NCBI GenBank assembly: GCA_964373795.1
Contig: CAYJVY010000004.1
Span: forward strand, 79,944-111,943
From: an uncultured archaeon
GTDB lineage: Archaea > Iainarchaeota > Iainarchaeia > Iainarchaeales > DATDZZ01
DNA length: 32,000 nt
Reading direction: 5' to 3'
Shown: one piece after another, positions 1 to 32,000 of the stretch
How the letters are laid out: the number at the start of each line of letters is the position of its first letter
How positions within the stretch are numbered: position 1 is the first letter of the stretch
Translations under genes and position numbers: made by a program
Notes under the pieces: generated by a model
Database searches by the model: none
Seen by the model: only the letters and a program-made list of their open reading frames with translations
What the model was told of the DNA's origin: nothing

Positions 1-1
1 T

Positions 2-385
2 ACATTTGACAGAACATTAAAAGAATTAGCAAGACTATTAAAAAGAGAACTAATCCCTGAAGAAAAAATTGCGTTATACATGTCAGCAATTATAAGAAAA
101 TCAGTTAATGTTGCGAGAAGCAAATCTGGAACAGAGTTCCTTGAAGGCTTTGAAGACTTAAAAGATTTTTTCTTTTCATCAAATTATTTTAATTTATTTG
201 ATTCAAAGCATTCACTTGGAAAAGAATTCATGGAAGAATTAAATCAATTCAGGCAAGCTCCTGAAACAATGCTTGAAGCAGTAACAGAAATGCTGCAAGA
301 AACAGATAAAGAAAAAGAATTACAAGAACTAGCTAAACAATTACCTGGCATTAAAAGAATGCATTTACCTGAATTCAAAAAATAG
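2..385 (+). CDS. hypothetical protein, probably 5'-truncated by the window edge
   Basis: The frame of ORF 80..385 stays open back to nt 2 (TFDRTLKELARLLKRELIPEEKIALY precedes the first Met). The composition is charged and helical, with no recognisable motif. Confidence 0.5.
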   Translation, partial: TFDRTLKELARLLKRELIPEEKIALYMSAIIRKSVNVARSKSGTEFLEGFEDLKDFFFSSNYFNLFDSKHSLGKEFMEELNQFRQAPETMLEAVTEMLQETDKEKELQELAKQLPGIKRMHLPEFKK

Positions 386-396
386 AAGGAAAATAA

Positions 397-981
397 ATGT
401 TAAAAAGAAATCGTCCCTCGGTTAAAACTCAAATTGAAAGATTTCCAAGAATTGCTTTAGAAGAAATGTTTTGGCAAAAACAACCAAGAAAACCTCTACG
501 TAAAGCCGGAACAAATAGAAAACCAAATTCAGTTCAAATTACTAATCCAATAAAAGGATTAAAAGGAGAAAGAAGTTCAATTCACACACATATAGGGGCA
601 ACACATGCAAATATTTCAAAAATAAGCCTTCCTTCAGCAGCTGATTTAGCTGCAATGGTTATTCAAGTTTTTTCAAGGCCTAGAACAATTAGAACTCATG
701 CAATTGCATTAATAAACAAACAAGGAAAAGTAATTGGATATAAAGTAATTCGCATTCCAACAATTCTTTGGAGAAAAATGAGAACAAAAAAATACTTGCA
801 AGACAAGCGAATTAAAAGATTAATGCATTTAGCTGTTTCAATAGGTTTTTTTGGAAACAAAAAGAAAAAATATTTAAAAGAAAGACTAGAAATGCAGAGA
901 TTACTTGAAGAACTTGAAGTGCAAACAAGGTTTGTAAAAATTCCTTTAAAAGCAAGCAGAAAAAAACAACAAAAGCCTTAA
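397..981 (+). CDS. basic hypothetical protein with JAMM/JAB-like H-x-H...P-S-x-x-D motif
   Basis: ATG is preceded by GAAGGAAA. The motif SIHTHIGATHANISKISLPSAADLAAMV lies about 43 aa downstream of a Glu pair (ALEEMF). A beta-like segment HAIALINKQGKVIGYKVIRIP follows, and the C-terminal tail is Lys/Arg-rich. Confidence 0.6.
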   Translation: MLKRNRPSVKTQIERFPRIALEEMFWQKQPRKPLRKAGTNRKPNSVQITNPIKGLKGERSSIHTHIGATHANISKISLPSAADLAAMVIQVFSRPRTIRTHAIALINKQGKVIGYKVIRIPTILWRKMRTKKYLQDKRIKRLMHLAVSIGFFGNKKKKYLKERLEMQRLLEELEVQTRFVKIPLKASRKKQQKP

Positions 982-1006
982 ATACCTTAAATTCAAAGGA
1001 TATTTA

Positions 1007-1525
1007 GTGAGAAAAATGAGAAGAGAAACAACTAGAAGAATTGGACTCAAAAAAGAAAAGACAGAAAAACTTCTTAGAGATATAGGAATTAGAGTGCCAA
1101 AACCTCCATCAAAACCAGAAAAAGCAAGACAAATTATTTTAGGATGGGCAAAAGAAGTTAATGCCAACCCTGAAATAAAAAAAACTGGAGATAGTATAAG
1201 TTCAGAAGAAAGAACAAAAATGACAGATACAATAAGAAGAGTTAAAAGTGGAACTAGACAAGAACTTACAATAGAAGAACATATTACAATAGCTAAATAC
1301 AGGTTAATAAGAATGTTTAGAAGGGCAGCAGAAAATAAAACAATAAAATCATTAGTTATAGACGGATTAAGAATTGCTACTGCTGATTTTGAAAAACTTC
1401 TTCAAAGAAATCCAAGCAATACAGGTTTAAGAGCATTTGTCAACGAATTAACAGATTTAACAACAGACAGTCTTCTACTAGACTCAGTATTTCAAACAGT
1501 TGGATCAGTCAAAAAAAAGCCATAA
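1007..1525 (+). CDS. hypothetical basic protein, paralog of 1969..2451
   Basis: GTG start lies 6 nt after AAAGGA. It shares ILGWAKEV/LNFWAKKI and a C-terminal NPSNTGLRAFVNEL...DS...V / NPENEDLGNFLLEM...DS...V block with ORF 1969..2451. Confidence 0.6.
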   Translation: MRKMRRETTRRIGLKKEKTEKLLRDIGIRVPKPPSKPEKARQIILGWAKEVNANPEIKKTGDSISSEERTKMTDTIRRVKSGTRQELTIEEHITIAKYRLIRMFRRAAENKTIKSLVIDGLRIATADFEKLLQRNPSNTGLRAFVNELTDLTTDSLLLDSVFQTVGSVKKKP

Positions 1526-1576
1526 ATTTAATATTCTTTTTAGACACCAAAAATTTGACAATTCTTCCATAGCAAG

Positions 1577-1586
1577 CTTTAAATAT
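1577..1586 (+). promoter_or_regulatory. BRE/TATA-like box (GCAAGCTTTAAATAT) for ORF 1609
   Basis: CTTTAAATAT is centred about 27 nt upstream of ATG 1609, which implies a leaderless or near-leaderless transcript. The identical 10-mer recurs at 7899..7908. Confidence 0.35.
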
Positions 1587-1608
1587 TTCAAAACATTTTA
1601 TTTTTTCT

Positions 1609-1815
1609 ATGCTGGATAATATTTTGAATCTCCATTATGGAGAAAGAAAAAGAGTAAATCAAGAACTTCGTGCTTTCAGAGTTCCAATCCAAGTAATAGG
1701 AAACATGCCTGAAAAAGAACAACTTGAATTGCTTTCAACACTGAAAACAAAGAAAAGAAAAACTGAAATCGACTTCATTATAGAAGAATTAAGAACTAAA
1801 TACGAAGACAAATAA
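1609..1815 (+). CDS. small hypothetical protein (68 aa)
   Basis: ORF on the same strand as its neighbours with a TATA-like box upstream. The composition is charged and there is no motif. Confidence 0.45.
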   Translation: MLDNILNLHYGERKRVNQELRAFRVPIQVIGNMPEKEQLELLSTLKTKKRKTEIDFIIEELRTKYEDK

Positions 1816-1968
1816 AAAAACTATTTCAAAAACATTTAATCAGTAAGAATTCTTTTTTGCCGTATTACAGGTAGAACATGCAAGTAAGCTCTTTCATCTC
1901 TCCAAGTTTGACGCCTTAAAGCAAAAACCATTAAATACTATAAAAGAAGAATTATTTAAGGGAAATAA

Positions 1969-2451
1969 ATGCGAATTCAATCTATTAGAGAACTGCTTTT
2001 AAGAAGAAGAGAATTAAAAACACAGATTAGAGAAAAACTTGAAAAAGATAAAGCAAAAATGTTGACTCGAACAAGACAAGGACTAAATTTTTGGGCTAAA
2101 AAAATTAAATCAGATGAAGAGCTTTCTCAAGCAGTAAAAGCAGTTGGACTTACTGAAGAAGCAAAAGTATTAGCTCAAAACCTTAGAGGAAGGGATGCAA
2201 CAGTCGGAGATGAATTAAATTTTGAAATGCTTAAACTAATTACTCTTGGAAAATCAGTTGCATTAGGAAAAAAAGGAAAAGAGCTTCTACAAAAAGAATT
2301 CAGAAAAATGTTAAGAGAATTAGAAATATTATTTGATGAAAATCCTGAAAACGAAGACTTAGGGAACTTTTTACTTGAAATGCTTATTTGGAGTCATAAC
2401 CCAGATTCATTTATTCAAGTAATTAAAGAACAATTATCAAAACCAAAATAA
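1969..2451 (+). CDS. hypothetical helical protein, paralog of 1007..1525
   Basis: ATG is preceded by AAGGGA. It shares sequence blocks with ORF 1007..1525 (see the finding). Confidence 0.6.
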   Translation: MRIQSIRELLLRRRELKTQIREKLEKDKAKMLTRTRQGLNFWAKKIKSDEELSQAVKAVGLTEEAKVLAQNLRGRDATVGDELNFEMLKLITLGKSVALGKKGKELLQKEFRKMLRELEILFDENPENEDLGNFLLEMLIWSHNPDSFIQVIKEQLSKPK

Positions 2452-2480
2452 AGATTAAATCAAAATTGTTAATCTATTAA

Positions 2481-2741
2481 TTATTTAACAAATTCAACAT
2501 TTTCAAAATGCTCGAATTGTTTGTCTCCAGTGAGGAACTTTACATGTAAACGTTTTGCAACAACATACCCTATACAGTCTGCCATTGAAAGATTTGATTT
2601 TTTGTTGTCAAATCTAAAATTTGCAGCAAATTTTATGTCAGTGTCATCAAAGTCAACTACAAACTTTTTAAATCTTTGAAGAAGTTCTTCTGCTTTTTCA
2701 AAGCCAAAGTCTTTCAATGAACCATAGTATATTTCAAACAA
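2481..2741 (-). CDS. vapC: PIN-domain toxin (VapC-like); tracked ORF starts at TTG but homology continues upstream to about 2852
   Basis: The C-terminal part (SMADCIGYVVAKRLHVKFLTGDKQF) is typical of PIN/VapC. The same frame upstream reads KVYFFDSYAIFSIAKK, the usual PIN N-terminus with the first acidic residue. It lies directly downstream of an AbrB-type antitoxin. Confidence 0.7.
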   Translation of the reverse strand: MFEIYYGSLKDFGFEKAEELLQRFKKFVVDFDDTDIKFAANFRFDNKKSNLSMADCIGYVVAKRLHVKFLTGDKQFEHFENVEFVK

Positions 2742-2841
2742 ATTAAGTTTTGTTAAAACAACAATTGAATCAAAATATACCTTATAATTCTCATTTTTTT
2801 TAGCTATTGAAAATATAGCATAAGAATCAAAAAAATAAACC

Positions 2842-3066
2842 TTATCTGCTATAAAGATCTCTCCTAACTGAATCCTTTATTTCTTGAGCGGATTTTTTTA
2901 CACTTTTTGCAAATCCAAAAATTTCTCTTAAATCATTTGTTTTTTTGGCAAAAATTACTGTAATTTTTTCATTCTCTTTAAGATGCTCTTTTTCAACAAT
3001 CTCTTTTGGAATAATAACTCCAAAAGAATTCCCCCACTTTTTTATAACCACGCTACGCTCAGACAT
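2842..3066 (-). CDS. vapB: AbrB/SpoVT-MazE family antitoxin (VapB-like)
   Basis: VVIKKWGNSFGVIIPKEIV is the classic SpoVT-AbrB looped-hinge motif. The internal ATG at 3066 is preceded by GGTGG, while the longer ORF to 3093 adds a non-conserved MYNYFIGGL. Confidence 0.75.
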   Translation of the reverse strand: MSERSVVIKKWGNSFGVIIPKEIVEKEHLKENEKITVIFAKKTNDLREIFGFAKSVKKSAQEIKDSVRRDLYSR

Positions 3067-3131
3067 TAAACCACCAATAAAATAGTTATACAAAGTATAA
3101 TTTAAATGTATCGAAAATAGCTAACAAATAT

Positions 3132-4097
3132 TTACTGTTTTTTTTGAGGCATGAATTGCACTAAAAGCGCTTCTAATTGAATTCTTTCATTAGCGCCTTC
3201 TACAATTCGAAAATCATATTCGCCTATTTTGTCTACTAAAAAGATTTTTGTTTTTGCATCCACATGCTTTTCATCTAAATCCATTAACTCTTTATACAAT
3301 TGAGTTATTACGTCTTCGCCGGACATGCCAAATTCATACAACAATAAATCTAGTTTTTCTCTGGCCTTCAAAAAATCTCCTTTTAAAGCCAATAAAATCA
3401 TTTCCTTAACTTGTTCTGGCCTTGCTCTTGAAGCAACATTAAAAATTACTTCCTCTGAAATTTTTTCTTCAAGAGAAGCAGCTGATTGAAGAACATTAAT
3501 TGCTTTTCTTACATCTCCTTCAGCTACGTAAACAATTGCATTCAAAGCCTTTTCCTCTACTTTTAATTTTTCTTTTTCAATTATTTCATTCAATTTTTCT
3601 TTAACTTTTTCACTAGATAAAGGCCTAAAACGAAAAACAACACATCTAGACTGAATTGGTTCAATTAATTTACTTGAATAATTGCAAGACAAAATAAAGC
3701 GAGTTGTTTTAGTGTATTTCTCCATGGTTCTACGCAAAGCCTGTTGAGCATCACTTGTTAAAGCATCTGATTCATCTAAAAAAATTATTTTAAATTTTGC
3801 ATTCAAAGCCAATGTTCGCGCAAAATCCTTTATAGTTGAACGAACAACATCAATTCCTCTTTCATTACTTGCATTTAATTCTAAAAAGTTTTGCTCAAAT
3901 GCTTCTCCAAAAAGCTCTCTAGCTAAAGCAATTGAAGCAGAAGTTTTTCCAACGCCTGCAGGCCCGGAAAACAACATGTTAGGCAAAGAACCTTTTAAAA
4001 TATATGACTTCAATCGCTTAGTTATTTCTTCTTGACCAATTACTTCATCTAATTTGTGCGGCCTGTACTGTTCAATCCAAGGCAATCCAATCTTCAT
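3132..4097 (-). CDS. rfcS: replication factor C small subunit
   Basis: WIEQYRP, Walker [10 protein letters not shown], the DESD Walker B box, the SRC motif and a 321 aa length are all typical of archaeal RfcS. Confidence 0.95.
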
Positions 4098-4199
4098 CTA
4101 ATCACAACATCAAAGTAAGTATATTCTAAAAAGTAACGCTTTTAATTTAATAGTAGTTAAATATTTTAAAGAATCAAAGTAGAAGTTAAAGGTGTTTTT

Positions 4200-4550
4200 T
4201 TGACTGTAAAAGAAGAAAAAGGAATTCACATTGTTACTTCAAATTTTATTCCAGGATTCAAAGTCAAAGAAGTGAAAGGACTTGTATGGGCAAGCAGCGT
4301 TAGATCAAAGTTTTTCTTAGAAGACTTAAAAGCCCACATTAGAATGTTTTTAGGCGGAGAAGTAAACGAATACACTAACTTGTTAAACGAAGGCAGATGG
4401 GAAATAATGAATAAATTAAATTCAAATGCAAAAAAAATGAATGCAAATGCAGTAATTGACATGAAAATGGCTACAAGTCAATTAATTGGTTCAACAGTTG
4501 AAATGCTTGCATATGGAACTGCTGTAGTCATTGAAAAAGAAAAAAAGTAA
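4200..4550 (+). CDS. YbjQ/UPF0145 family protein
   Basis: TTG start lies 6-7 nt after AAGGTG. GGEVNEY...NANAVIDMKM...LAYGTAVV matches the UPF0145 pattern. Confidence 0.75.
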   Translation: MTVKEEKGIHIVTSNFIPGFKVKEVKGLVWASSVRSKFFLEDLKAHIRMFLGGEVNEYTNLLNEGRWEIMNKLNSNAKKMNANAVIDMKMATSQLIGSTVEMLAYGTAVVIEKEKK

Positions 4551-4563
4551 CTGTGATGCTTAA

Positions 4564-5280
4564 ATGAATGAAAACCAAGAATTTAAAGAAGAAGTAAAAA
4601 AATTCATTAAAGTTACAGGCCCACTTGAAGCACTAAAATCAAATGAAGAATTTCATCCATTCAAAATTGCTCGAACATTTATATTGTTTGCAGCAACTTA
4701 TTTAATTTTATATTTTGGAGTAATTCTAAGTGTTCCATTGCATGGATTTTTAATTGATGTATTAACTGCTGCAAACACTTTTCTGCCAATTTTTTGGCCA
4801 ATTAAATCACTTGTTGAAACAATTCTTCCTTTAGGGAAATGGGATTCTCCAATGTATTTCTTGCTTCCAATTCCTGGATTCTTTTTAATGTATTACTTAA
4901 CTGATTGGTTAGATGAATTCTTTGAATTAAACGACGACTTTCACAACAAGTTATTTGTATTAGTTTTCTGGATTCTGGTATTAGCAGGATATGCTATTAG
5001 CTTGCTATGGTATTACTATAATTTTTATGTTTTAACACTAAACAATTACGCTCAATTAAAAGAAATAGGACTAAGTTTTACCCAATACTTATTTGGAGGA
5101 CAATTATCCAATGGGCAAACCTATGGAGGAACTGGATTCAATTATTGGGGAGAATTAAAAAACTCAGCATATCTAGTTTTCTGCATTGCTGCATTTCTTG
5201 CATGGATTTCCAGAAAATTCGTGAAAAACATTATAGATGCAAAAATTAAAAGGTTTATTAAAACAGAAAATGCCGAATAA
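4564..5280 (+). CDS. integral membrane protein, unknown function
   Basis: It has several long hydrophobic segments rich in aromatic residues and no catalytic motif. Confidence 0.6.
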   Translation: MNENQEFKEEVKKFIKVTGPLEALKSNEEFHPFKIARTFILFAATYLILYFGVILSVPLHGFLIDVLTAANTFLPIFWPIKSLVETILPLGKWDSPMYFLLPIPGFFLMYYLTDWLDEFFELNDDFHNKLFVLVFWILVLAGYAISLLWYYYNFYVLTLNNYAQLKEIGLSFTQYLFGGQLSNGQTYGGTGFNYWGELKNSAYLVFCIAAFLAWISRKFVKNIIDAKIKRFIKTENAE

Positions 5281-5336
5281 ACGATTACGTTTGATTTAAA
5301 ATACTTTTTTAAATCAATTTAAGGGAGGCGAAGTAA

Positions 5337-6191
5337 TTGTTTTTAGTTGACTCAATTCATCATTATATAAATAACTTTAAAGCTGTTGCAGCTTTCCTAA
5401 TTTTACTTATCTTTGTATTCATTTTCATTCAATTTCCTAATGCTTTTCTTTCAAGCGGAAATGTTTTCCTTGAATATGGCAATAATCAAACGCCTTTAAT
5501 TATATTAGCCGTGGAATTTATTTCACTTTTATTGTTTGTTTTATTTTACAGCATTTTTGTAACAATAATTGTTTTTGGAGTAAGAAAAGAATTAAGCCAT
5601 GTAAGACTATGGTATTACTTGCAGGAAATGATTCACAAGTTTTCCTTCAAAATATTTGTTTTATATTTAGCTTTCTTTTTAATTTCATTAATTCTTTCCC
5701 TTGCATTAATTTCAAGCAATTTAATTCCTTTCACTCAAGCAATCCTTTTATCAAATATGTTAATGTTAGTGCTTTCATTGCTTTTATTGTTTGTTCCGCA
5801 AGCAATTGTAGTTGACGAAGAAAACTTAGTTCACTCAATTAAAAACAATTTTGATTTCATTGTAAAAAATCCTCTTCAAACAATTCTAGTAATCGTTTTA
5901 TCAATTATCTTAGTTGGAGTAATTCCATTCATTGAAATGTTTTTTGATTCATTTCAATTCAGTGGAAGATTTGTATCACTTGTATTAATGCTATTATTTG
6001 TAATTCCATTCATTGAAATAGTTAAAACTCATTTCTATATGCTTAGAATTGAATTAGTTAAATCATCTCATCATGCAAGAAAAATGCATTCAAATTATTC
6101 AAAAGAATTTGAACAAGCTTTAAGAGAAAAAGAAGAAAAAATGAAAGACGTTAAACCAATGATTAAAAACAGAGGAAAAGAAGAAAATTAA
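5337..6191 (+). CDS. integral membrane protein, unknown function
   Basis: TTG start lies 7 nt after GGGAGG. It has about 6-7 hydrophobic spans and a charged C-terminal tail. Confidence 0.6.
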   Translation: MFLVDSIHHYINNFKAVAAFLILLIFVFIFIQFPNAFLSSGNVFLEYGNNQTPLIILAVEFISLLLFVLFYSIFVTIIVFGVRKELSHVRLWYYLQEMIHKFSFKIFVLYLAFFLISLILSLALISSNLIPFTQAILLSNMLMLVLSLLLLFVPQAIVVDEENLVHSIKNNFDFIVKNPLQTILVIVLSIILVGVIPFIEMFFDSFQFSGRFVSLVLMLLFVIPFIEIVKTHFYMLRIELVKSSHHARKMHSNYSKEFEQALREKEEKMKDVKPMIKNRGKEEN

Positions 6192-7828
6192 ATAAATTCT
6201 ACTTGTTTTGCATTCTTTTTAATTAATTGACTTAAATGATCTTTATTTCTGGTTTTTAAACTAAACAAGTATTTTCCAACTCCTGTTTTACTTAAATCAA
6301 TAAAATGATTTGAGCGAAGAGAAAACTTTAAAGACAAATTAAGTTCTGTTTTATTAAATTCATTAAATCTCTTTAAACCTCTTGAATCAGTAAAATTAAT
6401 TAAAAAAGTATTTGAATCAACTTGTTTTGAAACATAATTCAATATTTTGGAAGTAAAAGAAAGCACCTCTTCATTAATGTATTGGGAAGACAAAAACTCT
6501 TTAACAGAGCCAATCAATTGATGAATAGCTATAAAAGAACAAAATTTATTCAAATTAATTCCATTTTCTTGGAAAAAAGTTTTCCTCTCCAATAAAGCGT
6601 TCTTCAATTCAATTAATTCTTTAATTGATTTAATAAGCAAATCCAGTTTTTCAAACAAAACAACTTCATTCCCATTTGAATTGAAAACAAGTTTAGGCAT
6701 ATTCAAACCAATTAATGAATTCACTCCTTGAAAGTCTTCAATGAAAAGCTCTTCACTTAATCCTTGAATATTTGAATTACTGCAATTCAATAAAACTAGG
6801 TTTGAATTCAAATGCTTTTGATTTAAGAGTTTCACTTGAAACTCATTTTCAAGTCTATAGTTTAACAAAAAATTTCTATCAGATTTTTTAAATTCCTGAA
6901 TCAATTCATTTACAAACCCAAATCCTAAACCCTTAGATGAATTAAATTCCTCCAATTCTTCTCCTAAAAATAAATCCAAATTCAAAACAGGTTTTTGCTC
7001 TGAACCAAAATAAAAAGCGTCCAAAGAATTAATAATTAAATTTGCTTTTTCCTCGTTATGTTTTTTATTCAAAAAAGGAGAGGCAAACAAATTCAATCCA
7101 GTAATTGAAGGCTTGATTGAAAAAAATCTTTCAAAAAAAGTTAAATCCTTTAACAAGGATGAATACATTGAAGCAAAAGACTTTGATTTTTTAGGCGAAA
7201 TAAAAGAAGTTAAAGGCTTTAAAGAAAAATCCTCTAAAAAAGAAATAAAAATATCTGAATTAAAATGCAAATCACTTAAATTTTTTGGAATAACTTTAAA
7301 CAAATTATATTCTACAAGCAAGTCGTTTCCAGAAAAAGGGTTTTTATTTAATTGTTTTTCAACTTCATATAAAGGCATTCCAACCCTTGTGTACTGCCAA
7401 TGAATATCTTCTCTTCCATACTGCAATAATTTCACGTCAACTAATTCCCTAATTAAAGCAGTGTTCAAATAACTTATTTTCAAATCCTTTATTTGCTCTT
7501 CAACCTCTGAACCAATTTTTTCAGCTAAAGTCCTAGGAATAGATGTTTCCTTTAACAAAGAATCAACAATGTTTCCCCTATCAAAGGATTCAATTTCATG
7601 CTTTGATGTGTGCACCTGCAATCTATTAAAGCTTGCATAAGTTTCAGCAGCTTTTGGATTAAGGTCTTTTAAAACTAAAACAACTTTTTTTCTTAAACGA
7701 ATCAAATCATTTAAGTCATCTGAATTCAAAGACTTAATTACTTTTAAAATATCCCATTCATTTGCTCCTGCTTCCTCACATTCTAAAGCAATTTTTTCAA
7801 CCAAGGAATTAATTGGTTTTCTATCCAT
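6188..7828 (-). CDS. ATP-cone domain protein with an unassigned, possibly degenerate NrdD-like 400-aa body
   Basis: Residues ~70-150 (VHTSKHEIESFDRGNIVDSLLKE...LIRELVDVKLLQYG) fit the ATP-cone pattern and are preceded by a partial cone. The rest has no Gly-radical or Zn-ribbon motif. Confidence 0.7.
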   Translation of the reverse strand: MDRKPINSLVEKIALECEEAGANEWDILKVIKSLNSDDLNDLIRLRKKVVLVLKDLNPKAAETYASFNRLQVHTSKHEIESFDRGNIVDSLLKETSIPRTLAEKIGSEVEEQIKDLKISYLNTALIRELVDVKLLQYGREDIHWQYTRVGMPLYEVEKQLNKNPFSGNDLLVEYNLFKVIPKNLSDLHFNSDIFISFLEDFSLKPLTSFISPKKSKSFASMYSSLLKDLTFFERFFSIKPSITGLNLFASPFLNKKHNEEKANLIINSLDAFYFGSEQKPVLNLDLFLGEELEEFNSSKGLGFGFVNELIQEFKKSDRNFLLNYRLENEFQVKLLNQKHLNSNLVLLNCSNSNIQGLSEELFIEDFQGVNSLIGLNMPKLVFNSNGNEVVLFEKLDLLIKSIKELIELKNALLERKTFFQENGINLNKFCSFIAIHQLIGSVKEFLSSQYINEEVLSFTSKILNYVSKQVDSNTFLINFTDSRGLKRFNEFNKTELNLSLKFSLRSNHFIDLSKTGVGKYLFSLKTRNKDHLSQLIKKNAKQVEFI

Positions 7829-7898
7829 AAACAGAGTTAAAGTTAAAAATTCTTAATAAGCTAACGCCTAAACAGGTTTTGGTTTTTTGAAAAGCAAA

Positions 7899-7908
7899 CT
7901 TTAAATAT
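7899..7908 (+). promoter_or_regulatory. BRE/TATA-like box (GCAAACTTTAAATAT) for the Lrp gene
   Basis: This is the same CTTTAAATAT 10-mer as at 1577. Its position argues for the ATG 7968 start (RBS GGAAGTGAAG) rather than GTG 7914. Confidence 0.35.
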
Positions 7909-7967
7909 GTTTTGTGTTTGAATACCTAATATTATTTTTTCCGGGTTTAAAACCAGGAAGTGAAGCA

Positions 7968-8450
7968 ATGGCTACTGTAACAGATTCATTGGATAAAATT
8001 GACTTAAAAATAATTCAATCATTAATTGAGGATGGAAGAGCAAGTTTTTCACAAATTGCTCGAGAAACAAATTTAACCGATGTAGCAATAAAAAAAAGAG
8101 TTGACAGATTGCAAAGAAAAGGAATCATTCAATCCATTACCGCAAACCTAAATTTAAAAGTATTAGGATATGAAAACCCAATATTTGTTTTAATGCGAAC
8201 AGAGTTAAGCAAAAACAAAGACGTAATAAAAAAACTTCAAGGCATTGATTACGTAATAGAATTATACCAAGTACTAGGAGAATACAATTTATTGGCAAAA
8301 ATTGTTGTCCCAGATTTAGAAAAAGCAGAAAAATTCATTGAACAATTAGGATTATTAGACGGCGTGATTGACGCCAAAACCCAAGTAATTCTATCAGAGT
8401 TAAAAAAAACCAATTCATTGCCAACTCAAGCCCTGCAAAAAAGCTTGTAA
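7968..8450 (+). CDS. Lrp/AsnC family transcriptional regulator
   Basis: LDKIDLKIIQSLIEDGRASFSQIARETNLTDVAIKKRVDRLQRKGII is the HTH_AsnC part. The following RAM-like domain reads VLMRT...YQVLGEYNLLAKIV. Confidence 0.85.
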   Translation: MATVTDSLDKIDLKIIQSLIEDGRASFSQIARETNLTDVAIKKRVDRLQRKGIIQSITANLNLKVLGYENPIFVLMRTELSKNKDVIKKLQGIDYVIELYQVLGEYNLLAKIVVPDLEKAEKFIEQLGLLDGVIDAKTQVILSELKKTNSLPTQALQKSL

Positions 8451-8499
8451 CAGTACAACATGAAAAGCATTAAATGCGCGACAAAAAAAATGATTTGAA

Positions 8500-10593
8500 A
8501 TGGATTTAATTATTTCTGAAAAAAATATTGCTGGAAAAAGAATTGCTGAAATCTTAGCTGGAAAAAAAATTGAAACAGAAATTGAAGGAAAATCAAATTC
8601 ATACAAATTCTCTAAAGAAGGAAAAGAATTCCTTGTAATTCCATTAAAAGGACATATTTTGGATGTGGATTTCCCAAAACAATTCAAGCAATGGCTTGGA
8701 ACCGATTTAAGAAAACTAATTAAATCAGAAATAGAATTCATTGAAACAGAGCCTTCAATAGTTTCTCTATTGAAAAAAAAAGCAAAAGACGCTCAAACAG
8801 TAATAATTGCAACAGATGCAGACAGAGAAGGAGAAGCAATTGGGGTAGAAGCCCTTCAAATAATTAAAAAAGTTAATTCAAAAATAAAAATTAAAAGAGC
8901 TTATTTTTCTGCAATTACTCCAAAAGACATTTCAAAAGCATTCAATAATTTAACTGAAGTTGACTACAACTTTGCTGACTCAGCTAATACTCGAAGAGAA
9001 ATTGATTTAATTTGGGGAGTGGTTCTAACTCGCTTTTTGTCATTAATTTCAGGAAGACTAGGAAAAGAATTTATTTCAGCTGGAAGAGTTCAAATGCCTA
9101 CTCTAGCACTAATAGTAAGCAGGGAAAAAGAACGCTTAGCTTTTGAAATAAAAAAATACTGGGTTTTAGAAGCATTATTTGAAAAAAACAAAAAAGAATT
9201 CACAGCAGAACACAAAGAAGGAAGGTTTTGGGAAAAAGAAAAAGCCGAACAAATTTTAAAGAAAAAAACAAACAAAGGAATTGTAAAAAAAGTTTCTTCA
9301 AGCAAAAAAGTTCTAAAAAAACCCTTGCCATTCAATACAACAGGATTTTTAAGATCTGCTTCAGCTCTAGGATTCAGTGCAGGAGAAGCAATGAATATAG
9401 CTGAATCACTTTACATGTCAGGATACACTAGTTATCCTAGAACAGATAACACTGTTTACCCTCAAAACCTGGATTTAAAAGAAATACTAAATGCATTAAT
9501 CTCTGTTCCAGAATTTATTGACGTAATTGAAAAAATTTTTTCATTAGGAGAATTAAATCCTTCAAAAGGAACTGAAACAAAAGATCATCCACCAATTCAC
9601 CCAGTTGCAAGTGCTTTAAAAGAAAAACTTTCATCAAAGGAATGGAAAATATATGAATTAATTTGCAGAAGATTTTTCGCTTCACTAGGAGAAGACGCTG
9701 AAACACTAAATCAATCAATTGAAATAGAATTAAACAAAGAACCATTTATTGCAAATGGACAAGTATTACTAAAAGCAGGGTGGAAAGAATTCTATCCATA
9801 CTCAGTTGTAAAAGAAGTAATTTTACCTGAATTAAAAAAAGGAGAAGAAGTTAACTTAAAAGATTTAAAAATGGAGGAAAAAGAAACCCAACCTCCAAAC
9901 AGGTATTCTCAAGGAAAATTAATTCAATTAATGGAAGAGTTAGGAATTGGAACTAAATCAACTAGGCACGAAATCTTAAACAAATTATATGCAAGAAAAT
10001 ACATTTCAGGATTAAAATCAATCGAACCAAACAAAATTGCTTTTGCAGTAATTGATTCATTAGAAAAACATAAAGCTCAAATAAATGAAGCAAAATTAAC
10101 TGCTGAATTAGAAAAAGAAATGGATAAAATTGCTGCAGCAAAAAAATCAAAAGAAGAAGTAGTAAACAATTCAAGAGAAATATTGGAAAAAATAATGGAA
10201 CAATTATTGAAAGAAAAAAACGAAATTGGCTCTGAATTAAGACAAGCAATTCGCGAGGACTCAATTCTAGTTGAATGCAATAAATGCAAAAAAGGAAATC
10301 TAAGAATAATGCATGGAAGAACAGGAAAAAGATTTGTTGGATGCACAAACTATCCTAAATGCAGCAATTCATTTCCTCTACCTCAAAATGGAAGAATAAT
10401 TCCGTTAAACAAAATTTGTGATCAATGCCAAAACATAATGATTAAAGTAATAAACAAACGCCCATACAACATGTGCATAACCCTTAATTGCCCTTCAAAA
10501 GCTGATTGGGGAAAGAAAAAAGAAACCAAAACAGAAGAAGAAAAAACTGAAATTGCAAAAGAAGAAACAGTGAAAGAAAAAATTGTTAAGTAA
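8500..10593 (+). CDS. topA: DNA topoisomerase, type IA
   Basis: It has a Toprim segment (IIATDADREGEAIG) and the active-site Tyr context GYTSYPRTDN. C-terminal zinc ribbons read CNKCKKG...CTNYPKC and CDQC...C. Confidence 0.95.
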   Translation: MDLIISEKNIAGKRIAEILAGKKIETEIEGKSNSYKFSKEGKEFLVIPLKGHILDVDFPKQFKQWLGTDLRKLIKSEIEFIETEPSIVSLLKKKAKDAQTVIIATDADREGEAIGVEALQIIKKVNSKIKIKRAYFSAITPKDISKAFNNLTEVDYNFADSANTRREIDLIWGVVLTRFLSLISGRLGKEFISAGRVQMPTLALIVSREKERLAFEIKKYWVLEALFEKNKKEFTAEHKEGRFWEKEKAEQILKKKTNKGIVKKVSSSKKVLKKPLPFNTTGFLRSASALGFSAGEAMNIAESLYMSGYTSYPRTDNTVYPQNLDLKEILNALISVPEFIDVIEKIFSLGELNPSKGTETKDHPPIHPVASALKEKLSSKEWKIYELICRRFFASLGEDAETLNQSIEIELNKEPFIANGQVLLKAGWKEFYPYSVVKEVILPELKKGEEVNLKDLKMEEKETQPPNRYSQGKLIQLMEELGIGTKSTRHEILNKLYARKYISGLKSIEPNKIAFAVIDSLEKHKAQINEAKLTAELEKEMDKIAAAKKSKEEVVNNSREILEKIMEQLLKEKNEIGSELRQAIREDSILVECNKCKKGNLRIMHGRTGKRFVGCTNYPKCSNSFPLPQNGRIIPLNKICDQCQNIMIKVINKRPYNMCITLNCPSKADWGKKKETKTEEEKTEIAKEETVKEKIVK

Positions 10594-11404
10594 ACTTTTG
10601 AATTTGTTTCCTTGTTTTTGCTTTTTTCCACATACTAAAAAAATAGTTTCTAAATGAATCTGCAATTTCTTGACTTTGAATAAGAAAAGCGTATGGTTTT
10701 TCCTTCCAAACAGTCATCAAAACTTTATCTTTATACATGTTTGCAATTGAAGGCGTATGCAACTCTCTTTGAATATATCTTACTTCTGTGAGTTTTTCCT
10801 CTTCCCTATCCTTTCCTACAGAATCTCTCAAATTCTCATGTATAAGAATTTGGAGTTTGACTTTTTTTGCAGCTCTTCTAAGCTGAAAACCGCGAATAAA
10901 CTTTCTAAATTTTTCAGGAGTTTCAGGAAGTTGTGTTACTCCAAGTGCTTGATATGTTTCGCCAGATTTCAGGCGTTCATAAAAATCATCAAATGCTGTT
11001 TTCATTCCTTTCCAGCCTTCAAAAACAGTTGCAGAATGCAATTCTTTCTCTCTATGCATTGATAAAAGTTTAGGAATTAATTCTTTTACTTCTTCTTTTT
11101 GTTTTTCAATATTTTTTGATTTTTGATTTAAGAAATCAAGTAACCTATTAGGATTAGAAGCTTCAAAAATTTTTATTTTCTGTTTAATAAAATAACTAAC
11201 CAAACCTTTTGAAATTAAGGAATTCAAACAAAAATATACAGTTGTTTTCTGCAAATTTATATCGGAAACAATTTGTCCAACTTTTGACGCTCCTAATTTA
11301 TGTAATGAAAGGTAAACTTTTATTTCTCCTTCAGTTAAACCAATGTCTTGTAAAACAGGTTTCATATAGTGAAAAAGAACCAAAAACAATTTATTTATAT
11401 ACAT
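10586..11404 (-). CDS. TrmB family transcriptional regulator
   Basis: LQDIGLTEGEIKVYLSLHKLGASKVGQIVSDINLQKTTVYFCLNSLISKGLV is the TrmB N-terminal wHTH. The alternative start is Met14 at 11365. A palindromic TATA at 11434..11441 fits a near-leaderless start at 11404. Confidence 0.8.
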   Translation of the reverse strand: MYINKLFLVLFHYMKPVLQDIGLTEGEIKVYLSLHKLGASKVGQIVSDINLQKTTVYFCLNSLISKGLVSYFIKQKIKIFEASNPNRLLDFLNQKSKNIEKQKEEVKELIPKLLSMHREKELHSATVFEGWKGMKTAFDDFYERLKSGETYQALGVTQLPETPEKFRKFIRGFQLRRAAKKVKLQILIHENLRDSVGKDREEEKLTEVRYIQRELHTPSIANMYKDKVLMTVWKEKPYAFLIQSQEIADSFRNYFFSMWKKAKTRKQIQKFT

Positions 11405-11461
11405 TAGTAGGCTAGTAACTGTACTACTAATTTCTTTAAACTAAAATAACGTAAATTTGTT

Positions 11462-11809
11462 ATGCTGAACATAATTTCTGCAATTATTTCATTTGATTTA
11501 GGATTAATACTAAAAATAATATTTGCAAACAGTTACTGGTTTTTTGCATTTATTTTATTTTTTTATTACAGATTTGAAAACAGAAAAATGATTGAATTTA
11601 TTTTTTCTTTTGCATTAATTTTTGGAATGTTTTTTGTATTTGATTTACTTAAAATAAATTTTATTGGAAAAACATTTCCTTTTGAAACCATTGGCGTTAT
11701 TGCCACTGCTTTGCCAATTTTTCTCCAAAAAACAAGGTTTGAAAAAAGTAGTGGAAAAATCGTTCTAAGCTTAATAGTTTTTTTAAGCATTTTTTTCAGT
11801 TGGTTTTAA
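11462..11809 (+). CDS. small integral membrane protein
   Basis: It has four hydrophobic spans and is divergent from the TrmB gene across a 57-nt spacer. Confidence 0.5.
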   Translation: MLNIISAIISFDLGLILKIIFANSYWFFAFILFFYYRFENRKMIEFIFSFALIFGMFFVFDLLKINFIGKTFPFETIGVIATALPIFLQKTRFEKSSGKIVLSLIVFLSIFFSWF

Positions 11810-11848
11810 AAACCAAAAATTTAAATTAAAGTTAACTCTAATTCTAGC

Positions 11849-12526
11849 ATGTGGATTGCAAAACTCAAAATCACTCATCAAGGTTCATTAACAATTCCTT
11901 ATGCAAAAAAGCACAACATTACTATTCTTGCTTATCCAATGAATCATTATTTCGAAGGAAACACAGGATACTTGACAACTGGACACTTTGTTTTAGGCAG
12001 AGAAGAAGACAGAATAAATTATTTCAATGATGTAATAAAAAACAAACGAGTACTTGACTATGAAATGTCTGGAAACCTATTAATTTACACTTTTTCTCAT
12101 CCAAGAACAGAAACACATTTACAGGCATGGTTTTCGCCTCAAATAATGTTTTTGAAACCTGCTGCAGTAAAACCTGACGGATTTCAATACTACGAACTAG
12201 CTTCTTGGAAGAAAGAAAACCTTGCAGACTTAATAAAGAAATTAAAAAAACACGCAAGTGTTGAAATACTCTCATTAAAGAATGAACCAATTACAGATAT
12301 TTTTACTCCACACTTAATGCCTCCACTAAGCAAGAAACAAAAGGAAACAATTATGCTTGCCTACGAGTATGGCTACTATAATTATCCTAAAGGAATCAAC
12401 ATAAGAAAATTAGCAAAAAAAATTGGGTTAAGCGAGTCAACACTGCAAGAGCATTTGCGTTTGGCTGAAGGAAAATTAATGCCTTTCCTGCTTGAAAATA
12501 TTGTACACAAAAAACCCGAAACATAG
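11849..12526 (+). CDS. HTH_10 (bacterio-opsin activator type) DNA-binding protein
   Basis: The C-terminus LSKKQKETIMLAYEYGYYNYPKGINIRKLAKKIGLSESTLQEHLRLAEGKLM matches the Bat-type HTH pattern. Confidence 0.75.
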   Translation: MWIAKLKITHQGSLTIPYAKKHNITILAYPMNHYFEGNTGYLTTGHFVLGREEDRINYFNDVIKNKRVLDYEMSGNLLIYTFSHPRTETHLQAWFSPQIMFLKPAAVKPDGFQYYELASWKKENLADLIKKLKKHASVEILSLKNEPITDIFTPHLMPPLSKKQKETIMLAYEYGYYNYPKGINIRKLAKKIGLSESTLQEHLRLAEGKLMPFLLENIVHKKPET

Positions 12527-12589
12527 TGGGAAAATTAACTTTAACCAGTTAAAGCATTAATTACATACGGATTTTGTGGAGAACTTGTT

Positions 12590-14071
12590 ATGGAAACAAA
12601 GTGGTTATTTGTAGAGGAAATTCCAAATTCACACCCATTTGTTTTGGAGGGCGTGTGGAGATTTATTTCAACAAAATTTGAAAAAGAATACTCTGGAAAA
12701 ATTTCTACTGCTCTGGCTTTTGAGAAAGGAACCTCGTACCTTTACATTAATTCTGCTGATTGGAAAAGAGCAGGGAAAAGCGTATTTGCAAAAGTTGTTT
12801 CGGATCCTAATTGGATGCTGGAGAAAAACAAAACTAATGAAGAAATACAAACAAGGCTGTACACTTTATATTCAGAAATTGGGAAAAAGCCAGTATCAAA
12901 ACTTTCAACTTCTGAGCTTCTTGATTTGTTGCAGAACTGGTTAGACGAATATGAATTAGGAATCTCTATCGGCTGGATTGACATGGCAATGGAATTCCCA
13001 CACGAATTACTGTCAAACTATCTAAAAGATTATTTGAAGAAAAAAATTCATGAACAAAAATTAAGATATCATGAGTCAGAATTATTTACTGTTTTTTCAA
13101 CTCCTGTTAGAGAAACTTGGGCAAAAAGAGAAGAAAAAAGTTTACTAAAGATTTGTTTGGAAATAAAGAATAAATATGATTCAGTTGACTTGAATACTCT
13201 TAAGTCTTTGGAAGAGCATTTTCAAAAATTCAAATGGTTGTCCTACATGTACGTTGGCCCGGCACAGGAAAAATCATATTACATTGACTTAATACATGAA
13301 CTTTTTTCGGAGAATTTGGATTTTGAAGGTAAATTAAAAAGATTGGAAAACGAAGGTAAAGAGTTTGAAAAGAAAAAGCATAAATACTTGAATGAACTGC
13401 AGGCTGATGAAACGCATAAAAAATTGTTGCAAATAGCTGAAAACCTTGTCTGGTTAAAGGATTATAGAAAAAACCAAATTTTGTTCAGTTTTTATTCAGT
13501 TGAAAAATTGTTAAAAGAAATATCAAAGAGATTTGGTTTATCCCTAAACCAGTTAAGGTTTGTCACACCTTTTGAAGCTAAAAAATATTTACAATCAAAC
13601 TTTTCTCCTGAAGAATTGAACACTAGATACAATGCATGTGTTTATTTGTTTGACAAAGGAACAAACAGCTTTTATGTTGGAGAAGAAGCTAAAAAATTCC
13701 ATGAATCAATTAAGCCTAAAGAAACTTTTGACCTTAGTGTAACTGTGTTGCGTGGAAGTACTGCTGTTCCTGGCAAGGTAAAAGGCAGGATAAAATTAGT
13801 TATTCTGCCAAAAGATATGCCTAAGATGAATCAAGGCGATATTTTGGTTGCACATGCAACAAATCCCGACGTAGTTCCTGCAATGAAAAAAGCTGCGGCA
13901 ATAATTGCTGATGTGGGTGGATTGACATGTCATGCTGCAATTGTTTCAAGAGAAATGGGAACTCCATGCATTGTAGGAACAAAATATGCAACAAAACTAC
14001 TCAAAGACAACGACTTAGTAGAAGTGGATGCAACTAACGGAGTTATAAGAATTCTGAAAAAAGCAAAATAG
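12590..14071 (+). CDS. PEP-utilising enzyme mobile (swivel phosphohistidine) domain protein with an unassigned 380-aa N-terminal region
   Basis: The C-terminus is GDILVAHATNPDVVPAMKKAAAIIADVGGLTCHAAIVSREMGTPCIVG. No ATP-grasp or PEP/pyruvate barrel motif was seen. Confidence 0.8.
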   Translation: METKWLFVEEIPNSHPFVLEGVWRFISTKFEKEYSGKISTALAFEKGTSYLYINSADWKRAGKSVFAKVVSDPNWMLEKNKTNEEIQTRLYTLYSEIGKKPVSKLSTSELLDLLQNWLDEYELGISIGWIDMAMEFPHELLSNYLKDYLKKKIHEQKLRYHESELFTVFSTPVRETWAKREEKSLLKICLEIKNKYDSVDLNTLKSLEEHFQKFKWLSYMYVGPAQEKSYYIDLIHELFSENLDFEGKLKRLENEGKEFEKKKHKYLNELQADETHKKLLQIAENLVWLKDYRKNQILFSFYSVEKLLKEISKRFGLSLNQLRFVTPFEAKKYLQSNFSPEELNTRYNACVYLFDKGTNSFYVGEEAKKFHESIKPKETFDLSVTVLRGSTAVPGKVKGRIKLVILPKDMPKMNQGDILVAHATNPDVVPAMKKAAAIIADVGGLTCHAAIVSREMGTPCIVGTKYATKLLKDNDLVEVDATNGVIRILKKAK

Positions 14072-14079
14072 TGTAGTGT

Positions 14080-14964
14080 CTAACTCTTTAATGCCTGGTG
14101 CCTACTTTTGAAATTTTGAAGAATTTGCTCTTTGAAGTTTTTTGCTACTTCTGGATTTTTGAAGTAAATGAATCTAATGTTTCCTTTTGTGTTAAGCAAT
14201 TTGTTTAATTCAGAGCTTTTTATTTCATCTATTGATTTATATTTTTTGATTAATTCTTTTATTTTGTTAAAAATATTTTTTGGATAATATACTTGGACAA
14301 TATTGTAACCAAGAACGTTTACATCTATTCCTTCTTGGAAAATAGGTTCTTTTGCTGTAATTGTTTTTGTTCCCATAAAAGTGTTATTTTTTGCCGCGAA
14401 TTCATTAATCAGGTTTTTTCCAGCATAAACAATCCAAGACTTGACGCCTTTCTTGTTATAATACTCCCATAAACTTGTTTCATTTCCTAAATTAATCATC
14501 CACCACCACCCAAAATTTAAGCCTCCAAGAACTTCCTTTGGTTCTCCTGACGCAAGATTATCAACCCACTGAAGCATTATGTCAGACCAAAAATTGTCTA
14601 ACTCAAACAAGCTGCTTAACTTGTATTCTGCATAATCCTGTTCTTTGAATAATTTGTTAAAAACTTTTGAATGAACTTTGCTATAATATGTTTCAGACAG
14701 TTTGTCAAAAAATTTCTTTGAATCAAAAATCCATTTTTTTGAAATCTCATATTCTTTGCTTTGGTTTTTTGACAAAACCCCTGCATCAAGTAAAAGATTT
14801 GCAGCTTTTCTTGTTGCCTGAAATGAAACACTTGTTTTGAATTCCTTTCCAAGTTTTCTATGCAATTTCATCAGGCTCAAAGGATGCTCTTTTGATAGAA
14901 CCTGTATTATCTGAATTTTTACAAGTTCTTTTCCTTTTTGTGCAGTCAAAAAATCCAATGCCAT
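14080..14964 (-). CDS. hypothetical protein with N-terminal winged-helix-like region
   Basis: The N-terminal ~80 aa (IQIIQVLSKEHPLSLMKLHRKLGKEFKTSVSFQATRKAANLLLDAGVL) look like a wHTH. The Trp-rich C-terminal domain (GGLNFGWWWMINLG) is unassigned. Confidence 0.5.
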   Translation of the reverse strand: MALDFLTAQKGKELVKIQIIQVLSKEHPLSLMKLHRKLGKEFKTSVSFQATRKAANLLLDAGVLSKNQSKEYEISKKWIFDSKKFFDKLSETYYSKVHSKVFNKLFKEQDYAEYKLSSLFELDNFWSDIMLQWVDNLASGEPKEVLGGLNFGWWWMINLGNETSLWEYYNKKGVKSWIVYAGKNLINEFAAKNNTFMGTKTITAKEPIFQEGIDVNVLGYNIVQVYYPKNIFNKIKELIKKYKSIDEIKSSELNKLLNTKGNIRFIYFKNPEVAKNFKEQILQNFKSRHQALKS

Positions 14965-15073
14965 AAAATGCTTTCACGTCACCTTGTTATTAAATCTTTC
15001 TGTAATAGTGAACCTTTTGGTTCACTGATAACTTAACTCAAATTATTTAACCTTGCATGAGGTCAATTTGTTT

Positions 15074-15409
15074 ATGAACAAAAAATTCCCAATAACTGAT
15101 TCCTTAGCAAATGGCGAATTCTTCGATGTAAGAATTCCGTCAAAGCATTTGAATTATGAGTCAAGATTGGATGTAATTTTTTCTTTTGTTAAAGATAAAT
15201 TGGAGGAACAAAAATATTTGTCTAAAACACTTTTGAACATTGTTGCAGGATTATTTATTGTATTAATGATCTTGATTTTCAACAACATGTTTGTTGTTTT
15301 TCTTTTTCCCCTGAGTTGGTTTGCGTTAAAGAATTATGCAAAATATGCTGAGAAAAGATTTAGAGATAACAGATATTATGCAAAAAGAGTGGTTGTAGTT
15401 GAAAGTTGA
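15074..15409 (+). CDS. small membrane protein
   Basis: ATG lies 10 nt after TGAGGT. It has one or two hydrophobic spans (LLNIVAGLFIVLMILIFNNMFVVFLFPLSWF). The tracked ORF starts at an upstream TTG, 15053. Confidence 0.45.
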   Translation: MNKKFPITDSLANGEFFDVRIPSKHLNYESRLDVIFSFVKDKLEEQKYLSKTLLNIVAGLFIVLMILIFNNMFVVFLFPLSWFALKNYAKYAEKRFRDNRYYAKRVVVVES

Positions 15410-15425
15410 AATTTAAGGTGATTAA

Positions 15426-16877
15426 ATGACTGATTGGATTATTTTTGCTCGCTGGAATGCACTGCCTTTAGATAATTCAGAATTTGCAGATAAGTATTAT
15501 CAAAACGAATTTAAAAAAATTATTGGCACCAGTTTTACTTGCTTTGATGCAATAGTGGATGGTGCATCCAATAGATATAATCCTAAAGCTGAAGCAAATG
15601 AACTTTTTTCAATTTCTTTATCCAAACTAGAAGAAGAAAACTTTTTTGAATCTCATTTAGAAAGGTACGAATTATCTGCACAAAATATAAGGGACTTCTT
15701 GAAAGAATCTAGTTTAATTGATTTCCCAAAATTATCTTTTACTGAGCTATATGATTTGTTTAAAGAATCTGTCAAATTGAATTCTGTTGTTAATGCTTAC
15801 ACTAATGTGTTTTATTTTATTGGAATGTGTTTTGGAAAAGAACTTAAAAACTACTTATCTGAAGAGCTTAAGGATGAGAAAAAAGCTAATGAGTATTTTA
15901 TTGCCCTACAAAAACCAATTAAAGATACTATTTTAACTAAGGAGAAAAATGCCTTGAAAAAAATTCTTGAAAAAGCTTTATTTGGTAATCCTGAATTACA
16001 AAATAAGGAAAGCTCGTATGATTTTCTTTTTTCTTTGCCAAATATTCAGCAAGACTTGGAAAAACATAGAGAAGAATTTTCTTGGATTCCTACACTGACT
16101 GGTGCGCCTCCATGGACTAAAAGAGATTTTGTTAATGAAATGATTGAATTACTCAAAACACCTAAAAAAGCAGAACATGAAACTATTGAAATAGATTTAG
16201 AATTGCCTGAAAAAATTAAAAAAATAATTAATTTCTTGAAAATTGCGGCATACATTAAAGATGATGTAGAGGCTCTTTATTCTTATAAAAACTTTACTTT
16301 TAGAAGGAAATTCTTAGAGGAATTAAGTAAAAGATTTTTTATTGATATTAATTCTTTAAGGTTATTCACACAAGATGAATTGCTGTCTTTATTAAAGGAG
16401 CAAAAAATTGATGAAAGTATTTTGAATTTAAGGAAAAAGTTTTGGACATTATATGCTGATGGCAGCTCACTACATATCATTACAGGAAAAGCAGCTCTTA
16501 TTCTAAAGAATTCCATAATAAAGGAAGAAGAAATCGATTTTTCCATTAGTGAACTAAAAGGTTTAACTGGTTCAGTGGGAAAAATAAGTGGAAGAGTAAA
16601 AATTTTAATGAGGGTTGAAGATCTAGATATAGTTCAAAAAGGAGATGTGTTGGTTTCCTTAAATACAATGGTTGACTTTGTTCCTGCAATGAAAAGAGCC
16701 AGTGCAATAATAACTGAAATTGGCGGAATTACTTCTCATGCTGCAATAGTTTCACGTGAATTTGGAATTCCATGCATTACAGATGTAAAAAATGCTACAA
16801 AGATTTTGAAAAATAATGATTTGATAGAGGTTGACGCAAACAACGGAGTTATAAGAATTTTAAAAAAAGCAAAATAA
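15426..16877 (+). CDS. PEP-utilising enzyme mobile domain protein, paralog of 12590..14071
   Basis: RBS is AAGGTGA. The C-terminus is GDVLVSLNTMVDFVPAMKRASAIITEIGGITSHAAIVSREFGIPCITD, and similarity to the paralog runs the full length. Confidence 0.8.
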   Translation: MTDWIIFARWNALPLDNSEFADKYYQNEFKKIIGTSFTCFDAIVDGASNRYNPKAEANELFSISLSKLEEENFFESHLERYELSAQNIRDFLKESSLIDFPKLSFTELYDLFKESVKLNSVVNAYTNVFYFIGMCFGKELKNYLSEELKDEKKANEYFIALQKPIKDTILTKEKNALKKILEKALFGNPELQNKESSYDFLFSLPNIQQDLEKHREEFSWIPTLTGAPPWTKRDFVNEMIELLKTPKKAEHETIEIDLELPEKIKKIINFLKIAAYIKDDVEALYSYKNFTFRRKFLEELSKRFFIDINSLRLFTQDELLSLLKEQKIDESILNLRKKFWTLYADGSSLHIITGKAALILKNSIIKEEEIDFSISELKGLTGSVGKISGRVKILMRVEDLDIVQKGDVLVSLNTMVDFVPAMKRASAIITEIGGITSHAAIVSREFGIPCITDVKNATKILKNNDLIEVDANNGVIRILKKAK

Positions 16878-16897
16878 TTAAGAAAAATTTCTTTTGC

Positions 16898-16928
16898 AAA
16901 CTTTTCTTTTCAAAAGAAAAGTTTTTTT
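16898..16928 (+). terminator. hairpin plus oligo-T terminator-like element
   Basis: AAACTTTTCTTTT-C-AAAAGAAAAGTTT has perfect 13-nt arms followed by a T run, 21 nt after the stop of 15426..16877. Confidence 0.4.
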
Positions 16929-16933
16929 AGAAT

Positions 16934-16982
16934 GGATAGGACGAAAAAAAATTAGTTCAAGCTAGAGCTTGTGAGCCTATCC
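16934..16982. other. GC-enriched nested hairpin of unknown role
   Basis: GGATAGG (16934-40) pairs with CCTATCC (16976-82). The pair encloses the palindrome CAAGCTAGAGCTTG (16958-71). Confidence 0.25.
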
Positions 16983-17164
16983 CATCCACCCTAAAAATCT
17001 TACACGAATTTACTTATAACATAACTCTATAATATTACCATATTTATATATTAAGTAATTTTAAGTATGATATTAAAGATATTCAAAATATTTAAAGTGT
17101 AAAAATCACAACATCAAAAAACTCTTTAATAACGATTTAAAACTGCTTGAAAATTTCATAAGAA

Positions 17165-17268
17165 CTGCAGGGGCACAAAAAAAACCAGTTACGCTTGGTG
17201 GGCTTGCCCCTGGTCTTATTCTTCGGATTGATTTAATTTATTCACTTTGAAGTTATCCCTCCGAGTTG
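17165..17268. ncRNA. candidate small structured RNA (class unknown)
   Basis: CAGGGGCA (17168-75) pairs with TGCCCCTG (17205-12) around an inner CCAG/TTGG hairpin. A second TTCGGA/TCCGAG pairing lies at 17222-27 and 17260-65. 17 of 25 nt are G/C in 17191-17215, within an AT-rich 515-bp spacer. Confidence 0.2.
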
Positions 17269-17395
17269 TTAAACTACAATTATATAGTGTTCCAAGTTTT
17301 TAAGTATTAAGTAAATTTAGGCATTTAAAAATTACATTTAAATAATTTTCTATGTAACATTTAATACATTTAAACTCTGTTTTAAAGGTGTTTTT

Positions 17396-17935
17396 ATGGC
17401 TGTTGTAATGAAAATTGATGATGAAATTAGGTTAAATATTTTGGAGGCTTTGTTGCAGAAGAGAAGTGTTATGCCAAATATTAGGCAGATTCAAAAAGAA
17501 ACAGGATACCATAAAGCTACTGTTAAGTCTTCTTTGGATTTTTTGACTAAAAAAAATATTATTACAGGGTTTGGACCGAAAATTAATTTAAGGGCATTTG
17601 AATACAAGCTTGAAGCAATTGAATTACTGCAAGTGGATTTAACTGAAAAAGAATTGTTTGCAAAATTCAAAGAAGCAGTTGAAAAAGATCCTTACTTGTA
17701 TATGTTGAGTTCAATTGTTGGACATGGAAACTGGAATTTACTTGCAAGGCATTTGTATAAAGACATTGAATCCTTTCACTTGGGAACTCAAAAAAATTAT
17801 TATGAAAAACTTCCAGGAGTATTCAAATTAATTAAGGATAGACAAATTTTTTACGCAACAGAGCCTTTATACAAAAACATGTCTAGAACTAAATCAATTA
17901 TTGAAATCATTAGAAGAGAAAAAGGATTACAATAA
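17396..17935 (+). CDS. Lrp/AsnC-like wHTH regulator
   Basis: RBS is AAAGGTG. ILEALLQKRSVMPNIRQIQKETGYHKATVKSSLDFLTKKNIITGF is followed by a RAM-like fold pattern. Confidence 0.6.
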   Translation: MAVVMKIDDEIRLNILEALLQKRSVMPNIRQIQKETGYHKATVKSSLDFLTKKNIITGFGPKINLRAFEYKLEAIELLQVDLTEKELFAKFKEAVEKDPYLYMLSSIVGHGNWNLLARHLYKDIESFHLGTQKNYYEKLPGVFKLIKDRQIFYATEPLYKNMSRTKSIIEIIRREKGLQ

Positions 17936-17936
17936 A

Positions 17937-18743
17937 TTACTCAATTGATTCTAAGAATTTGTTTGCAATTTCTTTTACTTGTTCAGTTGACTTGATTCCC
18001 TTCCAAGAATCTTGTGGAGAGACAACGTTTACTACTACAATGTTTGCTCCATTGAATACAGCTGATTGAGCTTCCCTTAAATACAGTCCTCCTGCAATTG
18101 AAATCAATGAATTAAATTTGCTTCTAATTCTTTTAATGTGCTTGAATTCAATTATTTTTCCAAAAGTGGATTCTTCATCTCTTCCTTTATGAAGAATCAC
18201 TACATCAGGATTTTCCCTTAATTTTCTTAAAGCCTTTAAAGGATCTAAAACATTAATCATGTCAACCATTGAATAAATCCTTAATTCCTTACATGTTTTT
18301 ACAAACAAGGAAATGGTTTCAGGCGGAGCAGCTCCTAAAACAGTTGCAGCATTTGCTCCTGCTTCAAAAACCTCTCGAACTTCTTGCACTGCTCCATCCA
18401 TTGTCTTAATATCTGCAACAAGAAATCCTTGCCACAAATTTTTTAATCTCTTAATTCCTTGAATTCCTTCTCGTTTAATGAAAGGAGTTCCAGCTTCAAT
18501 CAAAATTCTATTGCTTCGAGGCAATTGAGAAATAACTCGTTCCGCTGTACGCAAATCACTATTAAAAGCAATCTGCAAAAAACGAGTTTTATTATTTAAT
18601 TCAGTTAAACCTTGATCAGAAGTTGATTCAAATTCATTTTCAGGCAATGATTCTTCTTGAATTGATTCGCTTTGCTCGTTTGCAGTTTCGTTTTCTGTTT
18701 CAAAATCAATTACGAATTCTCCTTCTTCAAATTTTAACTTCAA
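17937..18743 (-). CDS. hps: 3-hexulose-6-phosphate synthase-like (OMPDC suprafamily) with acidic N-terminal extension
   Basis: LQIAFNS, IEAGTPFIKREG, VADIKTMDG, GANAATVLGAA, VDMINV, HKGRD and IAGG are collinear with the HxlA/KGPDC motifs. Confidence 0.75.
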   Translation of the reverse strand: MKLKFEEGEFVIDFETENETANEQSESIQEESLPENEFESTSDQGLTELNNKTRFLQIAFNSDLRTAERVISQLPRSNRILIEAGTPFIKREGIQGIKRLKNLWQGFLVADIKTMDGAVQEVREVFEAGANAATVLGAAPPETISLFVKTCKELRIYSMVDMINVLDPLKALRKLRENPDVVILHKGRDEESTFGKIIEFKHIKRIRSKFNSLISIAGGLYLREAQSAVFNGANIVVVNVVSPQDSWKGIKSTEQVKEIANKFLESIE

Positions 18744-18748
18744 TTAAA

Positions 18749-19564
18749 TCACTTTTTTCCTAAAGCCTTTCCAACAAAATTAGTGAAATCAGATGGAACA
18801 ACTAAAACAATTTTCTCAGAAGGATCTTGAGCAATATCTCTAATTGTTTGAAGAGTTCTCAAATGCAGTGCTCCAGGGCTTTTAGATAAATTTTCAGCAG
18901 CTTTTCGCAAGTTTTCTGAAGCAGTTAATTCTCCTTGAGAAACAATTATTTGAGCTCTTCTCTCTCTTTCAGCTTCAGCTTGCTTAGCCATTGCTCTCTT
19001 CATTTCAGCAGGCAATTCAATTTCTTGAATCTTAATTGAAGTAATATCAACTCCCCATCCAGAGGTTTCAGAGTCAACAATTTTTTTAATTTCTTCAGCA
19101 ATTTTTTCTCTTTCAGTTAAAACAAAATCCATTTCAGCATTTCCAACAACATCTCTTAAAGCAGTTTGAGTATACTGTGAAACAGCAAAATCATATTTTT
19201 CAATCTTAATAACTGCATCAGCTACATTCTCAACCTTAAAGTAAACAACAGTATTAACAAACAAAGGAATGTTATCCTTAGTAATAACTTCTTGTTTTGG
19301 AATATCAGTTGTTTTAATTCTCATGTCAACAATGCGAACAGTTTGTAAAACAGGAATAACTATATTCAATCCAGGCTCTAAAATTCCTGAAAACTTTCCT
19401 AAAGTAAAAACAACTCCTTTTTGATAAGCCATTACAACCTTTAAAAACGCATTCCCAAAAACCACCACAGCTATTACTGCAAACACAATTAATGGAAGAA
19501 AAAACACGACCAAAAAACCAAAAACTCCTAAAAGAAATTCTACTTGCAACAAAGGCAACATCAT
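18749..19564 (-). CDS. SPFH/band 7 (stomatin/slipin-like) membrane protein
   Basis: An N-terminal TM segment precedes the SPFH core (VDMRIKTTDIPKQEVITKDNI...ALRDVVGN). An Ala/Glu-rich coiled coil AKQAEAERERRA follows. Confidence 0.9.
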   Translation of the reverse strand: MMLPLLQVEFLLGVFGFLVVFFLPLIVFAVIAVVVFGNAFLKVVMAYQKGVVFTLGKFSGILEPGLNIVIPVLQTVRIVDMRIKTTDIPKQEVITKDNIPLFVNTVVYFKVENVADAVIKIEKYDFAVSQYTQTALRDVVGNAEMDFVLTEREKIAEEIKKIVDSETSGWGVDITSIKIQEIELPAEMKRAMAKQAEAERERRAQIIVSQGELTASENLRKAAENLSKSPGALHLRTLQTIRDIAQDPSEKIVLVVPSDFTNFVGKALGKK

Positions 19565-19639
19565 TATTCAACCCCCTCAAAAAATGTAAAAATAATTAAG
19601 AATAATTATCTTTTAAACATATTCAAATCAAATTTTTAC

Positions 19640-20599
19640 ATGAATGAATTACATGAAACAGCAAATGCTTTCAGAAAACCTGGCCTTCTGTTCACTGCAA
19701 TTGATTTAGGAGTATTTGAAACACTTTCCGGAAAACCTCAAAACTTTAATGAATTAAAAAACTCTTTAAAGGTTTCAAAAAGAGGATTAAATGCTTTACT
19801 GAAAACCTTGCAAGAGATGAAATGGATTTACTTTTCAACAGAAGACAAAAAATTCCACAACTCTGAAAAAGTAAACAAATACTTAACCAAAAATTCAAAA
19901 GAAAACATTCTTTCAATGATTAATCACTTAAAAAGATTTCAAACAGTCTGGCAAAAACTTCCAGAAGCAATCAAAACAGGCAAACCAGTAAAACAAAAAT
20001 CTGGAACACTTGCCCCAGAAGAACTACTTCACGGATTAGAAGAAATCCAAAAAGAAAATATTCATGGATTAGATTTTTTAAAAAAATTTTTCCCAAACAA
20101 ACAAGAACTAAAAGCATTAGACATTGGAGCTGGAACAGGACACTATTCAAGAAAACTTGTTCAAGCACTAAATTGCAAGGTAACTGCATTAGAAATTGAA
20201 TCCAATTTCTCCGTGCTTGAAAAAAACGTGAAAAACGAGAAAAACATTACTGCCCTTAAGGAAAACTTTTTTCACTGGCAGTCAAAAGAAAAATTTGACG
20301 TAATATTATTCGCGGATATTTTGCATGGCCGTGGAACAAATAATTCTAGGATAATGTTACGCAAGGCATCAAAGCTCTTGAATATAGAAGGCATAGTTGT
20401 AATAATTGAGCCTTTAACAGATAAATCAGAATTCGGAGCATTATTTGGGTTAAACATGTTACTAGTAACAGAGTTAGGAGAAGGCTTTTCTTTGAAGGAA
20501 ATGAAGAAACTCTTGCATGAATCAAAACTTGAATTTGTTGAAGAAATTCCTTGGAATGACTACTGGAGAAGCGTAATAATTGCTAAAGCGAGGCAATGA
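19640..20599 (+). CDS. class I SAM-dependent (O-)methyltransferase with N-terminal wHTH/dimerisation domain
   Basis: Motif I is LDIGAGTGHYS. The N-terminus LFTAIDLGVFETL resembles family-2 O-methyltransferases. The start was chosen at ATG 19640, and the tracked ORF's N-terminal 32 aa overlap the divergent promoter. Confidence 0.75.
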   Translation: MNELHETANAFRKPGLLFTAIDLGVFETLSGKPQNFNELKNSLKVSKRGLNALLKTLQEMKWIYFSTEDKKFHNSEKVNKYLTKNSKENILSMINHLKRFQTVWQKLPEAIKTGKPVKQKSGTLAPEELLHGLEEIQKENIHGLDFLKKFFPNKQELKALDIGAGTGHYSRKLVQALNCKVTALEIESNFSVLEKNVKNEKNITALKENFFHWQSKEKFDVILFADILHGRGTNNSRIMLRKASKLLNIEGIVVIIEPLTDKSEFGALFGLNMLLVTELGEGFSLKEMKKLLHESKLEFVEEIPWNDYWRSVIIAKARQ

Positions 20600-21471
20600 A
20601 AATGGAAATTGAAATTGATTTAAGGAAAACAATTCATGAAAACGCTAATGAATTCTTTGAAAAAGGAAAAAAGGCTAGAAAAAAATTGGAAGGAGTAATT
20701 AAAGCAATTGCAGAACAAAAAAAAAGAATTCAAGAATTCAAAGAAAAAAAATTAATTCAAGAAATTCCCGAACCAGAAAAGAAAAGAAAAAAGAAATGGT
20801 TTGAAGCATTTCATTGGATGCATTCATCTGAAGGATTTCTAGTAATAGGGGGAAGAGACGCTCAATCAAATGAAGTAATAGTAAAAAAACACATGCAAGA
20901 AAGTGATTTATATTTTCATGCAGATATTCACGGAGCACCTCATTGCATTATTAAAACAGAAGGAAAACAAGTTCCAGAAAAAACAATGAAAGAAGCAGCA
21001 ATTTTTGCAGCAGTTTTTTCAAAAGCCTGGGAACAAAAACTAAATGCATTAGATGTATACTCAGTTAAGCCTTCACAGGTTTCAAAAAAAGCTCCTTCAG
21101 GAGAAAGCCTTGGAACAGGAGCCTTCATGATTTACGGAGAAAGAAACTGGTTCAAAAATACTTCACTAGAATTTGGAATTGGATTAAAAAAAGAAGAAGA
21201 AAACTATGTAATAATAAGTGGCGCACTAAATGCAGTGGAAAAAAATTCTGAAACCTTTTTTGAATTAATTCAAGGCAATAAAAAAAAATCAGAAATAGCT
21301 AAAGAACTCAAACAGCTTTTTCAAAAAAAGCTGGCAAAAATTGAAGAAAAAATTGAAGAAAAAGCTGAAGAAAAAACTGAAGAAAAAACCGAGTCAAAAG
21401 AAAAAACTAAAATCGATTTAGATGAGATAATTAAAATGCTTCCAAACGGCGAAAGCGAGGTAAAAAAATAA
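20596..21471 (+). CDS. NFACT-R/DUF814 domain RNA-binding protein (short Rqc2/FbpA-like)
   Basis: WFEAFHWMHSSEGFLVIGGRDAQSNEVIVKKHMQESDLYFHADIHGAPHCIIK is the DUF814 signature. Its start overlaps the methyltransferase stop (ATGA). Confidence 0.8.
   Translation: MKMEIEIDLRKTIHENANEFFEKGKKARKKLEGVIKAIAEQKKRIQEFKEKKLIQEIPEPEKKRKKKWFEAFHWMHSSEGFLVIGGRDAQSNEVIVKKHMQESDLYFHADIHGAPHCIIKTEGKQVPEKTMKEAAIFAAVFSKAWEQKLNALDVYSVKPSQVSKKAPSGESLGTGAFMIYGERNWFKNTSLEFGIGLKKEEENYVIISGALNAVEKNSETFFELIQGNKKKSEIAKELKQLFQKKLAKIEEKIEEKAEEKTEEKTESKEKTKIDLDEIIKMLPNGESEVKK
21340..21387 (+). repeat. four tandem 12-nt repeats (NNTGAAGAAAAA) encoding xEEK units
   Basis: ATTGAAGAAAAA ATTGAAGAAAAA GCTGAAGAAAAA ACTGAAGAAAAA was read directly in the C-terminal tail of the NFACT-R gene. 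Confidence 0.8.
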
Positions 21472-21488
21472 GATAAAGCAAAACAAAA

Positions 21489-22247
21489 CTATTTCTTAGA
21501 TTTAATATCTTTTGATTTGTCAACATTTTTTGAAAGACGCCAAATCAAATTAAACTGTTTTCTATAAGTTTCGGCTATTTCTTTATTTTCAATCAAAATA
21601 AAATAGTTTGGATTACCCCAAATAACTATTCCAAATTTGTCATTAAAAACATAAGTAGGCATTGGACTAAAAGTTTCCTTAGGCATCCATCTATATTTTG
21701 TTTGAGGTCCTTCCATAAAATTTATATCGCCTTCTTCGATTAAAACTCTTTCACTGCATTTAAGTTTTTGCAATCTTTTTAGATGTTGCTCTAAAGCAAG
21801 CTTGTCTTCTTCAATAAATTTTTTTTCGCTCCCTCCTAGAATTAGTATTTCTCCAGGCCTTTCTTGAGACTCTCTAATAACTTCTCTATAAACAGTTCTA
21901 ACAATTTTCTTGCCTTTAAAAACCTCTACAGTTGTTTCCTCGTCTCTAAGTTTTGCTAGTTTAAGCAATTCAGGTAAAACTGATTTAAACTTGTTTTCTT
22001 TTTCCTTAATATACTCCAGTATTTTTTCTGGATCAATTGCTTGAAAAAATTTCTTATTATTTTCAACAACATAACTTGCAAAACCTTTTTCTAAAAGCCT
22101 TTCCAAAGCATCGTAAATGGCTTGTCTATGCAATCCAGATTTTTGAGCAAGTTCATTAACAGAAATTGATGAACTCTTTAACAAAGCTAAATAAATTTCA
22201 ACCTCGTTATTTGTCAACCCAAGTCCTCTCAAAACATCTTTATCCAT
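21489..22247 (-). CDS. TrmB family transcriptional regulator
   Basis: LRGLGLTNNEVEIYLALLKSSSISVNELAQKSGLHRQAIYDALERLLEKGF. The C-terminal region is paralogous to 10586..11404. The start was chosen at Met43 because the tracked TTG start at 22373 overlaps the divergent gene. Confidence 0.75.
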   Translation of the reverse strand: MDKDVLRGLGLTNNEVEIYLALLKSSSISVNELAQKSGLHRQAIYDALERLLEKGFASYVVENNKKFFQAIDPEKILEYIKEKENKFKSVLPELLKLAKLRDEETTVEVFKGKKIVRTVYREVIRESQERPGEILILGGSEKKFIEEDKLALEQHLKRLQKLKCSERVLIEEGDINFMEGPQTKYRWMPKETFSPMPTYVFNDKFGIVIWGNPNYFILIENKEIAETYRKQFNLIWRLSKNVDKSKDIKSKK

Positions 22248-22335
22248 GTCATAATAACTGCTTTTCTCCTTATTAATTTTGTCGTAAAAATCTTTACTAC
22301 ACTGAATTATTAGCCAACTTAACAGCACTTTATTT

Positions 22336-23346
22336 ATGGAAGGCAATGCAAAAATTTTAACACAATCAAACAAAATTAGTGAATTGTCTTTAGAAAATAT
22401 TTCAAAATTAACCTTGCAAGATAAAGATTTATTTGAAAGATTTTACAATAAGGAACCAAATTGTACTGACTTTTCAAATAGCTGGTTTTACACAATTCAA
22501 TCAACAATTTTTGGCGGACAAAAATATTTTGATGGAAAAACACTCATAGCTTTTACAACAAAACAACCAAACAAACTGCCTTTTGCACTAACTCAATATC
22601 TTGGAGAAAATGCTGTAGAAAAAGCTTTTAATTTAGGAATAAAATTAATGAAAACAAGCAAGGAAAAAGTAGTATTCAAAAACCTAAACCAAAAACAGTT
22701 TGAAGAATTAAAAAAACTAGGCTGCAGCGATTATAAACAAAACGATCACTGGAATAAGTTTTACAAATATGATGATGATACATTTCCTGAAACAGTAATT
22801 GATTTAGAAAAAACTATTGCATTAAAAGGAACAAATTTTAGAGGTTTGAGATATAAATTAAATCATGCAAAAAAACATTGTTTAAAAACATTTAAATGCA
22901 ATGAAAAAATAACTAAAAATATTGGAATGAAAATCATAGAAAAATGGACTAACTCAATTAAAAAAAGATTTAAAAAATATATTGAACAAGATCAAAATCT
23001 TTTACATTCAACTGAAATACACAAAAAATTTTTGGAATTAATTTATTCAAAAAACATGAATAATGATTACTTACATACAATAACTTTTGTAAATGATAAA
23101 CCTCATGGAATGACAATTGGGCAAAAATTGTCAAACAATTGCATTGGCTTGTATACTAATATAACATCTTATGAGCTTACTGAAATTTCAGAAGCAAATC
23201 TTTTTGGTTTTTTAAAAGAAGGCTTAAATGAAGGATATAAATATGCAAATCTAGGTGGAAGTGAGTTTCAATCATTGTTTAATTATAAAAATAAATTCAA
23301 GCCAATAGCTTTCAATAAAAAGTTTCACGCAGTTTTGTATCCATGA
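22336..23346 (+). CDS. DUF2156-like protein (MprF C-terminal / GNAT-fold aminoacyl-transferase-like)
   Basis: IDLEKTIALKGTNFRGLRYKLNHAKKH and ANLGGSEFQSLFNYKNKFKP resemble the conserved blocks of the LPG_synthase_C/DUF2156 family, recognised from memory only. Confidence 0.5.
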   Translation: MEGNAKILTQSNKISELSLENISKLTLQDKDLFERFYNKEPNCTDFSNSWFYTIQSTIFGGQKYFDGKTLIAFTTKQPNKLPFALTQYLGENAVEKAFNLGIKLMKTSKEKVVFKNLNQKQFEELKKLGCSDYKQNDHWNKFYKYDDDTFPETVIDLEKTIALKGTNFRGLRYKLNHAKKHCLKTFKCNEKITKNIGMKIIEKWTNSIKKRFKKYIEQDQNLLHSTEIHKKFLELIYSKNMNNDYLHTITFVNDKPHGMTIGQKLSNNCIGLYTNITSYELTEISEANLFGFLKEGLNEGYKYANLGGSEFQSLFNYKNKFKPIAFNKKFHAVLYP

Positions 23347-23521
23347 ATTTGAAGTGATTAAATGATTTCAATGGAATTAATTTTTTTAGGAATTGCTTTT
23401 TTCGTGGCAAGTCATTTTTTGGAGCAAAAAAAGCTTTGCTGAATGGAATGCTTTTCGGAGCAGTTACTGCAATAATAACTGCTTTAATTATTTATATTTT
23501 GTAAACCAATTTTTAGGTTAG

Positions 23522-23531
23522 CTTTATATTT
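23522..23531 (+). promoter_or_regulatory. TATA-like box upstream of cdc48
   Basis: CTTTATATTT lies about 35-40 nt upstream of ATG 23565, with AAGTGAG as the RBS. Confidence 0.3.
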
Positions 23532-23564
23532 GTTTAGAATATTTTATCTTAAAGTGAGTTATTA

Positions 23565-25760
23565 ATGGCTTTAATTCAAGCAGATAAAAAAAGAAAGGAA
23601 ATGGCTTTAAAGGTTCAAGAACCTGATCCAACTAATGTTGGAAGAAACATTATTACTTTAGATAGAGCTACAAAGCAATACTTGGTGATTACGTCTGGAG
23701 ACATTGTTGAAATAGAGGGAACAAAGAAAACTGCTGCAGTTGTATGGCCTGCAAGAGCAGAAGATGAAGGCCAAGGAATTATTAGAATGGATAACTTGAT
23801 TAGACATAATTCTGGAGTGGGTTTAGGAGAAAAAGTTGTTGTAAGAAAAGCTGTTTACGGAGAAGCAAAAAAAATTGTTTTAGCTCCAACTCAAGAAGTA
23901 AGAATAATTGCTTCAGGTTATGACAGAATTTTAAAGAAAACATTTATTGGAAGAGCAATGCATAAAGGAGATCATGTATGGATTTCTGTTTTTGGATCAG
24001 GATTTATTTATACTGTTGTAGACACTAATCCAAAAGGAATAGTGAAAATCACTGATTTAACTCAATTTGTTTTAAAAGAAGAACCATTAAAAGAAGCAGA
24101 TGGAGTTGTTTCAAGAATTGCTTATGAAGACATTGGAGGATTAGATGAACCAGTAAGAAAAGTCAGAGAAATGATTGAATTACCTATGAGGCATCCGGAA
24201 TTGTTCCGCAAACTAGGAATTCAACCACCAAAAGGAGTTCTACTTTACGGGCCACCTGGAACAGGAAAAACCCTTCTAGCAAAAGCAGTTGCAAATGAAA
24301 CCAATGCCCACTTTATTTCCATTAACGCTCCAGCAGTAATGAGCAAATTCGTGGGAGAAGCAGAGGAAAGATTGAGGCAAATTTTCAAGGAAGCAGAAGA
24401 AAATGCTCCAACAATTATTTTTATTGACGAAATTGATGCAATTGCTCCAAAAAGAGAAGAAGTAGTAGGAGAAGTTGAAAGAAGAGTTGTAGCACAATTG
24501 CTTGCATTAATGGATGGAATGGAAGCCAGAGGAAATGTAATAGTTATCGCGGCTACAAACCGCGTGAATTCATTAGATGAAGCTTTAAGAAGACCTGGAA
24601 GATTTGATAGAGAAATAGAAATAGGGGTTCCAGACAAGCAAGGAAGACTTGAAATACTTCAAATTCATACAAGAGGAATGCCTTTATCAAAAGACATTGA
24701 ATTAGAATACTTTGCTTCAATTACTCATGGATTTGTTGGAGCAGATATTGAAGCATTAGCAAAAGAAGCTGCAATGAAGGCATTGAGAAGATACCTTCCA
24801 AAAATTAATTTAGAAGACGAAACCATTCCACCAGAAGTATTGGAATCATTAGAAGTAAATAAAAGAGATTTCAATAATGGATTAAAAGATGTACAGCCTT
24901 CAGCTTTAAGAGAAGTAATGGTTGAAGTTCCAAACATTAGATGGAAAGACATTGGAGCATTAGAAGAAATAAAACAAGAATTAAAACAAGTAGTTGAATG
25001 GCCTTTAAAGTTTCCAGATTCATTTAAAAAAATGGGAATCAAACCACCAAAAGGAATCCTATTATATGGCCCGCCTGGCACTGGAAAAACTCTTCTAGCA
25101 AAAGCAGTTGCAACAGAAGCAGAAGCAAATTTTATTTCAATTAAAGGCCCAGAATTATTATCCAAATTTGTAGGAGAATCAGAAAGAGGAGTTAGAAAAA
25201 TTTTCAGAAGAGCTCGCCAAGTCTCTCCAGTAGTTGTATTCTTTGATGAAATAGATTCCATTGCTTCAGTTAGAGGTTCAACAAGCGATTCAGGAGTAGG
25301 AGAAAGAGTAGTAAACCAAATTCTAACAGAATTAGACGGAGTAGAAGAAATGAAAGACGTAATAGTAATTGGAGCAACAAATCGCCCTGACTTAGTCGAT
25401 CCAGGATTGCTTCGCCCTGGAAGAATTGATAAAATAATTCACATTCCAGCTCCAGATGAACAAGGAAGAATTGAAATCTTAAGAGTTCACACTAGAAATG
25501 TTCCATTAGAAGAAGATGTAAACCTAGATGAAATTGCTTTGAAAACAAAGGGTTATAGTGGAGCAGATTTAGCTGGGTTAATAAGAGAAGCAACTCTAAT
25601 GGCTTTAAAAGAATCCAAAATGAAGCCAACAAAGGTTGCAATGAAACACTTTGAAGAAGCATTAAAACAAATCATGCCATCAATTTCTGAAGAAACAGAA
25701 GAAGCATACAAAGAATTCAGAGAAGCAATAAGCAAATTCAAACCAAGCTATGTAGGATAA
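23565..25760 (+). CDS. cdc48: CDC48/VCP-like AAA+ ATPase
   Basis: An N-terminal CDC48_N-like domain is followed by two AAA modules. Each has [15 protein letters not shown] Walker A, a DEID Walker B and second region of homology motifs. Length is 731 aa. Confidence 0.97.
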
Positions 25761-25850
25761 AATTCGTTCAACGCCGAAAAACATCTTGTTCTATTTTGTC
25801 TTTGATAGGAAACTTTAAAAATAAAAAGAATATAATAATTGCATTAAACC

Positions 25851-26459
25851 TTGATTAATTTAATCAATGGAGAGGTGAAAGATTTGGCTGAATTAATGGA
25901 AGTAATAAAAAAACCGTTTCAAGATATTAAGACTTATGTAATAGGGTTAGTGGTAATGGTTCTATCAATTCTTGTTCTACCAATGTTTGTATTGCAAGGA
26001 TATCTGTTGGAGGTAGCAAGAAGATCAATGAAAGGAAATCATTCAATGCCTGAATGGGGTAATTGGGGAAAACTTTTCATGGACGGATTAATGGCATACA
26101 TAATTTCAGGAGTTTACATTGTAGTGGCATTTGTACTTTTCCTAGTATTGACATTAGTTTTAGGAATAATTAATCCACTTTTAGGATTAGTTGGATTACT
26201 AATTGGAATACTATTATACTTAGTGTTTGCATTAGCAGCAATAGCAGCAGTACTAAGATTTGCTAAAACAGGAGAATTTGTTGGATCATTACTAGCATTT
26301 GGAGAAAACTTTAGAAAAGGAGTTTCAGTTTCAATGATTGTAGCATTAATAATTGGATTAATTCTTCAAATATTGAATATAATTCCACTTATTTTAATGT
26401 TTGGAACTGGAGTAATGATGATAACAGTAATATCAGAAGCATACGGAAAATTAAAGTAA
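25851..26459 (+). CDS. DUF4013-like membrane protein
   Basis: LQGYLLEVARRSMKGNHSMPEWGNWGKLFMDGL followed by 4-5 TM spans is the DUF4013 pattern. The true start may be TTG 25884 or ATG 25896, downstream of GGAGAGGTGA. Confidence 0.65.
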   Translation: MINLINGEVKDLAELMEVIKKPFQDIKTYVIGLVVMVLSILVLPMFVLQGYLLEVARRSMKGNHSMPEWGNWGKLFMDGLMAYIISGVYIVVAFVLFLVLTLVLGIINPLLGLVGLLIGILLYLVFALAAIAAVLRFAKTGEFVGSLLAFGENFRKGVSVSMIVALIIGLILQILNIIPLILMFGTGVMMITVISEAYGKLK

Positions 26460-26472
26460 AACTTTAATTTTC

Positions 26473-26499
26473 TTTTTTTCTATTTCTTTTTTATTTTTT
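26473..26499 (+). terminator. oligo-T termination tracts
   Basis: T7 (26473-79), T6 (26487-92) and T6 (26494-99) lie just after the stop at 26459. Confidence 0.4.
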
Positions 26500-26504
26500 A
26501 AATT

Positions 26505-26665
26505 CAATCCAGCTACTGCCAGTTTATGCCAACCTCAACCAAGTCAACTACTTGGCAAGCAAACGAAGTAAGCATGCTCTGCTGAAAGCAGTGCACGCAT
26601 TCAAGGTCTCGCGCCTTGAACGCAACACCCACATAGGCGCTCAGCTTTACTGGATGAACCGCGAA
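26505..26665. ncRNA. candidate structured RNA or relic element (class unknown)
   Basis: Three strong hairpins lie at 26539-55, 26575-95 and 26597-623. 40 of 70 nt are G/C in 26571-26640, against AT-rich flanks. It sits between convergent 3' ends. Confidence 0.3.
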
Positions 26666-27271
26666 TTAGAGTCTTAAAGTTAAAAAAACAAACACTAATG
26701 GAAAAAATACTACTGCCCATACAAGAATATTCCAAGTGAAAACCTTGGAACCATCCAATGGATAAATTGGAATCAAATTAAATAAAGCCAAAAAAATGTT
26801 TATTGATACAGTGAACTTTAAAACAGTTTCAATTATTACTGGAACAGGAAATAAAACAAGTGATAATAAGTAAAACACTATTGCAATTAATACATTAGCC
26901 ATTGGCCCTGCTAAAGAAATTAATCCATTTTTTTTATTGTCAATGTCTCTTCCAAAAATATAAACAGCTCCAGGAGCAGCAAAAACCCATCCAAATAAAG
27001 CCATTACTAATGCAAAAATCAATCCAGTAGTCCAAGCCCTATACTCTGCTTTTGCTCCAAAATTAATTGCAACATATTTATGCGCTAATTCATGCAAAAT
27101 AAATCCAGTTCCAACAGCAATAGCTGTAATAATAAAGGCTGAAACAAAGTCAAGAATATTAAGCAAGTCAAAGCTAACCCAAGCAAATGCTACACTAATT
27201 GTAAGCCATGAAACAATTATGTCAATTAATTCCTTTTTATGCAGCTTCATTAAACCCATATTAAAAAACAA
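26666..27271 (-). CDS. M50 family site-2 protease-like zinc metalloprotease
   Basis: It has HELAH (HExxH) in a TM segment, NLIPIYPLDGSKV (NxxPxxxLDG) and a polytopic membrane profile. Confidence 0.85.
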   Translation of the reverse strand: MFFNMGLMKLHKKELIDIIVSWLTISVAFAWVSFDLLNILDFVSAFIITAIAVGTGFILHELAHKYVAINFGAKAEYRAWTTGLIFALVMALFGWVFAAPGAVYIFGRDIDNKKNGLISLAGPMANVLIAIVFYLLSLVLFPVPVIIETVLKFTVSINIFLALFNLIPIYPLDGSKVFTWNILVWAVVFFPLVFVFLTLRL

Positions 27272-27275
27272 ATCA

Positions 27276-27337
27276 AAAGACTTTAAAAAGACTGACTTCG
27301 TTAGAAGACGAAAACAAAAAATCTATTAAAAGTCTTT
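27276..27337. promoter_or_regulatory. inverted repeat AAAGACTTT / AAAGTCTTT in the divergent M50-pilin promoter region
   Basis: AAAGACTTT (27276-84, with a second AAAAGACT at 27286-93) pairs with AAAGTCTTT (27329-37). A TATA-like ATCTATTAAAAG overlaps the right arm. Confidence 0.3.
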
Positions 27338-27360
27338 CTCAAGCGAAATCAATTACATTG

Positions 27361-27442
27361 CCGTCACGCGCTGCAAATGCAAGGGCATGTGTAGGTCTTC
27401 AGCCACTCCAACTGCGTTGGCACACGCTCGCCGCGTGCTCGG
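27361..27442 (+). promoter_or_regulatory. GC-rich structured 5' leader candidate upstream of the first pilin gene
   Basis: 52 of 82 nt are G/C. The outer stem is CCGTCACGCG (27361-70) with CGCGTGCTCGG (27432-42), and the inner hairpin is CCAAC-TGC-GTTGG (27408-20). The element ends 5 nt before the AGGAGG RBS. Confidence 0.35.
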
Positions 27443-27459
27443 TGAAAGGAGGAATTAAA

Positions 27460-27630
27460 TTGGATGAAAAAGCCCAAGTATCAATTGAATTAATTGTTGT
27501 ACTAGCAGCAGTTGTTGCAATTGTTTTACTTTTAGTAGGACAATTACAGGAAACAAGCAAGGAAGGAGTGAAAGAATTTGATGAAACAACTAGTGAAGTT
27601 TTTAAGGAAATCAAAAAAATCAATTCATAG
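27460..27630 (+). CDS. class III signal peptide (archaeal type IV pilin-like) small protein
   Basis: TTG lies 6-7 nt after AGGAGG. The sequence DEKAQVSIELIVVLAAVVAIVLLLVG has a charged leader, Q, then a hydrophobic helix. The tracked ORF's GC-rich 34-codon extension was rejected. Confidence 0.65.
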   Translation: MDEKAQVSIELIVVLAAVVAIVLLLVGQLQETSKEGVKEFDETTSEVFKEIKKINS

Positions 27631-28042
27631 AGGACAAATAAGTTTAGAATACTTATTGATTTTGGTTTCCTTTTTTTCTTTTTTTATTTTATTCTTTCCA
27701 TTAATGTTAAAAATATTTGAAGAAGGAAATCAAGCAATTGAGTTGCAAAACGCAAAAATGTTCTTAAAAGAATTGAAAAACAAGATAACAGAAGTCTCGC
27801 TATATGAAAATAATTCAAAACAAGTAATTGAAGTAAATTCAAATAATGAATGGCTAGTCAAAATTGAAAACAAAAGCATTTCACTTGAAATTCAGAAAAA
27901 AATAAATAATAAAATTGAAAAAATAACTTTAAAAGAAGAAATAAGTCAAAACTTGAACAAAATAGAATTAATTCTAAAAGACAAAAGTATGCTTGAAATA
28001 AAAAATTCTAAAGAAAAAATTGAAGTTAAAAAAATTAATTAA
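27578..28042 (+). CDS. class III signal peptide pilin-like protein
   Basis: KKSIHRGQISLEYLLILVSFFSFFILFF is the R-G-Q / SLEYLL prepilin-type motif. It overlaps the previous gene by 53 nt. Confidence 0.7.
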   Translation: MMKQLVKFLRKSKKSIHRGQISLEYLLILVSFFSFFILFFPLMLKIFEEGNQAIELQNAKMFLKELKNKITEVSLYENNSKQVIEVNSNNEWLVKIENKSISLEIQKKINNKIEKITLKEEISQNLNKIELILKDKSMLEIKNSKEKIEVKKIN

Positions 28043-28400
28043 AGAAAACAGTTAACTCAATTACATAAAACTGCCCTTCAGAAAAAATATTTGCAGTAGA
28101 AGTAATTGAATTTTTTTCATCATTAAAAGCGTTCCACAAAATCGAATTATTTAACACAATTTTCCCATTATTTTGTGGGAAAACAAATTTAAAATCTTCA
28201 ATTAATTCATTTGCATTAAATGTTTTAGAATAACTCCAAACCTTTAACAAGTCATGTTGTTTTTGCAATAAATAAATTGAGTTAAAAGAAACGTTTATTG
28301 GAGTTGAAATTAATAAAAGAAAATTAATTAAAATAGTTAAAGAAAGCAAGGCTTCAAAAGAATAAATAAAGGCTTTTTTATTCACAAAAAACCACTCCAA
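28035..28400 (-). CDS. pilin-like protein (N-terminal hydrophobic helix)
   Basis: NKKAFIYSFEALLSLTILINFLLLI resembles a class III signal peptide. It is last in a four-gene minus-strand run. Confidence 0.5.
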   Translation of the reverse strand: MEWFFVNKKAFIYSFEALLSLTILINFLLLISTPINVSFNSIYLLQKQHDLLKVWSYSKTFNANELIEDFKFVFPQNNGKIVLNNSILWNAFNDEKNSITSTANIFSEGQFYVIELTVFFN

Positions 28401-28806
28401 GTAAAGCCTTTTTTAAAATCTCTTCTTTAACTAAAACAAATCTTTGAATTGAAAAACATTTTTCAGTTAAAGGAAGTTGTCGAATGAAATGTGTTTCCCC
28501 ATTCTTAAATTTAATAAAAACCTCTTTAACGTTTTCAGGAAACTGCTTGTCATCAATTAAGTGAAAATCAATTATATTTGAAAGAACTCTATGTTTTTTG
28601 TCATCAAAAACTGAAAGGCCTTGTGAATTAGACTTAATTGATTTTTTCACTAAACCGTCTGCAAAGGTTAAAGCTTTTCTCTCTAAAGAAACGCTTTCAA
28701 CAAGTTGTTTTTTGTTCTCAATTGAATTACTTAGAAATAAAAAAAATAAGTAAAAAATTAAAAGAATTAAAATGAATGAAAAAACCAAGTCAGTGAAAAA
28801 AATCAT
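28378..28806 (-). CDS. pilin-like or membrane-anchored hypothetical protein
   Basis: The N-terminus is MIFFTDLVFSFILILLIFYLFFLFL. It overlaps the next gene by 23 nt. Confidence 0.45.
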   Translation of the reverse strand: MIFFTDLVFSFILILLIFYLFFLFLSNSIENKKQLVESVSLERKALTFADGLVKKSIKSNSQGLSVFDDKKHRVLSNIIDFHLIDDKQFPENVKEVFIKFKNGETHFIRQLPLTEKCFSIQRFVLVKEEILKKALLGVVFCE

Positions 28807-28810
28807 TCCT

Positions 28811-29125
28811 TTAATTGTAATGGTTGTTCACCTTTATTTCATTATTTTTAAATCCAATTATTTCTTTATTGATTAACTGTAAAGAAATGTTTTCATCAAA
28901 AAAACCTTCACTGTTATAACAATTAAACTCTGAAGTAATTTTCCCAGAAAAAACATTGTTATAAAAATAGTCAACTACAAATGCACATTGCTCTAAAAAA
29001 ATGTTTTCCTTAAAAGTGTTTAAAGAGTTATTAAAATCATTTAATGCATTTGATTCAAATCTAATAAAAGCACTCAAAAGCAAAAAAGAAACAATTAAAG
29101 AAATAATAAATTCAAGAAAATTCAT
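28811..29125 (-). CDS. pilin-like hypothetical protein
   Basis: The N-terminus MNFLEFIISLIVSFLLLSAFI has an acidic residue early in the hydrophobic helix. Confidence 0.45.
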   Translation of the reverse strand: MNFLEFIISLIVSFLLLSAFIRFESNALNDFNNSLNTFKENIFLEQCAFVVDYFYNNVFSGKITSEFNCYNSEGFFDENISLQLINKEIIGFKNNEIKVNNHYN

Positions 29126-29136
29126 TTTTTTTCCTC

Positions 29137-29673
29137 TTAATTTTTAACCTCTAAAGAATAATTTAATGGAATTAAAAAAATTTGATTTGAATTTGGAAAA
29201 TTTATTTTTGCGAATAAAATCTTTTTTTCATTAAAAGGAAAAGTCAATTCATTTTTTTTATTAAAGGAATCGGGTTTTACTTTAAACAAGGATTTTAAAG
29301 AATTAATGGAGGGTTTTTCACTCTGAGCATTGAATAGATTTGAATAATTAATTGAATTCTGCGAAGCCAAAAGAAAAGTTGTTTGTTTATTTTTTTGTTC
29401 AATTAAATTAAGAAAATTAAATAACTCATTAGATAAATCTTTTTTTATTTCACCTGAATTAAAGTTCCCGATCTTTAATTTTTTAAGTAAAAAAAATTCA
29501 AAAAAAGAATCAAGATTTTGCTCTAACTCTGTTCTCAAGTAATTGGCTTTCTCTATTTCAATAATAATGTTCTTGGATTCATTTAATTTGTTAAAAGTTA
29601 AATTCATGTCTTGTAAAGAGATCAGAAAAGGAAGCAAGAACAAAACCAAAAGAAAAGAAAAAAACCCTTTCAT
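29137..29673 (-). CDS. pilin-like hypothetical protein
   Basis: The N-terminus MKGFFSFLLVLFLLPFLISL has K-G followed by a hydrophobic helix. It is first in the minus-strand run. Confidence 0.5.
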   Translation of the reverse strand: MKGFFSFLLVLFLLPFLISLQDMNLTFNKLNESKNIIIEIEKANYLRTELEQNLDSFFEFFLLKKLKIGNFNSGEIKKDLSNELFNFLNLIEQKNKQTTFLLASQNSINYSNLFNAQSEKPSINSLKSLFKVKPDSFNKKNELTFPFNEKKILFAKINFPNSNQIFLIPLNYSLEVKN

Positions 29674-29826
29674 AAAAATAAATCAAAAAAAATAGATTAA
29701 AAAAAGAATTGGAGATTTCGACATGAAACGAACTGAGGCTTTATAAATGACTTAAAAAATTGTGAAAAAAATTGGAATTTATGCATTTATACAAAAAACT
29801 ATATATATTTTAATCAATATAATATA

Positions 29827-30873
29827 TTGGGGGTTGGATTGGCTGAAAAAAGGGAGCTTAGCCCTATTGACCTAAAAATTTTGAAATTAATTACAAGGCA
29901 AGGTATTATCCCAGAACACCAAATCGCAAAAAAATTAAAATTAAATCCGTCAACTGTAAACTATAAAATCAAAAAAATGCAGGAAGACAAAATAATTTCA
30001 GATTACACATATAGATTCAATTACGAAAAACTAGGCTTAAAAACTCAAGCATGGATTTTTTTAAGCTTAAATGCTAATTTTAAAAACTCTGATGAAGTAT
30101 TTGAAGAACTATTCAAGTTCGGAGAAGTATTCGGAGTATTTGTTATTACTGGAGCAGATGACTTAGCTTTAAAGGTTTTCACTGAAACAGTTGAAGATGC
30201 AACAAAGTTTTTAATGAATTTAGAAAACAGGTACAGAGAACTAATTATTACTTCTTCAATTTACTTTGTAACAGAAAGTTACAAATTCCATCACACAATA
30301 TTAGATTCAGAAAAAGAGTCAACAATTTTGTTAAATAAAACTGATTTAAAAATAATTCAATTCCTTAAATACAATCCAAATAATTCAATAAAAGAATTAG
30401 CAAAAGAATTAAACATTCACAGAAATACTGCAAGCAATAGAATCGCTAAATTAATTGAAGAACAAGTGATTTTAAAAAAAAGCGCTAGGGTAACTCCTCC
30501 ATATTACAGAGACATTGGCATAGCTTTTAGAGCAATAGTTTTAATTGATGCAAAAACAGGAGAAATAGACAATCTTGCAAGAAAATTAGCTGAGCTAGAC
30601 GAAGTGCACGAAGTCTTTTCCATTAATGCAAAACACGACATACTAGCAATAGTTAGAACAGAAGATTTAGAAGCATTCTATTACTTTAATAGAAAACTTT
30701 ACGGCAATCCTGAATTAAGTAAACTACTTAATAGCACTAATTCATCAATAATATTAAAAGGAAAAACCCAGCGCCCAGAATGCATAACAAAGGTATTAGA
30801 AAAAAAACTTGAAAACGAGTTAGAAAAAAATAAATTAATTGATTTAAAAGAAACTGCTTTAATTAATAACTAG
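29827..30873 (+). CDS. fused tandem Lrp/AsnC-type regulator (two HTH+RAM modules)
   Basis: Module 1 reads IDLKILKLITRQGIIPEHQIAKKLKLNPSTVNYKIKKMQEDKII. Module 2 reads TDLKIIQFLKYNPNNSIKELAKELNIHRNTASNRIAKLIEEQVIL. Each is followed by a RAM-like segment, and the start is TTG. Confidence 0.8.
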   Translation: MGVGLAEKRELSPIDLKILKLITRQGIIPEHQIAKKLKLNPSTVNYKIKKMQEDKIISDYTYRFNYEKLGLKTQAWIFLSLNANFKNSDEVFEELFKFGEVFGVFVITGADDLALKVFTETVEDATKFLMNLENRYRELIITSSIYFVTESYKFHHTILDSEKESTILLNKTDLKIIQFLKYNPNNSIKELAKELNIHRNTASNRIAKLIEEQVILKKSARVTPPYYRDIGIAFRAIVLIDAKTGEIDNLARKLAELDEVHEVFSINAKHDILAIVRTEDLEAFYYFNRKLYGNPELSKLLNSTNSSIILKGKTQRPECITKVLEKKLENELEKNKLIDLKETALINN

Positions 30874-31044
30874 ATTTTGATTAAATGAATTCCTGGATCT
30901 TTCCTCTTTGAAAAGCAATAAAACTGTAACAGCAATCAACACCAATATAAATAAATCAATCAACTGCAAATTATTCACCAATGCATTGTATATTCCTATG
31001 AAAGTACCAATAAAACTGATAACTTTCGTTAACCTTAAATTCAA
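30859..31044 (-). CDS. possible small two-TM membrane protein
   Basis: Hydrophobic 61-aa ORF with a TTG start and no other support. Confidence 0.25.
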   Translation of the reverse strand: MNLRLTKVISFIGTFIGIYNALVNNLQLIDLFILVLIAVTVLLLFKEERSRNSFNQNLVIN

Positions 31045-31242
31045 CTAACCCCCTCATACCTATATTCACGTAACCAATAAATAAATAGATTAAGTTCAAA
31101 ATGTTCAAAAAAGAAAATCAAAGTGCATGCATTTAATCAAATTCAAGCAACAGTTGGTTGCTAATACATTGAACAGAAATTACATGATCATAGCAAAAAT
31201 TACGCAAAGTGAATATATTAATTTCTATTAATCAAATCTACT

Positions 31243-32000
31243 ATGAACAAGTTTTTGTTTGCAGTATTTTTGCTTGTCACAATATTTTTTTTAGGCTGTT
31301 TAGTTAAAGAAAATCCTCCAACAGCAGTCAATAAATCCGAAATTGAAATAATTAAAAATTTTGTAGACAAGTCTCTTGAAATTGAAAATAATTCAAGCCA
31401 AGAAGAAAAACTTAATCTTTGCGGAAATAAAATTGTGGATGTAAATGAAAACTGTTCTAATTGCATTCAAGATGTTTTATGCAGTGAAAACCAAGAATGT
31501 GTAAATGGAATATGTAAACTAAAAGGATTGTGTGGATTTCAAGTCTGTAAAGAAGATGAAAAATGTATTGAAGAAGAGTTTTGCATGAACAAAAGTCTTT
31601 GCAAGGATGGCACTCCCATAAATTCTTGTTCAAATTTTAAACAAAAATACTGTAATGAAAACAATGAATTAATTAATGATTGCAAAAAATGCGGGTGTGG
31701 AAATTTAAGTGAATGTCAAGAAGATGGCAGTTGCAAGAAAAAAGTATTTGAACAATCAAAATATGAGTGCATAACTTGTAATGGGTTTTGTTTTTCTAAA
31801 AATTTAGGAAACGAATTATGCATTGACAATCATTTTTACAATAATTATTCCTATACTAGATCAAATAATTGTAGCACTAATTCAGACTGTGGCCCAGGAT
31901 TTCAATGCATTAACAATGTTTGCACTCAATATTACTGGGAAAATCCTTACAATGTTCCAATAAAAATTATTCCAAAATATTCTGAATCAATTCCTTTAAA
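31243..32000 (+). CDS. cysteine-rich secreted lipoprotein, 3' end beyond window
   Basis: This ORF is not in the track because it has no stop in the window. I translated it by hand from ATG 31243 and the frame stays open to nt 32000. The signal peptide plus lipobox is MNKFLFAVFLLVTIFFLGC. Repeated C-x(5-6)-C-x(2-3)-G-x-C modules follow, such as CSENQECVNGIC and CSTNSDCGPGFQCINNVC. Confidence 0.7.
   Translation, partial: MNKFLFAVFLLVTIFFLGCLVKENPPTAVNKSEIEIIKNFVDKSLEIENNSSQEEKLNLCGNKIVDVNENCSNCIQDVLCSENQECVNGICKLKGLCGFQVCKEDEKCIEEEFCMNKSLCKDGTPINSCSNFKQKYCNENNELINDCKKCGCGNLSECQEDGSCKKKVFEQSKYECITCNGFCFSKNLGNELCIDNHFYNNYSYTRSNNCSTNSDCGPGFQCINNVCTQYYWENPYNVPIKIIPKYSESIPL

Follow-up and report, generated by a model that had tools for sequence, protein, structure and literature searches.

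What kind of function do two paralogous proteins have that carry a phosphohistidine swivel domain but lack both an ATP-grasp and a PEP barrel? This question is raised by a locus in a 32-kb stretch of DNA from an uncultured archaeon of the tiny, symbiotic DPANN type, the whole of which we refer to as the window. Paralogue A (12590..14071, 493 aa) and paralogue B (15426..16877, 483 aa), both on the plus strand, lie exactly where the original prediction had placed them and contain the peptides and C-terminal motifs it cited. They are 34% identical across 406 aa (BLASTP, E 7e-58), and their proposed collinearity over the full length was borne out, as both align to the HMM of their N-terminal domain family (N-domain) starting at position 1. 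The sole Pfam domain in either protein is PF00391 (PEP-utilizers; residues 414–484 of A, E 2.8e-26; residues 404–474 of B, E 4.1e-24), contained in A in a swivel domain encoded at 13748..14068 (+). The catalytic His codons had also been located correctly, namely CAT at 13931–13933 (GGLTCH; A His448) and at 16737–16739 (GGITSH; B His438).

A Pfam search found neither PPDK_N nor the PEP-utilizers_C barrel in A or B, and Pfam, AF2/Foldseek and a profile alignment to rifampin phosphotransferase (RPH) agree with the earlier claim that both proteins lack an ATP-grasp and a PEP barrel. The description of A and B as carrying only the swivel domain is thus right with respect to Pfam, but overlooks an N-terminal region that is an RPH-type substrate-binding domain.

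The N-terminal region resembles the substrate-binding domain of RPH

Previously described as helical and unassigned, the N-terminal ~380 aa of A and B are indeed helical and, judging from structure prediction and profile searches, can be assigned as a substrate-binding domain of the RPH type. In A, this domain (aa 1–386; 12590..13747, plus strand) is homologous to the rifampin-binding domain of RPH and falls outside any Pfam model. The AF2 model of A (pLDDT 96, pTM 0.93) matched RPH-Lm (5fbu/5hv1) in Foldseek at E ~1e-13 over ~580 columns; this was the only full-length match, all others covering the swivel domain only, and the N-terminal region resembled neither a complete ATP-grasp nor a PEP barrel. 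A profile built from 108 family members independently aligned to RPH-Lm residues 514–866 (E 2e-29). RPH-type NCBIfam models cover residues 247–489 of A (PRK06241.1-4) and 238–479 of B, albeit at 64–77 bits against cut-offs of 999–1700, and identity to RPH amounts to 16–18%. Hence, the RPH resemblance noted for the segment preceding the swivel domain is real, but extends far beyond a linker, and the suggestion of an RPH-like small-molecule phosphotransferase devoid of an ATP-grasp gains support from the model. RPH (RPH-Lm; PDB 5FBS/5FBT/5FBU/5HV1) is the only solved structure to match the whole of A and shares the order of substrate-binding domain followed by C-terminal swivel. It is, however, one continuous polypeptide that begins with an ATP-grasp, missing from A and B, and nothing points to rifamycins as substrates of the two.

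The profile alignment further places A K290, D291 and K294 at the positions of RPH R666, E667 and K670, so that the K290-D-Y-R293-K294 motif of A (13457..13471, +) coincides with R666-E667-Y668-P669-K670, the second phosphotransfer site of RPH-Lm. Exchanging R666 or E667 for alanine abolished rifampin phosphorylation by RPH (PMC4844700). Across the 108 members, K290 is conserved in 106, R293 in 105 and K294 in 92 (with Arg in another eight), while the catalytic His is found in all 108 and Thr two positions ahead of it (His-2) in 103.

B retains the swivel domain and His438, whereas its N-domain active-site motifs are altered: K278-D-D-V-E282 (16257–16271) stands in place of K-x-x-R-K, and WIPTLTGAP (16083–16109) in place of W-x-x-Y-x-Y-x-G-P, leaving the protein without equivalents of R293, K294 and the Y-x-Y motif. 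Similar alterations recur in short first-position paralogues of other loci (L012|3900, L016|11535, L009|209, L009|1662, L023_PEP490 and L024_PEP484). By sequence, B represents a recurrent, conserved class of shorter paralogues at the first position, in which the acceptor site is altered, and on that account it probably uses a different acceptor or plays an accessory role. The missing R293/K294 and Y-x-Y equivalents of B count as a point against explaining the pair as a split dikinase.

A large family of mostly stand-alone proteins

A profile search retrieved 4,076 cluster representatives of the N-domain family, which is large, uncharacterised and composed mostly of stand-alone proteins of ~500 aa (103 of the best 148 representatives). 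It is found in DPANN archaea and possibly in bacteria, too. In several members, N-domain and swivel are fused to PPDK_N, in the RPH order in P0085, P0112, P0117 and P0122, and also in P0055 and P0007. Others are fused to helix-turn-helix (HTH) domains: HTH_17/MerR in L018, HTH_26/XRE in L019 and, counted as a third type, a ~90-aa N-terminal extension in 12 of the best 148 representatives. Fusions to at least three HTH types thus arose independently. Such recurrent acquisition of DNA-binding domains hints at a regulatory role and is left unexplained by a purely catalytic model.

Relatives encode a stand-alone ATP-grasp next to the paralogues

In related loci, the paralogues belong to an operon comprising an HTH_10 regulator, two small membrane proteins, an array of one to nine or more H-type paralogues, one stand-alone PPDK_N protein and, often, a HAD phosphatase. 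The PPDK_N protein (about 312 aa) is a complete ATP-grasp and adjoins the array in nine of ten independent loci with enough flanking sequence (L002, L006, L007, L009, L012, L016, L021, L023 and L024); the tenth, L018, instead has it as part of a giant fusion protein encoded upstream. The nucleotide-binding partner that the original prediction had left unnamed therefore now has a family, albeit one absent from the window itself. L021, a Diapherotrites relative, is syntenic with the window (TopA 61%, AsnC 66% and HTH_10 56% identical); its module combines HTH_10 and two small TM proteins with PPDK_N, HAD and a PEPut gene.

The HTH_10 regulator, reported upstream of the pair, was confirmed by Pfam (11849..12526, +; E 8e-19) and is a conserved partner of A-type paralogues. 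Full-length homologues adjoin such paralogues in L002, L006 (three copies), L007 (two), L008, L012 (two), L015, L021, L023 and L024, and every one of the 72 labelled homologues comes from DPANN archaea. Ahead of the C-terminal HTH_10 domain, the ~150 N-terminal residues are folded as two beta-alpha-beta-beta-alpha-beta (ACT/ferredoxin-like) units in tandem in the AF2 model (pLDDT 91; best compact fold match 5m86, TM 0.44, query-normalised). As modelled, this region resembles a sensor for small ligands rather than a phospho-acceptor domain.

Between the paralogues, the predicted small membrane protein is likewise present: orf118 (15053..15409, +), for which two TM segments are predicted, lies 16 nt upstream of B. 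Its BLASTP matches (L012_105, E 4e-10; L024_s128, 3e-6; L023_s111, 9e-5) identify it as a type-2 member of the small-membrane-protein pair preceding the array in relatives. Thus, the association of the paralogues with HTH_10 and a small membrane protein is kept in many related loci. Upstream of HTH_10, orf115 (11462..11809, +) encodes a small 3-TM membrane protein with a weak match to the 3-TM protein L012_120 (E 5e-4) and none in Pfam or PHROG; we tentatively assign it to the module.

The module is rearranged in the window

Compared with its relatives, the module in the window comprises HTH_10, A, B and a single small membrane protein; the type-1 membrane protein and the HAD are missing. An opposite-strand gene does separate A from B, as noted before, but orf294 (14080..14964, minus strand; 294 aa) is no conserved part of the system: it is lineage-specific, its single occurrence outside the window being on Logan contig L001 of the same organism, and is absent from the other loci. 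Searches of Pfam, NCBIfam, PADLOC, PHROG and PDB gave no assignment for orf294, wHTH-like or otherwise, and it has no similarity to PPDK_N. Downstream of B, in the slot where relatives encode PPDK_N and HAD, lies a gap of 518 nt (16878..17395), in which every ORF is shorter than 25 aa and no PPDK_N or HAD remnant is present. Neither the PPDK_N proteins of L002 and L021 nor three HAD proteins found a match in the window by tblastn, and PPDK_N and HAD were both absent from the window plus ~7 kb further 3′. The module has thus been relocated and rearranged in this genome and, if relatives are a guide, the ATP-grasp partner is most likely encoded elsewhere, beyond the window and the ~7 kb covered. 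The missing HAD and type-1 membrane protein, and an array interrupted by an unrelated gene, would also be expected of a decaying locus.

A proposed split, RPH-like dikinase

We consider it reasonably likely that A and B belong to a split small-molecule dikinase of the RPH-like, ATP-dependent kind, in which they serve as the H-type subunits that bind the substrate and carry the phosphate, A being the canonical and B the divergent one. By analogy to RPH and to PpsAB, CreHI and HpeHI, ATP would be bound by PPDK_N, the separately encoded ATP-grasp of about 312 aa, charging the subunits in trans from a distant gene. The swivel His (A His448, B His438) would attack the beta-phosphate, yielding phospho-His with release of AMP and Pi, and the swivel would then return to its own N-terminal helical domain to phosphorylate a small molecule bound there, presumably positioned in A by the K290/D291/R293/K294 site. 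The HTH_10 regulator may sense a ligand.

HpeHI, CreHI and PpsAB, from bacterial aromatic catabolism, are experimentally demonstrated two-component dikinases, in which an RPH-like substrate-binding domain and a C-terminal swivel His share one polypeptide—as in A and B—and the ATP-grasp resides on a separate protein of about 310–340 aa (PMC12167813), an arrangement that the window's relatives realise with adjacent genes. The likeness to HpeH, CreH and PpsA is one of division of labour, with PRK08296-type models matching only the swivel of A and B. The system is a multi-paralogue variant of these dikinases, yet differs in several respects. Its H-type subunits are about 500 aa instead of about 600–650 aa; the His is preceded by Thr-Cys/Ser, as in PEP synthases, where HpeH and RPH have Met at His-2; and the hosts are DPANN archaea, possibly also bacteria, rather than aromatic degraders, with no aromatic-catabolism genes near A and B. 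HTH_10, small membrane proteins and HAD accompany the family, and the window locus is without an ATP-grasp gene. Finally, whole arrays face a single ATP-grasp gene instead of a 1:1 ratio, which suggests a hub-and-spoke battery with one substrate per paralogue. The prodiginine ligases PigC, HapC and RedH are three-domain RPH-like enzymes as well, illustrating that the scaffold can activate a substrate by phosphorylation ahead of condensation. They are single chains with a fused ATP-grasp, their similarity to A and B is confined to the C-terminal part (the swivel region; NF052631, NF052632), and the A/B locus lacks a biosynthetic cluster context.

Alternative readings of the locus

That A and B simply represent PEP synthase, PPDK or PTS enzyme I, whole or in part, is extremely improbable. 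PEP synthases do provide the best sequence matches of the swivel (8a8e, E 6e-28; NF005057), the His-2 Thr is typical of PEP synthase and PPDK, and PpsA/PPDK are the closest relatives of both the swivel, whose chemistry they share, and the stand-alone PPDK_N. However, those enzymes possess a TIM barrel (PEP/pyruvate) and an ATP-grasp, both missing here, and a central rather than C-terminal swivel; NCBIfam scores stay far under the cut-offs (e.g., 125 bits vs 598) with matches spanning about 110 residues; and the N-terminal 380 aa adopt, in the model, the RPH helical fold, unrelated to any PpsA/PPDK domain, within an architecture typical of the family. Pfam, NCBIfam and the AF2 model with Foldseek together refute this identity. 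That the proteins serve primarily in signalling or regulation seems quite unlikely to us. On this reading, the RPH-like domain would be a ligand sensor, and whether the swivel His is phosphorylated would determine transcription via the neighbouring HTH_10 protein or a fused HTH, much as in PTS regulators governed by phosphorylation. It would accommodate the repeated, tight pairing of HTH_10 with A-type paralogues—stop and start codons sometimes overlap—as well as the independent HTH fusions. Yet adjacency or fusion of enzyme and regulator is common in substrate-responsive autoregulation and does not require phosphotransfer to the regulator, whose N-terminal domain resembles a ligand sensor in any case. 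Moreover, 105–106 of 108 members keep the motif with which RPH phosphorylates its bound small molecule, and a small phospho-metabolite would be in keeping with the HAD phosphatase of the operon.

It is, in our view, unlikely that decay or repurposing has left only a remnant here, PPDK_N and HAD having been lost after relocation, with A and B either pseudogenising or working without an ATP-grasp, for instance by shuttling phosphate between small molecules via the swivel His. Both genes are missing here and present in comparable loci including the syntenic L021, orf294 breaks the array, an empty gap follows B, and turnover of the module is evident in L023, with its split PPDK_N and 36-aa swivel remnant. 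Besides, HpeH alone transfers phosphate from 4-phosphoacetophenone to acetovanillone (PMC12167813). Against decay, and in line with the split dikinase that we favour, the partner gene could simply sit on another part of the 112-kb contig or in a different region of the genome; moreover, neither ORF is truncated, and the His loop is intact in both. A in particular matches the family HMM at E 4e-135 and has lost none of the near-invariant residues, and its 75%-identical orthologue P0002 likewise keeps all motifs, suggesting purifying selection.

A and B are collinear swivel-domain paralogues

The original prediction described two collinear paralogues, A (12590..14071, 493 aa) and B (15426..16877, 483 aa), bearing the phosphohistidine PEP-utilizers domain (swivel domain), with neither of the other domains of PEP-utilising enzymes. 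Both ORFs were recovered at exactly these positions and lengths. In BLASTP, residues 104–493 of A aligned to residues 102–483 of B at 34% identity (E 7e-58), and since each protein also matches the HMM of the family's N-terminal domain (N-domain) from its position 1, the two are collinear paralogues. The swivel domain (PF00391) is the sole Pfam domain of either protein and lies at the extreme C-terminus (A: E 2.8e-26, 91.3 bits; B: E 4.1e-24, 84.4 bits; gathering cut-off 23.1); Pfam detected neither an ATP-grasp domain (PPDK_N, PF01326) nor a PEP/pyruvate barrel (PF02896) in A or B, again as predicted. The His codons were likewise correctly placed (CAT at 13931–13933 and 16737–16739), both proteins carry the consensus loop G-G-x-T-[CS]-H-A-A-I-V-S-R-E (GGLTCHAAIVSRE in A, GGITSHAAIVSRE in B), and the catalytic His is invariant in 108/108 family members. 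The upstream gene (11849..12526) indeed encodes an HTH_10 protein (Pfam E 8e-19).

The last 203 nt of A (13868–14070) and B (16674–16876) share 76% DNA identity, and the C-terminal tail NGVIRILKKAK is the same in both proteins. This nucleotide identity prompted a test for concerted evolution of swivel domains within a genome, as might follow from a shared docking partner. Swivel identity was similar within loci (57.0%) and between loci (55.3%), so that the likeness of the A and B 3′ ends reflects general conservation and concerted evolution was rejected.

The N-terminal region resembles the substrate-binding domain of rifampin phosphotransferase

A search of PDB sequences with the N-domain alone returned nothing meaningful, just spurious repeat-protein matches; homology to rifampin phosphotransferase (RPH) was detectable only with the 108-sequence profile or by fold search. 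The profile aligns to residues 514–866 of the structurally solved Listeria enzyme, RPH-Lm (E 2e-29). RPH-type NCBIfam models also reach well past the swivel domain, with B 238–479 aligned to positions 636–868 of PRK06241.1-4, and B 263–479 to positions 653–864 of the RPH equivalog model. An AlphaFold2 model of A, built with 108 family members (pLDDT 96, pTM 0.93), is nearly all helical to residue ~350, and Listeria RPH (5fbu, 5hv1, 5fbt, 5fbs) was its only whole-protein match in a Foldseek search of the PDB (E ~1e-13, query-normalised TM 0.58 over ~580 columns for 5fbu/5hv1); matches to pyruvate kinase, PPDK and enzyme I were confined to the swivel domain. This fold comparison, proposed with the original prediction, thus gave a helical, RPH-type N-terminal region in which neither an ATP-grasp fold nor a PEP barrel was seen.

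The most conserved N-domain motif of the family, K-x-Y-R-K-D, falls on R666-E667-Y668-P669-K670 of RPH in the profile alignment. In RPH, R666 and E667 contact both the catalytic His and the phosphate being transferred; either R666A or E667A abolishes rifampin phosphorylation (PMC4844700). By profile alignment only, the positions of RPH R666, E667 and K670 are occupied in A by K290, D291 and K294, with R293 in addition, and in B by K278, D279 and E282, the last instead of Lys. Among the 108 members, K290 is conserved in 106, R293 in 105 and K294 in 92, with Arg in a further 8. In the K290-D-Y-R-K294 stretch of A, the three RPH positions are thus filled by one basic residue, one acidic residue and, last, Lys. 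Judged by profile alignment and predicted fold, the N-terminal ~380 aa is an RPH-type substrate-binding domain, and neither an ATP-grasp nor a PEP barrel.

B belongs to a recurrent class with altered motifs

A has all near-invariant residues of the family. In B the swivel loop GGITSH is intact, as are the E and R of the E-x-x-x-R motif, and two sites depart from the family: K-D-D-V-E replaces K-x-x-R-K, and W-I-P-T-L-T-G-A-P replaces W-x-x-Y-x-Y-x-G-P. Short paralogues (441–498 aa) with comparably altered motifs (RTEAE, RNEAE, RVQEE, QRTRED, STLCD, VSLFCD) recur in the arrays of other loci, so B is not a case of isolated degeneration. They take the first position in L023, L024 and L009; in L023 and L024 the gene immediately before this paralogue encodes a type-2 small membrane protein, the same arrangement as for B behind the small two-TM membrane protein orf118 (15053..15409). 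In a crude neighbour-joining tree the altered-motif paralogues grouped loosely, on long branches and at 20–24% identity, so that monophyly of this class is only suggestive. Probably, B either transfers to a different acceptor or acts in an accessory capacity.

A and B differ from characterised dikinases

PEP synthase and PPDK carry an ATP-grasp domain in the same protein and a C-terminal TIM barrel (PF02896), whereas A and B have no PPDK_N (the N-terminus is helical in the model of A) and no barrel, and end with the swivel domain; against the corresponding NCBIfam equivalogs they score 102–125 bits (cut-offs 598–740). Ordinary PpsA or PPDK enzymes are thereby excluded. With RPH they share a helical substrate-binding domain followed by a C-terminal swivel His, but the N-terminal ATP-grasp fused in RPH (NF041857 / NF000283) is absent from both, and their scores against the RPH equivalogs are 64–77 bits (cut-off 999) and 53–57 bits (cut-off 1700).

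The architecture and presumed chemistry of A and B match a subfamily of two-component small-molecule dikinases recognised in 2025, which use ATP to phosphorylate a small-molecule hydroxyl by way of phospho-His, with AMP and Pi as products. Its HpeH/CreH/PpsA-type subunits resemble A and B in uniting an RPH-like substrate-binding domain and the swivel His on a single chain that has no ATP-grasp. In the two-component dikinases the ATP-grasp gene (HpeI, CreI, PpsB type) is encoded alongside, whereas none lies in the window or ~7 kb beyond; relatives of A and B do keep such a gene with the array, stand-alone in 9/10 loci, including the syntenic L021, and fused upstream in the tenth. Membership of the characterised clade itself, whose proteins HpeH, CreH and PpsA are about 45% identical pairwise, is unlikely, because A and B are set apart by size (~500 aa vs ~600–650 aa), by the His loop (a PEP-synthase-like T-[CS]-H, as opposed to Met at His-2), by PRK08296 'hypothetical protein' models (~600 aa) that match their swivel domain only, and by a wholly different genomic context. 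Full-text literature searches turned up no account of the family or its arrays in DPANN or CPR organisms.

A large family includes fusions to an ATP-grasp domain

No Pfam or NCBIfam model covers the N-domain. A word-indexed protein search with it found 6–7 relatives only, whereas an exhaustive HMM search returned 4,076 cluster representatives (E <= 1e-3), of which 630 reach E <= 1e-30. Most of the best 148 representatives (103) are stand-alone N-domain + swivel proteins of ~500 aa, and 12 have a ~90-aa N-terminal extension. Among the same 148, four show the RPH layout (PPDK_N + N-domain + swivel), one has N-domain + swivel + PPDK_N, one of 2,309 aa consists of three units, PPDK_N and a further unit, and one is fused to a HAD hydrolase. 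The fusions to PPDK_N provide Rosetta-stone evidence that stand-alone members act with a PPDK_N ATP-grasp.

Several of the best 148 are head-to-tail fusions of two, three or more entire units. Proteins with 2–4 such copies include P0007 (2309 aa), in which PPDK_N is embedded between unit copies, P0008 and P0010 (~1500 aa) and six proteins of ~1000 aa. Such proteins may be genuine polyproteins, or else products of gene-calling read-through or of an alternative genetic code.

Relatives encode a stand-alone ATP-grasp next to paralogue arrays

Genomic context was drawn from 15 independent related loci analysed with local HMMs; a neighbourhood scan with degenerate DNA patterns yielded only three genome loci and two metagenome loci, two other alignments being too diverse for patterns. 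All ten loci with enough flank contain an array of 1 to 9+ paralogues accompanied by one PPDK_N. In nine (L002, L006, L007, L009, L012, L016, L021, L023 and L024) this is a stand-alone protein of ~312–316 aa adjoining the array; in the tenth, L018, it is fused within a giant upstream protein. The stand-alone form aligns to ~5–337 of PEP synthase models and ~4–314 of RPH-type models, and so is a complete ATP-grasp. A HAD phosphatase gene adjoins the array in five loci. In those nearest the window (HTH_10 51–56% identical) the operon opens with HTH_10 and a pair of small membrane proteins, followed by n paralogues, PPDK_N and, last, HAD.

Individual arrays have peculiarities of their own. L018 (1–21662; archaeon MAG GCA_043810775.1) is the extreme case with at least nine swivel-bearing genes, three of which have an N-terminal HTH_17/MerR domain and two of which are truncated forms of ~350 aa; besides the giant PPDK_N fusion, it holds an isochorismatase and a double-HTH Lrp-like gene. 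The Micrarchaeota arrays encode a 320–340-aa multi-pass membrane protein between two HTH_10 genes (L006 8795–9814; L007 2121–3077)—the two proteins are 92% identical, have no Pfam match and may act as a transporter associated with the module. In L023 the PPDK_N gene (9935–10872) is broken into 272- and 48-aa pieces, and a 36-aa PEP-utilizers remnant (12214–12324) lies nearby on the opposite strand: signs of turnover or decay within a relative's module. The L016 array (17674–21539) sits beside conjugation/type-IV-secretion-like genes (PrgI, TraC-like, TraG P-loop) and a bacterial-type MetK, so the family may reach bacteria or be carried by mobile elements.

For the HTH_10 protein, 72 homologues were detected; every labelled one comes from DPANN archaea. 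In its model (pLDDT 91), two tandem beta-alpha-beta-beta-alpha-beta units precede the HTH; the sole compact structural match was Thermoplasma Ta1207 (5m86, query-normalised TM 0.44), with weak matches to MetN regulatory domains. The predicted fold is compatible, if weakly, with sensing of a small ligand by the N-terminal units. Several loci show overlap between the stop codon of HTH_10 and the beginning of the A-type gene, as well as multiple HTH_10 copies interleaved with paralogues. In more distant arrays the enzyme itself carries a fused HTH (HTH_17/MerR in L018, HTH_26/XRE in L019).

The window holds part of a mobile module

The window is archaeal (RFC small subunit, Cdc48, TopA, TrmB and Lrp/AsnC genes; about 30% G+C), and among named relatives the one nearest to A (75% identity) is labelled Candidatus Diapherotrites (DPANN), as are the closest HTH_10 relatives. 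L021, a Diapherotrites MAG locus, is syntenic with it: identities are 66% for AsnC, 61% for TopA, 59% for wHTH-179, 56% for HTH_10 and 40% for the 284-aa ORF at 5337..6191, and both share the backbone order 257/284-aa gene, ATP-cone, AsnC, TopA, 175/179-aa gene, NFACT-R, Cdc48 and M50. The module site differs—between the 257-aa and ATP-cone genes in L021, between TopA and wHTH-179 in the window—and A is only 29% identical to the single L021 paralogue. Within genomes that are otherwise collinear, the module is thus mobile, and its paralogue content turns over fast.

Four module parts are present in the window: HTH_10, A (a member of the paralogue clade that always adjoins an HTH_10 gene), orf118 (a type-2 small membrane protein; E 4e-10 to L012_105) and B. 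PPDK_N was found neither in the window, by Pfam on every ORF of at least 100 aa and tblastn with two PPDK_N queries, nor in the ~7 kb past its 3′ end; the window also lacks a HAD gene and the type-1 small membrane protein. On the opposite strand, an unrelated gene of 294 aa that occurs in none of the other loci breaks the array. We considered this gene as a divergent ATP-grasp and rejected it: it has no PPDK_N similarity, no match in Pfam, NCBIfam, PADLOC, PHROGs or PDB sequences, and no counterpart in related loci. As a separate reading, an anti-phage defence or mobile-element protein was discarded, with no PADLOC or PHROG matches.

Where PPDK_N would be expected, B is followed by a 518-nt ORF-free gap (16878–17395). 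We also rejected a pseudogene of PPDK_N or HAD, whether in this gap or anywhere else in the window: tblastn with four queries was negative, and the gap has no ORF of at least 25 aa. It contains a very stable minus-strand hairpin (16925–17000; dG −25.4 kcal/mol, z −4.4) and a GC-rich island (17165–17215; 57% GC vs 26% for the gap) with a GGGGCA...UGCCCC stem. Rfam gave no match to the gap even at E<=1, its sequence is not conserved in L021, L023 or L024, and Rfam and tRNA scans of window and gap were negative.

A probable split dikinase, with charging in trans proposed

On the best-supported reading, A and B belong to a split RPH-type dikinase, as we infer from their homology, the conserved motifs, the fusions and the make-up of the operons. 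The three-step mechanism involved has been established in RPH (PMC4844700) as well as in the two-component PpsAB, CreHI and HpeHI (PMC12167813). Transferred to the present family, an ATP-grasp subunit would bind ATP; the swivel His would take the beta-phosphate, with release of AMP and Pi; and the swivel domain would then return to its own substrate domain and hand the phosphate to a bound small molecule. With one ATP-grasp to many diversified substrate subunits, the arrays suggest a hub-and-spoke battery acting on different substrates. More speculatively, the HAD phosphatase and the membrane proteins could form a phosphorylation/dephosphorylation cycle, possibly tied to uptake or trapping.

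For the window itself, we favour, with some reserve, a partner that acts on A and B in trans from elsewhere in the genome. That the locus is instead decaying, or works by ATP-grasp-independent phosphate exchange, is improbable in our judgement: the missing module parts and the interrupted array can be read in this way, and on the other side stand the intact near-invariant residues of A and the swivel loop and His kept in both proteins. Slightly less probable still is a mainly regulatory role for A and B; the adjoining HTH_10 gene and the HTH fusions in distant arrays fit such a role, while the conservation of the RPH phosphotransfer motif across the family speaks for transfer to a bound small molecule.

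Trans-charged dikinase subunits would form part of a broader picture that we put forward tentatively, at somewhat less than even chances: DPANN archaea, and possibly some bacteria, may possess a dikinase system of hub-and-spoke design that has so far gone undescribed. In it, one stand-alone ATP-grasp protein would charge 2 to 9+ rapidly diversifying, substrate-specific phosphocarrier subunits, under control of the ligand-sensing HTH_10 and coupled to small membrane proteins and the HAD phosphatase. The system could serve these minimal-metabolism organisms to trap, scavenge or detoxify diverse host-derived small molecules by way of phosphorylation. If so, the window would illustrate spoke subunits that persist and function apart from the hub gene, trans-charged or without an ATP-grasp, and the conserved motif-altered B class would represent a non-canonical accessory or regulatory subunit.

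Implications for annotation

The N-domain occurs in thousands of metagenomic clusters now labelled 'PEP-utilizing enzyme' or 'phosphoenolpyruvate synthase'. Because such genes are routinely called 'PEP synthase'—a label that would wrongly give genome-reduced archaea gluconeogenic capacity—their identity as substrate and phosphocarrier subunits of split RPH-like dikinases would correct the annotation. The two-component dikinase class, experimentally defined only in 2025, would now extend from bacterial aromatic catabolism to DPANN archaea. It would do so in a new organisation, with many diversified acceptor subunits per ATP-grasp and a dedicated regulator, membrane proteins and phosphatase, which suggests a versatile small-molecule phosphorylation battery in symbiotic microbes. 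The system is experimentally approachable, since the proteins are soluble, of ~500 aa and confidently modelled, with defined His and Lys/Arg residues for mutation.

Other genes in the window

Three further regions of the window deserve mention. A 546-aa protein (6188–7828, minus strand) has a weak ATP-cone match only and no other assignable domain; its syntenic homologue (566 aa, 27% identity) adjoins the dikinase module in L021. Five small ORFs (104–178 aa, four on the minus strand) at 27578–29673 have no Pfam or PHROG match and occupy the window's most AT-rich stretch (23–24% GC). Finally, the minus strand at 17937–18743 encodes an OMP-decarboxylase/HUMPS-family protein with an acidic N-terminal extension of ~55 aa outside the Pfam match.

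Follow-up and report, generated by a model that had tools for sequence, protein, structure and literature searches.

A GC-rich hairpin island beside an M50 peptidase gene of an uncultured DPANN archaeon, with two probable diverged copies nearby

We describe a GC-rich, hairpin-forming island (I1) situated directly downstream of a peptidase M50 gene in a 32-kb stretch of archaeal DNA (the window), whose host is a Diapherotrites/Iainarchaeota-like DPANN archaeon without close relative in databases. I1 seems to belong to a hairpin element specific to this lineage, and to be the largest of its copies, which number at least three and have diverged from one another. The explanation that we favour, though with slightly less than even confidence, is that I1 is a lineage-specific insertion of a dispersed GC-rich hairpin element, which most likely lies within the 3' untranslated region (UTR) of the M50 mRNA and acts in cis. 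A stand-alone RNA gene of the classical type is unlikely. For this analysis the sequence was lengthened with Logan contigs (L043 and L045) by 7.5 kb to the left and 6.8 kb to the right of the window, which gives 46 kb of genome.

The G+C content of the segment 26505-26665 is 0.509, against about 30% in the genome background, 0.089 in the T-rich stretch beside it (26460-26504) and 0.25 in other intergenic DNA; 40 of the 70 nucleotides at 26571-26640 are G or C. The claim of the original prediction that this segment is far richer in G+C than its flanks was therefore correct. Across the 32 kb, 160-nt segments have a mean G+C of 0.297 (sd 0.047), the highest value is that of I1, and only two of all such segments match it, each of them overlapping I1. 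The island occupies most of a 206-bp gap between the convergent DUF4013 and M50 genes (Table 1), as had been reported, the start of M50 in its database entry being the ATG at 27259. The terminator-like signal of DUF4013 is outside the hairpin element and marks the left boundary of I1. Inspection of the sequence revealed no oligo-T run after I1 on either strand, in agreement with the earlier observation, and no AT-rich spacer of promoter size between the M50 stop codon and the island. Taking into account the distance of 5 nt from this stop codon and the lack of both signals, I1 most likely constitutes the 3' UTR of M50. A Logan assembly made independently from this sample has the identical I1 sequence, and a second run, ERR4904391, contains the same population at 100% identity, as seen at loci other than I1. 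A separate observation is a seven-T run on the minus strand (26682-26688) inside the last M50 codons (GTT TTT TTA), 14-20 nt ahead of the stop; it looks like an archaeal oligo-T terminator situated upstream of the ORF end.

Table 1. Coordinates of the GC-rich islands, their predicted structural parts and adjoining features (window positions unless a contig is named)
Feature	Position	Strand	Description
DUF4013 gene (PF13197)	stop 26459	+	convergent with M50; left neighbour of I1
Terminator-like signal of DUF4013	26446-26499	+	perfect 12-bp inverted repeat over the stop codon, followed by T-runs
Island I1, whole element	26501-26660	-	begins 5 nt past the M50 stop codon
P1, 3' strand	26501-26518	-	CAGU, A, GCUGGA, U, UGAAUU
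Hairpin d	26528-26573	-	H1 is its tip; two lower stems requiring G-U
Hairpin c (H2)	26574-26596	-	GUGC-A-CUGCU-UUC-AGCAG-A-GCAU
Hairpin b (H3)	26597-26623	-	10-bp stem, loop CGCGAGA at 26613-26607; conserved family core
Hairpin a	26624-26641	-	AGCGCCU-AUGU-GGGUGUU, 7 bp (3 G-U), mean pair probability 0.95; minus strand only
Conserved GCTGA block of I1	26645-26641	-	within the P1 5' strand
P1, 5' strand	26642-26660	-	GGUUCA, UCCAGU, AAA, GCUG; pair probabilities 0.83/0.99/0.85
Peptidase M50 gene (PF02163, site-2 protease)	26666-27271	-	I1 lies directly 3' on the same strand
Island I2	27355-27445	-	60% G+C; flanked by M50 and the pilin-like gene, which diverge; probable partial paralogue
I2 hairpin	27376-27358	-	loop CGCGTGA at 27370-27364; GCTGA at 27403-27399
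Island I3	L045 1-113	window minus strand	61% G+C, locally up to 70%; about 6.8 kb past the right edge of the window

The minus strand of I1, i.e. the sense strand of M50, is predicted to fold at -66.3 kcal/mol, with z = -3.46 from the folding tool and z = -3.74 relative to separately made dinucleotide shuffles. The latter value lies beyond those of all 182 background windows, in which the two strands gave a mean z of -0.38 (sd 0.99, minimum -2.9). The plus strand reaches -44.4 kcal/mol (z = -1.65), which is slightly better than its shuffles. The architecture predicted for the minus strand is a five-way junction with 59 bp, G-U pairs accounting for 13, built of a 16-bp closing helix P1 in three segments and of hairpins a, b, c and d; the ensemble is well defined, the pair probabilities of its helices ranging from 0.76 to 1.00. 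P1 includes two bulges, and four of its 16 pairs are G-U. Since P1, hairpin a and the lower stems of hairpin d require G-U pairs, they are formed on the minus strand only, and were invisible in the original prediction, which described three hairpins as read on the plus strand. These three are all present, with coordinates and sequences exactly as given: H1, CCAAGT-CAACT-ACTTGG (26539-26555); H2, TGCTCTGC-TGAAA-GCAGTGCA (26575-26595, one T/T mismatch); and H3, GCATTCAAGG-TCTCGCG-CCTTGAACGC (26597-26623, one A/C mismatch, which is G-U on the minus strand). P1, one further hairpin and the lower stem below H1 had been overlooked. The suggestion that such an island is a structured RNA gene is plausible as to a structured RNA, since the minus strand outfolds its shuffles and every background window; its second half, a classical RNA gene, is unsupported by the evidence presented below.

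Comparison with known RNA families gave no assignment. At gathering score, Rfam 15 had no match in the window or in contigs L043 and L045, and at E<=10 nothing was found over the GC core of I1 on either strand (weak noise from snoRNA models occurred outside it only). Searches at E<=10 with each of the three islands yielded nothing useful; a sub-threshold match of I3 to chrB-a has 22 bits (threshold 43.9) and E=0.047. ARAGORN predicted no tRNA or tmRNA gene with default settings, whether or not introns were allowed, and when its threshold was relaxed it produced dozens of matches across the whole window, i.e. noise. It may be added that the 46 kb of genome (window, L043 and L045) contain no detected tRNA, rRNA or Rfam family. 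The original prediction had likewise found no fit of I1 to tRNA, 5S rRNA, SRP RNA helix 8 or group II intron domain V.

Manual fits also failed on the defining features of tRNA (including permuted and split forms), 5S rRNA, SRP helix 8, C/D box and H/ACA RNAs, K-turn/K-loop, hammerhead, BHB and attC. No tRNA cloverleaf, with its 7-bp acceptor stem, D arm, anticodon arm and T arm (loop GTTCRANNC), can be drawn, only an isolated T-arm-like hairpin without the 5' strand of an acceptor. 5S rRNA is a three-way junction of about 120 nt with conserved loops C and E and a match to RF00001, and I1 is a predicted five-way junction of about 160 nt with no Rfam match at E<=10 on either strand. An integron attC site was rejected since the ends of the element have no RYYYAAC...GTTRRRY pair and no integrase was found; furthermore, M50 is syntenic with Cdc48 in relatives and is therefore not an integron cassette.

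A divergent tRNA (intron-containing, split or permuted), 5S rRNA or other known RNA is in our opinion highly improbable, and this reading is already largely refuted. It could draw on the T-arm-like UUGCG-UUCAAGG-CGCGA on the minus strand of I1 (the same hairpin that ARAGORN picks at a 70% threshold), an anticodon-loop-like CUUUCAG in I1, the resemblance of CGAAGUAAGC and UACUGG on the plus strand to 5S motifs, and a tRNA-Lys gene that one relative has where I3 lies here. However, besides the empty ARAGORN result at default settings, Rfam returned no match to tRNA, 5S, SRP or RNase P RNA at E<=10, and the T-arm-like hairpin, which lacks a matching acceptor strand, is mutually exclusive with the far stabler 10-bp hairpin b.

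The probability that I1 is a small protein-coding gene or its decayed remnant is close to negligible. Two long open frames do cross the island, namely a 41-aa plus-strand ORF (26552-26677) and a 50-codon frame that continues M50 beyond its stop, but stop-free frames are to be expected at 51% GC, and Pfam was empty for both. When the frames were compared with 1.84 billion representative proteins, the minus frame matched only a spurious multi-repeat plant LRR protein and the plus frame had no word-sharing candidate. Homologues of M50 stop where M50 stops here, which rules out a C-terminal extension of this protein and makes the in-frame continuation past its stop a coincidence. The decayed coding fragment that the original prediction had considered thus finds no support in either Pfam or protein homology searches.

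In six related loci only 0-14 bp separate M50 from a Cdc48 or a DUF4013(-like) gene, and the island is absent; these M50 proteins are distant (55-63% identity to the one studied here), the value of 63% being that of the top non-self match. No GC island was found at the positions of I2 and I3 in the relatives examined, among them three NurA loci. I1 was therefore either inserted in the host lineage or lost in all the others. The original prediction had taken absence from the syntenic site in close relatives as evidence against its proposal, and by that measure, at the distance of 55-63% M50 identity, I1 is not a conserved RNA gene. Two other features of the related loci were recorded. Upstream of NurA in one relative (59% NurA identity), at the position of I3, lies a tRNA-Lys(UUU) gene (L085 2313-2388), which is followed by two direct repeats of AGTTAGGCACTACA. 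The Cdc48 homologue of a relative (L006 4235-6603) carries an intein (Intein_splicing and LAGLIDADG_3), and the Cdc48 gene of the window (23565-25760, 731 aa) has none.

Searches elsewhere were likewise negative. BLASTN against phages and plasmids gave only chance matches of 24-32 nt. Scans with exact or degenerate patterns, by which near-identical motifs alone are detectable, gave only chance matches in viral contigs, in representative prokaryotic genomes (the source genome not being among them) and in JGI metagenomes. We consider the pattern matches to be due to chance because they lie in contigs of 39-65% G+C, show no local GC contrast and are not AT-rich and DPANN-like. No transposase, integrase or TnpB is encoded by any of 30 ORFs in the window, nor did the flanking contigs of the 46 kb show one.

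Two further GC-rich islands were found in the lengthened sequence. I2 is followed by a pilin-like gene (class III signal peptide MDEKAQVSIE, TTG start at 27460, GGAGG ahead), and its orientation is ambiguous: there is no room for an AT-rich promoter between I2 and the pilin start, so that I2 must also be read as a plus-strand 5' leader of the pilin gene. I3 is incomplete, as the Logan contig ends inside it. It lies directly upstream of NurA, the first gene of the row NurA / 227-aa ORF / DUF87 (HerA-like), and ends at most 14 nt before the NurA ATG (L045 114), a start codon confirmed by the lengths and aligned N-termini of homologues. An SD-like GGAG, 12 nt ahead of this ATG, is located inside the closing helix of I3. 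The NCBI annotation of NurA (P0122, L045 39-1238) begins at a GTG within I3 and gives a protein of 399 aa, compared with 361-368 aa in most close homologues and 363-368 aa in the closest; this start was likely mis-called owing to the stop-free GC island. Folds of I2 and of the truncated I3 are no better than those of their shuffles, and no complementarity between I1 and I2 that could form a processing stem around M50 was found.

Several lines of evidence connect the three islands. I1 and I3 share 20 6-mers, compared with 9.4±4.1 in natural GC-matched control sequences (17 of the shared ones in one orientation, p=0.004), and I2 and I3 share 19, compared with 6.8±3.3 (p=0.001); the 7 shared by I1 and I2 do not differ significantly from their controls (7.7±3.7). 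Gapped alignment against 1000 dinucleotide shuffles repeated this pattern, with p=0.004 for I1-I3, p=0.011 for I2-I3 and no significance for I1-I2, and nhmmer with I3 as the query matched I2 (E=0.017) and not I1. On the minus strand all three islands have a common layout: GCTGA, a spacing of 26-28 nt, and a hairpin with the loop CGCG[A/T]GA(C). The motif CGCGNGA is found at four places in the 46 kb: three are the stem-flanked hairpin loops of the islands, and the fourth, without a stem, is in the coding sequence of Cdc48.

The stems that carry these loops are wholly different in sequence (UUCAAGG/CCUUGAA in I1, UUGC(C)/G(G)CAR in I2 and I3), and four stem pairs of the core hairpin are altered on both sides between I1 and I2/I3. 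In the three-sequence alignment, with a structure taken from I1 and shared blocks chosen post hoc, pairs are formed in 89.5% of cells, as opposed to 13-53% when the partners are slid by 1-3 columns. Covariation as high as that observed arose in 10 of 500 shuffles, a value to be read in the light of a family of three sequences from one genome, in which the stems of I2 and I3 are not mutually independent. If an alternative gapped alignment is used, with the TTGAATG of I1 and I3 matched, the column-wise covariation is gone, but the loop of each copy is still stemmed. As for the rest of the predicted structure, I3 retains eight of the ten inner P1 pairs, via one-sided changes only, the outer half of P1 is not kept, and hairpins c and d are missing from I3. 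Since I2 and the truncated I3 do not outfold their shuffles, the predictions show no stable fold common to the copies other than a single hairpin and a portion of one helix. The copies are about 55-60% identical to each other. Despite this divergence of about 40% their G+C stays at 50-61% in a genome of 30% GC, a hint that structure is under selection.

The finding of two probable paralogues that share a covarying hairpin favours a dispersed family over a unique gene or a random relic of foreign DNA, which were among the readings considered in the original prediction. We regard it as distinctly unlikely that I1 is an inert relic of higher-GC foreign DNA, whose hairpins and likeness to I2 and I3 arose by chance. 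Such an origin would agree with its lineage specificity, its alien composition and the lack of homologues in the searched collections, and the family statistics are modest (p 0.001-0.02), with elements chosen post hoc. On the other hand, the z value of the I1 fold is outside the entire background distribution, three independent similarity tests agree, and chance would have to account for the loop, the flanking stems and the constant GCTGA spacing common to the three islands.

Absence from relatives, modular copies of variable length and the location of three copies on one DNA strand within 46 kb could also be explained by a selfish element that acts at the DNA level, with no RNA role: a non-autonomous palindromic transposon (a MITE, or a REP/PATE-like element derived from IS200/IS605 and mobilised in single-stranded form by a transposase whose gene lies elsewhere), or palindromes bound as DNA by a protein. 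Same-strand copies are expected of elements that transpose as single-stranded DNA, and Y1 transposases recognise hairpins with a conserved loop and a variable stem, as seen in the islands. Moreover, the ends of I1 form an imperfect inverted repeat, TAATTC is found at the 5' edge of I1 and I2 alike, and a Logan contig breaks inside I3. Nevertheless we consider this origin unlikely. The copies are old and diverged, and the Logan contigs run unbroken through I1 and I2, from which we infer that the sample holds no near-identical copy. Four of the 16 P1 pairs, being G-U, are mismatches in a DNA inverted repeat; no transposase is encoded within the 46 kb; and high G+C has been kept under AT pressure. 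There is no clear target-site duplication, the sole candidate being an AT-rich 11-mer. This candidate consists of near-identical 11-mers at 26451-26461 and 26674-26684 (TTAAAGTAAAA / TTAAAGTTAAA), which bracket the 206-bp gap, one over the DUF4013 stop and the other over the last M50 codons. The pair may be a target-site duplication or a coincidence in AT-rich sequence; the latter is favoured by the fact that restoring the pre-insertion state would make M50 about 25 aa longer.

Another reading is that I1 is a stand-alone gene, or a member of a small family, for a novel trans-acting structured small RNA made from the minus strand, either from its own promoter or by processing of the M50 transcript. 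In 2002 Klein, Misulovin and Eddy reportedly described GC-rich islands in AT-rich archaeal genomes, a classic signature of structural RNA genes, and I1 fits it. Its fold is well defined and strand-specific, the conserved loop and covarying stem suggest a hairpin under selection, G+C held at 50-61% through about 40% divergence would argue against neutral decay, and a TTTTTTTAA run is situated about 25 nt upstream of the start of the helix. We nonetheless judge such a gene to be an improbable solution. I1 has no T-run terminator, and TATA-like matches are uninformative within flanks of 25% GC. I3 abuts the NurA start codon and leaves space for neither terminator nor promoter, I2 and I3 have no stable overall fold, and the island is conserved neither at the syntenic site nor elsewhere in the collections searched.

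The scenario that we tentatively prefer, that of a dispersed hairpin element residing in UTRs, would begin with a lineage-specific insertion of I1 downstream of M50. The island would then be transcribed with the M50 mRNA as its 3' UTR, and, by analogy with Rickettsia palindromic elements and bacterial REP/BIME, which are proposed to work in this manner, the five-way junction might act in cis as a barrier at the 3' end, as a stabiliser or as a protein-binding structure. I3, since it abuts the NurA start and leaves no room for an AT-rich promoter, is most simply read as a 5' leader of the mRNA, in whose closing helix the SD-like GGAG would be held. A more ambitious version, which we put forward as a doubtful one, is that the islands represent an undescribed class of archaeal UTR-embedded RNA. 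In that case the CGCG[A/U]GA hairpin and GCUGA would bind a dedicated RNA-binding protein or nuclease, serving as a processing signal or defining a small post-transcriptional regulon (M50, the NurA-HerA repair operon and the pilin gene), and the high G+C would be selected against AT drift.

Other structured or repeated sequences were observed in the window. An unusually long intergenic gap (16878-17395, 519 bp) contains two GC-richer hairpins of like design, composed of an outer stem, eight consecutive A residues, (TT/CC)AGTT and an inner hairpin. The first (about 16932-16992) has the stem GGATAGG...CCTATCC and the second (about 17168-17213) CAGGGGCA...TGCCCCTG. Rfam and tRNA searches with these hairpins gave no match, and they may be another small repeat or a pair of sRNAs. 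In addition, two paralogous ORFs of about 490 aa (12590-14071 and 15426-16877), in which only a C-terminal PEP-utilising mobile domain is recognisable, have two small ORFs between them.

The genomes of DPANN archaea are tiny, streamlined and AT-rich, and to our knowledge almost nothing is known of their non-coding DNA; nor do we know of any REP/RPE-like selfish element described in this group. If the family is real and is maintained at gene boundaries, it could be an undescribed element of this kind and a marker of the genome dynamics of episymbionts or, alternatively, a new cis-acting RNA structure controlling mRNA ends. GC islands of this type also mislead gene callers, as at the NurA start (P0122), and screens that equate a GC island with an RNA gene.

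Among known systems, the archaeal non-coding RNA genes (HgcC/E/F/G, C/D and H/ACA sRNAs) resemble I1 in being GC islands in AT-rich intergenic DNA with a stable fold. In contrast to them, I1 has no Rfam match and no terminator, abuts an ORF and is absent in relatives, and neither C/D boxes in the right order nor an ACA box or pocket architecture was found in it. Archaeal termination is normally driven by oligo-T. In bacteria, clusters of hairpins past stop codons act as intrinsic terminators (PMC8355165). I1 is comparable to these in that it consists of adjacent hairpins right after a stop codon, rather than of a single hairpin with a U-tract; it differs in being archaeal, and no oligo-T follows it.

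MITEs and non-autonomous elements of the IS200-IS605 type share with I1 the small size, lack of ORFs, lineage specificity, complementarity of the ends, hairpins and confinement to one strand. Unlike MITEs, I1 has no convincing terminal inverted repeat at the DNA level, given the G-U pairs of P1, and in the 46 kb neither a clear target-site duplication nor near-identical copies nor a partner transposase was seen. The direct repeat flanking I1 is AT-rich (11-mer, 10/11 identity), with 40 nt between it and the GC island on one side.

A closer parallel is provided by the Rickettsia palindromic elements (RPEs), reportedly described by Ogata et al. in 2000. As with RPEs, we are dealing with a palindromic insertion of 100-150 bp at gene boundaries in the small AT-rich genome of a host-dependent organism, with diverged copies, a stable hairpin-like RNA and no associated transposase. 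RPEs are often located in frame inside genes and are present in dozens of copies, and they have no sequence similarity to I1-I3. RPE-4 and RPE-6 have been linked to REPs with the CGTC tag (PMC3733652).

REPs and BIMEs are GC-rich palindromes tagged with GTAG or CGTC, which are intergenic, mostly placed just past ORFs and between convergent or co-directional genes; the REP units of bacteria measure 20-40 bp, with stems of 8-9 bp and loops of 4-5 nt, and occur in tens to hundreds of copies that are highly similar within a family (PMC3733652). Proposed roles are stabilisation of the mRNA 3' end or termination, and a function in the transcript is suggested by G-T/G-U pairing within the stems (PMC3733652). 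I1 is similar in its GC-rich hairpins, its place 5 nt past the M50 stop between convergent genes and the G-U pairs of its stems, and the copies, as in BIMEs, are able to combine into larger folds. The differences are that I2 and I3 are upstream of genes, that the four hairpins of I1 are mutually unrelated, that the conserved part is a 7-nt loop and not a stem, and that three diverged copies were seen in 46 kb of an archaeal host. The mark of a REP is a GTAG or CGTC tag left unpaired at one end of the imperfect palindrome and, for the GTAG types, an associated RAYT transposase. I3 has CGTC 1 nt before an 8-bp palindrome (minus strand of L045), in I2 CGTC is within the conserved hairpin, and I1 has GGTC in the loop at the equivalent place and two GTAGs that are not at hairpin feet. 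I1 can be assigned to no known family; without clearly displaying the features that define them, it is, judged by these analogies, most like the palindromic elements of the REP/BIME or RPE type.

Follow-up and report, generated by a model that had tools for sequence, protein, structure and literature searches.

A conserved block of six genes encoding probable type IV filament subunits in DPANN archaea

Layout of the Locus

The window (i.e., the whole stretch of DNA analyzed, 32 kb in length) harbors six small open reading frames (ORFs) that are densely packed in two converging arms, P1 and P2 on the plus strand and A, B, C and D on the minus strand. The plus-strand arm is composed of P1 (27460-27630, 56 aa, ~51 aa in the mature form), which has a TTG start with GGAGG 7 nt upstream, and P2 (27581-28042, 153 aa); the two overlap by 50 nt, counted from the ATG start of P2. 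The first gene of the minus-strand operon, A (29137-29673, 178 aa), is also the largest and is separated by 11 nt from B (28811-29125, 104 aa). The gene that follows, C, extends over 28378-28806 (142 aa) with an ATG start and over 28378-28821 (147 aa) with an ATT start, which leaves a gap of 4 nt to B in the former case and an 11-nt overlap in the latter. An 8-nt overlap links C to D (28035-28385, 116 aa), for which a GTG start agrees with the gene call of a public collection. The two arms meet tail to tail in an 8-nt overlap of the P2 and D stop regions (28035-28042, TTAATTAA), and a convergent 3' overlap, of 18-24 nt, is found also in the related loci L004, L005, L010, L013, L015 and L017. 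The ORF coordinates thus bear out an earlier, sequence-only reading of this DNA, which had described six closely spaced or overlapping ORFs at these positions and a shared stop region between the arms.

At the G+C content of the window (24%), the stop probability is estimated at ~0.09 per codon, which yields a probability of ~6e-5 for 104 open codons, and ORFs of 104-178 codons are therefore far beyond chance. Homologues were found elsewhere for all six proteins.

On the side of P1, the module is adjoined by a divergent gene for an M50-family membrane metallopeptidase (26666-27271, minus strand; PF02163, E 2.3e-14), which is seen next to P1 in every related locus that extends that far. This neighbor is constant, and its association with the module is one of position. 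On the opposite side, a tandem Lrp/AsnC-type regulator gene (29827-30873, plus strand) is divergent from A, and its product is matched by HTH_24, HTH_AsnC-type and AsnC_trans_reg in two stretches each. Its place is taken in relatives by an HTH_5/HVO_A0261_N regulator, which in this genome (L001) is found two genes further on. A search of genome contigs with the neighboring 348-aa regulator returned no match.

Both arms are preceded by operator-like palindromes. On the A arm, the palindrome (29717-29732, TTCGACATGAAACGAA) lies in the intergenic region common to A and the Lrp/AsnC-type gene, where it precedes the start codon of A by 44 nt and is closely followed by a TATA-like T/A run; on the P1-P2 arm it is found upstream of P1 (27297-27312, TTCGTTAGAAGACGAA). 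The pattern TTCG-N8-CGAA has three matches in the 32 kb vs 0.11 expected, and two of these are at the two arm promoters. The same pattern is found upstream of A in most related loci, where TTCGTCAATTAACG-type sites are also located 35-50 nt upstream of P1.

Conservation of the Block

The arrangement A-B-C-D converging on P2-P1 recurs in the same order in ~20 loci from Micrarchaeota, Diapherotrites/Iainarchaeum and other archaeal metagenome-assembled genomes (MAGs). Complete modules with this order are found in L004-L011, in eight GTDB genome loci and in 11 metagenome loci, where membership was confirmed using profile hidden Markov models (HMMs) of all six families. As judged from these sequence profiles, the six-family block is conserved, together with its gene order, across phylum-level DPANN lineages.

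The six families are distinct, and each displays a pilin-type N-terminus across the ~20 related loci, in which a short basic leader with [KR][GA] at its end passes directly into a hydrophobic helix. They are not paralogues of one another beyond the N-terminal helix: BLASTP gave weak low-complexity matches only and hhalign of the family profiles gave similarity at the N-terminus only, in agreement with the earlier observation that the globular parts are mutually dissimilar.

N-Terminal Signatures

In all six proteins, the maximum of the Kyte-Doolittle hydropathy profile (19-residue window, 2.2-3.1) is N-terminal. The motif [KR][GA] directly before the hydrophobic helix is kept in five of the six families over the ~20 loci, and in P1, P2, A and D it occupies positions -2/-1 in nearly every tabulated locus. 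Among relatives, P1, P2 and B have Glu at +5, C and D have an acidic residue (Asp or Glu) at +5 or +6, and P2 has a Pro at about +22. Within the window, a leader with a basic residue at -2 and Gly or Ala at -1 is seen in P1 (KA/Q, where the slash marks the border between leader and mature part), P2 (RG/Q), A (KG/F) and D (KA/F); it appears in C (KG/M) only if translation starts at the ATT at 28821, and B has none. A polar leader followed by a hydrophobic helix had been claimed for all four minus-strand ORFs. The helix is present in each of them; the leader is found in A and D, but not in B, which starts M-N-F-L-E with stops just upstream, or in C with the listed ATG, which lies inside the helix.

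The clear class III motifs that had been noted on the two plus-strand ORFs hold, in that both P1 and P2 carry Q-x-S-x-E and match PF04021 (class III signal peptide), albeit below the gathering score of 23.7 bits (P1, E 0.0057, 17.0 bits; P2, E 0.0021, 18.4 bits). Among the members of the P1 and P2 families, 11 of 40 matched PF04021, with a best E of 2.4e-7. A FlaFind-type core pattern matched the N-termini of P1 and P2 and not those of A-D, for which the Pfam and NCBIfam searches also yielded no family. A to D are four previously unannotated pilin-like families, the kind of protein itself being known.

Properties of the Putative Subunits

The N-terminus of P1, MDEKA/QVSIELIVV (i.e., MDEKA/QVSIELIVVLAAVVA...), leads into a hydrophobic helix and a short amphipathic tail, and there is no globular domain. 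This family is the most conserved of the six (42-49% identity to relatives), with the motif [KR][AG]/Q-x-S-x-E in all 19 tabulated loci, and by analogy with Flp and EpdE, P1 is probably the major fiber subunit. The other five proteins are probably minor pilins. In P2, the N-terminus ..HRG/QISLEYLLIL.. with Glu at +5 and Pro at +22 is followed by a globular domain, and Q19, S21, P40 and W91 are invariant in the family alignment. The dN/dS ratio with respect to a 91%-identical copy in locus L003 is 0.18, i.e., the globular part of P2 is under purifying selection. The public gene collection holds an identical P2 gene call, and a word-indexed search with P2 retrieved itself and one 88%-identical fragment, nothing more.

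Protein A begins MKG/FFSFLLVLF.. and has no acidic residue near the N-terminus; the anchor pattern matched in 14 of the 15 tabulated loci, which carry the family motif [KR][GA]/[LF]x[ST]F, while L010 reads MNHG/AFFS, and a word-indexed homology search with A gave no close homologue except itself. The N-terminus of D is MNKKA/FIYSFEALLSL.., and the family has a conserved motif LQKxHDLxKVW as well as 14 invariant alignment columns. Its N-terminal motif [KRN][GA]/xxx[STF][LF][ED] is found in 19 of 22 tabulated loci, i.e., those in which the anchor pattern matched, while the remaining three, which share one identical sequence, read ..NNKG/YVFAFE.

The starts of B and C deserve separate consideration. 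Most B homologues begin MK(K)G/IIS[FL]EA, and E5, C47, C69, H102 and Y103 are invariant in the family alignment. Here, B begins at the mature +1 residue (M-N-F-L-E5...) and is therefore without a leader in this window, with GAGG 7 nt upstream of the ATG and an in-frame stop six codons upstream; the leader is also missing in L010 and L011. For C, which has 112 distant full-length homologues at E<=1e-3, the N-terminal consensus of the family is MxxITxKG/xxFSxDL (leader M-x-x-I-T-x-K-G) followed by the hydrophobic helix, and the invariant residues include Cys117, Arg122 and Cys141. The ATG listed for C falls within this helix at the +1 position of the family, and the in-frame codons upstream of it read T-T-I-T-I-K-G. 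When read from the ATT at 28821, which is preceded by GGTGA at a distance of 6 nt, the protein would begin M-T-I-K-G/M-I-F-F-T-D-L, and as read from the DNA, C in this genome needs this ATT start to gain a leader. Because B is leaderless, and C likewise unless the ATT start is used, at least one of the proteins departs from the canonical substrates of the peptidase.

Structure Prediction

The AlphaFold2 model of C (pLDDT 95.2, pTM 0.78) is composed of a helix of 53 residues (2-54) and a six-stranded beta-sheet, and for A, a single-sequence prediction of low confidence (pLDDT 46) gave only a long N-terminal helix (2-67). A Foldseek search of the PDB with the C model produced no significant match (best E 0.88), and no meaningful hit was obtained when PDB sequences were searched with the profiles of five family alignments. 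The structural comparison that had been proposed thus yielded the confident N-terminal helix and sheet in C, and Foldseek gave no resemblance to solved pilins.

Assembly Machinery

A Pfam scan of all ORFs of at least 90 aa revealed no member of the T2SSE, T2SSF or A24 peptidase families in the 32 kb, which confirms within this scope the earlier statement that a pilus ATPase, platform protein and prepilin peptidase are absent from the window. In the Pfam-annotated related loci, no ATPase, platform or A24 peptidase gene is found within ~10 kb of the module, and none of the related loci collected contains a T2SSE-type P-loop ORF. Two membrane proteins were considered as candidates and rejected. 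A multi-pass ORF at 5337-6191 could have been a divergent prepilin peptidase, but has neither an A24 match nor a GxGD motif, and a ~440-aa six-helix protein found beside the module in seven relatives, considered as a platform, is matched by no Pfam family and is not represented in the window.

By comparison with known systems, it is plausible that the machinery is encoded elsewhere in the genome, because a cultured relative, Micrarchaeota strain Mia14, is reported to possess a single FlaK-like peptidase along with two type IV pilus systems (PMC5498576). Such an arrangement is also consistent with the habit of archaea, most of which keep pilin genes outside the pilus operons (PMC4858521).

Comparison with Known Filament Systems

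The module can be set beside the Epd pili that Methanococcus maripaludis assembles (system 1, ATPase clade 1), which are built from a small Q-x-S-x-E major pilin that has no globular domain. Archaeal major pilins of the Epd type are small (~70 aa) and encoded by stand-alone genes, together with at least five minor pilins (PMC4858521), and the Epd-type system 1, with a major pilin that lacks a globular domain, occurs in DPANN archaea (bioRxiv 10.64898/2026.04.22.720090); the system is reported in both DPANN and Micrarchaeota (PMC4858521; PMC5498576; bioRxiv 10.64898/2026.04.22.720090). Shared features further include a major pilin gene that is found outside the machinery locus and about five additional minor pilins with class III signal peptides. 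In Methanococcus, however, the minor pilin genes share an 11-gene cluster with the genes for the ATPase, the EppA peptidase and two TadC-like platform proteins, whereas here the six pilin genes form a block of their own with no machinery within ~10 kb and no DUF2341 or adhesin gene; a clade-1 ATPase, two TadC-like genes and EppA flank the module in none of the loci examined. In sequence, the likeness to Epd pili is one of a PF04021-type N-terminus.

In the bacterial Tad/Flp system (Flp, TadE, TadF), the small subunit shares the design of P1, in which a short leader is followed by a hydrophobic helix that contains Glu5 and then by a short tail, and it is likewise accompanied by larger pseudopilins. 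In contrast to Tad, the module resides in an archaeal genome, has five accessory subunits rather than two and has no TadV, CpaF or TadBC genes nearby, and the module proteins gave no sequence match to the Flp and TadE families. The four consecutive, overlapping small genes for unrelated pilin-like products are reminiscent of bacterial minor-pilin operons (GspH-I-J-K, FimU-PilVWX, ComGD-GG), in which one product also lacks the N-terminal acidic residue (A here; GspK or PilX there) and which are often located apart from the ATPase gene. This similarity is one of organization, and does not extend to sequence or structure; a role of the proteins in a tip complex would be an analogy with these operons. 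Finally, the stand-alone archaeal pilin genes (Makarova, Koonin and Albers 2016) are also found outside pilus operons, but they usually occur singly or as tandem duplicates within a single family, while the module is a fixed block of six families with a shared operator-like site.

Interpretation and Alternatives

From the above data, the locus is interpreted to encode structural subunits of a type IV filament, i.e., archaeal class III signal-peptide proteins, with a probability of roughly three in four. The sequence-only reading had taken the six proteins for the major and minor pilins of a type IV-like filament, an interpretation that is supported by the six conserved families with pilin-type N-termini, by the PF04021 matches of P1 and P2 relatives and by the model of C with its long N-terminal helix and beta-sheet. 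In such a system, the precursors would insert into the membrane via the N-terminal helix, a prepilin peptidase would cut the leader after [KR][GA], and the subunits would be polymerized by an ATPase and a platform protein encoded elsewhere in the genome. Probably, P1 builds the fiber, while P2, A, B, C and D prime, cap or decorate it; A could be the tip-most subunit, by analogy with GspK and PilX, given that its N-terminal region is devoid of acidic residues. A single DNA-binding regulator that acts at TTCG-N8-CGAA probably switches the two operons in concert. Adhesion to surfaces or host cells is a likely use of such a filament, and a specific role in cell-cell attachment is a matter of speculation.

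The same subunits might instead form a short pseudopilus, i.e., a stub that spans the periplasm or cell wall and serves uptake or secretion rather than a long adhesive pilus, as does, for instance, the ComG pseudopilus in the DNA uptake of monoderm bacteria or the bindosome in substrate capture by Sulfolobus. One small major and four or five minor subunits mirror ComGC plus ComGD-GG, the genomes in which the module occupies its stable housekeeping neighborhood are reduced and rely on the import of building blocks, and some class III signal-peptide proteins are known to have functions other than in pili (bioRxiv 10.64898/2026.04.22.720090). Four of 40 P1-family members also match the ComGE model weakly at the N-terminus (best E 7.6e-6), but these matches cover the generic N-terminal helix only and are far below the 49-bit model cutoff, and neither the module nor its flanks contain a ComEA/ComEC-like gene, an ABC transporter or a substrate-binding domain. 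We consider a pseudopilus rather unlikely. No feature in the sequence separates a stub from a fiber.

A departure from filaments altogether, in which the six genes encode ordinary signal-anchored or Sec-secreted small surface proteins that do not polymerize and whose N-terminal helices are either Sec signal peptides or membrane anchors that stay uncleaved, would account for the absence of a basic leader in B and C as listed, for the restriction of the FlaFind-type match to P1 and P2, for the lack of a structural match to solved pilins and for A (MKGFFSFLLVLFLLPFLISLQD), which could pass as a Sec signal peptide. Yet the conserved [KR][GA], the Glu at +5 and the Pro at ~+22 set these proteins apart from Sec signals and plain anchors, the 53-residue helix in the predicted structure of C would reach far past the membrane span, and the fixed, co-regulated block of six genes argues for joint assembly, which makes this explanation highly improbable. 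Least credible, to the point of being nearly negligible, is an assignment to archaellum-related stator or accessory proteins of the ArlF/ArlG type. It stems from a weak match of P2 to the NCBIfam ArlF model (E 0.0027, 17.9 bits vs a cutoff of 110), which was seen in only one of 40 family members, and this lead is effectively refuted; moreover, no archaellin or other arl gene is found nearby, and DPANN archaea are generally reported to be without archaella (PMC5498576).

The filament interpretation can be extended to a self-contained, lineage-wide filament kit of Micrarchaeota/Iainarchaeota-like DPANN archaea, switched via TTCG-N8-CGAA, in which a part of the subunits escapes processing by the prepilin peptidase. 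This extension is doubtful. It would entail that B is translated directly from the mature +1 residue in at least three lineages, that non-canonical ATH codons serve as starts for C in this genome and for B or C in other loci, and that both operons are controlled by a membrane-anchored ArsR-type regulator acting through TTCG-N8-CGAA. A "born-mature" pilin of this kind could act as an initiator of assembly, and B, if it truly lacks a leader, would be unusual among pilins in that it does not depend on a peptidase. Participation of the adjacent M50 intramembrane protease in processing would be more speculative still.

DPANN archaea are tiny and mostly host-dependent, and the module bears on the open question of how they attach to their hosts. 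Six genes for "hypothetical proteins" become a defined pilin module that is recognizable in other genomes and provides concrete targets for work on DPANN surface filaments. Profile models of the families could improve the annotation of archaeal type IV filament systems.

A G+C-Rich Stretch Upstream of P1

Two G+C-rich islands were considered as tRNA or Rfam RNAs and nothing convincing was found. One stretch (27350-27445, plus strand; 50-56% G+C), between the operator/TATA region and the ribosome-binding site of P1, has no Rfam match and shows no marked secondary structure (z +0.7). Ten related loci lack it in the corresponding intergenic region, and it is probably a long 5' leader particular to this genome.

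Gene organization and conserved module

The window is archaeal and AT-rich (about 30% G+C), with genes for RFC, CDC48, topoisomerase I and regulators of the Lrp/AsnC, TrmB and HTH_10 types. Inspection of its ORFs confirmed the six genes noticed in the sequence-only reading, each of which encodes a protein with a single strongly hydrophobic N-terminal segment. The plus-strand arm is composed of P1 (27460−27630, 56 aa, TTG start preceded by GGAGG, N-terminus MDEKA↓QVSIELIVV, where the arrow marks the predicted prepilin cleavage site) and P2 (27581−28042, 153 aa, ..HRG↓QISLEYLLIL). The minus-strand arm starts with A (29673−29137, 178 aa), followed by B (29125−28811, 104 aa), C (28806−28378, 142 aa counted from the ATG) and D (28385−28035, 116 aa, with a GTG start as in the public gene call). 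Neighboring genes overlap or are separated by 4−11 nt, and the arms meet, as originally described, in a tail-to-tail P2/D overlap, TTAATTAA, at 28035−28042. Relatedness among the globular parts of the six proteins was undetectable, in line with the earlier remark that these are mutually dissimilar.

Searched singly, the window's proteins are near-orphans. P1 and P2 matched the Pfam class III signal peptide family (PF04021) below cutoff only, A, B, C and D had no match in Pfam or NCBIfam, and in word-indexed searches A and P2 recovered nothing but themselves and, for P2, an 88%-identical fragment. An exhaustive HMMER search with ORF C yielded 112 cluster representatives at E ≤ 1e-3; these homologues are full length (140−160 aa) with up to 39% identity. 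Related loci were gathered via the contigs of the C homologues, and the D-family alignment then served to scan GTDB genomes and JGI metagenomes; this gave about 20 independent loci in MAGs labeled Candidatus Micrarchaeota, Candidatus Diapherotrites, Candidatus Iainarchaeum or “archaeon”. Profile HMMs of the six families revealed the complete block A-B-C-D converging on P2-P1, with the order kept, in every sufficiently long locus. A gene for an M50 peptidase always adjoins P1, and the usual flanks are CDC48, NFACT and topoisomerase I on one side and an HTH_5-type regulator, Cdc6 and PheRS on the other.

The window's CDC48 is 66−78% identical to those of the relatives. The pilin-like proteins are only 16−49% identical, a divergence expected of rapidly evolving surface proteins; among the six, conservation is highest for P1 (42−49%). 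The globular part of P2 is under purifying selection, with a dN/dS of 0.18 relative to a 91%-identical environmental copy. This copy, from a related strain (L003 1−640, ENA ERZ27254754 k141_2946102, matching window 27696−28044), begins at residue 42 (MLKIFEEGN..), i.e., without the leader and hydrophobic helix, and is preceded by 291 nt of unrelated AT-rich DNA; it may have arisen by truncation or rearrangement, or be an assembly chimera.

Pilin-type N-termini

The assignment of the six families as pilins is based chiefly on their N-termini compared across loci. These read [KR][AG]↓Q-[VI]-S-x-E in P1, [KRH][AG]↓Q-x-S-[LI]-[ED] in P2, [KRN][GA]↓x-x-x-[STF]-[LF]-[ED] in D, K-G↓ followed by [DE] at +5 or +6 in C, and, in most loci, MK(K)G↓I-I-S-[FL]-E-A in B, where +1 is the first mature residue. 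Protein A displays [KR][GA]↓[LF]-x-[ST]-F and lacks an acidic residue near the N-terminus. The Glu at +5 in P1, P2 and B, and the Pro at +22 in P2 and +21 to +24 in D, echo the placement of these residues in bacterial type IV pilins. PF04021 was matched by 11 of 40 family members (best E 2.4e-7). The ORF C family alignment (A1) opens with M-x-x-I-T-x-K-G and continues with x-x-F-S-x-D-L and a hydrophobic helix, the pattern of a class III signal peptide.

The C homologues carry about eight additional N-terminal residues, apparently missing from ORF C, whose ATG is at the +1 position. The in-frame codons upstream of this ATG, TGA-ACA-ACC-ATT-ACA-ATT-AAA-GGA (stop, T, T, I, T, I, K, G), reproduce the family leader x-I-T-x-K-G, and the first ATT (28821) is preceded by GGTGA at a distance of 6 nt. 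Because of this match and the preceding GGTGA, translation of C likely starts at ATT, giving MTIKG↓MIFFTDL. The start codon of B is an ATG that follows GAGG at a distance of 7 nt, and a stop closes the reading frame 6 codons before it; the initiating Met (M-N-F-L-E5) is thus at the family +1 position, leaving no leader to cleave. The B proteins of two relatives (L010 and L011) are likewise leaderless, with stop codons directly before the start, and no canonical start precedes the cleavage site of C in L016 or of B in L014 and L019.

Read from its ATG, P2 shares 50 nt (27581−27630) with the 3′ end of P1, and its leader, at 18 residues, is unusually long; in relatives the leaders are 3−7 residues and the overlaps 4 nt. 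The true P2 start is uncertain because an ATH codon at −4 (M-H-R-G↓Q) would restore this usual layout.

Structural model of ORF C

An AlphaFold2 model of C, obtained with a 40-sequence alignment (pLDDT 95.2, pTM 0.78), is composed of a helix (residues 2−54) followed by six strands. Cys117, Arg122 and Cys141 are invariant in alignment A1. In the model, strand 5 begins and strand 6 ends at one of the two cysteines, which makes a disulfide between them plausible. Foldseek revealed no resemblance to solved structures (best E 0.88), and profile searches of PDB sequences found nothing. The modeled architecture thus fits a pilin, making C a candidate member of the fold.

Assembly machinery and interpretation

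As the sequence-only reading had pointed out, the window harbors no assembly machinery: Pfam searches of every ORF of at least 90 aa identified no pilus ATPase, platform protein or A24 peptidase. None was found on a Logan contig reaching 6.8 kb beyond the right end, no T2SSE, T2SSF or A24 gene lies within about 10 kb of the module in the Pfam-annotated related loci, and no T2SSE-type P-loop ORF was present among the related loci examined. A conserved membrane protein (about 440 aa, about six predicted helices) is encoded beside the module in seven relatives, flanked by Cdc6 and the HTH_5 regulator (L004 1754−3139, L005 6848−8224, L006 4856−6169, L008 6142−7449, L011 1468−2781, L013 4626−5942 and L014 3298−4638; pairwise identities 29−81%). 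Considered as a possible platform protein, it has no Pfam match and no counterpart in the window.

The earlier proposal of pilins is supported by the conserved block, the N-termini, the PF04021 matches and the C model, and the best reading of these sequences is that the locus encodes the subunits of a type IV filament. In this scheme P1 would be an Flp/EpdE-like fibre subunit and P2, A, B, C and D minor pilins, all six presumably assembled by machinery encoded elsewhere. This reading agrees with the literature. In archaeal Epd-type systems the major pilins are small and stand-alone and are accompanied by five or more minor pilins, and in most archaea pilin genes are found outside pilus operons (PMC4858521). 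The Epd-type system is present among DPANN archaea, and its major pilin has no globular head (bioRxiv 10.64898/2026.04.22.720090). Mia14, a cultured strain of Micrarchaeota, is reported to carry two pilus systems together with a single FlaK-like peptidase (PMC5498576). It is less likely that the products form a short uptake or secretion pseudopilus, that they are plain membrane-anchored proteins, or that they act as archaellum accessory proteins. The kind of system is well known; new are the four unannotated pilin-like families, the arrangement of the six genes, which is fixed across DPANN lineages and includes a shared operator-like palindrome, and the predicted leaderless and non-canonical-start subunits.

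In one sub-lineage, D and P2 are separated by an inserted GT1-family glycosyltransferase gene (L006 10786−11883, L008 10773−11894, L011 5104−6189 and, identified by position and size only, L014 8345−9427), which hints at subunit glycosylation. A, B, D and P2 of the window contain 2−4 N-x-S/T sequons each.

Operator-like palindromes and neighboring regions

A palindrome of the type TTCGTCAATTAACG is common to the P1 upstream regions of the relatives, just upstream of a TATA-like run, and the same motif is found upstream of A. The 32 kb of the window contain exactly three instances of TTCG-N8-CGAA (0.11 expected; none of 100 shuffles reached three), at 27297−27312 before P1, at 29717−29732, 44 nt before A, and at 25763−25778, 73 nt upstream of a DUF4013 membrane-protein gene (25851−26459). 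With palindromes at both the P1 and A promoters, the two arms look like one regulon, for which the adjacent tandem Lrp/AsnC protein and the HTH_5 protein adjoining A in relatives are candidate regulators. The third copy suggests that the DUF4013 gene, for which no homologue was found in the related loci, belongs to the same regulon.

Elsewhere in the window, two paralogues of about 490 aa (12590−14071 and 15426−16877) have a C-terminal PEP-utilising mobile domain as sole Pfam match, their N-terminal 400 residues being unannotated. At 31243−32000, continuing at 5690−7546 of contig L001, the right end of the window is crossed by a 618-aa protein that has no Pfam match and begins with a lipoprotein-type sequence, MNKFLFAVFLLVTIFFLGC; beyond it are genes for an HTH_5 regulator and, farther on, a DUF87/HerA-like ATPase.

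The 32 kb contain only two G+C-rich islands, which are dissimilar to each other. One (27350−27445, about 100 nt, 51−56% G+C), which separates the ribosome-binding site of P1 from the operator/TATA region of that gene, is not notably structured, has no Rfam match and is missing from the same intergenic region of ten related loci. The other (26520−26680), between the DUF4013 gene and the M50 3′ end, has 50−54% G+C compared to 20−30% around it; default settings gave no tRNA here, and Rfam no match. With its threshold relaxed, ARAGORN reported a dubious tRNA-like element on the minus strand (about 26600−26677), the anticodon of which has 4 bases, and folding z-scores were −1.5 to −2.0; this island may be an unrecognised RNA gene.
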